Notes under the pieces: generated by a model
Told to the model about the DNA's origin: nothing
Database searches by the model: none
Seen by the model: only the letters and a program-made list of their open reading frames with translations
DNA from: Stylophora pistillata
Lineage: Eukaryota
Assembly (NCBI RefSeq): GCF_002571385.2
Contig: NW_019217860.1
Location: 638,856-702,855, forward strand
Length of the DNA: 64,000 nt
Direction: 5' to 3'
Position numbers and translations under genes: made by a program
Part shown: one piece after another, positions 1 to 64,000 of the stretch
Numbering within the stretch: the stretch's first letter is position 1
Layout: every line of letters begins with the position of its first letter

Positions 1-1349
1 TCCCAACTTGGTGGAATGCGCCTTCGTTACTGCATTGGGCGATCTTTCATAATAATTTTGAGCAACCCTAAAGAGGCATTGTATACTCAGATAATGCAGC
101 AGCAACTGTTTCTCAGCCTAGTTTAGTGATTCCAGCCCTCTGCGACGTCGTAAATGAGCAAACAGGTTACTAAGCAGTAATAATGAAATGTGAATTCGTG
201 ACTATTCACCGCGACAATGGTGTCGCATCAAAAGTTCCCTGTTTGAAAGACAGACAGGCCCTGATTTGTTATTAAATCAAAATAGAGACCTTTTAACGTT
301 ATCGTTCCTGTTGATTTTAAGCTGGTTGTATCTCTCTTCGATATCATGTATGTCGTTGTTCAATTTTTCTTCCACGTCACCCCCGATGTTTTCCCTTTGC
401 ACGAGTTTATTTCCATCTTCTGTCACTCTAGCTACTTCGGAATCAAGATGGACGATTTCCTTCGATAAATTCTGCGAGAAAGAAAGCAATGAAGAATCTA
501 ATTAACAATAGGCTGTGGCTGAAACACGCTTTGATCTCAGTAAAAGCATTTTCCTACCTTTGCTGCAGCTAAACGTTCTTCATTGGGTGTGTATTCGACT
601 CTTTTCTGATCCTGAGTTTGAAGGCGTAACTTATCTTCACATTGGGATAGCTTCTCATTCAATTCCTCTCGTTTTCTCTCCCAGTCTCGGATCTTCTCTC
701 GTTTCTCTAATTCACCACGCAGCTCGCTGAGACTAGAGAAAACATAATAACCATGGTGACCACTGAAGACTACTTTTTTTTTATTCACTTTGACAGTTTC
801 TTATAAGTCGATTCACAGGTAAGAGACACAAGAAATGCACAACGAAACTCAAGTAGATCAGTCAGATAACTGTTTTCAAAACTCGATGTGCAAAGAGTGT
901 TTGCAGGGTAGGGGTTCGGGACTACCGAGAAACAAATCCAATTGAGTAAACCAAACAAAACATCCGAGTTTAGGAACTCCATATCATCCCTAGATCCCTC
1001 TACGATGAAAGTGATATAAATCGAATTTCGGCGTTTAAATCAAGCGTTAATGAAAACAACAACGAAGGAGGCGGCGTGGCCGAGTGATTAGGGTGCTGGA
1101 CTTGTAATCCGGTGTCCCGGGTTCAAGTCCTTCACCCTGTCACTCACTGGATTTGTTCTCGGTTGCCCCTAGTTCAACTCCTCGGCTGCGCTCTGTAAAT
1201 AGGCTACTGGTCTGCCTCCTGCCAGCGGGGATTTTCAAGCTCTTAGTTAGTCTACATTGTGGCTGAGAAGCTCCTAAGGGGAGCTTCAATTAACGTATAT
1301 TATAATTATTATTATTATTATTATTATTATAATTATTATTATTATTATA

Positions 1350-1382
<33 letters not shown>

Positions 1383-4300
1383 AAACCCCTCTTCTTCGTC
1401 GTCGACAAAATTTCTCATTTCATCGTAGTGTTCCTGTAATTGAGCCATGTTACGTGTAATGTTCTCCTTCTCGTTGTTATCAAACAGGTCATCTTGTGAG
1501 AGCTCTCTGCCGTACAAAATGACGTCTTGCAAGAATGGTTCACCATCCTTTAATTCAGAATCACATTCCTGGGAAGAAAAAACTCTCTGTAAAAGGTTGA
1601 TTCAGAATGAATCTCTTGATGTCACCTTATTCGTATTCTAATCAGACAAATAAATGAAGAATAAGACTTCCTGATGCCAGACGCGAAACTCACAACCTGA
1701 CAAATACTTAACTGTGTAATGCCAAACCAAAAATACAGGAGAGAAATACTACAAACTTGTTCGTCTATTATGTTTTGCATTTACTTCAACTCCTTACGAA
1801 CTGGTAAGTCAGTTTTGTGCGTCTCAGTTGTAAAATCATCGTTTTGTTAACTTCGTCAGAAGCACTTGGCCTTATCTCATGTCTTTGTTCTCTCGTTTGA
1901 TTAGGAACTATAAATTAATTGATTTTGGCGTGTGAACGAAGTAAAGTTAAAGTAGTTTGATTCTCTTCCCGAAATACTTTATCTCACGGGTAAAAGACGT
2001 AACTCACATTTATAACAAATTAAATTGTTGACAAAGTAATCCGAGGAAACATAACAAATCTCAATGAAGAACTCTGCCTGATTTTATATTGGTTAAACAT
2101 CAATCATGAGGTCCTTAATCTTTCCATATCAGTACCTTTACAATGTTTTGCTGGTCCTCGACCCCCTGGAGGTCAATTGGGGCACCAGAGGATTTCAAGT
2201 TCTCCAACTTTCCTGTGCACTTCTGCAACACCAACTGAACAGCGTTTATTTTATCCCGTAATGTGGCAAGTTTAGCGTCCTTCTCGGCCTCTCTGTCGCG
2301 GCTAGGAGGAAACAATAAGCGTTAGATTTCTCCTTACTGTTGGAGACACGGTGACCGAAAGGCAATCGCGCTGAACTCTGTACCGAAAGGTACGGGTTTG
2401 AGACATGACCCGCTGGTCATCGTGTCGTGTTTTGGGGCAACACAACTTACTCTCACTACACCTCTCTCCCCAGCCAGAAGTACAAAAGGGTTTACCTGTG
2501 AACTGTCAAACAAATGTAATGGGAAGCCGTAGTGAAAACTAGAAACGGACTAGCATACCACCCCATGGAAAGCAGCAATATTATCAGTCAACTCGANNNN
2601 NNNNNNNNNNNNNNNNNNNNNNNNNNNNNNNNNNNNNNNNNNNNNNNNNNNNNNNNNNNNNNNNNNNNNNNNNNNNNNNNNNNNNNNNNNNNNNNNNNNN
2701 NNNNNNNNNNNNNNNNNNNNNNNNNNNNNNNNNNNNNNNNNNNNNNNNNNNNNNNNNNNNNNNNNNNNNNNNNNNNNNNNNNNNNNNNNNNNNNNNNNNN
2801 NNNNNNNNNNNNNNNNNNNNNNNNNNNNNNNNNNNNNNNNNNNNNNNNNNNNNNNNNNNNNNNNNNNNNNNNNNNNNNNNNNNNNNNNNNNNNNNNNNNN
2901 NNNNNNNNNNNNNNNNNNNNNNNNNNNNNNNNNNNNNNNNNNNNNNNNNNNNNNNNNNNNNNNNNNNNNNNNNNNNNNNNNNNNNNNNNNNNNNNNNNNN
3001 NNNNNNNNNNNNNNNNNNNNNNNNNNNNNNNNNNNNNNNNNNNNNNNNNNNNNNNNNNNNNNNNNNNNNNNNNNNNNNNNNNNNNNNNNNNNNTATTGGT
3101 TAAACATCAATCATGAGGTCCTTAATCTTTCCATATCAGTACCTTTACAATGTTTTATATTGGTTAAACATCAATCATGAGGTCCTTAATCTTTCCATAT
3201 CAGTACCTTTACAATGTTTTGCTGGTCCTCGACCCCCTGGAGGTCAATTGGGGCACCAGAGGATTTCAAGTTCTCCAACTTTCCTGTGCACTTCTGCAAC
3301 ACCAACTGAACAGCGTTTATTTTATCCCGTAATGTGGCAAGTTTAGCGTCCTTCTCGGCCTCTCTGTCGCGGCTAGGAGGAAACAATAAGCGTTAGATTT
3401 CTCCTTACTGTTGGAGACACGGTGACCGAAAGGCAATCGCGCTGAACTCTGTACCGAAAGGTACGGGTTTGAGACATGACCCGCTGGTCATCGTGTCGTG
3501 TTTTGGGGCAACACAACTTACTCTCACTACACCTCTCTCCCCAGCCAGAAGTACAAAAAGGTTTACCTGTGAACTGTCAAACAAATGTAATGGGAAGCCG
3601 TAGTGAAAACTAGAAACGGACAAGCATACCACCCCATGGAAAGCAGCAATATTATCAGTCAACTCGAGCTATGGAAACCAAGATAAGTTACAACGGAGTT
3701 AACTGAAGGTTCGAGAACACATCTTACCACTCTCCATGAGATTTACTTTATCATTTGTTTTTGATATAACAGAGACAGAAAGGTCAAACCTGTCAATCTG
3801 ATCGGCGCCATCAACATGGTCATCGTCGAAATCAACGAGGTAGTGAACATTGGGTTGCGACTCAACAGAATGTTGTACTTGTGGCTGTAAAATGACAGAA
3901 ACTGTACATTAAGACCATGCCAACTAATTGGTCTTGTAATTCAGCTTTTATAACTTTGTCTTTTGTACAACTATCAAGCCAATTACTGACAAACAGAAAA
4001 GATGCTGGTTTTAACAATACATCATTGATAAAAGTCTAGGACGAGATTTGACCTTTGCTATAAAATACTGGCAGATTTAAATGACCACAAAAGTCGGAAG
4101 GCACTTTAGTCTTTACCGCTTTTCACGAATGGTCAAAATTGTAATACAAAGAACCATCGGCAACAAGTAAAGAAATCTAAAAATTCAAAATTCAAAATAT
4201 TATGTACCTATGACTAAGAGAAAAGGCTAGACGGAAAAATTTCCAGTTCGCGGTTAATACGAAGGGACAAAGCGCAGCAAGGTCCGTTTGCTATGTCCAG

Positions 4301-7300
4301 GAGCCAGGTCCACCTAACTCAGTGAATACGCATTTTATTATACGACAGTCGTTCTTTCTTTCCTTTTTCTTCTTTTCTTCCCACAGGTAGTATCTCGCAG
4401 GGCTGTAAGGCCCTGCTCGCAACAACGCGTACGGTCGTCATACGGAAATTTTTTTCCTGATGTCTTGTTTTTCGACAAATGCGTTACTCGGCCTTTCGAG
4501 TCATATGAAGATAACTAAGACCTAAGCGCTATCAAAAAACCTCTGTACTCTCTTTAAATTATGTGCATTAATATAGATTGCATTTATCTTAGAATAGAAA
4601 CTTCTTTGATACTTACTTGTATCTCAAATGTACTAAACTCTGAAGGTGTTGATTCAACATTGTCTTCAGAAACTTGGACGAGAAGTTCCGTCTCACCGTT
4701 TTCATATGCGGGAGAAGGCTGGGCTAATTTGTTCTTCAGTCTGCAAACAAAGACGCGATACACAGCTTTAACTAAACACTTCGCGACAACTCTATTATTC
4801 TAACTACATCCAAGAAGGCGTCACTTTGGAGATGAGGCTGATTTTAGTTTGTATCTTTTCTAGTTCAATGCGTTGCGTATAATCACGTGCTCGTAATAGT
4901 AAAATCTGAGGGAACAATCTGCACATATTTGGCATACTTTTTTCACGAAGAAATTTCATAGGCATGTGAAATTTATCTTGTGGAAATCATGCAGAAGTCA
5001 CATGCTGAAGGGCTTTAGTATAGAGTCAAGGAAGTAGTAACGTGGAAACTGCAAAGTGGGGTATTTGCTGTAAATGCTCATGGGTTACTTTTCACTTAAG
5101 TTTAGCTTCAAAATTTTTAAAGCTATAAATCTCTCATTAGCCAGTCTGAAAATTAAAAGGGATAGTCTGTTCCCTTTTTTAACTTAGTGATCTTTAACTG
5201 AATCTAACGTCAACACAAAAGTTTCTCATCATATCTTACTCTTTGTCTTTTTGAACAGCCTCCGATGTCATTGTATCCCAGTTGATGTTAAAATCTTTCA
5301 GCTTTCCTTGCAATATCTCACGGTCTTCTTCGTCAATGTGAGGCTCCCGGCAGAGTTCGTCGACTTCACTAACGACCCGATCGACTTCCTTCTTTTTATA
5401 ATCGATCCGTACCATAGATCCCTAAACATAAAACAAGATAAAGAAAAAAAGAACAAAACAAAACTTTCTAAATGGCTACATAACCAACGAAAAGTAACAA
5501 GCCTTAAATATGAACATCTTGTATGGTATAGCTCGGTTGTAGTGGCACCAGTACTTGGACATGTGAGCTTTTTTCTTCGGGCAGAACTTTTTTGTTTCTC
5601 TTGTTCTTTGACTCTTCATTTTGTTTCGTATATTACACATTGTTGCATTGAACTGGCGTGCGAGCTGATCTAAGAGTGCCAGTCGGACCAAACTTAATAC
5701 TTCTTTATTGCTCCATTTCTATCAAGAAACTACAAAATTGCTAATCCTGGACGTCTGCGCTAGACATATATGGCTCGATACCGAGAGGCTGTCTTGGAGG
5801 TGATTGAGTTGATTTCTCCCAAATAATTTTCGTCTAGTACCCATGAAAAATTAAGGCCATGAGTAAGTGCTGCTTACCTCATGATCATCGATCTCTCTTC
5901 TGATCTCTGCTTGGCTCTGGCTTTGTCCTCTTTTCGATATCTCATTTCTCGTTTGCTGTATCCACGAGTTGTAGGTGTCAATATGTTGCTCCCTTGGCGA
6001 AACGACAGCCCCGCGACACCTGAAAAAAGAAGGAATACCATGGTTTAGAGAAACTAATTTGGCAAGTTACTTTTTCACCCTTGCATTTTGCTATGGCTGG
6101 AAAAGTAGCTCTCTTGAGTTCTTCTTTGAGTTGGAACTGGGCTTGAACGTCGAAATAAAGAGACTTAAATATTCGAAAGGTCTGTTCACACTAATCATGG
6201 GGGCAATTTTGGAATCCCGATATCGAAATGCGTCTAACTGTATATCTCAATGTTTAGAGTAGGCGTGGATAATACGAATATCAATTTCACAAAAGTCTCT
6301 TTTGGTTCACAAAAAAAATATCATTATGTGTGTGTAAATATCAACGACTTAAAAACAACAAAAACGAGCTCTCCCTATTTTAAGATTGCCTTCTATTACC
6401 GTTTATGAAGTCTCTGTGAGAGAATTTCCAGTTTTTCCCATCGATCGTGGAGTAGGAGTAATTGGTTTTTGATCTCTGTTCGATGTGTCTCGTCTGTCTT
6501 GTCATTCATTATTAAAGTCTCGCCCATATCTACTACATCTCCCACGTCTTGGCGATGATTTGTAATGTCATCCATCAGAGACTGGGAACGACACAGAAAA
6601 AGGGAAAACAAGGTAAGTAAGTTTCTTATGTTAGCTCCACCTATTGTTACTAGAAAATGAAAGTTCAGGTGATTTCCTTCATCGTATCATCCCATCGAGT
6701 CCAAGTTTCATACAAATACGTACTGTTCAGACCTAACTTAGGACTAGTCAAGGGCATTTAAAACCTCGTGAAGGAAGAAAATAACCTTTCTGTGAATCAA
6801 CAATCAATGCAAAGGCAAAGTGATTCGTTTGAGGTTTGTGTATTTATGCAAGAGCCTTCAACCAGCAGCTTTTTGCTTCTCTGGATTATCCACACTAACC
6901 TTTGATTTGCTGTAATCGTCTAAAGGATTACCAAACCGGCCAGTTGATTCTAATTTGTTGGAGACCAAGGTCTCTTCTTGTGAGATGTACGCATTCAGGT
7001 CTCTCAGAGATGCTCGGTAAGCTTCAAGACCCGCCAAATCCTGATAATGAAAAAAAAAGTACAAGTTTACTTCAAAGCTGAGCAATTTTGAATTGAATGA
7101 TAAAAGTACAGAAATCCTTTGTTGCAGCGGCTCTAATTTAAAGCGCTTTTAGTTTGAGGCTAATCAGCCAATCAGAGCGAACGAAAATATCCGGATCCAA
7201 TGAGAACTAGAAGAAAAAAATAAGTCAACCACCAAACGCGCACAAAAACGCACGTGCATGACCAAGTCGCGATCGGTTTTGGCTTTGCATCTGATTGCAT

Positions 7301-10300
7301 CTGATTGGTCGAGAGGGTGTCGCAAATTTTATGGACCAACCAGAGATCTTTTGTCACGTGCTCTTTTCTTCGCTTGAAGCAAGCTGGACGTATTTACTTC
7401 GGTTAGTTACTCCTTCTGATTTATCTCTTTCTTTATCTCTCTGATTAGTCAATTTTTTTTTTACTTGTTTTTGTCGCTTAACCAAATTCAGTGGAAATAC
7501 TTTAATAGAAAAAGGTTTTTCAAATCTAATTTGCAACATGATTTATACTTCTGTTACGAATAGAAAAGCATTTCGGTCAAATAGAAAGCTTTTAAAACTC
7601 TCTTCTAATGTACCGATGGACTAACGAAAGTTGTCTGCAATGAAAAGCATACCAAAATGTGGCGATCTGATTGGTGCGAGACACATACTTTAATGCGGCG
7701 ATCTGATTGGTACGAGATACATACCCTAGTGTGGCGATCTGATTGGTTGGAGATACATTCCCTAATGTCGTGACATGATTGGTGCGAGATACACACCCTA
7801 ATGCGGCGATCTGATTGGTGCATGATACATACCCATGTGACAATCTGATTGGCGCTAGATACCTACTCTAATGCGGCGATCTGATTGGTGCGAGATACAC
7901 ACCCTAATGTGGCGATCTGATTGGTTCGAGATAGTTACCCTAAGGTGGTGACCTGATTGGTTCAAGATACACAACCTGATGCGGAAATCTGATTGGTGCG
8001 AAATACATACCCTAATGCGACGATCTGAGTGGTGCCAGATACATACCCTAATGCGGCGATCTGATCGGTGCAAGATACATACCCTGATGTGGGATCTGAT
8101 CGGTGCAAGATACATACCACTCGATACACTAACATAAAGTTATTTTTATTAAAAAAATAATAATTCCGAAAGAAGGAAAACTTACGTCTAGTTTTCTTCT
8201 CTTCTTTCCTCCTTGTGGCGAGTATTCTCTCAAGCCGTGAAATAAACTGGTCAAGTACATGATGATCAACTTTTTATCTGGCTTATCCACATCAATATCT
8301 TAAAAAAAAAAAAAGTAAGGACAAACATGAATCAAATAAGTTTTACTTAAAAACCAAACATTTATTAAGCTGGCCATAAGTTCGAAATTATTCCAAAGAC
8401 AGAGGTTACTCGCAGTTTTTTGCATATGAAACAATCAAAATAGATGTTGGCGTTTGCGTCCCTTGGTTTGGAGTTATCGAACTGTTGGAACTAAGGAATT
8501 ACAACTTATCTCAACAATTTTGATCTCAAAACGAGTTGCTTCGATGCATTCATTACAATATGAACGAGATTTGGGCTAGACAAAAAAAATATATTCACTG
8601 TTCTCTGTTTAAGAATGGATTAAAATGTGGCCTTCGACAAACACACTGAAATCAATTATCATAGGCGACAACACAGACAATTCACCACAGAAATTTCTTA
8701 GTTATCAAATCCTAAAGGTACGGAAAAGGAAAAACCGTGCTTTAATTCGCGAGTACCGACATTTTATTAACTTTCTTCATTCTCTGCAAACTAAAATAGG
8801 TGATTCAATTAAAAATGCTTCATCCATGACATTTTTTGAGGAAATATCACCATGTGAATTGAAAACAATTTGCGTTGTCACTAACTGATGAGAGTGTTTG
8901 CTTGTAAATTAGTCAGTGGAAAATGTCTTTAATATTTTTTTCTAGTTGGCAATTTTTTCAAATAAGAAATCAGAAAATTCTAGTACAGTAGTCTTTCTTT
9001 AACCTTGAGATGCATGGAGAGTTTTTCTGGTATACATTATTTTCTTCTTAATGGACGTTCCAATTTATTTATTTTGTTTTTGATCAAAATGTCGCCTAAT
9101 TTTTGTCCCTGATGCACTCTCACAGGTAATTAGGCCTTAAACAGGAAACCAGCATTTCAATAAAAGTTTGGAAAGATAGCCGCACCTTGAAATGAGGATG
9201 ACATACATAAGATCATAAAATTCGAGGTCAATAAATATTCAGTTGGCAAAAAACCAAATCAAATCGCACTGAAGAGACGTTTAGATTGCAGAAGAAGCTT
9301 AAAAGATCTCAAGACCTGCCTCTGACTGAGAAAAAGTAGGTTGCTTCGTATTTTTATTTTATTAGCAATTTTTGTTGTATCAAGTGAGAAAATCTCTCTA
9401 ATATACTTAAAATGTCTAGCTGAAAATCGAGATGTAAATCACAAGCTGACATATGCATGAGTACCGTGAAGGAAGAACTGTCGCACATTAAGTGTAGTTG
9501 TTCTCCAATTCCAAATCGAAATGTTCTGATAGTATTGCCCGCACACTTTTGACGAACATGTACACTTAAATGAAGCGTATAAAGTTTCAAAGTTAAAAAA
9601 AGAACCTGACAGCTAAGAAGGCTTAGAATGTGTTTCATGCGCTAGGACTTAATGATGCGTTTTACTTAAAAAGAATTAAATCGTAATCATGAACACAGAA
9701 ATCTTTAGAGGCGTTGCAGTTTATGAAAAGGATCGACTTTGGATGTGTTCCCTCAAAACGCGCAAATTAAGATAGCAAAATTTATAATAGAGTTTCTCAT
9801 TTAGAATCGATAGAATTGAAATTGGGTCAAAACAGAAAAAACAGGGATATTTATAAAAATGTTGAATTAACTCACCTGCTGGGTCAAGCAACTTTGGAAC
9901 TGAAAACTCGTCATTCGCTACGTTAAACGCGTGATCGAGGTTCGTTTTGTTGTCATTTTTTAAAAGGCTCTCAAAACGAAACAGTTCCGGCCTGGAAAAA
10001 GAGAAAAAGAAAGAAAAAGTTAGGGGAAAAGGGGTTTTTCTAAGAAACAGATAGATAAAGCATACTTAGAGTTGTCTCAAAAGATTGGATCGCTTTAATT
10101 AGTAAGGGGCTTTCTAGCACTACATGTAATCAGATACAATGTATATATGAAGTTCATATATTTTGAACTGCGGTATTAGATACGTATGATGCACGATCCT
10201 CGCAGTAGAGAGCGCTATTTATGCAATAGCGAAAATCAGACCTGAAAAAAATCAGGCCTGTACGGGATTCGAACCACTGACCTCTGCGATACTAGTGCAG

Positions 10301-13300
10301 CGCTCTACCAATTGAGCTAACAAGCCAACTGGGAGCAGGCCGTTGAGTTGATTCGTAAAAAACCCGTGACGATAAATCAGATACAATGTATATGTGAAGT
10401 TCATATATTTTGAACTGCAGTATTAGATACGTATAATGCACGATCCTCGTAGTAGAGAGCGCTATTTATGCAGTAGCGAAAATCAGACCTGAAAAAAATC
10501 AGGCCTGTACGGGATTCGAACCACTGACCTCTGCGATACTAGTGCAGCGCTCTACCAATTGAGCTAACAAGCCAACTGGGAGCAGGCCGTTGAGTTGATT
10601 CGTAAAAAACCCGTGACGATAAATCAGATACAATGTATATGTGAAGTTCATATATTTTGAACTGCAGTATTAGATACGTATAATGCACGATCCTCGTAGT
10701 AGAGAGCGCTATTTATGCAGTAGCGAAAATCAGACCTGAAAAAAATCAGGCCTGTACGGGATTCGAACCACTGACCTCTGCGATACTAGTGCAGCGCTCT
10801 ACCAATTGAGCTAACAAGCCAACTGGGAGCAGGCCGTTGAGTTGATTCGTAAAAAACCCGTGANGCTGCACTAGTATCGCAGAGGTCAGTGGTTCGAATC
10901 CCGTACAGGCCTGATTTTTTTCAGGTCTGATTTTCGCTACTGCATAAATAGCGCTCTCTACTACGAGGATCGTGCATTATACGTATCTAATACTGCAGTT
11001 CAAAATATATGAACTTCACATATACATTGTATCTGATTTATCATCACGGGTTTTTTACGAATCAACTCAACGGCCTGCTCCCAGTTGGCTTGTTAGCTCA
11101 ATTGGTAGAGCGCTGCACTAGTATCGCAGAGGTCAGTGGTTCGAATCCCGTACAGGCCTGATTTTTTTTAAGGTGTGATTTTCGCTATTGCATAACTAGC
11201 GCTCTCTACTGCGAGGATCGTGCATCATACGTAACTACATGTAATGGTAATAAAGAAATTTTGGTGGAAGACAGAACCAGGGGAAATCCTATCCTTAAGA
11301 TTAGCCTTTCCGCTATTCGATATCAATTTTCCCTTTTTTTTTTTTTTTTCAACTTCTCTTTGAGTATTTGGTAATAAAATAAGAAGAGAGAAAAACGCAG
11401 AGAAAGATAACACCATGTGGCGGGGTGATAGTACGCATTCCTAGTAAAGTAGTGCGGCGGGGTTAGGAGCCAAATACTATTCCCAGGCTTCGTGCGCCAT
11501 TTGAAATCAAGATGGCGGTCTCCATTAAAACCGCACAAAAGAAAATTGACTAAAACAAATTCTCAACGGGGCCATAGATATAAAAAATAACTGAAATAAA
11601 ATTACTTCATAGAAATGACACAGATTACTTACTTGTGAGAATGGATGATGGCGTTGAAAGCCAAACCGTCTCTCCAACTTGTTGTGAAGTCTTTCAATTT
11701 AACGGAATCCTCGTACCTTAAAGGAATTTTTAGAAATCCAAACTCATCAGACAAGTAAAGACGATACATAATGATATTCTACCTTAGAAAAATAGTAAAA
11801 ACTAACACCTAGATATCTGAACTATCAAAATAAGAAAAAAATTCAGAAAAGAATATAGTGTATACACTGTAACGAATCGAGTCTCAGTTGGCGATAATAT
11901 ATACCGCTACATTTTGGTCTCGTTGGTCACTTGGCGAGATTTTATTTGCTTTGACTGTATCCCTTTGACCTTGAACTCGGCCTTTGACGTTTCACCTTGG
12001 CTTATCAAATGCACATCATTTTAGGCCTCACCCTTCAAGTGATGTCTGACACCAAGAAAGCAGTTTCTTCTCGACTTGAAAATCTTTGACGCCGGTATCC
12101 CCAGCGTCATCACCAGTAATGACACCTTGCACCTGACAGAAATTGAGAAATATCAGAGGTCCCTAAATGTTAGTTTTGAAACGCTATTTATTTCCTTTGT
12201 ACCTTAGATTATTGCTTAAACACCGACTGTTTACGCTTAGTTAACGTTTATCTACGTCACGGTTTATTTTAGTCGATTACTGTAATTGGTGTGAAATTGT
12301 TACGCAATTTATGTCAGTCACTCGCTTCGGGTGTCTAAGAATTCCAAACTAGGTGTACATTTGTGACACCTTGCAAGTTACGGAGTTGCAGTTGGTACGA
12401 ACTAGTTTTTTCTTTTTCACGGGTTACCCTTCGAATAAAAGTCGAAGGGGAGAAACGAGAAACCGCAACTTACAGTAAGGATCCAAAAGACGAAGTCAGT
12501 ACGATAATAACTCAACTCTTCTGTGTCTGGTGGGTTTGGAAACTTTACAGAGTCCAGTAATTTATAAAGAATGAAAGACAAAATTTCACTCGCCTGGGAT
12601 TAAGAAAGACAGGTAAACCCAGGGTTACATAGTGTACCTGGAATCGTAGAATAATACTCCATATAAGCCCAAGAATAGTCGTGCTCTTTCCGTCGACGAT
12701 GTCGTAATTGCTGATCCCAACAAGCTTGACCTAAAAAATCATTTTCAGAAAAATGTGGTTATATTAAAAAAGTGCAGTCTTCCCAATGAAAACGAGTTTT
12801 GATTGTGCGATGATAAAAAAGGAAATCAATTTCACGTCGAAAGGTTTGCGCTTACACATACCCTGGTCTGCTTAAGAAAGCAAAAGTTGTGGGTATCACA
12901 CAAACGACCATTAATAAGCTAAAAGTACGGAATCATCACCACCAACCACAGTATAAAGACCAACATTTGAAAATATATTTAAGGGTAGAAAATGGCCAAG
13001 AAAAAAAAGCCTGAACAACACATTAAAAGATACAATGTCTGATGTCTTATTCAGTGCATTCATTACGAGCGTGGAAATTTATGCGTCGATCAATTCGAAA
13101 CTTCAACATCCCCTCCCTGGGCAACCCCTTTGGGATGGAAGAGGGTCAAATGTCCGTGGACTGCCTTGGATGGAATGTTGAAGCTTCGAACTGATCGGTG
13201 CATCAGTTGCAAAAATGCGTACTTACCCTGTTTTTTTCCAACACTTTAAGTGCTGTGGTCACATTAGTGAGTTTATGAACACGCATTCGGCCTTTCTCTC

Positions 13301-15383
13301 TTTTCTGTTGAAAAAAAAAAAAAAAACGTTTTTTGGGGCGTTATAACTAGCTTACTTTAGTGGTAGACAAGAAAGTCTGGCAATTATTTTGTAAAGATGC
13401 TTTTGACATTGCCGATCCTAGCAGTGTGCAGGACGCGTATCAAATATGATCTTCGTAATGAGCCTTGCTCACCATAGAGTCTCTGTGGGTCAGCGGTAGA
13501 GCATCGGAGCGCGGGATCCGAAGGTCTGAGGTTCGAATCCTCATGGGAACTCAGAAATGTTTTCACTGTCCCACGCTCGTGACAAGACGGAAAACATCTT
13601 TGTATCCGGCAATTATTGTAAGTCATAAGAAGAGTTTGTAAATTATAAGTAAAAAACAAGTAATTCGCAAACTCTTCCGCTGCCCTTACAACTGAGATTT
13701 TGTTCCGAGGCCTGTGGTGTTAGAAATGAATAAAAAAAGTTCTGAAGCCTCCTTCGCAGCTGTCACACTCAACGCATTCTTACCCTACAGGCGTGACGTA
13801 GCCAAAAAAAGGCTGCGAAACCAGGTGACTTAGAGTTTATCGAATCCCAGTTAACTAATAATATCTAATCGTAAATCTAGTACACACGGATATGCGGGCA
13901 TTCATTGGTGAAGAATACCAGTATATTTTGCTATAATCAGCTCTCGGAAGGTGAAAGAAGGTTAATTAGTTTATAGAACCGCTAAGATCAGCCAGTAAAG
14001 ACCATGTGCCTTACAGTCCCGTTTCAGCTTACTAGCGCGGTCCTCAGACAGCAATGCAATGTCATAAACTATTTGCAACCCTAGATAAAGACAGGCATTA
14101 AGTAAGCAACAGCACTTATCAACAACAAAAAAGGCTTAAACAATATCAACAACAGCAAAACATAACAGAAAATCAGCGCGGCAAAGTTTTCTTTAGCCAA
14201 CTGTTATGTACATTCATCGCGTAACGAAACATTGGTACAACGAGACTTACCAAAGTTGTTCCCAAGAGGACCTCCAACAGAGAAAGGAAAACATGTCCAT
14301 CTCGAACTTCCTCGATAAGATCCGTCACCTCTAAAGGTGGTACGGCCTGCACAACGTTTGAGAAAAAGCAAACATCATTGTTCGTCACTGAAACTGTTTT
14401 CAAAACAACGATGACAACCAAGGTAGTGATGGAATGCGAGAACATACGTATGAAGAAGAACAAAAAATGCGCATGTATGTATGCACCGACACCAAAAGAT
14501 GAAGAAAGAGTCGTGAAATTTTTTCGCACGAAAGCCGCCAGGGAGCTAAGCGAAAATCAAAATGGCGGCGACTGGGTCACAAATTCGTTTCCTTCGGTGG
14601 TTTGAGCTTACCATTGCAAGCTTGGAGTTGATCCACTTTCGGAATGTCTTCTTATGAATTTCCTCTCTCTGTCCTTAATATTGAGAAAAGAAAAGTATGT
14701 ATATCAAACAAAGCCACGTGACCAATCACGTGAACCATCCATTGTACATTTGACCAGCTCTTTCTCTTGTAGCGTTCAAGCACATCTTTAAAAGACGTCA
14801 CTCACTGTTCCCTAAAGTTTGATGTTCTCCCTTGTATGTTCCCGACACCGCCTTTACAGGAGATCATGAGAATTTGCGGCTAGATAAACTTTAAGTCGTC
14901 GATCACAATTCAGTTTAACTGCTCATCTAATTTCTGAATTGCACATCATAACGTCGGGAGAATAAAGGAAGTGATATCCAACTAAAGAAATTCTTGATTG
15001 CTTTAAAACAATTTCTCTTAATCAGCACCTTAAGAAACGCATACAGAACAGTATGGAGAACACGAATGTAAAGGATCGATAGATGCTATACAAAATTGAA
15101 ATTGCCATATGGTGTTACTTCTTCCTAAACCACAAATCGCCATCTTTGCTATGCTGGTTTACGATATAAATACATTACTGTTATTGAAATCCCTTATTTA
15201 ACAACTGCAAAATAAATAACCCTTAAAAGTAACTTGGTAATTTGGAAGTCTACGAAATTACAAATAGTGAAAAAAATTTAGTGAACGGAATTGCTCGAAG
15301 ACAAACGATTTCATCAGTAAAGAATTAAACTGAATATTACCTCGTCTTATGCAAACCATTTCATCACCAACAGATGCGATCAT
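1..15383 (-). CDS. DMD: Dystrophin/utrophin-like protein, 5' portion (CH1-CH2 actin-binding domain + at least 4 spectrin repeats); continues beyond left edge
   Basis: GT-AG exons joining in frame: 15383-15341, 14673-14612, 14346-14251, 13304-13227, 12730-12638, 12132-12032, 11716-11633, 9991-9876, 8298-8186, 7040-6900, 6581-6400, 6019-5878, 5421-5240, 4740-4617, 3884-3790, 3372-3207 (or its copy 2301-2136), 1568-1387, 732-558, 471-290, 67-<1. Motifs: QREEIHKKTFRKWIN, DGHVFLSLLEVL, DIVDGKSTTILGLIWSIILRFQ, EKKLLSWCQ, DFTTSWRDGLAFNAIIHSH, LLDPADIDVDKPDKKLIIMYLTSLF, then spectrin-type helices (LLHDRWEKL). Early exon sizes 62/96/78/93 resemble vertebrate DMD exons 2-5 (recalled). The C-terminal WW/ZZ region is outside the window, so orthology is not proven. 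Confidence 0.88.
1067..1296 (+). mobile_element. tRNA-derived SINE in dystrophin intron
   Basis: A box (GTGGCCGAGTGA) and B box (GGTTCAAGTCC) in a tRNA-like head, non-tRNA body, followed directly by a (TTA)n tail. Confidence 0.8.
1297..1380. repeat. (TTA)n microsatellite / SINE tail
   Basis: About 28 TTA/ATA triplets; source of the poly-Asn end of ORF 1290..1532. Confidence 0.95.
2082..3667. repeat. Near-identical ~515-bp direct duplication flanking an N gap (2082-2596 vs 3153-3667), containing one dystrophin exon
   Basis: Offset 1071 bp; identical 66-aa ORFs at 2115..2315 and 3186..3386; about two visible SNPs; gap 2597-3093. Confidence 0.9.
7165..7330. repeat. Dispersed repeat (related copy at ~27385-27660)
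   Basis: Shared blocks cagccaatcag...accaagtcgcg...ttttggctttgcat.tgattgg...ggaccaa in both loci. Confidence 0.6.
7648..8117. repeat. 36-bp minisatellite, ~13 copies
   Basis: Unit ~GATCTGATTGGTGCGAGATACATACCCTAATGCGGC, starts at 7664, 7700, 7736...; gives 12-aa periodic spurious ORFs. Confidence 0.92.
10131..11233. mobile_element. Tandem + inverted array of 247-bp tRNA-like-containing unit with 12-bp TSD
   Basis: Units start 10131, 10378, 10625; orientation flips at N 10864; ACTACATGTAAT at 10119-10130 and 11234-11245. Confidence 0.88.
11087..11159 (+). tRNA. tRNA-Thr(AGT)-like cloverleaf inside the repeat unit, probably not a functional tRNA (other copies: - strand 10254-10326, 10501-10573, 10748-10820, 36162-36234, 36410-36482; + strand 36592-36664, 36840-36912)
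   Basis: GGCTTGT TA GCTC AATTGGTA GAGC G CTGCA CTAGTAT CGCAG AGGTC AGTGG TTCGAAT CCCGT ACAGGCC T: 7-bp acceptor stem, D arm, A/B boxes; two mismatches in T stem and one in anticodon stem. Confidence 0.55.
13081..13203. mobile_element. Small MITE-like element with ~30-bp terminal inverted repeats
   Basis: atgcgtcgatcaattcgaaacttcaacatcc ... ggaatgttgaagcttcgaactgatcggtgcat. Confidence 0.7.
13405..13605 (+). mobile_element. Second family of tRNA-containing dispersed repeat (decayed copies ~32605-32750, ~39560-39690)
   Basis: Internal tRNA-like segment ctgtgggtcagcggtagagcatcggagcgcgggatccgaaggtctgaggttcgaatcctcatggg followed by shared tail ccacgctcgtgacaagac. Confidence 0.65.
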
Positions 15384-18300
15384 CCTCAACTGTTTTAGTT
15401 CTTTCGTTTTATCTGTTCCGTCGTGACGTATATCATTCGAATGAAAAAAAGATGTATTCGTTCCACTTCGGCCTCAACATTCATCATCCGCGTCACGATT
15501 CGCAAACAAATACCGCCCAAAAATTTCTTAATATTATTTTCTTGCAATGCAGAAAAAAACAACTCTTCTACGAAAACCAGCTGGTTCTCATCTGTTGCAT
15601 CAAAAGATGAATTAAGGCTTCCCCTGACGACCGCCTCGTATGTTCTGTATTTCAACTCAACTTACTGACAATTATCAACATCAAATTACATAAACATAGT
15701 TTGTTTCAAGCTGAAGTTGTAAGCCAGTCTTGAATAAAGAATACCAGTTTTAGATTAAACAAGCTGAGACACCTACCGGAATATACATAATTCATTTTCC
15801 GACAATTATACACTTTGATAATAGTAGGATAATCACCCAGGTGCCTGAGATTACCACACCAAATTTATTAATTCTGAAACATCCAAAAAACTTTTAAAAA
15901 ATGCACTCACACACACACACACACACACATACAAGCACGCATATTACAAGAGGTGTAAACTTGCGGCCGAAAAACTGTATTATGATCTGCCTGGATGAAA
16001 TTTTTTTTTTTTCTTTTTTTTTTTTTTAACGCAGGTCATCTCTTTCATACAAAATTTCAGTTTCATGCAGTAAAAGTAGAACACCACTTACATATCTTTG
16101 CATCTGCCTTGTGTTTTTTGGGGGCTAATCGACTAATGCGTCTGTAAGTTGATATAAAAAGTGACGTTTGGTGTAGGATGTAAATTATGAGATGGAAAAA
16201 AACTCAGAACGTGCAAAACGTAAATGTACTCCCGACGTCGCCTCTGCGCCTTTTTCAGTCAAAAACTGAAATGTTTTTGCTACACAGTTCCTGCAAGTTC
16301 TTTCGCTTTGGGAACAGAACCTATTTCTTTTTCAGTTTCAGAAAATTTATTTAGATTTCTATCGCACAAATATTTTGTCGCAAGCGATTAAGCGCGTTTT
16401 ATCAAAAGATATGTGTTTAACAGCTATTTTTGACTCTTGTCTGAAGGCAAACTTTCGTATGACCCAAACTTTTTATCGCTGCAATGCCATGATACTGTCA
16501 TCTTTAAGTTTATACTGTACAAGCCGGGGTTATAAATTCACGAAATCATCGTCTGATAAAGCAAATTTCTCTAGGCGTAAAAATTATGTAAATTACGACA
16601 AAACACGCATGTCTCCCAGCACACTGAGACTAAATTTAGTTAAAATATCCCCCTTTAGATGAGTTGTTCTAAAAAATAATATATCAAAAATGTGCTGCAA
16701 GTAAGTTGATTAACGCTAACTTATAAGAAAAATATTTTGCCCAAAATACAAAATAGCCGAACAAAACACGGAGTCAAAACTGATAATCAGTAACTACGTG
16801 ACAAGGACAAACTGTTTTAAGATGTAGCTGCTTTTTCCCGAAGTTTCTATTGACATTTTGCAAGTAAAATGATAAAATGATATACTGGTGTTGACGTTAA
16901 AAGGATAAACGCATATTCGTTATTTAGGTCAGTTATCGCTAATCTGTCGACTGAATAGAGGACAACAGGAGACAAAGTTTCCTACGGCTTAGTCGTTACA
17001 CCACTTATACCGACATACTCCCTCGCTATAGTGGTCAGCATTTTGTTGATTAGAGAGCAAAGTTTTATTTCAGAGACATCTTCAGAGTAATGCATAAAAC
17101 GCATCGTTTTAACGGAGCTGATATTCGGAACATGTCTGCGGAAACAAAGAAGAGGAAAATGCAAACAAGTTTATACGGTCAGTCTTACAGAAAATACACC
17201 TTTTTTCTTTGGTCAAGAAGCTTAACCGGTTGCTTCATGTCGATCGATTTTTATATTACGTCTCGGCACATTTTTTCGTGGCTTCGCCAGTTTTTCTCAC
17301 TGTAGTAAGTTTTTCACATTTTCGGACTAAGTATTAAAGTCTGACATTAATCAACAGCTGGATATGTCTATCGCGGTAGCTTTCCCCAGCCTTTGTTGCG
17401 TTTTGTTTTAACAACAAACATCTTTTTGCCCTTTAATTTGGTGAAAGCTGATTGTGTTTTCCGATCAGCTACACAGACACCATGAAAAAGATAACCTATG
17501 CTTGACTCGTGGGAGTCAAACCTACAATTATATGTCGTAGATTCGGTAACATTAAAACTGTTTTGAACGCGTGCCGACCATACTCTAGCGTTTGACCACA
17601 AGAAGTTCCAAGTAACTAGATTTGGTCATTACACTTTTGTGAGTCCCAATGGCAAACATTATCATTCGATTTTTCCTTTTACCATAAAAAAGAAAAAGAA
17701 AAGAAAAAAAGAAGTGAAGAATCTGTCCGAGGCGTAACATTCTGCGAGCATTCTAGCAAGCGGAAATATCGATGACTAGATTCCTTGCTGACCGGCGCTT
17801 ATCGACTATTGCAGGCTCAGGTATACGCTCTAAACAAACGAAAATTAAAAATAGAATGATTCACAGTAATTTAAGTTTCATTAAAGACTGTACTTTCAAT
17901 TATCTTACAGGTAAGAGGGGCGGGGGAAGACAATAAAAAATTGCAAGATACCTAAGGCTGCCTATCCTTAATTCATATAAAACGTTTGATAAGGTCAAAT
18001 TTCACATACTTGAGACACTTAGAACAGAATTTCTCGAAAAGAGATTGGGCAAGAGACTGGACTTTTTTGTACTGAGTCTATGATTATGATATTGAGTTAT
18101 TCTTTTAAAGCATAGAGACTGCAGGTCTAGCAGAGCTAAAATTACAGCCGAACGCTCATCAAAAGAAGTTCAAAAAGAGCCGCTTTGATGCATTTCAATG
18201 GTACGTGGAGGCCGAAAAAAAAAATAAAAAATCAACAAAGCTATGAAGAGTAGACAGTTTTTCTTCCCCCGCAAGAGGGTGTTTCGTTGAGCGATTAACC

Positions 18301-19763
18301 TTGTCTTACAAACTGACAGCGAACGCAAAACTTCGTTTTCCTGCCAGGGGCGAAACCGGAACTTTTTTAAATCAAGAGGTGGCACTTGTCTGAAACCCCA
18401 GCCATCAATATTACCCTGTTTAAAACTTAAAAAGTGGGTCTCGTGTTAAATGCATGGTCTATACTAGTTAAACCTTGCCCGAGGGTTTAAACATATCAGT
18501 GATTTCCATTAAGTGCCCTGTTTTTTAAACATAGTTTTCTTGCTCCGAACGTAGATTTGGTAAACAAAACATTCAGTAGTGCACACTGTCTCTTAATTCG
18601 CTTTTAGGACTGAAATAGTTTATAATAAATAAATAAATAAATAAATGAAAGAAGTACAGTCGCCAAGTCTTTCTAGAAAGTTGAAATACGTCGTTGCTGT
18701 GATCCGAAATATTTGTTGTGCATCAAAACAGACTTACATGAGTTGAAGATGATACACAGTTTTACCTCTCGATATAAACTTCGTTCAATGATTTTTTGGT
18801 AAAAAAAAAGCAGTTTTTGAGATTAAGCAATAAAATAATATTCATTAAGACTAACAGTTGCGAAACACCGTTTGGGGGGGCCGAACTATCTCGAAAACAG
18901 CCGACGTAAGCCGTTGCCTAGTCTGTATCTGAAAGCGCCACAAGGGTGCAAGAAAACCATTTAGATGTCTCCAGGGCATCTCAATATGATAACAACTGAT
19001 TAACTAACAAGATAAAACTGGCGTTTGGTTTAGAACGCTTTCGAGCTGGCATCACCGAGCAATTCAAGTGTCATTGTCATTCTATTTTGTCATCAGTGAA
19101 GGATGGAACGCATTCAACTTTGAAACAGGGAACTTTTAACAGCTGATTTGATGCACAGAATGCAACATGTAGGCATTTTTCAACGTGTCAATCTTTAATA
19201 GCGAAAAGCACAAGGAAAAAATATCCAGTTTCGATGTTCATCTCTTAACTGTTCGCAGAAATATTGCTGACAAGGCACTTAACACTTCATGTTTTTGCAG
19301 AACACTGCCATTAATTTACCGACAAAACTATGCAAACCATTTCACAATCTGCGACTTTAGCGATTGCTAGTTAACAACACAGAAGAAATATCGATTCGAA
19401 GGATTCATCATAGAACTATAGATCATTGTGGTTGTTAACACCTTGAAGATACGGCGTAATAAAGTTAATTTTATATCTGGACGTTTGACCTTACACTGAA
19501 AGTTGACGACAGATGACAAAATTCAGACCAAAAACGAATTAATATCGTGTACAAAAGGTTAACTCTCCAATGGGAGCTGCAGAAACTCCAACTCGAAATA
19601 ACTCTACAACAGATTAAACACTAGCAAGACAGAGAAATTTAGGGCAACAAAAAGGAAACAGCATACCACCATTGCAAATGTTTGTTCAATTATTTAAAAG
19701 CGCACTCAGTGGGCACGTAGTCTACGTAATAACATTTTAAACAGCACAGCCATGTTTAAATAC

Positions 19764-19849
19764 CTGTCCGCTCTCGAATGGTTTGCATGAATATAGCTGA
19801 CTCTCGGGTCTCGCTTTGCCTCCGAAGCGACTCTTAAGCCGCCATCTTT
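19764..19849 (-). promoter_or_regulatory. Candidate distal promoter / alternative first exon of the dystrophin-like gene
   Basis: YY1-type AAAGATGGCGGC (19849-19838), then ATG 19788 encoding MQTIRERT+G with a phase-1 GT donor compatible with exon 14673-14612. Confidence 0.45.
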
Positions 19850-20770
19850 GCGAGGTCCTCGTCCAACGTGGAATTTTTTGCAGTATCCGAAGTTAAGAAA
19901 CCTCCCTGTGAAAGTCTATTGATGAGGGTAGCTTTCTTCACAGGTTACGCAAGGATTCCTCGCATACTTGTGATATGTAAATTTTGCATTTGAAAGGCGC
20001 TTTACGAGTTTAGCAAATACGTATGAATAACAAAGGCGTTAAAACAAAAATAAACAAAAGGAAATCAAAGGCGGGAAATGCTTCAGTTAACATGGACAAA
20101 TAACAAATTCCCTAACGTCTAGGAAACGTCATCTTTGAATGTCATTAAGCAACCTGGAATGCAATCAAAGTCAATTGTGCTGATTAAAAACGAAAATAGA
20201 AAGATACTCAAAATTTGAATTACCGATGAGCTCGTTGCTCCATCTCGATGGGGAGCCTACAAGGTTGACGCTCAAAGTTTGCGTTGTGTGACAAACATCA
20301 CGCAATCTCACACAGGCTGCACTACTAGATGACAGTTCGAAACCAACGTTTGTGATAAAAACAAGAAAACACATCGGAGGCTTCCTTTACATTTCGCAAA
20401 AAATAGCTGAAGAATAAGTTCAAAGTGGTGTCTTTGTTTTAAATTTTTGCGCAGGGTAAGCAAGGTCAAATAACTGTCCTCTGCTTCATTCTGTCAGTTC
20501 TGACGAGGCTGTGTTCCTTCCGGTGGCAGGGAATTTCCTTCCTGTTCTTCAGATAATTGTTCTGGTTGAGGATACAGGTTCAAACCACTGATTTGTGGAC
20601 AAGCAACATCTAGGAAATATTTCGTTTCTGTAAGTGTAGTTAGTAGAAAGAAATATCGTTGACCTCTAATAGAAACGTTCAAACACATCCTCTCCCCCTC
20701 TCTCCCCCCCCCCCCATCCAACGCTTTTCAGTAACACGCAGTTACTTTTAGAACGTGATGGAAAACCTAA

Positions 20771-21126
20771 ATGAATAAATTTAATACTCATATAGCGCAA
20801 AGTTCTTTATAATTATATGATCTAATGCGCTTTACAATAAGTTCAAAAAATATCTAAAAGAAACCTGCAAGGAATATGATGGTTAATTTACAAAATGAAA
20901 ACAAAATTATATTCAACAATAAATTAAAAAGCAATGAAAAATCTATATAGTACATAGTCTAAAATGTTCACGCAATTAACAGTGTGCTTGTTTAAAAAGA
21001 TGCGTTTTCAGTTGTTTTTTACAAATATTTACACTACTCACAGCTCTTAGGCTTTCCGAAAGAGAGTTCCATAAAAATGGGACAGCTACCGAAAAAGCTC
21101 TGTCACCAGTGGTCTTGGCAGATCTA
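20771..21126 (-). mobile_element. L2/CR1-type LINE 3' fragment
   Basis: Minus-strand translation RSAKTTGDRAFSVAVPFLWNSLSESLRAVSSVNICKKQLKTHLF, typical of the ORF2 C-terminus, then a 3' UTR with aagcgca...gcgctat. Confidence 0.8.
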
Positions 21127-23430
21127 AAAAATGACTAGTTTAAAATAAAACAACTGAAAAAAACAAATCAAAAAAACAATTATCAGATTTACGAGTAAAT
21201 TTACGAAAGAAAAAATCGATCTTGCTATAATCACAAGTTGAAACGCTTGATATTATCAATACAACGAGAATAAAAAATTTCCCATCACATAAGCCTAGAT
21301 TTTTTTTGTCTGTTTTAGAAGGCAAGATCTAGAAGTTGGCTTAGTTTGGTCCGTAATTCAGAATCCAAGAGTCCATGCCGATATATTTTTCGGAGAGTGT
21401 TATTATTGCGTCATCTGTCCCCTATTCCTTCGCACGGTCTGTCACTTTGCCAAACTTGTAGCGTAAAATAGAAATATCTTCTTCGTGGACTGTCTAAAAT
21501 TAGTACAGTAGTGAATCTACGTTCGTAGCCGTTTTTCATTTATTGAACAGGTCATCAAGGTAAGAGTGACTTAATCGTATGAAGTATGTGGAAATATGCG
21601 AGAGGGTTAAACTGAAGAGGTCCGAGTGAACATTTTCATGCTTCGCGAAGACGCTTCGAAATAGCAACTTTCTGAATTTGGCCAACGCACGCTAGTCAAT
21701 TATCTTGAAGAAACCGCGAGTGAGAAATATTTGTTTACAGAGATGTTGACCATAGTAAGTTTATTGTAGAGCTTTTTTTGAAAATAACTCCGTACTTGAT
21801 GAAATGTTATTTTAAAGGAATTAAATTGCAATTTTATGTAAATCCAGTTTTGAACACAACTAAAAATTCTGAGACGTGTATCGCACAATTTCAGTTTTTG
21901 GAGGGAATCGAATTGATCTAGCTCTCGTAAGGTTTGAAGAGTGAAAATAGGATTTTGTCTAGAGCGATTTATGTTTGTGGACAAAAAAAAAATATTCACA
22001 TCTTTTTCAATAAAAGCTTGCCACATCATAAAAGTCTCGGTCTGCTCGAAAATTATTTGTTACTCAAGATATATTTTTTCCGACCGGTTTGGACCTGGCA
22101 TAACGCACTCGTTTAAGAGGACATTTTGTTTCGATTTTAATCCTAAATTTTTTTCAGTGATTTTTCAAATACATTACATGCAGCGACGGAAAGCATGCTT
22201 TTAACCTGCTGCCATTTACCAAATATATATAATGTTAAATATTTTTCCTTAATCGCCTGAAACGTTAGTTCTTGCGTGAATTTTCCCAAAATCATTTCTC
22301 TTAGTATAGGTACTTATTGTACAATTTAAAAAAGGTTTTGTACAGAAATTCATTGATAAGTCCAATTAGGGGGTTCTATTCTTACTCAAAAGGCAGTCAT
22401 GAAAATCTTATAATTTAACAGTCATTCAGGAAAACGCTAGTGTCATTATTCTTGCCAAGAGAAGCAGCAAAAAAGTTGAAGTGCAGTAAATTGTGTTTGC
22501 AAAGTGTTGCTATACACTGCCACATTAATCTCCATGCAATATTTTAAAGTTGCAGCTGCTGTTAGCTAATGCTTTCCCCTTCTGTGAAGCCAAAGGAGCC
22601 ATTTGATTCATTTGCATAATAGAATTTTCACAAAGAGCATAATTTCCTGTTAGCCTGCAGATTAGATCAATATCTCACTGGATACAAAAAGCTATTTTGA
22701 TTATTTATTTCTACCTTGCAAAATTCTCATCCAAATTTTGCAAGAATTAATATGAATTAATAAATTACCTCACCAAGCTAAGGTTTTTTTAAAATGACAA
22801 AAAAATCATGGCTTTTAAGATGTGAAAATCAATTTAATGTTTCCAAACAATATGCTGCTGTGCAAGGACTCCTCTAGGGTCATGAATTGTAATATATTTT
22901 TTATTTTTTTGGATGAATCTGGACCTCAGCTGTCTTTTAGCAAAAGGCAAAAGTAATTCAACCATGTCAAGGTTACTCACAAGGAAACTTCAGCTTAATT
23001 GCTTTACCATTTTATCTTTTCCGTCTCAACACAATTTACATCCAGCCAGATTCAAAGAATGCACTTGTGATTTTCAAGGTCAAGGGTTTGATCACCTAGC
23101 TGGGCAGAAAAACATATTTTAAGTTTCTTAAGAAAGCAGAAACAAAATTAAGTTTGAATATCCCTCAGAGTATTATTAACTCCAATTTGGAGGTAGTTGA
23201 CATTGTTTTCTATTGAATGAATGCGATGATCTGGTTACTGCATTCAAAGAGCAACTTCTGCTTACTATTTATACACATTCTAAAGATGAGTCTGATGTTT
23301 CTTTTTTAGTTTATACACTATTTTGATGAGTACTAGTAAGACAGATTCTTCAAAACTTGCTAAATTACAGATCTATAGGACCATGGCTTCCATTTTCCAA
23401 TGACAAAGAAACAGGTTAGTCAGGATAAAA

Positions 23431-26400
23431 ATGGAGGATAAAGAACAAATGGTAGATGGAGACGATGATGCTATGGAATCAGAACTGGAGGGGAGTGAAA
23501 AGCCTGAGGGAGGGTGGGGTTGGGTGGTTTGTTGTGGTACCTTCAGCGTCAACTTTATAGTGTTCGGTATTCATAACTCATTTGGTGTGGTGTACGAGTA
23601 CCTGGTAGATGAACATCACATGGGGGAAGCTGAGACAGGTAAGGATGATAACCCAGTGGGTAAACCTGACTGAGAGTTCTTTACTGTAAAACAGTCGCAG
23701 ATTTTGACTTTTGACCTTGAGCCAAGCAGGCACGTAGCGTGGTCATTTTTTCAAGTACACACAGGTACATATGATCTAGAAACCTAAGTAAACTGAGCGA
23801 AAAATACTGCATTCTTTATTTCTTGTTTGAAATAGTTGTGTGAATACAAGCAAAGAACAAAGCGTCTTGCCCTTATTTTGAGCAAACTTGGCGCAAACAC
23901 AACATTTTTTTCAAATTTTTCTGGTCACTTCAAGTACGCACATGTGTATATATATATGCGTAGAGGACACTATGCACCTGCCAAGAAAGGGGGCAGGGGT
24001 TGTGTGTGTACACCTGCAGGCTTTCTTTTCTTTCTTTTGCAATTATTATTTCACCCAAAATAAGGGGGGTCTTGGCCCCCCCCCCCCAGGTGCCTCCCCT
24101 AGATCTGCCAATGTAAATTACACACTGAGTTTTACCCATGTTCATTTGAGTGCCTTAGTTAAATCAAAGATAAAAAAAGGAATGTTGCATAATTTGTAGT
24201 ACAGATTACAAAGACAACATTAGGGAGATCTCTAGTTTTTTTCCATGCATGTGGAGTTGCTTGAAATGAGTGATGCAGAATGAGTCAGTCCCTTATCATT
24301 GTCCAATTTCATCCTTAATTTCTACTTGTAATGTACATTGAAATGGCTCGTGTTGTGAATCATTAGCAGCATTAGACAACATTTTAGGGCACTTTTTTAT
24401 TAAGATATTTTCACTCACAAATATTACAACAAAGTATCTGTTCTTTCTTTCCTCATAGCTTGGGTTGGTGCAATGGCTGGTTCCCTTAACTTCTTGTGTG
24501 GTCCACTGACAAGTATTCTTTGTGATCGCTTTGGATTTCGTCGAGTAGCATTTGTTGGGGCCCTTCTATCTGTGACTGGACTTTTTCTTACGTCACTTGT
24601 GACTAGCTTGCATTACATGTACCTCACTTATGGACTTCTTTGGGGGGTAGGGTCCAGTCTTTCCTTTGTACCTTCCATTGTGATGTTAGGTGAATACTTT
24701 GATAAAAGACTGGCACTAGCCAATGGATTAGGTACAAGCGGGAGTGGAGTGGGTTCATTGGTAGCCTCACCTGCGATTAACTACTTACTGCGGGTCCTTG
24801 GATGGAGTAACTCTCTGCGCATACTCAGTGGGGTTGCAGCATTTCTTGTTGTGGCATGCTTCCTCTATAAACCGGTAAAAACAAGACGGCGTGAAAGAGC
24901 CGTGACAAAACAGTGCAGCCAGTTGTGTGACATTTCAATTTGGAGGAACCGGCCTTACGTAGCCTGGGTACTAACAGTAGCGTTATTCCAGTTCGGATAT
25001 CCAGTCCCTTTCGTCCATTTGGTAAGTCAGGAGACTTTCATACTCTGTTTGTGGTGTAGTGCCATGGGAATAATGAAAAGGATGTACTAGTAGTACTGAG
25101 GTCGCGTGAAGATTCGTTAGCCGTGTGCTCGTAACGTCGAGGAAATCATCGCTTTCACGCAGAAAAGAAAAACAGCAAAAATAAAGCGAAACATTACGAA
25201 AAAGTAGAAAATTCAGCAAAGTTTTATTTGGTTTTCTTCAGTTCTCTTTGAATCCTCCAGTCAGCCCAATGGATAGTGCGCTGGACTGTTGTGTAGGAGG
25301 TCGAGGGTTCGAGTCCCGGCCGGACCAACACTCAAGGTTTTAAAATAATTGAGAAGAATTTGCTACCTTTCTATAAATTCAAGAAATGGTTAGATATTCT
25401 AGTCTTCTCGGATAGGGACGAATAAATGGAGGTCCCTTCTCCTGCAGGGTTGGGGGCATTAGACGTTAATTTCCCACACACGAGATAACTGTGTGATGGA
25501 TATCCTCCCCTGGGGTGGAATGGGTGGGTTTCCTGGGCCCGCAGCAATTGGCGCAAGCTGTTGCGGTGTCCCTGCCTGTCGGCGAATCTAATAAATTAGA
25601 TTAAAACGTGACAAGACCTTTTAAAATGTATCTTGAAGTGACAAAAGCAAATTTAATGTGCAAGTTACATGAACAAAGCAAAATCAGTAGTAATGTGAAA
25701 AGAAAACCATTAAAAAACATTTTAAGTTTGTAGAACTTATTTATGGCTCATAATTTGTTTTAAAAAAAAAAGTCTGTGGAAGCGCAGTCTATTTAAGTAA
25801 GTTCGGCATTTGCTTGGAGGCTTGTGTTTATCAATATTTTGCTTTCAATTACAGCACTTTTTGAGGGAGCAGGGATGGCGCAGTGGTGAGAGCACTCGTC
25901 TCCTACCACTGTGGCCCTGGTTCGATTCCTGGACCTGGCGTGACATGTGGGTTGAGTTTGTATTTGGTTCTCGTCCTTGCTCCGAGGGTTTTTCTCCGGG
26001 TCCTCCGGTTTTCCTCCCTCCTCAGGGGACAAGAAGAGCCACCCAGTGGAATGTCCATTGCTAAATTATTATTTATTTATTTACTTATGCTAAAAGAGAA
26101 GCTTTCTTTAGTAATGTCATAAAGTTATGTTCATTTGTATCCCTCTCGTCAGGTGAAATACGCCGATGACCTTGGTATCCCGCCTTCCAAAGGAGCATGG
26201 CTGGTCGGATTCCTTTCCATCATGTCTACTGTGGGGCGTGTGATTTTCGGAAAGATCTGTGAACTGCGATGGGTCAACAAGGTTTATGTTTACCAGTTTT
26301 CAGTGTTTACCATAGGACTTAGCACGATGATCTGTCCAATCACAGAGGGGTATGCGGGTCTCGTGACCTACTCTCTTGTGTTTGGTTTTTTCGATGGATG

Positions 26401-27329
26401 CTTTGTTGGGCAAGTGGCTGTAATCACCGGAGAAATTGCAGGAAAGAACAGGCTTTCGCAAGCAGTGGGAAATATGTTTGGGGTTTTGGCCATCCCTATG
26501 AGTTTTGGACCGCCGGTCGCAGGTAAGAACAGATCCCGAGCGCACGCTCGAAACAAATGAATGGGGGGAAATCAATTATTAACCAATTCTAATCTCTCTA
26601 GTTGAGTTTGTCCACTTTGGGTATTCTTCTGCGCTTTACTAAAAGAACAGAGTTCATTTTCACGGAGACAAATGTGTTTTGGGCCTGACTCAGAGTCTTT
26701 TAAGACCGAGCCGCTAGACGAGAGTAAAATGATTCTAAGAGGGACCCAAAACATATTTTTTCCCAAGAACATAAACTGCATCACTATTATATTACTTTCA
26801 GGGACATTGCGAAAATGAAAACTAAAAAAAATAATAATAAATAAAACAGTCTGAACAATCACGGGAGCGAACGAGCGGTTGTCATACATTTTTTCCCGCC
26901 GAAATATCTCGTTTGGCCCACAAAGGCGCCACAATGTCTAACGAAATGATTGTAAAAGAAAAAATATCCAACCATTCTTTTTCTTTTTTCTTTTTCTTCT
27001 TTCCTTTTTTGTTTTGCAAAGGACCAGACATGTAAAGTATAACTAAGAATTTCGGGCCTTTTTTTTCTGTTTATGCAGGCTGGCTTTATGAAGCTACAGG
27101 CTCTTACCACCAAGCATTCTTTGTGTGTGGGAGTGTGGCCATCATGGCTTCTCTACTTGTTTTCGTCGTGTCTCGCTTAGATCGAAATCAAAAAAGAGGA
27201 AGTAAAAATACGGACTTAAACAATGTATGCAGGTATGAAGTGAGTTTTGAAAGTGAAATGTCTACCATACTTGGAGAGAAAACATCCCGTGAAGTCCTCA
27301 TCGTCACAGACAAAGAAACTGTTCTGTAG
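23431..27329 (+). CDS. SLC16 monocarboxylate transporter family member (MCT8/MCT10-like), copy 1
   Basis: Exons 23431-23638, 24459-25021, 26153-26522, 27079-27329 join in frame; PEGGWGWVV, FGIHNSFG, DRFGFR, YFDKRLALANGLGTSGSGVG, GRVIFG, FGFFDG, GPPVAGWLYEATGSY. Confidence 0.93.
25255..25605 (+). mobile_element. tRNA-headed SINE with Deu/Nin-like central domain
   Basis: tRNA head with GGTTCGAGTCC B box; central ggttagatattctagtcttctcggatagggacgaataaatggaggtccc resembles the Deu/Nin core (recalled). Confidence 0.7.
25865..26085 (+). mobile_element. tRNA-headed SINE (V-domain-like)
   Basis: TGGCGCAGTGG A box, GGTTCGATTCC B box, core gagtttgt...gttctc...gggtttttctccgggtcctccggttttcctcc, (ATTT)n tail. 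Confidence 0.8.
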
Positions 27330-27893
27330 TTGCATGTTTTGTATATCTTGCATGACCATGGATTTGAGATCTTTTATTAATGACAGAGCTCTCTTCGATT
27401 GAGTGTTATAGAACGAAAACCAAAGAAATCACAACAGCCAATCAGAAGAAAAGGGAAAAATCTGAAGGAGCCAATCCTAACTTAGAATTAAAAGCATACA
27501 AACTGTCTAAAGCGCGGGAAAATGTGAGAAACCAAGTCGCGGCTGCTTTCAGCTTTGCATATGATTGGTTGAGAGATGGTTGGCAATATTTTGGACCAAT
27601 TACGAAACGCAGCAAGGCAAAACTTACGCAGTCTCGAATCACTATAGGCACTCAATCGTAACTTGTTTTGTAATAATTTAAATTTATTTTGCTGGTGTCG
27701 TGTTTTAGAAGGTTTTTTTTTTTTTTCTTGTTCTTTCCACGTCACATTTACCCAAACCTAAAATTATGAGGTAGTGATATACACGACTCTCCTGGTACTA
27801 AGGAAATTTGGATTCTAGCGTTTTTAACTTTTGCTGTATGTAACATGGACCATACCAATACATACAGCCTTGCTGTAAAAAAAGATTGACATA

Positions 27894-28121
27894 CCGTAAA
27901 TCCTCCAATACGTCCACCGGGGAGCCTATTTATTTCAGGTACTTTGGAAGGGGGACTGGCTTATTAGAGGGGGGCTTACTAATTTAGCCTGATGTTCACC
28001 ACCAGGATACAATAGGATATGAGAGGGGGGGAGGGGCTTAATTAATCTCTTCCTCGAACGAGGGAGCGCTTATTAGAGGGGGTGGCTCATAAGAGCGGAG
28101 GGCTTAATAGAGGATTTACGG
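27894..28121. mobile_element. Tc1/mariner-type MITE
   Basis: TIR CCGTAAATCCTC...GAGGATTTACGG flanked by TA on both sides. Confidence 0.8.
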
Positions 28122-29204
28122 TATTTTTTAATTGGAATTATTTTTGTGGGCGATCAAGTGTTTTGAAAAGAGCTTTTGTTAGTTTTCAGGTAGCAGTTGA
28201 GTGTACACTTTCTCTGAAAAAGCGCCTTTGTTACTATGAGTTACTTGAGCAAATATTTTACGTACTGTGGGGAATTTTTGGACAAATCCTTGCGTATTTA
28301 TAAGAGAAATTGTAGTAGTGCAAACTAGGAACCTAACGAAAAATTATTTATGAAGACACTGCTAACATTTATATTCATTGGTTGCGTATTTAGATAAACG
28401 TCGGTGTTATTGTATTATTCAAGCAAAAAGTTGTGGAATTATTTTACGTACCGCGAGGGAATGTTTTTACAAATTATTTGTTAACTTATGAAAAATTTGA
28501 GCAGAGCGTAAAATACAAAATTATACTTTAAGAGAACAACTATTTATTGAGACGTTATTCACATTTCTAGCCGCATGTTGCGATTCTATTTGCACTTCAA
28601 TTATATTTTAATGTGAAAAAAAGTTTACTTCTAATAATTTATTTTTGGAAGAGGTTATTATTTGTTATTAAGTTGATATGAAATAAAGTTTCAGTTCCAT
28701 GCAATAGGGAATTGATTATCATCAGAACTTGTTGCGTTGTTGTTGTCGTTTTTGTTTCTTTCTTTTTCGATCAGCGAGAAAAAGGAACAGGGAAGGGAGG
28801 GTGAGGAAGAAGATGGGGTTGGGAAAGGGTTTGGGGTAGTCTTGTACCCAGACCTTCAACGGCGAAACGGTCAATTGCAGTCTGGGCTCGAGATTGGGTG
28901 GATGCGTCTGCGCGTTAAGAAGAAACAGCTACGTTCAAGTAAGAAACTTGCATTTTGGCAAAGGGGCTAGGTTTTGGGGTGGGGATGAAGTCAAAGTGAA
29001 AGCCCCCATCGACCACTGAAAACGTTCAGTTTCAAATCGGCCGAGCCAAACGCGAAACAACTTATGGGAATTTTTCGAACTTAACACGTTTTGTTCCGAC
29101 AAAGTCGTACAAGAGAACAAGAGAACACGACAAAGTCCTACAAGAGAAATGTAAGCATCCCAAGCAGCAAAGTGTAAGCTGTTCGCTAACAAGAATTCAT
29201 TGAA

Positions 29205-29395
29205 AGATAATAAATACGATAGGCCCCGTTTGGCGCGAAAATACGCACAGATATTTGTCCTTGGACATGATCTGTTCTTTGACCTCACAGTTTTCCTGGA
29301 GCTTCGCTCGGAAAACTGTTCGCGTCTCGGAACAGATAATGTTCGCGGAGAAATATCCGTTCACATTTCGCGCCATATGGAGGTTTTTGTTTATC
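29205..29395. repeat. Imperfect palindromic dispersed repeat
   Basis: tttggcgcgaaaat...gatatttgtccttggacatgatctgttc pairs with gaacagataatgttcgcggagaaatatc...atttcgcgccata. Confidence 0.6.
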
Positions 29396-29918
29396 ATGAC
29401 CATAATTTTACAGACGTGCGTAGCGTAGCACCCGGTAGCCACAGGGGGGCTCAGTGAGGCAAACAGAATCGTTCAGTATACGTGACTATTATATCGATAT
29501 TGCATCATCCATTCGCATACATCACGCGACCTGACAAGATCAGAGAACATAAACAAAGAACAAAGCTGGTGGGACGAGGTCGACGAATCACGCAGATCGG
29601 TTAAAACCGCCTTTGCATCTGAAATCCACACTCTCCGAAGCATTAAAATAACATTCCTCGTCGTGTTACCTCACCCAACGCTCCGTTACGCAACGTTCAA
29701 CTAGTAGTCACGCAACGTTCAACTAGTATAACATAAAAACAATTTACTATGATCACTACGCATTGGCGCGCGGTTGGTAAACAAGAAAAGAGAGCCTTCT
29801 AGTGATATACGACAATCTGATCAAAAGTGTCTGGGTGGTTTCTCATCTATATCCTGAGGAACACAATGAGATTCACCAGCTAGGTTCGGGTTGTGAATCG
29901 ATTTACTGTGATCGAGAA

Positions 29919-32900
29919 ATGAAAAGTGAAAAACAAGCAGATGGTGGACTTAGGGGGAAATCGACAAGTCGAGACGGCGGCTACGGATGGGTAGTTTGCT
30001 GTGGGACTTTCATTGTAAATTTTGTGGTATTCGGAATTCACAACTCATTTGGTGTTGTGTATGTTAACCTACTCGATGATCTACAACTTGGTGAGATGCA
30101 AACAGGTGAGCAAACAGTCCGTACTGGTACGTAGTTAGTGATTTCAGACTATACTTTGATCTATACGGTTACTCAAGTGTCAAAGTAATTGTGCTTGTAC
30201 TAGACAAAATCACTGTAAACACAAGGGATTTTAAAACTAACTTATTAAATATGTTCAATTCCAGTCTTGAACAGAGAAGTAGCTCTGCTTCATCGTTAAT
30301 GGAATAGATTTAAGTGCACGCGTTAGGATGAAACACGCATTAACCTTAATTGAAACGATCTAACTGTTGTTCACTTGCTAATTTTAGAAGAATACAAAAG
30401 GATTAATCGAACCTGAGAGAGTACATCGAAAATGATACATGTCGCAGTGCTATCTTTCAAAGAGAACTAACTGTATCTCTAGCTTCGCTTGAAGTTGATT
30501 AATTCTCTATTAAAACTGACTAGTTGTAAATGACAATAAGCTAAGTGAGTGAAATTGATATCTTGACTGACACGATACATATGAATTGATGAATTGAAAC
30601 ATTGAACTATTTCCCTTCGAGCTGAAGTTTCATTTTCGTTTTTCACTCAATAATTTCTCGCCAGGAATTTACACCTGAAAAAGGTGGGTGTCCGCACATG
30701 AATCGATTATTATGGTCATCACGAGTTTGGACTAAACCTTTGAAAAATAAACAAATGCTGGTCTCCTGATGAAAGCACATCAATTTCTTTCCCCGTGATT
30801 TTTTCTGACTTGAATCAAAACAACAAACATCTTCTTGCCTGAAATTTTCAATACTTACTTCTATATAACGGGCAAGTGATTACTTCCAAATTTCTATTCC
30901 GTCAGAAATAAGGTTGCTAATTTGCTGTTTATCACGTGTGGCCGACCTGTCAACTATAGCACAGCAATGGAGATGTCAAGTACAGATTAATTATGGAAGA
31001 CTTCTGATAAAGGGTCCCAATGGGGTGATGGTTTTTACGGCTAACGGTTAAAATTTTGGCCAATCGACGACTAACGGCTAATATCTTTCCGTGGCAGTCA
31101 CCAAAAAAAATTTTAGTAGTTATTTTTTTAACCACTAGCGGTTACAATTTTTGAACTGTTACGCCTAATGGCTAAATTTTTTTGGCCATGTTACTGCTAT
31201 CGATTAACAGAGACCTTCCAGATGCTAAGTCTAAGCACGCCCTTGATTAGTTTAGCATCGTAACATCAGGGATGCACAGCAAGTTCTGCCTGGCATGGTT
31301 AATGTCTGCAGAAGTTTTAAAGTCACAGGTTATCGCCTAAATTTTGGTTTACAATGACTAATGGGACAACTGTAGAATTTGTGAACAGGGTTTTATAGAG
31401 AGCGCATTGGCGTGTTTCAGAATCTACAAGATAGGCGTCATCGACCAAGCGTGAGGTCCACAAAACAAGTGTTAACAAAAACAATAACAACGGCAGCTTG
31501 ACAGAGCATGCTTACTCTTCTAAAGGTTTAACCAAAAGAACATAATGTTGTATTATTTTCCCTTGGACTTACCTAAAATCCCGAAAAAGTAAAGATCGAT
31601 ATGCCCAAAAATCGAGAAACTCGTCCCTTCTTTTAATGAAAAATATAGTTTCTTGCTTGTAAAGCAATGCAAATAGATAATTTCCTTTGCGCTAACAAAC
31701 AAATCACCGTCCAAAAGATTTCGAAGCATGGGGAGTAAAGCTCACTTCGTCTTGAAGAAGAAGGGATTATCATCATGCTTTTTAGTGCCGTTTGTACTCG
31801 GAGGGAGTGGAAGTTGTAGAATAGGCGGTTAAACTTTTCATTCTTAGGGGTTTCAAATAATATCAAAAAATAAGTAGAACAGTTAAGAGAGGCGACAAAA
31901 ACATCGACTAAGGGACTTTCGTTTGATTCTTGATTCTATCTTGCCAGGATACATTGTACACGCCGAATCATTGTCTGTTTTTAAGAGTAGACTTAAAATT
32001 TATTTGAATATTTATTGAATATTTATTGAATCTGTAGCCATTATATTTTATCTTTTGTATGTTTTTAGTCAGGGAAAATATTTTTATACAGGGCTAACCT
32101 CACGATTTTCCCTTATGAGGATGTATTTTTAATATTTGCGTTGTAGCTTCCTGAATAAATGTTATGTAATGTTATGTTATGTTATGTTACACCATATTCT
32201 CGGATCTAAAAAATGAAATGTACAAGAAATGGAAACCTGACAGTGATGAGGAGACTTAAATATTCAAATCTTGTATGAGAAAGGATGATGATGATACCCT
32301 TGGGTGGGCGCCTTGCATGGGTCTTTGTGTCCCGTGCGCGCCTTTCTCTTTTAGCCTGGCTTTTATTAATTTCGCATAGTTATTCTACTTATTCCTTCCT
32401 ATCTTGTAAATAGTTTTATTCCATTTATTGCCCAGTAAAGATTTAAAGAATTTTCAGGATAAGAAGGTGAAGATTTTACAGGCAAGGATACATAGCGTTC
32501 GTATTGAAATGCTTCTGAAGTGTGAGACAGTGGATGATGGGAAGCGTAAGGTGGAATTTGATGAAATCTGCTACTGTGGCCAGACTAACTCATGCACTTA
32601 CACCGATATTGGGTATTGAAGGGTTCTCTTTGGCTCATTGGAAAGCATCCGAGCGCGAAATCCGAATGTCTGGGATCGATTCAGCGTGGGGGAATTCAGA
32701 TATTTTCCACTGCTCCACACTTGTGACAAAAATAATAAAATCTTTATACACTGAGATCATTGTTTTATTTCTTTTCACAGCGTCGATCGGTGCCATGGCT
32801 ATGGGGTTGAACTTCTTCTTTGGTCCTATATCAAGTGCACTGTGTGATCGTTTTGGATGTCGCGTTGTGTCCTTCGCTGGCGCGTTGCTGTCCGTATCAG

Positions 32901-34603
32901 GGTTGTTCCTAACTTCGTTCATACAAGAAGTTCATAAAATGTATGTGACCTACGGACTTGTATGGGGAGTGGGTTCTAGTTTCTCCTTCGTGTCGTCCAT
33001 CGTTGTCCTTGGTGAGTACTTTAATAAAAGACTGGCGCTCGCCAATGGGATTGCAACATCCGGGAGTGGCGTAGGCTCTCTTGTTGCCGGGCCGGTCATA
33101 AATTACCTACTGGGATCTGTTGGATGGAAAAACTCCATGCGCATTTTGAGTGCGTTTGCTGGACTGTTGTGGTTTGCGGCTATGATCTTTAAGCCAAAGA
33201 AAAATCTTCAGTCTACTGGGCAAAGAAGAGAACGTACCAAGTTATTTGATACATCAATATGGAAGAATAAAGCGTATGTTTTGTGGGTCACTACTGTAGC
33301 CGTGTTTCAATTTGGTTATCTGATTCCATTTATTCACCTGGTAAGTTGTATCATTATTTTTTTATACTCTTTTTTCCTCTCGTTCCTGACTGGTTAGTGA
33401 CAAATGCATAAATAGGTTGTGGACTGCCATTCACGATTTCTTTCTTGCAATCTCGCTAAAAGGGTTAGTATTTAAAGAAAAGTTACCAATGTTGATCTAC
33501 AGAATATACTTCGAAGAACATTAAACTTGGTCTTTGTGTCATGATAATTTAATAAAATAATAAATTCAAAGAAAACACGAGCGTTTTCTAGACAATTTTT
33601 TTTATTAGCCACCGTTAGGTAGAGAATTTCTAAAGCAGACACAACTCGCGTTGACCCCTGAAGAATTAAGGGCTAACACTTGAAACGCAAGCTTTAGAAA
33701 CTCTTTACGGTGGCAAATTCACATTATCAACTCAGTTGATTAAACCAAAATAATTTGGAAATTCCCTCCCCCGACGCAGCACCACAGTTTTGTCAGAAAC
33801 TTACCGCCTTATTCGTCTTGTTATTCTCTGCAGGTGAAGTATGCCGAAGATTTAGGAGTACCAAAATCTAAAGGCGCATGGCTAATTGGCTTTCTGTCAA
33901 TTACCTCAACACTTGGACGAGTGGTATTCGGCAAAATTTCCGACCTGAAATTTGTCAACAGGCTCTACATGTACCAATTTTCGATATTTTCCATTGGATT
34001 GACCACCCTCTTGTGCCCTCTGGCCAAAAACTATGCAGGACTTGTGAGTTATACTTTGATATTCGGATTTTTTGACGGATGTTTTGTTGGCCAAGTTGCA
34101 GTGATTACAGCTGATGTGGTCGGACACGATAAACTTTCTCAAGCAGTGGGAAACATGTTTGGAACTCTGGCGATACCAATGAGTCTTGGACCTCCGCTCG
34201 CAGGTAATCAGGTTTATGTAAATTTTTAATTAAATGTCGAGTGAAAACGGTCGACTAACCTAAGGTTTCAACTTTGTTTTTAGGTTGGCTGCATGAAGCA
34301 TTCGGCACCTATGATAAAGCATTTTACATTGCCGGTTCTGTGGCGATATTTTCTTCTCTCTTGATTTTTGGTGTAAACTATATGATTCGAAAGCAGTTTA
34401 CAGAAAGGGAAATTGAGGAGCAGTTGGGATTAAAAAGCGACACTTCGCTGAGTGTTTCTGAAGCTGAAACAGCTTCTGACTCTGCTTACAAAGATACAGA
34501 ATCAAAGCCGATGCTGGAAGAGGAAGAGTACGTGGCCGTCAATAAATTTTGCAAGCTGCACTGTGCGTTAAGAACAAGCAAGGCACTTCTTGTGGTCGAC
34601 TCT
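29919..34603 (+). CDS. SLC16 monocarboxylate transporter family member (MCT8/MCT10-like), copy 2; stop codon lost in N gap
   Basis: Exons 29919-30105, 32781-33340, 33834-34203, 34284->34603; same intron positions and phases as copy 1 (exon 3 is 370 nt in both); RDGGYGWVV, YFNKRLALANGIATSGSGVG, GPPLAGWLHEAFGTY. Confidence 0.92.
31950..32189 (+). mobile_element. Probable LINE 3' UTR remnant with (TGTTA)n tail
   Basis: AATAAA followed directly by five or six TGTTA-like repeats at 32160-32189; left boundary approximate. Confidence 0.45.
33655..33815 (+). mobile_element. Decayed copy of hammerhead-bearing Penelope-type non-autonomous repeat (others ~38995-39200, 42210-42357, ~43590-43670)
   Basis: agggctaacacttgaaacgcaagctt...tttacggtggcaaattcacattatcaactcagttgat...cccccgacgcagcaccacagttt homologous to 49260-49495. 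Confidence 0.7.
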
Positions 34604-35699
34604 NNNNNNNNNNNNNNNNNNNNNNNNNNNNNNNNNNNNNNNNNNNNNNNNNNNNNNNNNNNNNNNNNNNNNNNNNNNNNNNNNNNNNNNNNNNNNNNNN
34701 NNNNNNNNNNNNNNNNNNNNNNNNNNNNNNNNNNNNNNNNNNNNNNNNNNNNNNNNNNNNNNNNNNNNNNNNNNNNNNNNNNNNNNNNNNNNNNNNNNNN
34801 NNNNNNNNNNNNNNNNNNNNNNNNNNNNNNNNNNNNNNNNNNNNNNNNNNNNNNNNNNNNNNNNNNNNNNNNNNNNNNNNNNNNNNNNNNNNNNNNNNNN
34901 NNNNNNNNNNNNNNNNNNNNNNNNNNNNNNNNNNNNNNNNNNNNNNNNNNNNNNNNNNNNNNNNNNNNNNNNNNNNNNNNNNNNNNNNNNNNNNNNNNNN
35001 NNNNNNNNNNNNNNNNNNNNNNNNNNNNNNNNNAAGCACTCAAGAAGCTAGCGTCGCTCTCGGCTATCGCCTCGAGCGACTCTTACGCTTCTTTCGTGCT
35101 TAGCAACCTCCCGCGTGCATCCATAACTCAATAGTGTACGCTGTGGTGTTTACCATTTGTTAATTATAGCATCGTCAATGATTCTTAGATTATCGATAGA
35201 GCAATTAATATTTTCTCCCAGTCGAGTGAGGAAACTTAATCCAGGGTTGCTTTAGTTTTGCAACCCTAAACTGAGATAGCTAACGTCGAAGAAAAAATTA
35301 TACAAATATTTCATAAATAAGGCAAAAACTAAATCTTTAATTTTGCAGAAAAAGTTCATAACTGAGAACATTAATTATTGTAAGACTGCCCGATTGACCA
35401 AGTTAGCGCGTAACAGCATAGCGTAGCGTAGAGTGGTACGATCACTTGACCTTAGAACGTCGGAATATTAGAAATCGATGATTATTATTTCAGGAGACAG
35501 ACATCAGTCACAGAGTTTCTCAGGGAGTCGGAATTACATTACCCTGGGAGGTCTTGAATATTAAATGACCCAAATTCCTTGAGTACTGGAGTGCACTGCC
35601 GTGAGTCTTGTACCCAGACCTTCCACGACCAAGCGCCCATCACACAATAGGATCTGGGTACGAGATTAGGCATCCCTCTGACCAATTCGATGTTAGCTG

Positions 35700-36014
35700 T
35701 CGACTACGAGTAGTCCCTCCTTTTCAGCGAAGTCTGTCGCACGAGTAAAAAAAAAAAATCAGTGGAAAAAATAAGATGCTAATAGTGCGCCGTTTGGAAC
35801 TCCCTAGGAGCTACACGAGTGAGGGCCTCTCATGGAATTCTCTCCATGAGTGAGCGCCTCATTCGAAGAGTTTCCCGCGACGCGCTGACAGCATTTTTTC
35901 TTCACTGATCTTATTTTATTTTTCTTCTTTTTCCTTTTTTGTTTTGTTTTGTTTTGTTTAGTTTTTTGAAAAGCGCGACGGACTTTGCCGAATAGGAGGG
36001 CCGTTCGTAGTCTA
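35700..36014. mobile_element. MITE-like element with imperfect TIRs
   Basis: cgactacgagtagtccctccttttcagcgaagtctgtcgc ... gcgacggactttgccgaataggagggccgttcgtagtcta. Confidence 0.65.
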
Positions 36015-36089
36015 TGTTGGCTGCTTTCGATCTCCCAATACGTTTTGTGCACAAATCTCTAGATAGTTATCACCAACATTATTGTTATT

Positions 36090-37031
36090 CGTATGATGCA
36101 CGATCCTTCGCAGTAGATAGCGCTATTTATGCAATAGCGAAAATCAGACCTGAAAAAAATCAGGCCTGTACGGGATTCGAACCACTGACCTCTGCGATAC
36201 TAGTGCAGCGCTCTACCAATTGAGCTAACAAGCCAACTGGGAGCAGGCCGTTAAGTTGATTCGTAATAAACCCGTGATGATAAATCAGATACAATGAATA
36301 TATGAAGTTCATATATTTTGAACTGCGGTATTAAATACGTATGATGCACGATCCTTCGCAGTAGATAGCGCTATTTATGCAATAGCGAAAATCAGACCTG
36401 AAAAAAATCAGGCCTGTACGGGATTCGAACCACTGACCTCTGCGATACTAGTGCAGCGCTCTACCAATTGAGCTAACAAGCCAACTGGGAGCAGGCCGTT
36501 AAGTTGATTCGTAATAAACCCGTGATGATAAATCAGATACAATGAATATATGAAGTTTATTACGAATCAACTTAACGGCCTGCTCCCAGTTGGCTTGTTA
36601 GCTCAATTGGTAGAGCGCTGCACTAGTATCGCAGAGGTCAGTGGTTCGAATCCCGTACAGGCCTGATTTTGTTCAGGTCTGATTTTCGCTATTGCATAAA
36701 TAGCGCTATCTACTGCGAAGGATCGTGCATCATACGTATTTAATACCGCAGTTCAAAATATATGAACTTCATATATTCATTGTATCTGATTTATCATCAC
36801 GGGTTTATTACGAATCAACTTAACGGCCTGCTCCCAGTTGGCTTGTTAGCTCAATTGGTAGAGCGCTGCACTAGTATCGCAGAGGTCAGTGGTTCGAATC
36901 CCGTACAGGCCTGATTTTTTTCAAGTCTGATTTTCGCTATTGCATAAATAGCGCTATCTACTGCGAAGGATCGTGCATCATACGTATTTAATACCGCAGT
37001 TCAAAATATATGAACTTCATATATTCATTGT
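36090..37031. mobile_element. Second tandem + inverted array of the tRNA-like-containing unit (248 bp) with 12-bp TSD
   Basis: Units start 36090, 36338; inversion junction at 36555-36557 (GTT microhomology, no N); ATTATTGTTATT at 36078-36089 and 37032-37043. Confidence 0.88.
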
Positions 37032-38146
37032 ATTATTGTTATTATTTTTATTAACATCATTATTTTCATCATTATTTTTTGCACGTTGCAAAAATCGTGA
37101 AAGGGTTACGAAGCGGGTCGTACGCACGTGACAAGTCTTGCGTGAGAAGCCCGGTGGAACTTTGTCATAGCACCAAACCGTTACGGCAGGTGGCCAGATT
37201 CAGGAAAAAGAAAAACTAAAATTACAGCTGTCATATCAAACCCTGCATGTGTCAGTGGCTGTCTTTTGTCTGATCAACGCAAGTGTAATATTGCTAAGTC
37301 AATGTGAAGGAACTAAGGAAGCTTTTAATAAATCGACTCAGGAAGGTAAACAAATGAAATTAAGAGGTCCAACAGCAAATGAAACTGCGAATTGGAAATG
37401 CTTCCGGCAAAGAAAATTGATCTTATGTCCGAAAATCAGCGAATGATAGGCCGCTCAGAATTTGGTGTATTGATGATACACAGTTGAAGTGTTAACGACG
37501 CAAATTGTCCACGAACTGTTGGAGAAAACGATATAGGTAACAAATTCGTGCACAGAGGAAATTGTGTACCACCTTCCTTAGTAGGAAATACAACAGAAAA
37601 AAAAAAATAAACATAGAAGCGAAGACGAAAGTTTATGTAAATCCTTTTTCTGATGAAATTGGTTTTCAGTACATTTTTTGATTAATTCGTGTTTATTTAA
37701 AAACTTGCTTGACAACGAATTTTGTTGACACATTTGCATTTCTTAACCTTAGGCGTTTATAGGTTTTTAACAGGCGGGTTAACGCACTGTGATTGTAACT
37801 TTACGTTGTCTATCGTGGTAGAAAGGGGAAAAGCATGTCGTTTGTCGTTCACATGTGACTGTTCGCACGAGTTTTTTTGCTTGACACCTACATAGGGAAA
37901 ATTTTCGTAGAATATTTACTCAGTGTCAACACAATCGTACAAACGCTGACGATAACCTGAGCTGGTGTGGTCAGGGGCCTTGTAAAGCAAGACTTCGTTA
38001 TCAGTTTCTTTTAAGTAAGACTACTTGTGGTTTGAAAGATTCTACAAATCGCCAAACTGGGTTGTTCGTCGTCGAACGCAGCAAAACCAGCGGCTGACCG
38101 CAACGCACAAACACGTGATGACGAAAACGACAACAACCAAGCCGCC

Positions 38147-41100
38147 ATGACGGCTCCGAAGATAAACTTCCCGGCGGAAAATTCGCCCCAAAGGGCGAAA
38201 TCATCAGGCTCGTTAAACATCAGAGCCAAAGTTGTACCACTTAAGCCGGGGAGAAGTCTTATGGACTGGATCAGGCTTGGCAAAAGTGGACAAGACTTAG
38301 CTGGAACCGGCGGACTTGTGCAAGCTGTTACCGAGGAAGAATTGAGCAAACATAATAAAGAGCAAGATGCGTGGATCAGTATCAGAGGTAAAATGTTTTG
38401 ATATTTGCTTTCCTTTTTTCTACTCCCTGGCTTTTAATCTCTTACAGACACGTAAAGAGCTTGGAGATAAATGATAACCTCGACTAGCTTACATCAAGAA
38501 GACGAATCTTCGTGTTTAAATCTGTGTATTGTTTATTTCTGTTTAGTCGCATTTAAGAAATTGCGATTGTGCGGTCACGAAAAGTTTTTAAGCCAAATCT
38601 GTGTCACGATTCGAATCTGCAGACCTCAGCAACGAAGTGGACAAAAATTAACTCCTGTTAATGGGTTACTACCAACTGTGGTTCAACGATCAAGTGGTTT
38701 TGTGACAACATGTCATTCACATTACAACATACTGTTGTCTTATAAAGGTTATTGTCAGTATGCAATGTCTATTTTTGTGGCGACTTCAAAAGAAATTATC
38801 TACTCAGCTATTAAGAATGATCTGTAGATTTGTTCTTGAACTTTTCCATGTAAAAAACATTGAGGGATCACGTTTTCATTGTTTATAGAATTTCCTTTAT
38901 AAGAGGACATCTCGATAGGTTTTGAAATTTTAAGAAGACAACAAACGACTATGTAAATAAAATGCCAATCAGTTTCTTTAAAGACATCCTGGATTTTCAA
39001 CTGATTTGATAATGTAAATTGGCACTGTAGAGAGTTTTTGAAGCTGATGTTTCAAGCATTAAACCTTTGTCAGTGAGAAACACTCTTTTATTCTGACAAA
39101 TGGCTAAAAACACCTCAGTTGATAAAACCAAACAATCTTATAATACCCCCCCACTGATGAACGTTACAGTTTCTTTTACTAGAAACTTATTCCCTTTATA
39201 AACTGTTTTTTATTAATAAATTTGACGTTGATCCTTTGTGTTTAAAACACATTAGGAGAATTATTAAACCGGAACTGGGTGGGCAATAATAGTGGTGCAA
39301 TAATTGTAAAACACATTTTCATAAGTTTGCTTTCAATTAATTATCACTGAATGACTCCTTTGCATAATTCTAACTTTTTGCATGCTTTATATCTCAAATA
39401 ATTACACCCTGCCACATTTCCTACTATAAAAGTAGCGCCTCACCAGAAACTTAGATGCAAGATGCTACATTTTATGATTCCCACAGATAAACTTATTGAT
39501 ACTGATCAATGGTCAGTTATTTGATATTTCAGTCAGTAACAATGTAGCATGATAAGTAAGATATTCAGCATCTCACTCATAGAGCCTCACAAGGTAGAAT
39601 CGGAACATCTGAGGTTTGATGTTTCATAAGCACTCAAAATTTTCCTTTGCCCTACAATTGTGACTTAAGATGAAAAGACACGATTGTATTTCCTTTGATT
39701 ATAACAACTCTGAATGCTTTTTTACATAACACAGGTAGAGTATACAATATGACTCCTTATTTAGAGTACCATCCTGGAGGAATTCCAGAGATCATGAGAG
39801 GGGTCGGAAGGGATGCTACTGATCTTTTTGATGAGGTGAGTACCCTAAGCCCTCCCCCCCAAGAGTCCCTTGTTCTCAAATGGAATTAGAAGAACAGTAT
39901 GGAGCTTGTTTTTTCTTTGATTCCTAAGAGTGGTCAACATTATTTTAATTTCTCCTAGCAATTTCACCCCTGAATCACACATTAAATAGAGAAAACAATC
40001 ACCAACTAAACAAGCTCTTGATTGTTGAACAAATTCTCCTTTTCGTCATGGTGGAAAATGTATAGAGAACATAATGAATCACATGCATTTTGAATCAATA
40101 ATGTTAAAGTATTGATGGTTAATGGTAAACAGTAAGTTCAGGACAAAAAACGTATCTCTGTACATTCATTTACAGAGCTCAAAACTTACTATCTCTCTTT
40201 TTCTATTTGCAAAAGTAAGTTCAAATTCCACTAAAGATTGCTTTCAGAGCAGATTTGATCCTGTTGATTTAAACCCAATTGGTTAAAACTTTGATAGCGT
40301 AGAGTAATGTTATTTACCCCTACTAAAATTTTCGCATAACATCAACTTTATCCTCTGTGCATATTATGTTTACGTTACTCAACTTTTCTCATTTCAGACA
40401 CATAAATGGGTGAATGCTGAATCAATGTTAGAAAAGTGTTTCATCGGCCCTTTAAAAAGAAGCAATGTGGTTAAAAAGGCAAAGCCTTCAAGAACAGGTA
40501 TGTGTGCCATGTTAGACTGAGAGTTCAAGGATCCATATAGTCTGACAAAGCAGCATGAGCAGGGAATAATGGCCTAGCATTATCAATGGGTTATCATCTC
40601 TTCATTAACAGCTTTGCTACTTTTTCATTAGAAGCCCTCAGAATCTTCATACGGACTAATACTGCTTAAAAAAGCTTAAGTTATTCCTACATGTACTTGG
40701 TACTCAGTCATAGATGTATATCATACACTTGTATTTTGGTTGTGCTACAAACACTCTGTACTTTTAAAGGGAAGACGTAGATTTCCTTTAGAAATTACTC
40801 ATACTTTTGATATGTAATAAAATTATAATTGATTTTTTGATACTTTTAATTAATGTCTACTTTGTTCCTTTTATTTATCTATTATAAGGATCAGGGAACT
40901 CCCTTAATGTCTCATCGGGATCGCTGCGGTCTCATAACAGTTTGTTTGTCCCAAGTGCACAAGGTAGACTTCCTGTTAAATGTTTTTCACTTAGATTCCT
41001 CTCCTGTCCATATCATTGTAATTCATAATGCTTTCAGCTGATTCCCAGAAACTTGATTTAAAAAAGGTTCCGAAGTAATTTTGAAAGTAGGATGAAATCA

Positions 41101-41577
41101 GAGAATGGAAAAAAAACCCTCTGAAAATGTATTGCACAAATCCTGTAGAAATCACAACTGGTTCAAGTTCACCTAAGATGTAAGTTGCCTATGATTTAGG
41201 TTACTTTGATTGAACTGTTATTATAAAGCTATCCACAGGTTCTTTCTTGTCTGGCACTATGGAGCATGCTTCTTAATTAAGGTTGACTGATGGCAAACCA
41301 CCCACCTTATGGATTGTTGCCTGTATCTCTGGGTGCAAAATATATTCCAGATCCAGTTTTTTTTTTTTTAATTCCAGCCAGTTCTGTTGTTTGAATTTTT
41401 TTTTTTTTTATGATTGGCTAATTTGATATTTAATTCTAGTTGATGGATTTGCAGTTCCTGTTCCCCCACAAAAGTCTCAAGACCCTCGGTAAGTAATTTC
41501 CTTATGTACATCCTTAGTTGAGTTATCTTTTTTTAGGACTCAAAGGCCTAAGACTTTTATCTCTAGAGTACTGCTGC

Positions 41578-41611
<34 letters not shown>

Positions 41612-44600
41612 TAACTTTATTAATGTGTCTACAAAGATTTAGCATTGCTGCTAATTAGGGACACTGCAGTTACAGTAGATCAAAACTATATACGGGATGA
41701 ATCAAGATAAAAGCTTTTTACAAAAGAAATGAATGTTAAAAATATATGTATAAGATATTGCAGAATATCAGATCATGAGCAAAGATGTCCAGAAATGTTC
41801 CAAAAATTTGGGTAGATGTGTCAGTTATTTTCAAACATACCCTGAAGAGTGTCACAAATTTATGTTGTCTCCAGTGCTTTCTCTCCTCCACAATTGGATA
41901 ATTTAAAACCATCCACCAGGACCTTCCTTTTCTCTTTTTGATTCAAGTTTATTAAATTTCACCTTGTATTTTACAAAATGCAGTCAGTTAGGGCTGACTG
42001 ATGGCTTGAGTTTTCTGCTAGGCTTAAGAAACTCAGGTCATGAATAAAGCCTGAGTTGACCAGAGATTTACAATCTTTATACTTTTTTTTGTTGCAGCTA
42101 TGACTGGTATCAAAATGAAAAAATAATAACAATATCAGTGTTTACAAGAAAAAAGGTTTGTTATGAAATATCGTTAATATTTGAATATGACTATAATTTT
42201 TTTTAATGAAGGGGTAAGCTTCTACCTAAAAGAAACTGTGGTGCTGCATTGGTGGGGGTTACAAGGTAATTTGGTTTTATCAACTAAGTTGCTAATGTTA
42301 ATTGGCAACCGTAAAGAGTTCAAAAGCTGACGTTACGAGCGTTATCCCTTCATCAGAGTGATTTTTGTTTTACTTTGTTCCAAATTGTTCTTGATGATTG
42401 CAGTAAAATTGATGGTATTTTGCAGTGGAGTCACACCTGTTTTAAACGCGACAGAGGGATATATTCTCAAACACTTAATTTCTGTGTGGGCTGTGAATTT
42501 AAAAAGCAAGATATGAAGTTCTTGCATGGGAAGTTTGGAGAGCACAGAGAGTTGCTCTTGGCTGCCTCTTTTGTGCCCTCCAGACTTCATACATGCCTTT
42601 TTTTTCTCTAATCTCTGTGAATTACCCAGCGTACCGATGTATGGAAAAATCAACAACTGCTTAGTGAAATAAATTTTTGAATACCACAATTTTTATCCGA
42701 TGTGGACCTCAATAACTTTGACAATTCACATGTACCTGTATCTTATAGGATGTACAAGTTGAAGATGTCATATTAGAACTGAAGGGAGGAAAAGAGTTTG
42801 ATGCAATATTCCTTTTAGGAGAAAAAAGTTTTCGAATTCATTTAGGTTAGTTTATTGTTCATTTTCATGTGAATTCCTAACATTTGTTTCTTTATCTTAA
42901 TTCCCTTCTTAAAATTAATTTTACTCCATTTTTTTTTCCTCCTTTAACTCTCCACTCGAGCTGCAACATATTTCCTTGTAAGTTAGTTACAAGAATTTGG
43001 TTTCAGATCGAGATAAAAACTTCTACCTGATAAGTTTGAGGATTCTCATCACCTGTTTGCTGGATAATGTATGGATATTATAGATGTGTATAGAGGTTAT
43101 ATGTTTTAATCAGTGGTGGAAGTTAAAGAGTTAAGGAAAAACTAATTGATATGTATCTCATCTCTTCTTGAAGCGTTCAGCAATCTCATATCTCATCAAC
43201 AAGGTATGTAGTTTATCACTGTCTTATAACATTTCTCATGTATTTAACAATTATTCGCCGAAGGCGAGGTGAATATCGTTGAATAATCCCTGAGACGAAG
43301 GCGAGGGGATTATTTGACAATATTCACCAAACCTGAGGCGAATAATTGCTTTTAATTAGTATAATTTCAGAGCTGACCAACAGAGAAATTTCTAAAATCA
43401 TAACATTAATTAAAAATTTTTAGTAACACTTATTAACATTTTATTTTAACATTTTATTTTAACATTTTATGTAAACCGCGTCGAGCGGTTTATATAGCGT
43501 CATAGAAGGAACCGCTCGACCAATCAGATTGCTGGAAACTCTTTGCTCAGCTTTGAAATTATACTATTGCTTATTATATCGCAACCAAAGCCTGATACTC
43601 AAAACATCAGATTTAGAATTTCTTTACAACGGCCAGTTCACATTATCAAGTGGATTTAGGAAACCAGATACTCTACTAATCTGGAGTCTAAATTTACCTG
43701 TAACAAATAATCTTGTGCATGCTGAAATATTTACATACCATCCTGAGAAAACTTTAAACAACCACATACATGTTCACACGTCTACCGATACCATAGTAAC
43801 TGTACAATTTAGAAAACTGGTGGCACGCAAGGTCTATTGACTGATTTTCCTTTTATACTGTTACATGATTTTTTATAGTACGTTTGTCCGGGGAAAGTGG
43901 CAAAATTGATATTCTTTTGACCAAAGAAGTGGCCGGGGTGCAATGGACTGAGTTAGGACAAGGTTTGCCGGGAAATAACTCTTTCAAGTTGCACAAGGAG
44001 AGAGGTATGGAAAACAGTGAAAAAACACTTACATCTGCATGTATTTATAGTACGCCATTTTACCGTATTAGGCGACGAAACACGGAAAATATGCCTTCAA
44101 ACAAACAACAGTACAAAAGTACGGACGGAATGCTGAAGCTACAAAATAGCCACGCTGAATGATTCAACCTTTTGTTTTTTTTTTCTTTTTGAAGGCATGA
44201 CTTTTTCAGCAACAAACTTCGAAGCACATTGGATTTTTCTGTTGGCCATAAAGCAGACTTGAAGTCACTGTGTTTGAGTTACTTTTGTCGTTTGATCTGT
44301 TCAATGCTCAGATATGGTCGTAGGAAGTTTTTCGAAAACTTAAAGCGACATGCTAGTAAACGAAATAATACGGGAATGACAATTAAATATCCAACTAACC
44401 TCTTTGTCTCTTCAGTTGCACTTGGACTGACCATAAAATACGTACAATTGTTTGCATAGTGTGGGATAAGGATGTAGTGATCGCGTAACTCAGTAGAAAG
44501 CTATTTAGGATTATTTTCTGATTACTTTTGTATTTTCCCTCCCACTACGGGGCTCGGAAAAATACCAAGTAACTCGCACGACATCTACATGTGTTTTGAA

Positions 44601-47600
44601 ATTACGTTGAACCAACAATCAAATTTATATATTTATTACAAGTATCCCATCACAATTAAAATCCACATTGTTATTTTACGACCCAAGATTCTGTTACAAC
44701 ATTTAGATCATTCCAAAAAATTTATTAATTTTTAATCTACTGAGTTACGCGATAAATACATCATTATCCCACAATGTGCGAACAGTGCTATGAAAGATAG
44801 AAGTCCGGCATGACAGAGGGATTAGGCAATGCTGTAGGGCCTTGCAAAAATCTTCCTCTGTTTCATCTTTTAGATTCCAGGTTATGGGATTGCCGGGTTA
44901 TCTCCGTGGATTCAGTAACACACAACTGTAAACTGTTTTGCTGTGAGTTTCCGAATGGTGTCATTATGAGAATACCGGTTGGACGTCACATACACTTGAC
45001 CAGAGATGTTGAAGGTTCGTTTTGGAACTGTAAAGGATTATTATGCTTGATATTAATCGTGTGCTCCTCATACGAACAATCAAATGAGTAATTAATGGAA
45101 AAGATTTTTATAACACTTGTAAGCCTCCTTTAAGCTCCCACTGAATTTCTGATACCGCAGGAATGCAGATCAGCCGCCCATACACAGTCGTGTTGCCCTC
45201 GCTTCAAGTCGATCAATCAGAGCGAGAATTTGATGGCAGACGGTTTTACCTTATGATTAAACTTTATCCTGAAGGAACACTTACACCAACTTTAAATCCT
45301 GTTGTGGCTGGTAAGTTCCATGATTGCCAACACTCTCTGATGTCAGTGTTTGGTAGTTTGTTGCCTCGTGGGTTTTTAATCAAAATTGATGTCTTTAAAA
45401 CTGTAGCAGAACCGTAAGGAAAATAAAATGAACAGGGATATTTTTCGAATGTTTCTCAGTTGGAGAAAATCTGCATTGATAATGACAAACTGGTACATCA
45501 TTAGTACTGGTACTGCAGTGATAATGACAAACTGGTACATCTGTATGGCTCCTTAATTTCCAAGTTTTCCTTGTCTCACTTAGCATTAAGGGGCACTGAC
45601 CTTTTTCAAGGTACATTCACCATTGCCAGTGTTAAAATATTTTTTTTATTTGATCTTGATTCGTTAGCCGTCATTGCAAAAAAAAAATTATCGAAGAAAG
45701 TTCAGTATTCTACGATTTCTTCAAACGACGGCAAATTTTCACATATTCGTTTACATTCATATTTTGCTTACGATCATATTTTTCAGGCGATACTCTTCAA
45801 ATTGCTGAATATTCTGGCGATTTTAAAGATACTCGTCTGAACGAGGCAAAGGAAATTTTTCTGATTGCTGCTGGGACAGGTTTGTCAATGCCACCAATTC
45901 AATGCTGATAGATCCACAGTCAGCCAGGCGGTCAGATAGTCAGTCGGTGAATCAGTTATTCAGCCTGTCTTTCAGCCAGTCAGTCAATCAGTCAGCCCTT
46001 CAGTCAGTCAGTCATTCATGCAGTCAGTGCGTCAATTAGTCTTACAGTCGGTCATTCATTCAGTCAGTAAGTTAGTCAGTTAGTCAGTCCGGCAGCCAGC
46101 GAGCCAGCCAGTCAGTCGGTCAATTAGTCAGTCAGTCACCACTCAGTTATTTGTTAGACCGATTTTTAAATTATTCGGTCTTATTTTCCACAATACAGCA
46201 AGCCTTGTCCTTGTAAACCTAGCGAAACTCATTTATTTACATGAATCAACACTTGATATGTTTTTTGAGGACGAAAGGTCAGATTTATACTTTTGCGCAG
46301 GTTTTACACCAATGATTCGACTCATTCGGCGAACAGTGATGGAGAATTCATCTGTTGAAAAGTAAGCGACATGCACCGTCATTTGCTTCTTTTACATCGA
46401 AATTATAGTTTTGAATGAGTTAGAATCTTTAAGTTAAATGATATTAATCTTATGACAACCTGCGTGAACAATAACATTCTTTATACAAGTATCTTATGGA
46501 GTTACGCCCTGCTCTGCATCTCGTGGCGTTATTTCTAGATTGAGNNNNNNNNNNNNNCCCCCACGTTTCAAAACGCTCCGCCGCCACTGCATGGTGATTA
46601 GCTCCTTTGGCGTCGGAGACTCACAAAGACGGACCACGAAGAATTTTTTACTGCTAAGTTCTAAGGAGAACTCTCGGCTGCTAAAAAACAAGGTTCTGAT
46701 CTTCATGTGCCTGTCCACTACAGATCTGTCAAACTCTTGTTCGCAAATCGTCAGGAAAAAGACATCTTATGGAAACAGCAGTTAGACGAACTCTCCGATA
46801 TTGCCAGCCCAAGGTGAGAAGTTTTTGTCATGTAAGTAAACGATAACGCTGCACTTTATGAACTCAACCTTGAAGGCACATTGTACCTTATTACAGACAC
46901 CGTTTCCCTGTGGTGGTCGGTTGGTTCAGGCGCACTGTACAATGTGTTACGAGTGTGCTCTCTTTTCTAATCCGTAAGCCACATGCAGCTGATTTCCGCG
47001 TTAGTTCCCTTCGTTGTGAAAACGTACGCAGTCCAACAACCCATTTCCAAATTACCTTTAGCCTCCTTTTAAAAGTGGGTCTTGGTGCACGTCCTTTTTA
47101 TACTGTAATACGTTTTCATTCACATGCAAATTTTAACTCATTTTCACAAGCATTGTTGAGCCTAGGCCTCGTTTTCAAAAAGAGGCCAAGTGTAATTCGG
47201 AAATGGCCTATTTCTCCCACAGCCCTCATTCACTTCATTTAGTAAGTAAGTAAGTAAGTCAGCTTTATTTAAAGAGGGTGTGCACATAACAACTTACACT
47301 GACAAACCAGTGGCCCTCAAAACTAAGGATTAGTAAGTAGTTGTCCCAGTAAAAGTCATGTGACTTTGCCCAAAGAGAAACGATGTAACCCCCCCGAGGA
47401 TTTTATGTGATCTCTGATAGGCACAACATTGTTAGCCTGCGGTCAGAATAAGTCTAATGGTAGGCGCAGTCGGAGATTTACAGCGATAAGAAGGAATGAT
47501 AGGCTTTTAACCAAGTAGCAACATGTAATGGTGATTTCATGCTCCGATGTAAGGTAAATGTTCGCTTAGTGTCTTTATTTGTCAAATCTGTCTCGATTTT

Positions 47601-48303
47601 TTTTAACACCTCTTGCAGATTTCAAGTGTTTTACACTGTAACCCAGACCACCCCCGAGTGGGAAGGTTACGAGGGTCGTGTTTCTATGGAGATGTTGTTA
47701 GAAATCTTACCCCCTCCCCCCAGTGCAGACACTGAACGGGAGCTATTTATAGGCGTGTGTGGCCCAGACGCTTTCACACACCATATTGTCAGGTAAGGTT
47801 TTGATGGACGTTAGGTAAATGCATTTTTTTCCTGCTCAATGACATGTAGAAATAGTAAGAAGTAGTGAAGCTTCCAAAAGAAAGTCGGTCTCTTTAAAAA
47901 TTTGATTTGGGGAAAATTCTTGTTTTGATTTGGCTGTTTCGCTGTGGTAGTCAGGGTTAATCTGGCAGTAGTCGATAAGTCAGCGTAGACATATAGTAGA
48001 ATAAGTTCTTTAATCGATGAAGGTTGCTGAAGGTTATCGGCTTTCGGAAAACCAGACTACAGCCTTAAGAAAAGGTACAAATGGCTGTAAGTTTGCTTGG
48101 TTAAATGCAGCAGTATTTTACAAAACTTTGCGACGGTTTTAAGTTTTCATCATTCTGTTAAGTTTGTTTCCATTTTCACACAATCCAGTTTGAATGTTTC
48201 ACTTTTCTAACTTATTGATAGGGTTTCTTTTTTTCCTTTTGATTTTAGTATGCTAAAAGATCTCAGTTACACCGGAAGGATGATTCATGCATTCCTGGCT
48301 TGA
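38147..48303 (+). CDS. CYB5R4: Cytochrome b5 reductase 4 (NCB5OR): cytochrome b5 + CS + FAD/NAD-binding reductase, ~546 aa
   Basis: 16 in-frame exons: 38147-38387, 39735-39835, 40398-40497, 40889-40963, 41440-41488, 42098-42155, 42749-42845, 43174-43203, 43879-44004, 44874-45014, 45161-45310, 45787-45879, 46301-46361, 46724-46813, 47619-47792, 48249-48303 (1641 nt). KVVPLKPGRSLMDWIRL, YHPGG, HKWVN, PRYDWYQ, RPYT, AAGTGFTPM, LFANRQEKDILW, VCGP; Kozak GCCGCCATG. Confidence 0.96.
41577..41700 (-). mobile_element. LINE 3' end with (TTG)n tail
   Basis: Minus strand reads gtgtcccctaattagc...gacacattaataaag(ttg)n, resembling the 3' end at 63069-63148. Confidence 0.6.
43245..43350. mobile_element. 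Palindromic MITE-like repeat
   Basis: caattattcgcc.aaggcgaggtgaatat ... atattcaccaaacctgaggcgaataattg. Confidence 0.65.
45915..46148. repeat. Degenerate (CAGT)n microsatellite
   Basis: Runs of cagt/tagt/cagc tetramers in a CYB5R4 intron. Confidence 0.85.
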
Positions 48304-49259
48304 TAAATACTTCGTGTAGGTTGACAGAATTGACTAATTCACACCAGGCAATACGACACAGATCTAATCCACCCGCCACTCAAGTCATAACGTGCAATAT
48401 GCACCTTGAATATAACACTTATTCATATTTGAATTACTTTGACGCGAAAATGCACATATACTACTGCTCCGGGCGCTATGGTTCTTAAATAAAGACTGAT
48501 GGCCTTCAAGCGCCCACAACGTTTTCTCGTCCGAAGGGGATGCCTGAAACGTTTGGGCCAGTGGCAATGATCGTGCTCTGATAGCAGGAATATGGCGCAA
48601 ACACGAGAATGGCATGGTGCATTAGGTAACGACGAACGATAAAAGATGGGATAAAAGCCGCAATCCCGTCGTCCCCTTTAAGCTTTACGTGCCACTCAAT
48701 CATCTTAATTCTCTATCGCACCCTTAGAGCTGAGAAGTAAGCCAAAGCTGTGGACCAACATTAAACGTTTTGGAATTGCTGTAGCAAAACATTCTCTTTT
48801 TGAAAGACTGGTGATCAGTATATTATAATGGAACATTCATTACAAACCCCCACGTTACATTTGTAAGTACTATTAAATAGGAATTCCTTTAAGTCCTGGA
48901 GTTTCGAAACCTCGTGAGCAATACATGCGTTCCCAGTTGAATAAAAGCTTGATCATTTGTGATGGTTTGTCTACCCAGTCCCCTCCTTATCGGGCGGATA
49001 CCGCGGATCAAACCCTCTCTGCCTTTCCAGACATTCCAATCATTCATGGTATGTTTCTAAGATTATCGATAACTTTCCGACATTCGACTTTGGCCAGTAG
49101 GGTCATTCGTCGTAGCCCAGTATGGCAGTGCGTCAACATTGCATCCAAACAAGAGCTCGCTTGTGCTTCGATATTATGGCCCGGCGTATCTTGTCCTTCG
49201 CACTAGTTTGGGTGTCAATCTGTCTGGGATATTTTCATACAGCTCTTCTTTATTGGATA

Positions 49260-49495
49260 AAGGCTGATAGTTTCTAAAGAAACTGTTTGGGACTGCGTCG
49301 GTGGGGGTAACGAAATAATTTGGTTATATCGACAAAGTCGAAGTGGTAAATTGGCCACCGTAACGATTACAAAAGCTGACGTTTCGATTCGTCGCGATTC
49401 GCTCCGACGAAGGGCTAACGCTCGAAACGTCAGCTTTTGTAATCGTTACGGTGGCCAATTTACCACTTCAACTTTGTTGATATATCCAAATTACC
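49260..49495. mobile_element. Head-to-head inverted Penelope-type non-autonomous insert with 13-bp TSD
   Basis: ~72-bp inverted arms 49316-49387 / 49422-49493; TCTTTATTGGATA at 49247-49259 and 49496-49508. Confidence 0.82.
49401..49434 (+). ncRNA. Minimal type I hammerhead ribozyme-like motif (core variant)
   Basis: GCT-CCGACGA-A-GGGC TAAC GCTC-GAAA-CGTC-AGC: helix I GCT/AGC, helix II hairpin, palindromic helix III ACGT; CUGA changed to CCGA here, while the copy at 42325-42358 (-) keeps CTGATGA but has GTAA. Confidence 0.65.
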
Positions 49496-51138
49496 TCTTT
49501 ATTGGATATTGCACGGCGCAAACCATTCGTCGCGTTTGATTTCGAGCCGTATAGTCGGTGTCCATAATGATGAATCATAAAGAATTACTGATTCCACAAT
49601 GGACATGAAAAAAAACCTGTTTGACCACACGAAACCTAAATTATTGAAGAAAATTGTAAATATGTTGACATACCGTTGGCGAATTATTCTGTTAATAGAT
49701 AAGCTCTGTGGAAACTTAACCAGCTATTGATAAAATAAATCTTTCGGTCGAAGGCCAAAAGTACAGAGTCTTTTATGGTACACTTTGAGATATCGAGGAT
49801 TGGGAAAGTCATGCACCAACCCAGAGTAACCTCTTTCACATTTGCAGTCGGTCTTTGTGATGTCGCACAAGGGAGACGAGTAACCTTGAAGGATGTGAAT
49901 TAAAAATACTCCCTGGCTTGGAGTTTGGTCTCAGATGTTCACAAGGCAAAGCAACATCACGGATTGAAGACCGTTCACTGAGTCTGATTAATTAACATTC
50001 AACCATGCCTCTACCCTTTACCCAAAGTATATCCGTGCTTCACCAAACTATGACGGCCGTTAGTTGGAGTCTGATTGTAAGGAGAGAGGGGTAGGAAGGG
50101 GATATTTGGTATTAGCTTCCTGATATCTGTCTACGTGGGAAACAATGACTTAATTTCCTTAATTGGGAAATTATGCAATTTGAGGGACACCAACATTGAT
50201 TCCGCCATGTATTCATGCAGAGAAAGACAAAGGTCAATAAACAAAGAAAAAGGGTTAAAGAAAAGTAACTTTTTATCATAAGAAAAGCCCAAAAACGGCC
50301 CTGTAAAACTTGTCAAAGTTAAAATTTTACGTATATCTACTAGAAAATTGAATTTTTTCGTACATCAAGAAAAAAAGCGTAATATATAATTCTGTTAACT
50401 TTGACCTTGTTATATTGCTTGAAATCTGCTACCTTTGCCAACGCGAGTTACAAATGAGAGCAGTAACTCTACCATGTGTTATGTCGAACAAAGTTTTTGT
50501 TTTAAAAAAATGAAAGGTACTGAATATGATTATCGTAGGTCCACAACAACCTTTATCTGAACAGTAATGCGGCTGCTTCAGATTTTTGGCACAGGCTTGT
50601 CACTTCCAAATAAAAATGTCCTAAATGCTAAATCAGCAAGAGTTCAACCCAAAAATCACGACTTAAATTGGACTTAGTCTGAGACTCGCCTTTGTGTACA
50701 TCGAGTAACCGCTATAAGCAGTCAGCAGAGAAAAAAAACATAAATTCCGTCCGTTCGCTGCCCAGTCTATATATCTAGGCAATTCGCTCAGCAAAATGAT
50801 TGAAACTGAATCAAAAAGTGATCAGATGACTGAAAAACGATAACGAGAAAGTACATGTAATGAGTCCATGAAATATTGACAGGAAATTATCTCAAATCGC
50901 TTTGTTCTTAGTAACGGAATGATTACATCGTCATCCTACAATATGCGAACAGTTTGAGGAAAGCTAGTCCGACTTGACACGGAATAAAGCAATCCCATAG
51001 AACCTTGCAAACGTCTTCTACCGATAGCTAAAAGAATTGTGTAATCATTAGGAAGTACGAAGTAGTAAAAGGAACGTAACGCAGTTCTATCTTCTCTTAA
51101 TTTGTCGTTTTGTTGCACGTGAGCTGAAACAAAGGTTC

Positions 51139-53808
51139 TTACAGGTCCAGATTGACGTTGTCTCCAATCAGAACAAATGGTGCCCATTCCCTCACAGTGT
51201 ACCTCGCCGTCTTAGATTCTCTCATCCACTTCATGGTGTGGTGAAGAGCTTCACTGGCACTCATTTTATCACACTTTAGATGTCCGTAGAAACGAATCAT
51301 GAACTCCTTTGTGGCTTTGTCATCCACGGCCCACAGGGAAACCAACACTGAACGAGCTCCGGAAGCAATGAAAGCTCGAGCGATCCCCACAACTCCCTCC
51401 GCTTGCATGATCTTTCCTTTAGCACTGTGACAACAACTGAGTACAACCAGCTTGGCCCGGATTCGAACATTGGCGATGTCTCCCATGGTCAGCATGTAGT
51501 CCTCTTTACTTGGCTCTTGAGGGGAGGATGGGTTGGGTGCACAGGCGATCTCTCCTCTTTCGGCATCACCATGGGCGGCGATGTGTATCAGACACACATC
51601 AGTTATTCGTCGCAGCACCTCTTCCTTCGTGGCTTGCTTACCAAGCAAAGGCTCCACCTCCAGAAGAGCAGCGACTTCTTTAGCCTCCTGCCTAGCTGCT
51701 TTCAATTGCTTAAGACGTGTCACATGACTGACTTGTGGATCCCCAACGATTAGCGCTCCGGTCTGGCTGTGATAATTCTGTGATGAGTCGAGGATAAGCT
51801 TGAGTGTTGACAAAGAAGGAATGATGCGAATGCTGCAGGAGTCAGACAAGTACTTTCCAGAATCTTCCTGCAATGCGACAAAGGGAACCATGACCATAGA
51901 TCCCTCAGGAGCAAGCACGACCTCCCGGCCTTGAATACGATCAGCAATTGGAGCGATAAGTGAGTTGTACAGTTGATTTGGTAGGTTTTCAGCTTCGAGT
52001 TCTTCGACGTCCGAGTCTTGAAAGAGACGTTTCTCCCTGATTCTGTCGTGCTGGGCACCATCGGCAGGAGAATGAATGTCATATAAGGCTGACAACGAAC
52101 GGTCCTCACAGTTAACACTTCGGCCACAGAAAAGTGACCTAATATAAGCTTTAAGGAGGCAATCAATTTTGGCTTTTTCTCCAGACATCTCCTTAAAATT
52201 CAGGCCTTTTTCATTGGTCATTATCCACAGGAATTCATATTTTAAACCAGAGCCAACAAATAGTAAGATTTGCCTCTTTGCCAAACTACCCATAAGGCCA
52301 TTGAGGTCAGTTTCACTGAAGTTGGGCTTTTCTTGAATGCCATATCTCTTTGCCAACAGTTGTGTCAATACATAAGCACGGCCTCGCTCTGCTGTACACA
52401 AAGCCTCTGCGAACTTTCCAAGAGCAACCAGGAATGTGCAGCGATGACTGTACATCTGGCCGTCGACTATGGATTCCTCGAAAGAAAGTTTGGCCTCGTC
52501 ATTAAAAAGGTCACGATTGTGTTCATAACCTTTGATACTCTCAGCCAGGATATCGCATGCCTGTTCAAAGTGCCCGTATTTACCAATACAGACACCTAGC
52601 AAACCCAAACAGTCATACTTGTATTCGTGCCAACTTCCCGTTAATATTTTCGTTACATACTCATTAGCCTTATCCGGCTCACGAAGGAGTAAGTGTAGAT
52701 GACACAGTTGGGAGTAAATGAGGTCCTTATAGTCTAAGTAGTGGTCTTCTAAATTGTTTTTTCCACAAATGTCAAGACCTCTGTGTAAACACTTTATAGC
52801 TTCGTCAAATTGTTCAAGTATTCTAAGAACAATACCGAGCCTTAAATAAACCGACAATCCAAAGTAAGGCACTTTTGTATGGAGTTGCATTGCTTTCTCG
52901 AAACATTCCTTTGATTCTTCGTAACTCTCTTGAAACATGAACAAGTCTCCTAAAGATACGAGCGCTTTGGCTTTCTTTTCATCACTTTCAATTTCATCGC
53001 AGATTTGAAGAGCTTCCGTCAGTTTCCTCAAAGCTTTTTCTTCATGGTCTCGGAAAAACACATGTGCCAAGGTAATTAGGCTTTCAAACTCTATTTTCTT
53101 GAAACGACTTTTGCGACTCGTTTGAATTGATTTCTCTAGAAACCTTGCTGCCTCTTCCAACTCACCAACATTCATATGCCTCATAGCAAGCAGATGATAG
53201 GCAATTGCTTCTGTCTCTGCATCGCCGGATTCCTTGGTAGCTTCAAGCATTTCCTTGAAATATTCAATACTTTGGTCATGTTGACTTCGGTCAAAAACCA
53301 AACACAAACCAAGCGTTCGTTGACATTCGCCCTCGGTCTCTTTGCAGCCAATTTTTCTGCTTTTAGCAAGAGCAAGTTCAGCATGTATCTTTGACTCTTT
53401 GTACCTCTCCAAAGTCAGGTTGGTGTCAGCGATGGAAAGAAGTACAAATATAGTCCTTTTATTTAATGCCCTCTGAGTTTCAAGATTCACCGAGGCTTTA
53501 CATGAATTAATTTCCTGTTCGATGAGTTCTAACAGCGTCAACGACTCTTTGAAGAATTTCAAAGCTGCAAGTGGACGATGCGTGTTTTCTAGGAAACTTG
53601 CTACTGACGTTGTAATCTCCACAGCTTCCGTTGTAATCTCCACAGCTTCCGTTGGAATCTCCACAGCTTCCGTTGTAATCTCCACAGCTTCCGTTGGAAT
53701 CTCCACAGCTTCCGTTGTAATCTCCACAGCTTCCGTTGTAATCTCCACAGCTTCCGTTGTAACCTCCACAGCTTCCGTTGTAATCTCCACAGCTTCTACT
53801 TTTTCCAT
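51139..53808 (-). CDS. Intronless TPR-repeat + CHAT (caspase HetF-associated with TPRs) protein, TTC28-like
   Basis: 914-codon ORF (frame open to 53883; likely start MEKV at 53808); multiple TPR helices; [72 protein letters not shown]. Confidence 0.93.
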   Translation of the reverse strand: MEKVEAVEITTEAVEVTTEAVEITTEAVEITTEAVEIPTEAVEITTEAVEIPTEAVEITTEAVEITTSVASFLENTHRPLAALKFFKESLTLLELIEQEINSCKASVNLETQRALNKRTIFVLLSIADTNLTLERYKESKIHAELALAKSRKIGCKETEGECQRTLGLCLVFDRSQHDQSIEYFKEMLEATKESGDAETEAIAYHLLAMRHMNVGELEEAARFLEKSIQTSRKSRFKKIEFESLITLAHVFFRDHEEKALRKLTEALQICDEIESDEKKAKALVSLGDLFMFQESYEESKECFEKAMQLHTKVPYFGLSVYLRLGIVLRILEQFDEAIKCLHRGLDICGKNNLEDHYLDYKDLIYSQLCHLHLLLREPDKANEYVTKILTGSWHEYKYDCLGLLGVCIGKYGHFEQACDILAESIKGYEHNRDLFNDEAKLSFEESIVDGQMYSHRCTFLVALGKFAEALCTAERGRAYVLTQLLAKRYGIQEKPNFSETDLNGLMGSLAKRQILLFVGSGLKYEFLWIMTNEKGLNFKEMSGEKAKIDCLLKAYIRSLFCGRSVNCEDRSLSALYDIHSPADGAQHDRIREKRLFQDSDVEELEAENLPNQLYNSLIAPIADRIQGREVVLAPEGSMVMVPFVALQEDSGKYLSDSCSIRIIPSLSTLKLILDSSQNYHSQTGALIVGDPQVSHVTRLKQLKAARQEAKEVAALLEVEPLLGKQATKEEVLRRITDVCLIHIAAHGDAERGEIACAPNPSSPQEPSKEDYMLTMGDIANVRIRAKLVVLSCCHSAKGKIMQAEGVVGIARAFIASGARSVLVSLWAVDDKATKEFMIRFYGHLKCDKMSASEALHHTMKWMRESKTARYTVREWAPFVLIGDNVNLDL
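53608..53796 (-). repeat. Coding 21-bp minisatellite, 9 copies (EAVEITT)
   Basis: Unit cgttgtaatctccacagcttc x9 with three single-base variants. Confidence 0.95.
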
Positions 53809-54234
53809 GATTAACGCCGGGCTACAATTGAATAAATTGAAAACCCTTATAAGAAACCTTATGATTACCCATCTCCATGACAACTTGCACTATATGGACA
53901 CGCGTAATTATCAATCAGCCAAGCAGAGACAAGCACTAGCTTCCGCTTGCTTGAGTGACGGACGTTTGATAATCGTGCATATCAAACAACTTCTACGACT
54001 GGTTCGTCAAAGATTGTCAGACTAAAGAACAAAAATGAACCTGTCAATCACGTGAGGTTATCTGGATATCTCATAGTCAATGAATTTTAATAAAAAATAA
54101 TGAAATAAATAAATTTATCAAACCGGCAATGCCTTGTCCTTACTGTGACGTTATCTCAGATTTCATTAAAAACCTGAGGTCAAGGAAGACAACAAACTGT
54201 GAACTGAAGGACTTGTGCACTTATAGACAACTTT

Positions 54235-57200
54235 TCTCAAAACAGCTGTAAATCACCAAATTGTTTTGGATGTCTGCTGAGACTCGTGAGCTGGGAATGA
54301 CTTTCTGATCGTCCTAAAGGGCCTTGCTCCAAAATCGAAATCGCGAAATCAAGAAGAAATCTAAGCTGTTCCGAGACCAATATCCACAAAAATTGGTTTA
54401 AGAAATTTCATCCTAACATTATTTTAAACCTCGCTCCTCTGATTTATTTATGGAAAAAATAGTTCGACTGAAACGAAAATAAGTTTTTTCTATAGCACCC
54501 TGAATAGAAGCGGTCGAGGCTCACTAGGATCAGTGTATCCAACCACTTTAACATATGCAATGGCCATAATTGTAAACTTAGAGTCCCCCCCATCGAAATC
54601 GAGCCATGCTAAATCCTTGACCAACGACTTGAGGAATGCGTCTTCAAATATCGAGAAGCTAGCAATCCAAATCTTCAGCGATGTAGACAAGCATCAAGAG
54701 CTGATCGTAATAAACAAACGTTTGTATATATACGCCCAATCAGATAATCAATAACATGTCATCAACAGTAGTCATAGAAATAAGAAGGAATACCGCTAAA
54801 ATTAACGCTATTACAAGATTCACGAAGGTAAGCAGGAAATTCATGGCAACAACCTTCTTAGTTTTATATCAACATTGAAATTACACACTATCAAGAACAA
54901 CTTTAGTTACAATGAGACATTGAGTTGAATACTTTGGAAAACGAAATAATTTTCGAGGTTTCGAAACCGTTAGGATCTGTCGACATGCATGACGTACATT
55001 TTGATTTATATCTCAAAGTTCCCATTCTTTTCAAAGAAAATCCATCTGAAAACAAAGCATACAGTCTCGTAGGTAATCTCTTGTTTTCCCCTTTTTTTTT
55101 CTTTTAATAGAATACCGCTTGTCGTCTGGAGTAAGGAAGTCTTACGCAAGGCTCTGATGATAAAATTTTTCCACATCCGTCTCAGTTCACTTTCTCAGGT
55201 GCATGCAGGAAGTAATCTTGATTTTAACCTTGATCATAAAAGATTGACCTTACAAGCAAGAACCGTTACACACAAACCTCTAAACTGAAGCAACTTTAGA
55301 ATCTTCCTTTGCTATGTATATCCTTTCACAAATTAATCTATCATCCAGCGACAAAACCGAGTATAAAGCAAAACATTCGTCCGGAAGGCGTTGTCGATCT
55401 CTGTCAACCTAAATAAAGAGATATGACTATTACCACTCTCCTACCCAGTTCTTACACGGCCGAGCGGTTGAAAACACGAGATTAGACTATTACACTAGCT
55501 ACATCATACCAGCTCAATAAGTGAATCCGCTGACCAGAGGCATCGTGAAATACAAATCGGTAAATGAAAAGTGAAGTACGCACGAGTCATTACATGAAAT
55601 AGTAGATACAGACTCAAGAAAAAGCAGATCGAGAATCGACCCTACGAAAACGAAATTAACATAAGGAAAGGAATTTCTTGTTGGTGGAAAAATAGAACAT
55701 GAAAAATTCCTTAAGAGTAGCAAGTGCAGAATGAAAAGAATAGTCGAGAAGAGAGAGTAGGTGAAAACTTTGTTCCTCTGTGACGGTTCTGCCAGATAGA
55801 TACACTTTAGCTCTGTATCAAACAAAGACGCGCGTGCTGTGAATGAGACCAGTGGAAAACGGTGGATGTCCTTAATAGAGTGACCGGAAGTTAGTTGTGT
55901 ATAGAACTTCCGCAAATGATAACCAATACGCGGCGCTTTCAATCAAACTAAAGCAATTAATTGGAATGAGTTCTTAAAAAGGGCTCAACTTGCGCTATTC
56001 AAAGATTCTCACCTCGTTCATGTTTAAACGAAACTCTCTGGGAAATTTCTTGTAAATTTCAAGTTATTTCATGTTAAAAAGACAAAGATGTGGTGTACGG
56101 AATTTTGATGATAGAGACTAAAAGGCGGGAGGTAGATGTAAACTTCACGTCAGCGCGGGTTATGAAATAAATTTCCCAACAATTTTATTACCGATTTTGG
56201 AAGTTCAGTGATGGCTTTCACTGCGCATATAAGAATAATGATCAGAAGTGGTTGATCATCGGAGATTATGAGCTTTGAAGTACCCTACTTTTTGGACTTT
56301 GTCAAGACCAGAAAAAGTGTGAGGTAAAGCAAGAAATGAGATGAAAAGTTAAAAATATTCAATTTTCTTGAAGTCTGATAGATATAGAGTAAAACCCAGT
56401 TGATTTAAATTGCAGATGGATTTTCAGTTTGTCACAACAGCAATGCAAAGTTAGCTAATTAATTAGGCAAAAATGGCAGGAAATTGGGGTTTTCCAAGGG
56501 TGACCCTATATCTCCCAGGGAATTAAATGTTTGGACCTATTATTTTCATACACTTGTTAACTCATGATATTTGTTCCAGGTTTGAGCCAAGGTGCATTTG
56601 TTCCAGGTTTGAGCCAAATCGGTGATTTGAGGTTTATTGCCCCCTGCCCGGTTTACTCTTGAACACGCTCTTAGATTTGTCACAGCATTGAGGCATAATT
56701 TGCATATAAAGCCGTAGCTCTTGGGACTCTACCATAGAGCAATTTCATCAAAATATTGTTTACAAGAAAGACAATAGATTCTTTTGCGTATTTCCAAAAT
56801 ACCATTTTAAAAGTTAAGTTTAATCCTGCTTCGAAATAATCTCAACTTGCTTTGTGCCGCTGTATAACTACATCAGTATCCAAAACAGTTCTTTAGCAAT
56901 GGTTATCGAACATTGCAAAAGTCGAGTTAAACAGTCCTCGGTGTCTGTTTAAGACTCGAACGTTGGGAACGATTTTATGGCCATCCTAGAGGGTGTTACT
57001 CCGCAATCGATCGCAGAGTCATGAAGAAATCAAGGATGTTCCGAGACTGATTTTCACAAAAATGGTTTACGGAATTTTATCGTCAAACTATTTCAAACCT
57101 CGATACCTTGATCTATTTATGAAAAAAAAAATAAAGAGTTCAACTGAAACGAGAACGAGTCCTTTTCATAGCAATCTGAATGTAAGCGGTCAAGGCTTGT

Positions 57201-58930
57201 TAAGTAATGTATCCCACGATCTTCACATATGTAATGGCCAAAATTTTAAGCCACGAATCCCCCCCCAACAAATCTAAATCTAAATCGAGCTAAATTCTTG
57301 ACCAAGCACTTAAGCGATACATCTTCAAATATAAAGAAGCGAGCAAACCAAATCTTCAGCGATTTAGACAAGCATCAAGAGCTGATTTAAGGAACAAAAT
57401 TCTGTATATATACGCCCAATCAGATAACTTATAACATATCAACAACAGTAGTCACAGAAATAAGAAGGAATATCACTTAAATTAACGCCAGCACAAGATT
57501 CACTAAGGTAAACAGGCATTTCATGACAGCACCCTTCTTAGCTTTAAATCAGCGTTGAAAATACTCACCATCAAAAGAACACCTTTAGTTGCCATAAGAC
57601 ATTGACTGAGTTTAATACTTTGGAAAACGAAATAATTTTCGAAACCGTTAGCATCTGGCGAGATGCATGACGTACATTGCGATTTATATCTTAAAGTCTT
57701 CTTTCCTTTCAAAGAGAACCATCTGAAAACAAAGCGTATAGTCTCGTTGGTAGTCTCTTGTTTTCTCCTTTTTTTCTTTTAACAAAATACCGCTTACCTT
57801 CTGATATAAGGAAGTCTTGGGCGAGGCTCTGATGATAAAATTTTTCCACTTTCGTCTCAGTTCGCTTTCTCAGGTGCGTGCAGGAAGTATTCTTGATTTT
57901 TCACGGAAAAGCGTGCGCACGCGACTTAAGAAAAATTTCAGACATGCGCAGAAGGTCACGTGTCTACTGATATTGAAACTGTTGCGGAACATAAACAAGG
58001 AGTGATGTTTGAACAAAATCAAATGCCACGGCCATGTCCATTAGAAGCCCCAACGTTTCCAACGACCCCTAGTCTCACTCTGCCGTAAAATTTTATATGG
58101 AAAGAAGCATAACTAATACGGAGTCAGGTATTCATTTCTTGACTTAGCAGAGGATGAACGAACAAAAGAAGTACTCTTTGCAGAAAAAAAACTACGCGCA
58201 TTTATTTGCCGAATGATAGATCAATTTATGAAAAGGATGTAAAAAAGCAAAGGAAGATTCTAAAGTTGCTTCAGTGTAGAGGTTTCTGCGTGACGGTTTT
58301 TGCTTGTAAAGTCAATCTTTCATGATCAAGATTAAAATCAAGATTACTTCCTGCATGCACTTGAGAAAGCAAACTGAGGCGGGAGTGGTAATATTTTGTC
58401 ATCAGAGCCTCGCGCATGATTTCTTTATTTCAGTCAATAAACGTTATTTTGTTACAAGAAAAATAAAAAGGAGTAAACAAGAGATTACCTACGGGACTCT
58501 ACGCTTTGTTCTCTGATGGATTCTCTTTGAAATGAACGAAAATCTCAAGATATAAATCAAAATCTATGTCATATAGACAGCTGCAAGTGGTTTCGAAAAT
58601 TATTTTGTTTTCTAAAGTATTCAAGTCAGTCAATGTCGTATTGAAACTACGTACAGTTGTCCTTACTGGGGAGAATTTTAATTGTTGATATAAAACCAAG
58701 AGGGGCGCTGTCATGAAATGCCTGCTTTTCTTCGTTAATTACGTATTGGCGTTAATTTTAGTGACATGTTCCTTCTTGTTTCTGTGACTACTGTCGGTAA
58801 CGTGTTACTAGTTATATACGCAAACTTCTGAATACACATTTGTTCTTTACGGTCAGTTCTTGATGATTGTCTACATTGCCGAATATTTCGTTTGTTAACT
58901 TCTTGATATATGAAGATATTCCGCTTGAGT
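54235..58930. repeat. Three diverged copies of an unassigned 0.6-1 kb sequence (~54235-55240 +, ~56880-57900 +, ~58320-58930 -)
   Basis: Shared blocks tcttcaaatat...gacaagcatcaagagctga, ttgaatactttggaaaacgaaataattttcga, ccatctgaaaacaaagc, tgcatgcaggaagtaatcttgatttt. Confidence 0.8.
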
Positions 58931-59443
58931 GGTATCCAGCCCCTAAAAAAATCCGTTTCTCTAATGTTGATTTACAGCTAATTCGAGGAGGGTTGTCGGA
59001 AAAATTATCACGTTCACGTGACAACCCGAAAGGCATTGTGGGTAGTTTTAAGCTCTCTGTCCTTACTTGACCTCAACATTTCAAAGGAATCTGAGAAAAT
59101 TGTCACTATGAGAACAAGGCATCGCGGGTTGGATTAATTAATTAATTAATTAACTAATTTCATTTTACATTAATTGATTACCAGATACCTTGATTACCTC
59201 CCAAAATTAGTGCGTTCAGTTTTTCTCCTTTTTCCTTACAACCTTTCTCGAAACAGCTGTGGATCTTTGTAGAGTTGTTCGATTATCAAATGTGCTTTTT
59301 TCAGGCAGGCGAAAGCGAGTGCTTGCCTCCTCTTAGCTGATTATCTATTATTCGTGTCCATATTTTGCGACTTGGCGTAGAGATGTCTAATCATAGTGTC
59401 CCTTAAGAGAGCTTTATTTTATTCACTCAGCCCGTCATTAATC

Positions 59444-61964
59444 GTGGAAAAAGTAGCTGTCGTGGAAGCTCTGGAGATTACTACGTTAGTGGCACGCTTT
59501 CTAGAAAACACCAAACGTCGACGTGCAGCTTTAAATTTCTACAAAGAGTTGGTGACGCTGTTAGAACTTAGACAGGAATTTAATTTATCAAAAGCCTGGA
59601 GGAATTTTAAAACACGAAAGGAATTGGATTACAGGACTATATCAGCATTTCTTTCCATCACTGTCATCAACTTACACTTGGGTAAGTACAATGAATCAAA
59701 GATATACGCTGAACTTGCTCTTGCTAAAAGCAGAAAACTGACTGCAAAAAGATGGAAGTATTATGTCATCAGATATTTAGTATATGTTTGGCTTTTGGCC
59801 GTAACCAACATGACCGAAATACTGAATGTCTCAAGGAAATGCTTCAAGTTACCAAGGAATCCGGCGATACAGAGACAGAAGCAACTGCTTATTACCCGCT
59901 TGCGATGACAAATATTGATGTTGGTCAGATGGATGAGGAAGCAGAGTTTCTATAGAAATCAATTCAAACGAGTCACAAGGGTGGTTGCAGATGGAAAGAG
60001 TTTGAATGCCTAATCGCACTGGCACTTAAAGTGCTTTCACCTGGCAACAAAAATAAAGCGTTTGAGAAACTGGAAGAGGCTCTTCTAATAAGCGAACAAA
60101 TTGCAGACATTAAATGGAAAGCTAGAGCCTCCAGGCTTTAGGGGACGCTTATTGGGTTGATAGTAGATACGAAGAGGCAAGGGAATATTACGAGAACTTA
60201 GTGCAGTTCAGTGCAATATTGCCTTATGCAAGAATATGGGTTTACATCAGGCTCGTTACTGTTCTTGTTGTACTTAAACAGTTTGATGAAGCCATGAAGT
60301 GTTTGCACAAAGCCCTCGAAACCTGTGAAGAAGACAAGTCAGTATAACAGACCTTATGCTGCAAGGACGACATCTACGTCGAACTCTGTCACCTTCATTT
60401 ACTCCTTGGTCAGCCGGGAAAAGCTACTGAGTATGTAAAGAAGATATTACAATAAAGAGAAGTTGCTACGAAAAGAAGCATGCGCCCCTTGGCCGCCTAC
60501 GTACCTATATTAGTGGATACGACCACTTTGAACAAGCATGCGACATCCTGGCTGAGAGTATCAAAGGTTACGAAACAATCTTGAGCCTCTAGATGATGAA
60601 TCCAAACTTTCTGTTGGAGAAATAGAAGTCAACGTCATAATTCATCAGCATCGTTACTTTTTGTTATTTGCTCTTGGTAAGTTCAACGAGGCTTTGTGTA
60701 CAGCACAGCAAGGCCGTGCCCGTGTATTGACAGGACTGTTGGCAAAGAAATTGTAGCTGCACGAAAAGGCCAAGTTCAGCTAGTGAAACGGAACTCAGTA
60801 GCCTTATGGGTAGTTTGAAGAAGAGTCAAATGATAGTATATTTTGGCTCTGCTGTCAAAAGGAGCGTCTGCTGGATAATGGAAAATGAACATTGTCCGAA
60901 ACTGGAGGTGATCTATCAAGAAGAAGCCGAAGTTGATTGTCTCCTCGAGGCTTCTCTCAGGTCACTTTCGTGTAGTCAAAGCATCAACTGTGAGGACCGT
61001 CCGTTGTTAGCCTTGTGCGAAAATCAGTCTGCTGTTAATCGTAACCAGAACGTCAAAGTCAGAGAGAAACGTCCCTTTGAAGACTCAGACGACGAGGAAC
61101 TTGAAGCTTAAAACTTACCAAATCAACTGTACAACACACATATAGCTCTGTTTGCTAATGGTATTCAAGACCGAGAGGTTGTACTTGCTCCCAACGGATC
61201 TATTGTCATGGTTCCCTTTGCCGCATTTCAGGACGATTCTGAAAAGTACCTATCTGACTCGTGCAGCATTCGAATCATTCCTTCGTTGTCAACACTCAAG
61301 CTTATCCTCGACTCCCCAGAGAATTATCACAGCTAGACTGGAGCGCTGATTGTTAGTGATCCACAAGTCAGCCATGTCACACCATTATGGCAATTGAAAG
61401 CAGCGAGGCAGGAGGCTAAAGAAATCGCTGATCTTCTAGAGCTGGAGCCTTTGTTGGGTGAGCAAGCCATGAAGGAAGAGGTGCTTCGACGAATAAGTGA
61501 TGTGCGTTTGATACACCTCGCCGCCCATGGCGATGCGGAAAGAGGAGAGATTGCTTGTGCACCCAACCCATCCTCCCCTAAAATCCCAATGAAGGAGAAT
61601 TACATACTGACCATCTCAGACGTCGGCAATGTCCGAATCCGGGCCAAGCTGGTTGTGCTCAGCTGTTGTCACAGTGCTAAAGGAAAGATCATGAAAGCCG
61701 AAGGAGTTGTGGGGATCGCTCGAGCTTTTATTGCTTCCGGAGCGCGTTCGGTGCTGCATGGTTTCCCTGTGGGCCGTAGATGACAAAGCCAAGAAGGAGT
61801 TCATGATTCGTATCTACGGACAGCTGAAGAGTGATAAAATAAGCGCCAGGGAAGCTCTTCACCAGACCATGAAGTGGATGAGAGAATCTAAGTCGGCGAG
61901 GTACACTGTGAGGGAATGGGCACCATTTGTTCTCATTGGAGATGACGTTAATCTGAACTTGTAA
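59444..61964 (+). pseudogene. TPR-CHAT pseudogene, inverted paralogue of 51139-53808
   Basis: Colinear similarity over the full length; ATG changed to GTG at 59444; frameshifts (~59740, ~61757 and others); stops (e.g. 59953, 61109); ends WAPFVLIGDDVNLNL*. Confidence 0.92.
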
Positions 61965-62239
61965 GAACTTTTTTTCAAGTCCGGTGCAGTAAGACGAGAA
62001 CACGGGAGAGAGAAATGTACCACTTTTTCTAATATTAAATGTAACTTCTGATGAGAAAATGACTTTTGTTCCGGTTATCAGTCGACTTTTGCAAAGTTTG
62101 ATAGTCATTGCTAAAGAACTGATTTGTATACCTGTAGTAGTTGCATCGCAATCCAGAGCAAAACAATTTAAAATTATTTCATAATAGCATAAACGTAACT
62201 TTCAAAGTAGTATTTTGGAAATACGCGAATGAATTTCTT

Positions 62240-63840
62240 GACGAAATCGTTCCATTCAGAAAAAAACGGATCGAGAAACGACCCTAGGAAAGCGAATTGA
62301 ACATAAGGAAAGGAATCTATCATTCAGCGAACACATAAGTGCCATCTATAAGAAAACAAGCCCGAAAGTAGGAGTGCTAATGAGGCTAAGCAACCTTATT
62401 CCCTACTCAGCCAAACTTCAACTCTACAAATCTGCTATTTTACCGCATCTGACGTTTTGTGACATTGTGTGGCATTTCTGAAAAACTGCCGATAGACGTA
62501 AGCTCGAACGTATTCGAGAACGAGCACTGTGAGCAATTTTTAAATCTAAGGTGGACACGTACAGTACTTTATTAAACAGAGCCTCCCTATCAACTCTATA
62601 TGAAAGGAGATTACAAAGCATAGCTACACTCATGTTTAAAGTTAAAACGGATTAATGCCACTCTATATTACAGAAATATTCCAGTCTACCTATAAAGGCT
62701 ATGAGCTTAGGAACGCTGATTTTAATGTCCCGAGGGTCAGAACGTCCCGTTACGGCAAACACTCACTTCGTTGCTTCGGACCGTACTTATGGAGGAAGTT
62801 AATCGTCAGTGATCGGGAGAAACCATCTTTCAACGATTTTAGACAAAGCATAAAGAAACGAAACCTGGCCGAATTGTTAAAAGACACCTGCGTGGACTGT
62901 GAAATCTGCTCTTAAAATAAGATTTTATCATTCTGTATAATTTTTAGCGATCTAAAAGTATTATTGGTATGTAAATAAGGCTCCAGTTTTATATCTGAAA
63001 TTTTACTCTAAATGTGTAAATAACTAATAAATTTATCTTTAAACTTCTGTAGGTTAAGTAATTAAGTAGTGTCCCCAATTAGTTTTTACACCTGTAAAGC
63101 TAAATACATTGACACTTGAATAAAGTTTTCATTCATTCATTCATTCATTTCTTGTTCGAAAGCAGACATCAAGAAATGAAATTTTCTGGTGGAAAAATAG
63201 AACATGAAAAAATTCTGCAAATGCAGAATGAAGAGAATAGTCTAGATGAGAGAGTAGGTGAAAGCTTTTTTCATTGTTGACAGTTCTATAAGATGAATAT
63301 CAACTGGCTCTCTATGAAACAAAGACACGTGTGCTCGTTAATAGAGTGACCGGAAGTTAAATATTTTTAGAACTTCCGCTAACGATGACTAAAACGCGGC
63401 CCTTTCAATCAGACTAAAGCAATTAATTGGAATGAGTCATTGATTTCAATCGAAAAAAGAAAGGTTATTTGTTAGGAGAAGCTCGAGGGAGACCGTGGTA
63501 ACGCACTTCTTTCTTTGTTCACATGATTTACTCGTTCTGTGCAAATGATAGTCCATGATGCAGTCTGTTTTCATGTCGTAAAGGTCACGTGTCTATGATA
63601 TTGGAACTGTCGCGGAACATAACCAAGGAATGATATTTGAACGAAATAAAATACCAATGCCACTCCATTAGAAACCCAACGCTTGCAACGACCCCTAGTC
63701 TTACTCTCCCGTAAAATTGTACATGGATATTTTATACAAATTTTATATAAATGATACAGAGCCAGTGTTCATTTCTTGACTTGGCAGAAAGGATAACCGA
63801 GCAAAGAAGAACGCTTTGCAGAAAAAAAAATACGCGCAGT
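62240..63840. repeat. Segmental duplicate of spacer blocks 55600-55970 and 57950-58200
   Basis: 55600-55970 matches 62240-62316 + 63149-63438; 57950-58200 matches 63580-63838. Confidence 0.8.
62317..63148 (+). mobile_element. 5'-truncated CR1/L2-superfamily LINE (ORF2 C-terminus + 3' UTR + (CATT)n tail)
   Basis: LSFSEHISAIYKKTSPKVGVLMRLSNLIP..AKLQLYKSAILPHLTFCDIVWHF..KLERI..YELRN..YGKHSLRCFGPYLWRKL..C..C..C; in-frame stops; AATAAA + (CATT)5. Confidence 0.9.
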
Positions 63841-64000
63841 TAGGCCAATCAGAGCCACCCAACTGAAGTTCTTGCGCAATTACATTTCTTAAAAACAAAA
63901 CAGACGGTGAGATTTCGACTTAGCTTTTATTTCTTCTTCCTCGTTTTCTTATAAATGAAAAGAAAGGACAATGCTTTTTTTCTGAGGTTTACAAAAACTT

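What the first reader, a model, noticed from the sequence alone, without database searches (positions are those of the whole stretch)
10119..11245. Concatemeric tRNA-like retro-element: tandem 247-bp units, inverted head-to-head, with 12-bp TSD
Seen: three tandem units, an inversion, then ~1.5 units, all bracketed by ACTACATGTAAT. Each unit has an internal tRNA-Thr(AGT)-like cloverleaf plus hairpins (CCTGA-A6-TCAGG; CGCTATT-TATGC-AATAGCG; GTTCA-TATATTT-TGAAC). The tRNA-sense 3' ends face outward on both arms and there is no poly-A or simple tail. Known: TSDs of this size fit target-primed reverse transcription, and inverted/tandem inserts are typical of Penelope-like elements and retrozymes. 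Inference: this is not an ordinary SINE but a retrozyme-like multimeric or circular small RNA copied from both nicked target strands. The tRNA fold might stand in for a ribozyme as the monomer-processing signal (RNase P/Z) or act as a Pol III promoter.
Basis: partly seen in the sequence, partly recalled or inferred. Interest (0 to 1): 0.8.

Follow-up and report, generated by a model that had tools for sequence, protein, structure and literature searches.

The report
tRNA-bearing tandem retroelement, Penelope-style insertion
A 247-bp non-coding repeat that carries a decayed tRNA gene has spread to hundreds of sites in this coral-like genome as tandem, head-to-head inverted blocks, in the pattern of Penelope-type retrotransposons; it is a hammerhead-free, tRNA-bearing cousin of animal retrozymes and not an ordinary SINE.

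Summary
Window 10119-11245 contains 2.98 units of 247 bp on the minus strand, a single N, then 1.51 units on the plus strand. An exact 12-bp direct repeat brackets the whole. Each unit carries a tRNA-Thr(AGT)-like module.

A second insertion at 36078-43 has the same geometry and no N. The genome has at least 716 candidate loci.

In 11 flank-anchored two-arm insertions:
- TSDs are 7-14 bp and AT-rich.
- Outer (3') ends are fixed and inner ends vary.
- 13 of 14 insertions pair a short end (unit 143-147) with a long end (191-196). This is a one-sided ~50-nt "tail", a published hallmark of Penelope-like elements (PLEs).

The two junction types differ. The long end shows microhomology (p=0.0005). 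The short end shows none and sometimes has filler bases.

Independent long-read and Tara contigs, and a diverged family in related corals, repeat the pattern. No ribozyme was found.

The termini do not match tRNA processing sites, and a T7 terminator follows the tRNA.

The best reading is a non-autonomous element integrated by PLE-type double target-primed reverse transcription. The partner element and the RNA form remain unidentified. First readers of this scan noted the same family on other pieces of this genome.

The parts
10119..10130 (.). left copy of the 12-bp target-site duplication
   Evidence: exact repeat of 11234-11245
10131..10863 (-). arm 1: about 2.98 units, tRNA sense on the minus strand. 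The outer end is the long (Y, with tail) type at unit ~196, with 3 nt of microhomology into the TSD.
10864..10864 (.). single N at the inversion joint (assembly ambiguity; not filled)
10865..11233 (+). arm 2: about 1.5 units starting inside the tRNA-like module (unit 26). The outer end is the short (X, tail-less) type at unit ~146.
11234..11245 (.). right copy of the 12-bp target-site duplication
10254..10326 (-). tRNA-Thr(AGT)-like module with intact A and B boxes, two mismatched T-stem pairs and one anticodon-stem mismatch. Further copies lie at 10501-10573 (-), 10748-10820 (-) and 11087-11159 (+).
10245..10251 (-). T7 run (read on the tRNA strand) starting two bases after the tRNA-like 3' end. 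It looks like a Pol III terminator, is repeated in every unit and is conserved in related families.
36078..36089 (.). left TSD of the second, independent insertion (ATTATTGTTATT)
36090..36560 (-). second insertion, arm with the short (X) outer end
36555..37031 (+). second insertion, arm with the long (Y) outer end. It overlaps the other arm by 6 bp at an N-free joint.
37032..37043 (.). right TSD of the second insertion

Best explanation
The locus is one insertion of a high-copy, non-coding, non-autonomous retroelement. Its 247-bp unit consists of a conserved leader, a decayed tRNA-derived Pol III module with its own T7 terminator, and a roughly 170-nt body.

The element integrates in the manner of Penelope-like elements (RT plus GIY-YIG nuclease). 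Staggered nicks 7-14 bp apart in AT-rich DNA give two target 3'-OH ends. Both ends prime copying of a longer-than-unit, tRNA-sense RNA, and the two cDNAs are joined at a variable internal point by a short-overlap template switch. The result is two tandem arms lying head to head with their 3' ends outward.

One arm starts by annealing of the target end inside a short zone (unit 191-196) on a template that continues past that zone. The other arm starts or ends at a discrete terminus about 50 nt upstream (unit 143-147), without homology and sometimes with filler bases. This gives the one-sided 'tail'.

Shown: the geometry, the two classes of termini and their pairing, the TSD spectrum, the copy number, recurrence in other assemblies and species, absence of known ribozymes, and presence of PLEs in the genome. 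Inferred: the RNA intermediate, the PLE enzyme, double priming, and the form of the template (read-through multimer versus rolling copy of a circle). The tRNA-like module most likely acts as a self-contained Pol III/TFIIIC unit kept by the element. It does not act as the end-defining signal.
For: Two insertions in the window and 9 more in other contigs have flank-anchored inverted arms and exact TSDs of 7-14 bp, most often 12. TSDs are 75% AT against 61% for the window, p=8e-4.

Outer ends cluster at unit 143-147 or 191-196, while inner ends scatter over the unit. In 13 of 14 two-arm insertions one end of each type is paired, p=9e-4.

At the long end, target and element match at 33 of 66 positions against 19.4 expected, p=0.0005, and there is no filler. 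At the short end the match is 19 of 48 against 16.5, p=0.14, and 3 of 11 junctions have 2-7 nt of filler. Arm-to-arm joints overlap by 1-24 bp and are mostly not palindromic.

The literature describes PLE insertions as 5'-truncated partial tandems, often with an adjacent inverted 5'-truncated copy, a 30-40-bp tail at only one end, TSDs of 8-10 bp, AT-rich targets and frequent assembly trouble (PMC8557442; PMC3846280).

The genome has at least 1590 GIY-YIG candidate sites. One family has a zinc finger plus GIY-YIG, homologues with RVT_1, a canonical hammerhead core and (TA)n targets.

An in-window comparison at 49247-49508 is a palindromic insert with a 13-bp TSD and a ~50-nt tail on one arm only. 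Across at least 1670 candidate loci of that family, long arms reach query position 162 while the inverted arms stop at about 97-117.

Independent assemblies agree. L061 (long-read contig, N-free) has a long-end arm plus a short-end arm and an 8-bp TSD. L062 (a ~80%-identical family in a related coral) has head-to-head arms and a 12-bp TSD. L065-L071 show the same 2.5-unit tandem with an 11-bp TSD in at least 13 Tara scaffolds.

No hammerhead or other ribozyme family was found at E<=10 on either strand.
Against: No autonomous PLE sharing sequence with the unit was found. The one PLE family whose 3' end I could read is unrelated to the unit.

No RNA evidence could be obtained. The tail here is 46-51 nt, against the 30-40 nt reported for PLEs.

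Interior unit numbers and unit variants come from a gapped assembly. Inner units are nearly identical while the outermost partial units differ by 2-5%. Part of the tandem length may therefore be post-insertion expansion or assembly collapse.
Confidence: 0.68

Rival explanations
1. Retrozyme-like life cycle in the strict sense. Unit-length RNA is cut out of array transcripts, circularised, and copied by rolling-circle reverse transcription. The tRNA-like fold, or an unrecognised self-cleaving motif at the short-end site, supplies the processing signal in place of a hammerhead.
For: The unit size, tandem arrays, low GC, coral host and larger-than-4-bp TSDs match metazoan non-LTR retrozymes (PMC7229834). 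Units within an arm are nearly identical. The short-end site behaves like a discrete nucleic-acid terminus: it is precise, lacks homology and sometimes has filler. Two N-free arrays begin at unit 147-150, just after that site (C137 and C600). The unit RNA folds better than shuffles, z about -4.
Against: No ribozyme family matches at E<=10. Termini do not coincide with RNase P or RNase Z sites, and 5' ends are not enriched at tRNA +1 or +74. Some arrays interleave two subfamily unit variants (C12), which a single rolling circle would not give, although assembly chimerism could mimic this. No RNA data are available.
Confidence: 0.12
2. An ordinary tRNA-derived SINE mobilised by a LINE. Inversions arise from twin priming, and tandem units arise later by unequal exchange.
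For: The A and B boxes are intact. TSDs are variable and AT-rich. Twin priming is known for L1 (own knowledge). A second tRNA-like family in the genome ends in the same 7-mer as the long end here, which suggests recognition of a 3' motif as in stringent LINE-SINE pairs. Inner units look homogenised in place.
Against: The 5' ends are not at the tRNA start, and a conserved leader precedes it. A T7 terminator sits right after the tRNA module, so Pol III cannot make the body. There is no poly-A or simple-repeat tail. Nearly every copy is multi-unit, including 1.1-2.5-unit insertions in other assemblies. The one-sided tail rule is not a LINE feature.
Confidence: 0.12
3. A DNA-level origin: a foldback-type DNA transposon, reintegrated extrachromosomal tandem DNA, a local palindrome-forming rearrangement of a tRNA gene cluster, or an assembly artefact.
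For: The inverted arms are built of tandem subrepeats, as in foldback elements. An N sits at the joint, and gaps occur at many array centres.
Against: TSD length varies from 6 to 14 bp. The two termini are not inverted repeats of each other, being offset by ~50 nt. Inner ends vary and outer ends are fixed, as in 5' truncation. Flanks are single copy. The same geometry appears in N-free loci and in independent long-read and metagenome assemblies.
Confidence: 0.05

Closest known systems
Penelope-like element insertions, solo or captured pLTR structures, and non-autonomous PLE derivatives (e.g. MRC1/Chlamys non-autonomous elements; pLTR-flanked captured DNA in Adineta vaga)
   Same: 5' truncation, head-to-tail partial tandems, an adjacent inverted 5'-truncated copy lying head to head, a short extension (tail) at only one end, variable TSDs of about 8-13 bp, AT-rich targets and chronic assembly breaks.
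   Different: No coding partner or shared 3' sequence has been identified. The whole element is a short unit repeated many times and contains a tRNA-derived Pol III module. The tail is about 50 nt, not 30-40.
Metazoan non-LTR retrozymes (Cervera and de la Pena 2020; Li et al. 2026 preprint)
   Same: Non-coding 150-400-bp units in tandem arrays from dimers to large multimers. They are abundant in corals, have low GC and TSDs larger than 4 bp, and are thought to depend on PLEs.
   Different: The defining type I hammerhead is absent on both strands. A tRNA-like module with its own terminator sits in the unit instead. Circular RNA has not been shown.
tRNA-derived SINEs (SINE2)
   Same: A tRNA-derived module with A and B boxes; short, non-coding, hundreds of copies, variable TSDs.
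   Different: The tRNA module is internal, with a conserved leader upstream. It is followed at once by a T7 terminator. There is no LINE-type tail. Insertions are multimeric and inverted, and the element's ends are unrelated to the Pol III start and stop.
Cassandra TRIM retrotransposons of plants (5S rRNA module inside the LTRs)
   Same: A non-autonomous retroelement that carries a conserved Pol III gene-derived module in its terminal or unit repeat and can form long tandem arrays (title and abstract of PMC7215508; remaining details from own knowledge).
   Different: Cassandra is an LTR-type element with a PBS and PPT, integrase-type 5-bp TSDs and a 5S module rather than a tRNA module.
L1 twin priming inversions
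   Same: Both nicked target strands prime on the RNA. The second priming is internal and uses microhomology, and the two cDNAs are joined at short overlaps.
   Different: Here the two start points are fixed sites 50 nt apart rather than a poly-A end plus a random internal site, and the template is multimeric.

Membership tests
Metazoan non-LTR retrozyme | type I hammerhead ribozyme in every unit | tested here: not met
   Rfam scan of 10000-11400, both strands, up to E=10: no hammerhead or any other ribozyme family. No CUGANGA core was seen on either strand on reading the sequence.
Metazoan non-LTR retrozyme | small non-coding units in tandem arrays with TSDs, no LTR/PBS/PPT | tested here: met
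   247-bp units in arrays from 1.1 to more than 10 units; TSDs of 6-14 bp.
Metazoan non-LTR retrozyme | unit-length circular RNA | not testable with these tools
PLE-type (GIY-YIG/RT) integration product | partial tandem plus adjacent inverted 5'-truncated copy, 3' ends outward | tested here: met
   15 loci with a minus-then-plus arm pattern; also L061 and L062 from other assemblies.
PLE-type (GIY-YIG/RT) integration product | short extension (tail) present at only one end of the insertion | tested here: met
   13 of 14 two-arm insertions pair an end at unit 143-147 with an end at 191-196. The in-window palindromic family shows the same asymmetry.
PLE-type (GIY-YIG/RT) integration product | variable-length TSD, AT-rich or simple targets | tested here: met
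   TSDs 7-14 bp, 75% AT against 61% background.
PLE-type (GIY-YIG/RT) integration product | sequence shared with, or demonstrated mobilisation by, an autonomous PLE | tested here: inconclusive
   PLEs are abundant in the genome. The only family whose 3' end could be read is unrelated to the unit. Other families could not be fetched.
tRNA-derived SINE (SINE2) | element 5' end at the Pol III start of the tRNA-derived head, with the whole element transcribed by Pol III | tested here: not met
   Inner ends are scattered, only 1 of about 45 lies at tRNA +1, and a conserved leader lies upstream. A T7 run starts two bases after the tRNA module.
tRNA-derived SINE (SINE2) | 3' tail of LINE type (poly-A, microsatellite or LINE-homologous end) | tested here: not met
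   No A-rich or simple-repeat tail at either end type. LINE homology was not testable.
Functional tRNA-Thr gene | canonical cloverleaf with a decoding anticodon loop | tested here: not met
   Two T-stem mismatches and one anticodon-stem mismatch; 48.9 bits. The related family has anticodon GGT with C33 and an intact T stem, so there is no constraint on decoding.

The most novel reading that the evidence does not exclude
The element is a hammerhead-free analogue of a retrozyme. Array transcripts would be cut at the short-end site (unit ~146) by an unrecognised self-cleaving motif or a host RNase, and the unit RNA would circularise and serve as a rolling template for a ribozyme-less PLE such as a Naiad. 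The conserved tRNA-plus-terminator module would recruit Pol III/TFIIIC or tRNA-pathway enzymes to keep the arrays expressed or the RNA processed. That would be a new route to small circular RNAs in animals.
Probability: 0.1. Interest if true: 0.85.

Novelty: new variant of a known kind. Interest (0 to 1): 0.58.

Why it matters
How Penelope-like elements transpose is still unsolved. The tandem and inverted insert structures and the one-sided tail have no tested mechanism. This family offers hundreds of short, alignable insertions in which the two junction types can be told apart statistically: annealing-primed at the long end, blunt or filler-joined at the short end. That constrains the models.

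It would also extend PLE parasitism beyond hammerhead retrozymes to a tRNA-derived element, which blurs the SINE/retrozyme boundary.

On the practical side, every unit is called as a tRNA-Thr(AGT) gene, so the family inflates tRNA counts in coral annotations. Its inverted arrays also break assemblies.

Tried and rejected
**Reads and RNA.** No read-level check of the N at 10864 and no expression test were therefore possible, and I did not try another route to reads.

**Genome DNA.** The other GIY-YIG families, with open frames up to 1306 aa, could not be read, and the partner search stopped there.

**PLE protein search.** A tblastn search of the held loci with a PLE ORF was useless, because the long 'open frame' in L053 was a run of N.

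**Empty site.** Both flanks of the first insertion are single copy in the genome, so there is no haplotig with an empty site. Syntenic loci from related corals (L059, L060) lack the element, but they are too diverged in the intergenic DNA to give a precise empty site.

**Other look-ups.** Two exact-pattern scans of metagenome contigs found nothing. Exact look-up of the unit's 50-aa pseudo-ORF found nothing. The homology search with it did work. The 488-aa ORF beside the L062 copy has no domain hit and seems unrelated.

**Models rejected.** Snap-back self-priming was rejected as the general source of the inverted arms. Inner ends of the two arms usually differ in unit coordinate, and in the second window insertion the arm lengths are incompatible with it.

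**Selection on the tRNA module.** Within this genome the signal is only a trend: 2 of 15 shared variant sites fall in the module, p=0.13. The lower rate of private changes is confounded by repeated units. The cross-family alignment is the better evidence.

**Literature.** Searches found no description of a tRNA-bearing PLE-dependent element. The library is incomplete, and Repbase and Dfam could not be queried.
Full report
**1. What is in the sequence**

Window 10119-11245 reads as the finding says. Tandem Repeats Finder gives one array at 10128-10863 with period 247, 3.0 copies and 98% matches.

I numbered the unit from the first base of its tRNA-like module, in tRNA sense. On that numbering, BLAST maps a minus-strand arm at 10128-10863 (units 1-199, 1-247, 1-247, 205-247). 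A single N follows at 10864. A plus-strand arm then runs from 10865 to 11237 (26-247, 1-150).

The 12-mer ACTACATGTAAT stands at 10119-10130 and again at 11234-11245. A 12-mer shared by two 30-nt zones is expected about 5e-5 times by chance.

ARAGORN and Rfam call tRNA-Thr(AGT) four times in this locus at 48.9 bits. The tRNA-sense 3' ends of both arms point outward, and there is no A-rich or simple-repeat tail.

A second insertion of the same family lies at 36078-37043. It has two minus units, then two plus units, an exact 12-bp repeat ATTATTGTTATT and an N-free joint where the arms overlap by 6 bp.

**2. It is a mobile, multicopy family**

The genome is 397.6 Mb in 5513 contigs. It is eukaryotic. 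The closest named homologue of a window gene is from the coral Montipora.

A search of the whole genome with one unit gave 716 candidate places. The 40 that were scored yielded 134 matches at 87-100% identity, many in arrays of 2 to more than 10 units. Both flanks of the first insertion are single copy.

**3. Anatomy of the insertions**

- *Outer ends are fixed and inner ends are not.* Outer (3') ends fall in two narrow zones, unit 143-147 ("short") and 191-196 ("long"). Inner (5') ends are spread over the whole unit.
- *Eleven two-arm insertions have flank-anchored ends and exact TSDs.* The lengths are 7, 9, 9, 10, 10, 11, 12, 12, 12, 12 and 14 bp. They are 75% A+T, against 61% for the window.
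- *Short and long ends are paired.* In 13 of 14 two-arm insertions one arm ends short and the other long (binomial p=9e-4). In single-arm insertions both end types occur.
- *The two junction types differ.* At the long end, the first six target bases match the unit sequence that would continue past the junction at 33 of 66 positions. Permuting targets among loci gives 19.4 (p=0.0005), and no junction has filler. At the short end the match is 19 of 48 against 16.5 (p=0.14), and 3 of 11 junctions carry 2-7 extra bases.
- *What the junction difference implies.* The long end looks like priming by annealing on a template that runs on past the junction. The short end looks like a true nucleic-acid terminus, engaged or joined without homology.
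- *Some arrays begin just past the short-end site.* Two N-free arrays start at unit 147-150 (C137 and C600). This is a weak hint that the site is a cut site.
- *Arm-to-arm joints are mostly not palindromic.* They overlap by 1-24 bp, and the two arms usually stop at different unit coordinates. This argues for a template switch between two separately primed cDNAs, not simple snap-back.
- *The short-end and long-end sites resemble each other.* Each sits in one copy of a short direct repeat, both in this family and in a diverged one.

**4. Caveats on the interior**

Many arrays in this assembly end in N runs at the centre or at an edge. The single N at 10864 is probably of the same kind.

Inner units of an arm are almost identical (0-2 differences per 247 nt). 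The outermost partial unit differs from its neighbour by 2-5%.

In the first window insertion, the inner units on both arms share 8 changes that were seen in no other copy among those scored. The outer units carry the family consensus at those sites. In-place homogenisation with arm-to-arm conversion would give this pattern. So would both arms copying one heterogeneous template, or assembly collapse.

Unit counts at the time of insertion are therefore uncertain. The orientation of the ends and the TSDs are not.

**5. Independent assemblies and species**

The unit contains a 50-codon pseudo-ORF. Its relatives in the protein collection led to contigs from other public assemblies.

| Locus | Source | Identity to unit | Structure | TSD |
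|---|---|---|---|---|
| L061 | long-read contig, N-free | 94-97% | long-end arm plus short-end arm | 8 bp |
| L072 | long-read contig | 97-98% | single arm of 1.6 units | 6 bp |
| L062 | 398-kb contig, related coral | ~80% | head-to-head arms, short- and long-type ends | 12 bp |
| L065-L071 | one locus in at least 13 Tara metagenome scaffolds | 71-86% | 2.5-unit tandem | 11 bp |

The geometry is therefore not an artefact of one assembly, and the family predates this species.

Two syntenic loci from related corals lack the element. Their intergenic DNA is too diverged to give a precise empty site.

**6. The tRNA-like module**

The module has good A and B boxes. Two of its five T-stem pairs and one anticodon-stem pair are mismatched. 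A T7 run starts two bases after its 3' end.

An alignment across families (A1) shows the following:

- The leader, the tRNA-like body and the T7 run are the best conserved parts.
- The anticodon differs: AGT here, and GGT with C33 in the related family.
- The related family still has an intact T stem.

The module is therefore not a decoding tRNA, yet it is kept as a Pol III-type gene with its own terminator. Pol III would stop about 10 nt after the module and could not make the unit. Neither class of terminus, nor the inner ends, coincides with RNase P or RNase Z sites.

The minimum-energy fold of the unit RNA pairs the leader with the 3' half of the tRNA module instead of forming the cloverleaf. 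It is more stable than shuffles, with z of -4.05 and -3.64.

No hammerhead, twister, pistol, hatchet, HDV-like or other ribozyme family matches at E<=10.

**7. Why Penelope-type integration is the best reading**

Published descriptions of PLE insertions list the following features (PMC8557442; PMC3846280):

- strong 5' truncation;
- partial tandems;
- an adjacent inverted 5'-truncated copy;
- a 30-40-bp (31 bp in one case) tail at only one end;
- TSDs of 8-10 bp;
- AT-rich targets;
- frequent assembly problems.

Each of these is met here. The tail is somewhat longer at 46-51 nt.

The genome is rich in PLEs, with at least 1590 GIY-YIG candidate places. One family has a zinc finger plus GIY-YIG, homologues with RVT_1, a canonical hammerhead core about 80 nt from its 3' end, and (TA)n targets.

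The window itself holds a comparison case at 49247-49508. It is a palindromic insert with a 13-bp TSD and a ~50-nt extension on one arm only. Across at least 1670 candidate loci of that family, the long arm reaches query position 162 while the inverted arm stops at about 97-117.

Metazoan retrozymes are the nearest described non-autonomous analogue. They are tandem 150-400-bp units, abundant in corals and probably PLE-dependent. They are defined by a hammerhead, which this element lacks.

**8. What is missing**

No autonomous element sharing sequence with the unit was found. The one PLE 3' end I could read is unrelated, and no RNA data could be obtained.

A second, older tRNA-like family in the window (13440-13605, at least 789 candidate loci) also shows inverted and tandem copies. 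It ends in the same 7-mer, TTGTATC, as the long end here. This hints at a common enzyme that starts at that motif. It is only a 7-mer.

**9. Verdict**

It is wrong, or untested, about the role of the tRNA fold and about circular RNA.

I file this as a new variant of a known kind: a hammerhead-free, tRNA-bearing, probably PLE-dependent tandem element.

First readers of this scan noted the same family on several other pieces of this genome. I did not find it described in the paper library. Repbase and Dfam could not be checked.

Noticed in passing
window 13440-13605: A second, older tRNA-like repeat family of about 165 bp, with a 39-nt leader before the tRNA-like part. It has at least 789 candidate loci at 83-87% identity. 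Some copies have an adjacent inverted arm or 93-bp tandem sub-units (e.g. contig C176). Its 3' end is the same 7-mer, TTGTATC, as the long end of the 247-bp family.
   Followed up: partly
window 49247-49508: A palindromic 236-bp insert with a 13-bp TSD (TCTTTATTGGATA) and a ~50-nt extension on one arm only. The family has at least 1670 candidate loci.
   Followed up: partly
L051-L058 (other contigs of the genome): A canonical Penelope-like family with a zinc finger plus GIY-YIG C-terminus and a textbook minimal hammerhead core about 80 nt from the 3' end. It inserts into (TA)n microsatellites. Most copies are 5'-truncated to 0.5-1 kb and some are inverted pairs.
   Followed up: partly
window 10254-11159 and 36162-36912; genome-wide: Every unit is called as a tRNA-Thr(AGT) gene by ARAGORN and passes Rfam's tRNA threshold. 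Automated annotation of this genome will therefore report hundreds to thousands of spurious tRNA-Thr genes.
   Followed up: no
unit positions ~205-247 against 45-72 (e.g. window 36795-36912): The conserved leader upstream of the tRNA-like module is partly complementary to the module's T arm and acceptor 3' strand. The predicted minimum-energy fold is an extended hairpin and not the cloverleaf. It could be a fossil of an old inverted joint or a functional alternative fold.
   Followed up: no
window 51139-53883 (-): An intronless 914-aa ORF with TPR repeats and a C-terminal CHAT protease domain (E=3.7e-57). A 21-bp tandem repeat (9 copies) lies at 53608-53796, at its 5' end.
   Followed up: no
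window 24473-25090 and 32522-33397 (+): Two paralogous first exons of MFS transporters. The closest named homologue is monocarboxylate transporter 10-like of Montipora capricornis at 77% identity. The pair is conserved in synteny in related coral contigs L059 and L060.
   Followed up: partly
window 7648-8118: A 36-bp tandem repeat, 13 copies, 79% matches. Not examined.
   Followed up: no

What the first reader, a model, noticed from the sequence alone, without database searches (positions are those of the whole stretch)
36078..37043. Independent second insertion of the same element reveals preferred termini and a microhomology junction
Seen: a different 12-bp TSD (ATTATTGTTATT), a 248-bp sub-variant unit (gatccttcgc, gatagcg, taataaac) that is homogeneous within the array, and a gap-free inversion junction with 3-nt GTT microhomology. 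Both inserts have one end at ~CGTATGATGCA and the other at ~(CAGAT)ACAATG, in swapped left/right order. Inference: each array was copied repeatedly from one template molecule with two preferred RNA 3' ends (rolling-circle or template-jumping RT, twin priming). It therefore did not arise by local tandem amplification.
Basis: partly seen in the sequence, partly recalled or inferred. Interest (0 to 1): 0.72.

Follow-up and report, generated by a model that had tools for sequence, protein, structure and literature searches.

The report
tRNA-bearing passenger of Penelope retrotransposons
This is one of thousands of copies of a short coral repeat carrying a tRNA look-alike, whose cleanly inserted back-to-back copies pair one fixed end with the other just as the same genome's Penelope retrotransposons do, so it is likely pasted in by a Penelope-type enzyme that copies one continuous RNA from two start sites at once.

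Summary
Confirmed: the 12-bp TSD, two inverted arms of a 248-bp tRNA-bearing unit, the GTT junction and the swapped ends. The family has 5,907 motif hits in this coral genome. Outer ends fall at two sites about 50 nt apart. Of 74 inverted inserts with a TSD, 68 carry one of each site and none the same site twice; all 10 same-site pairs lack a TSD. Two true Penelope-like (PLE) families of this genome obey the same rule (15 of 15). The ends are therefore likely paired internal start sites of a PLE enzyme on a continuous RNA (circle or long tandem transcript), not two RNA 3' ends or L1-type twin priming. The homogeneity argument fails: this unit is the commonest young variant, and inner units of long arrays look assembler-filled. 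No hammerhead, no partner PLE (120 loci tested) and no empty allele (8 runs) were found. The scan has reported this family before in this genome and similar elements in other genomes; no paper on it was found. Verdict: a ribozyme-free, retrozyme-like PLE passenger.

The parts
36078..36089 (+). left copy of the 12-bp target site duplication
   Evidence: junction covered by contigs of X1, X15, X17
36090..36557 (-). left arm, 468 nt, 1.89 units; outer end at start site I (u145), inner end u174
   Evidence: 0 differences from the unit
36555..36557 (.). inversion junction with 3-nt microhomology (GTT), no gap
36555..37033 (+). right arm, 479 nt, 1.93 units; inner end u212, outer end at start site II (u192-194; last 2 bases shared with the TSD)
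   Evidence: 2 differences (36671, 36924)
37032..37043 (+). right copy of the target site duplication
   Evidence: junction covered by contigs of X1, X2, X4, X7, X8, X10
36162..36234 (-). tRNA-Thr(AGT)-like head, followed in sense by a T7 run inside a hairpin
   Evidence: ARAGORN; Rfam RF00005 48.9 bits
36410..36482 (-). tRNA-like head
36592..36664 (+). tRNA-like head (u1-u73); A and B boxes kept, T-stem with two mismatches, self-complementary hexamer ACTAGT at the anticodon
36840..36912 (+). tRNA-like head
10119..11245 (.). first insert of the same family: TSD 10119-10130 and 11234-11245, left arm from site II, right arm to site I, N at the junction (10864)
49247..49508 (.). in-window positive control: inverted pair of pseudo-LTR fragments of a hammerhead-bearing Penelope-like family, 13-bp TSD, one end of each class

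Best explanation
The insert is one copy of an abundant non-coding, tRNA-bearing coral repeat whose TSD-flanked inverted insertions pair one site-I end with one site-II end, and it was likely written by a borrowed Penelope-like (PLE) RT-endonuclease that primes at both sites of one continuous multi-unit RNA. Shown: TSD mode 12 in a symmetric AT-rich site (A two bases outside the TSD on both strands); both arms point their RNA-sense 3' ends outward; ends at u142-148 and u191-198, 46-54 nt apart; scattered inner ends joined by short microhomology or filler; arms that run past one unit; arms of one insert that share variants; the same end rule in two coding PLE families of this genome. Inferred: a dimeric enzyme nicks both strands 12 nt apart leaving 3' overhangs; one RT starts at site I from one nick and the other at site II from the other; both copy back round the unit until they stall; host end-joining fuses the two cDNAs head to head. 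The template is either a 248-nt circle or a read-through transcript of a long tandem array (about even odds). The tRNA-like head likely acts as a Pol III promoter or processing signal rather than as a tRNA.
For: End pairing: 35 of 37 one-of-each, 0 same, 2 with a short end; independent set 31 of 33, 0 same; pooled 68 mixed, 0 same, 6 other of 74 with TSD versus 9 mixed, 10 same, 15 other of 34 without (Fisher p 2.3e-8). TSD control 0 of 1102. Empty sites: of 41 inserts tested, 5 lay in multi-copy host repeats and paralogs held one TSD copy in all 5. Target symmetry: A at -2 in 29 of 37, mirrored T in 22 of 37; 48 of 66 strands in the new set. Positive control: PLE family B 8 of 8 and family E 7 of 7 TSD-bearing inverted inserts have one end of each class; a family-B ORF has RVT_1 and GIY-YIG matches. 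Continuous template: 13 of 40 census arms exceed one unit; 65 of 74 inserts are simple two-arm; only 10 of 105 junctions recur, 2 within their own locus and most others in sets chosen by inner end. Same source for both arms: mean percentile rank 0.12, p 9e-6, n 26. Literature: a purified PLE cleaves and extends both strands, starts at two internal sites bounding the 'tail' and is predicted to be a dimer (PMC11167929); the tail is often at only one end (PMC8557442).
Against: No partner found: no PLE terminal repeat resembles the unit among 70 GIY-YIG loci and 50 RT loci, a sample of about 1,400-1,600 candidates. The two PLE families measurable here have other fingerprints (B: TSD mode 11, A at -2 in 7 of 16; E: mode 13, 3 of 14). 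PMC11167929 saw no difference in start site between strands in vitro, so the strict pairing is not shown biochemically. The 50-nt spacing exceeds the published 30-40-nt tail, though families E and B here have about 59 and 92. 34 of 108 inverted inserts have no TSD, and most single-orientation inserts have none (5 of 36; 4 of 30). A T7 run after the tRNA-like head should stop Pol III before both start sites, so the source of the RNA is unexplained. No empty allele of this site in 8 runs. The first insert shows outer units of one type and inner units of another in both arms, which a single circle cannot give.
Confidence: 0.8

Rival explanations
1. One reading: a LINE-type RT uses linear RNAs with two alternative 3' ends, makes arrays by jumping between monomers, and inverts by L1-type twin priming.
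For: tRNA-derived head as in SINEs; 5' truncation, TSDs, and junction microhomology of 2 or more bases in 14 of 26 joins with overlap 0-4 against 16% expected (p 1e-5).
Against: 0 of 74 same-site pairs; both outer ends fixed; no A-rich or simple-repeat tail; no pile-up of inner ends at the tRNA start (5 of 94); 33 of 55 site-I arms cross that point.
Confidence: 0.08
2. A DNA-level process (rolling-circle Helitron/Helentron-type or fold-back element, or a repair-mediated insertion of extrachromosomal DNA circles) builds the inverted arrays without RNA.
For: Tandem units and inverted arms; no coding partner found.
Against: 12-bp TSDs, one fixed and one scattered end per arm, and an architecture identical to RT-encoding PLEs of the same genome. 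Helitrons make no TSD (own knowledge).
Confidence: 0.05
3. Insertion is PLE-type but short; arrays of several units arise afterwards by unequal crossing-over, or in the assembler, so no circular or long template is needed beyond about two units.
For: Deviations drop about 6-10-fold beyond 100 nt from arm ends; L051 and L064 have one variant at both anchored ends and another in the middle; 37 of 73 single-orientation arrays abut N. This is compatible with the best explanation for the ends and differs only on array length.
Against: Arms of 1.1-1.7 units with TSDs are common (13 of 40) and many repeat less than 100 nt, so short reads can resolve them; junctions of parent inserts are seldom recopied, so templates are not transcripts of ordinary short inserts.
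Confidence: 0.3

Closest known systems
Endonuclease-bearing Penelope-like elements (Penelope/Poseidon, Neptune, Hydra, Naiad); PMC11167929, PMC3846280, PMC8557442
   Same: Tandem and head-to-head inverted arms, a 'tail' extension at one outer end, two start sites, TSDs near 8-13 bp, AT-rich targets.
   Different: No ORF, no hammerhead, no detected pseudo-LTR homology, an internal tRNA-like module, a 248-nt repeating unit.
Animal non-LTR retrozymes (PMC7229834, PMC7761336; bioRxiv 10.64898/2026.07.22.740005)
   Same: Non-coding 150-450-bp tandem units with TSDs, present in corals, proposed to be PLE passengers copied from circles.
   Different: Defined by a type I hammerhead, which is absent here; circular RNA not shown here; the preprint's text has no occurrence of 'tRNA' or 'tail'.
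Non-autonomous Chlamys PLEs such as MRC1 (PMC8557442)
   Same: Non-autonomous, multicopy head-to-tail insertions, from a clade that mostly lacks hammerheads.
   Different: They generally share 3' sequence with an autonomous family; none was found here; no tRNA module is described in the passages read.
SMalpha of Schistosoma (SINE-like repeat with a hammerhead; PMC8490949 passages; its tRNA-type promoter is recalled, not read)
   Same: SINE-like unit that also occurs in tandem.
   Different: Carries a hammerhead; paired PLE-type ends are not described in the passages read.
tRNA-derived SINEs and L1 twin priming (own knowledge)
   Same: tRNA-derived A/B boxes, TSDs, inversions with microhomology.
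   Different: The tRNA part is internal to a permuted unit, there is no tail repeat, and both outer ends are fixed.

Membership tests
Autonomous PLE | ORF with RT and GIY-YIG | tested here: not met
   no ORF of 150 aa or more overlaps the insert; the unit is 248 bp
PLE-dependent non-autonomous element | inverted/tandem arms with a tail at one end (two fixed ends) | tested here: met
   68 mixed, 0 same of 74; same rule in PLE families B and E, 15 of 15
PLE-dependent non-autonomous element | TSD of about 8-14 bp in AT-rich DNA | tested here: met
   12 bp in 21 of 37 and 17 of 33; 74% AT; empty paralogs 5 of 5
PLE-dependent non-autonomous element | shared terminal sequence or endonuclease fingerprint with an autonomous PLE | tested here: inconclusive
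   none among 120 loci; B and E fingerprints differ; Naiad-type elements not sampled; one head-to-head PLE/element join, L433, cannot be checked for a TSD
PLE-dependent non-autonomous element | mobilisation by PLE protein in trans | not testable with these tools
   needs an in vitro or cell assay
Animal non-LTR retrozyme | 150-450-bp non-coding tandem units | tested here: met
   245-253-bp units in tandem
Animal non-LTR retrozyme | type I hammerhead in each unit | tested here: not met
   no ribozyme in Rfam to E 10; no core motif on either strand of 5 subfamily units, whereas a like pattern found cores in 4 of 8 PLE references
Animal non-LTR retrozyme | abundant circular RNA | not testable with these tools
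   only assembled contigs were served, no raw reads
tRNA-derived SINE | tRNA-derived head with A and B boxes | tested here: met
tRNA-derived SINE | monomer starting at the tRNA 5' end and ending in a LINE-derived or simple-repeat tail | tested here: not met
   5' ends at u244-u6 in 5 of 94; outer ends internal to the unit
L1-type twin-priming inversion | one fixed 3' end and one variable internal priming site (recalled definition) | tested here: not met
   both outer ends fixed
Functional tRNA gene cluster | intact cloverleaf | tested here: not met
   two T-stem mismatches and an A-C pair closing the anticodon stem

The most novel reading that the evidence does not exclude
A ribozyme-free class of circular-RNA retroposon: tandem transcripts are cut and closed into 248-nt circles by host tRNA-processing enzymes acting on the tRNA look-alike, possibly as a kissing dimer through its self-complementary anticodon hexamer (ACTAGT in young, ACCGGT in older subfamilies), and a dimeric Penelope-type RT rolls round the circle from two fixed sites, each used exactly once per clean integration.
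Probability: 0.25. Interest if true: 0.75.

Novelty: new variant of a known kind. Interest (0 to 1): 0.45.

Why it matters
How Penelope-like elements complete integration is still open. Thousands of short, measurable copies give a sharp rule: a clean TSD goes with one start at each site, and same-site pairs never have one. The rule also holds for two coding PLE families here, so it predicts a two-headed RT on one RNA and can be tested in the existing in vitro system. Family-specific TSD length and target motif offer a way to match passengers to enzymes. The element also shows that a PLE-type passenger need not carry a hammerhead, and it may account for part of the 20,000-plus 'tRNA' repeats that RepeatMasker lists in two coral genomes (PMC11370458 Table 2; link not tested). 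This particular copy is ordinary within its family.

Tried and rejected
1) RT stop at modified A58 of the tRNA-like head: suggested by 7 of 94 inner ends at u56-60, but genome-wide true 5' ends were 22 (u59), 22 (u57), 6 (u56) against controls 13 (u48) and 26 (u29); rejected. The excess at u51-78 (30 of 94) is unexplained; the U-run and hairpins are candidates. 2) Partner PLE by homology: none; by fingerprint: B and E do not match, 8 other references gave too few inverted copies. 3) Mixed PLE/element inserts: 4 of 128 free 5' ends abut PLE sequence; L433 lacks its other end (N gap), L065, L327 and L034 have no TSD; inconclusive. 4) Distant TSDs for TSD-less arms: mostly none; hits were assembly duplicates or gapped inserts. 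5) Empty allele of this site: not seen in 8 runs, at most 7 samples, 6 studies; contigs drop rare variants, so this is no proof of fixation. 6) Turn-by-turn mirrored variants as a test of linear multimer versus circle: clear only in the window's first insert, which has an N at its junction; L064 fits assembly fill; undecided. 7) First end-refinement over-extended into AT-rich flanks and was replaced. 8) RNAalifold on 24 copies recovered no 3' helices; named-structure counts gave 12 of 43 pairs with double changes, 21 of 500 shuffles as high, clearest in helix u96-114; relatedness limits this. 9) Bacterial promoter scan not applicable. 10) Search for a named coral-specific repeat returned unrelated papers. 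11) One further batch of 20 PLE RT loci was not obtained, so the partner search stays a sample.

Full report
Numbering. u1 is the first base of the tRNA-like head in tRNA sense; the unit is 248 nt. The window lies in a 398-Mb genome of 5,513 contigs; runs that hold it include ones labelled coral metagenome.

1. Observation. The insert is as described: TSD at 36078-36089 and 37032-37043, unique in the window; a left arm of 468 nt in antisense from u145 and a right arm of 479 nt in sense ending at u194; a gap-free GTT overlap at 36555-36557; 0 and 2 differences from the unit. The first insert (10119-11245) has the end classes swapped. Each unit holds a tRNA-Thr(AGT)-like head (Rfam 48.9 bits, no ribozyme family to E 10) followed by a T7 run. 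Contigs of 8 runs, at most 7 samples and 6 studies, each hold at least one filled outer junction; none shows an empty allele; the inner junction was not among the pieces listed.

2. The family. A 17-20-base motif of the unit has 5,907 exact hits, control 0. The first 100 hits fall in about 63 inserts, which extrapolates to roughly 3,500 inserts. Three samples were analysed: 58 loci picked by best score plus the two window inserts, the position-ordered census on three contigs, and 96 of 100 loci picked by inner-end patterns, 4 duplicates dropped. Subfamilies range from 97% to 88% identity, with older relatives at 70-80%.

3. Ends. Among inverted inserts with N-free flanks, 13 of 24 and 24 of 34 had a TSD; mismatched flanks gave 0 of 1102. 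With ends defined by the TSD, 35 of 37 had one end at u142-148 and one at u191-198, 46-54 nt apart; 2 had a short second end; none had the same class twice. The third sample gave 31 of 33 and again none. Pooled with wider windows: with TSD 68 mixed, 0 same, 6 other; without TSD 9 mixed, 10 same, 15 other; p 2.3e-8. Same-class pairs may be aberrant events, recombinants of two inserts or misjoins. TSD length is 12 in 21 of 37 and 17 of 33; the target is 74% AT and symmetric, with A at -2 in 29 of 37 and the mirrored T in 22 of 37. Of 41 inserts tested, 5 lay in multi-copy host repeats, and the paralogs held one copy of the TSD in all 5; neither window insert had a paralog among the loci held. 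Inner ends are scattered. Of 48 junctions, 19 have filler, 26 overlap by 0-4 bases and 3 by 12-24; 14 of the 26 overlap by 2 or more, against 16% expected.

4. Positive control. GIY-YIG searches found young coding PLEs. Family B ends in two classes about 92 nt apart and family E about 59 nt apart; 8 of 8 and 7 of 7 TSD-bearing inverted inserts have one of each, including one in this window at 49247-49508. Their TSD modes are 11 and 13 and they lack the strong A at -2 (7 of 16, 3 of 14), so neither is the likely partner. No PLE terminal repeat resembles the unit among 70 GIY-YIG and 50 RT loci. One locus (L433) joins a truncated PLE head to head with a unit arm, but its far end lies in a gap.

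5. Template. Arms of one insert are more alike than arms of different inserts (mean rank 0.12, p 9e-6, n 26, using only sequence within 150 nt of an arm end); about 10 of 26 share a variant seen in no other insert of that set, some being subfamily markers or alignment quirks. 13 of 40 census arms exceed one unit, and 5' ends are not enriched at the tRNA start. 65 of 74 inserts are simple two-arm and junctions seldom recur (10 of 105), so ordinary short inserts are not the usual template; a circle or a long master array is. Nothing here separates these two. The first insert, with one type in the outer unit of both arms and another inside, favours a linear multimer or an assembly artefact.

6. 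Homogeneity. This unit has 89 further perfect matches at 37 other places among 40 candidates scored, so its uniformity says nothing about one molecule. In 40 long arms of the best-score set, non-majority alleles are 114 of 7,555 within 100 nt of an arm end and 0.14-0.28% further in; 6 census arms show a noisier version. The best-score set was chosen for perfect units, which adds bias. L051 and L064 have one variant at both anchored ends and another between. Assembler fill, edge effects of later homogenisation or template switching could each explain this.

7. Structure. The T-stem pairs in older subfamilies and is broken in the young one while the B box is kept, which suits a promoter role. 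Helix u96-114 shows double changes. Site I lies in the loop of helix u121-161 and site II about 10 nt after hairpin u166-186. The anticodon hexamer is self-complementary in both age groups: by my count of the first 100 of 156 listed hits, 82 have CCGG and 18 the single-change CCAG. This is one evolutionary event and only compatible with a kissing-loop idea taken from an earlier scan note.

8. Mechanism. Most likely (0.8) a PLE-type RT-endonuclease acting in trans nicks both strands 12 nt apart, primes one cDNA at site I and one at site II of a continuous RNA, and the two cDNAs are end-joined. The end classes, TSDs, symmetry and shared variants are shown; the enzyme, its dimeric action and the RNA form are inferred.

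9. Literature. PMC11167929 (parts 1-2 of 4 of the text): two internal start sites bound the tail, both strands are extended, a dimer is predicted, no strand difference in start site. PMC3846280 (passages): inverted pseudo-LTRs, optional tail, 8-10-bp TSDs, action in trans. PMC8557442 (passages): tail often at one end, Naiads lack hammerheads and occur in Acropora, MRC1 forms head-to-tail arrays, short-read assemblies handle such inserts badly. PMC7229834 and PMC7761336 (passages) and bioRxiv 10.64898/2026.07.22.740005 (abstract and passages): retrozymes as PLE passengers. PMC11370458 (passages) and PMC8490949 (passages). No supplements were read; those of PMC8557442 list consensus sequences that may bear on the partner. 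Searches listed no paper on a tRNA-bearing, ribozyme-free PLE passenger; subscription journals, Repbase and Dfam were not searchable. L1 twin priming and Helitron features are recalled.

10. Earlier scan notes. My PLE reading was stated before any note was seen. Searches then showed three notes on this family in this genome and three on similar elements in other genomes. They agree and are not independent support.

Verdict. Real feature, PLE-type passenger, new variant of a known kind; interest 0.45.

Noticed in passing
window 49247-49508 (and 42229-42354): Inverted pseudo-LTR fragments of a hammerhead-bearing Penelope-like family with a 13-bp TSD; the family is very abundant in the loci fetched.
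   Followed up: yes
window 32519-34600 and 24404-25090: Two paralogous MFS_1 (monocarboxylate-transporter-like) genes; the insert lies about 1.5 kb downstream of the second, and a poly(A) library holds a flank-insert contig (X15). A read-through transcript would fold into a hairpin of over 400 bp.
   Followed up: partly
window 51139-53889 and 59381-62000: 916-aa TPR + CHAT open frame with a 21-bp coding repeat at its start, and an inverted, about 78% identical paralog.
   Followed up: no
window 2082-3667: A 515-bp and a 64-bp near-perfect direct duplication around an N gap, probably an assembly artefact.
   Followed up: no
L433:3170-4517: 5'-truncated PLE joined head to head, through templated filler, to a unit arm ending at site II; far end in a gap.
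   Followed up: partly
L407:2150-2400; L270:1163; L143: Other, more distant tRNA-like repeat families, one in an inverted arrangement next to a PLE frame; their anticodon loops also contain CTAG.
   Followed up: no
L037, L061, L062, L252, L260, L266, L268, L287, L290, L305: Inverted pairs with the same end class on both sides; none has a TSD.
   Followed up: partly
window 13479-13552: A tRNA-like call with an unresolved anticodon, not part of the arrays.
   Followed up: no
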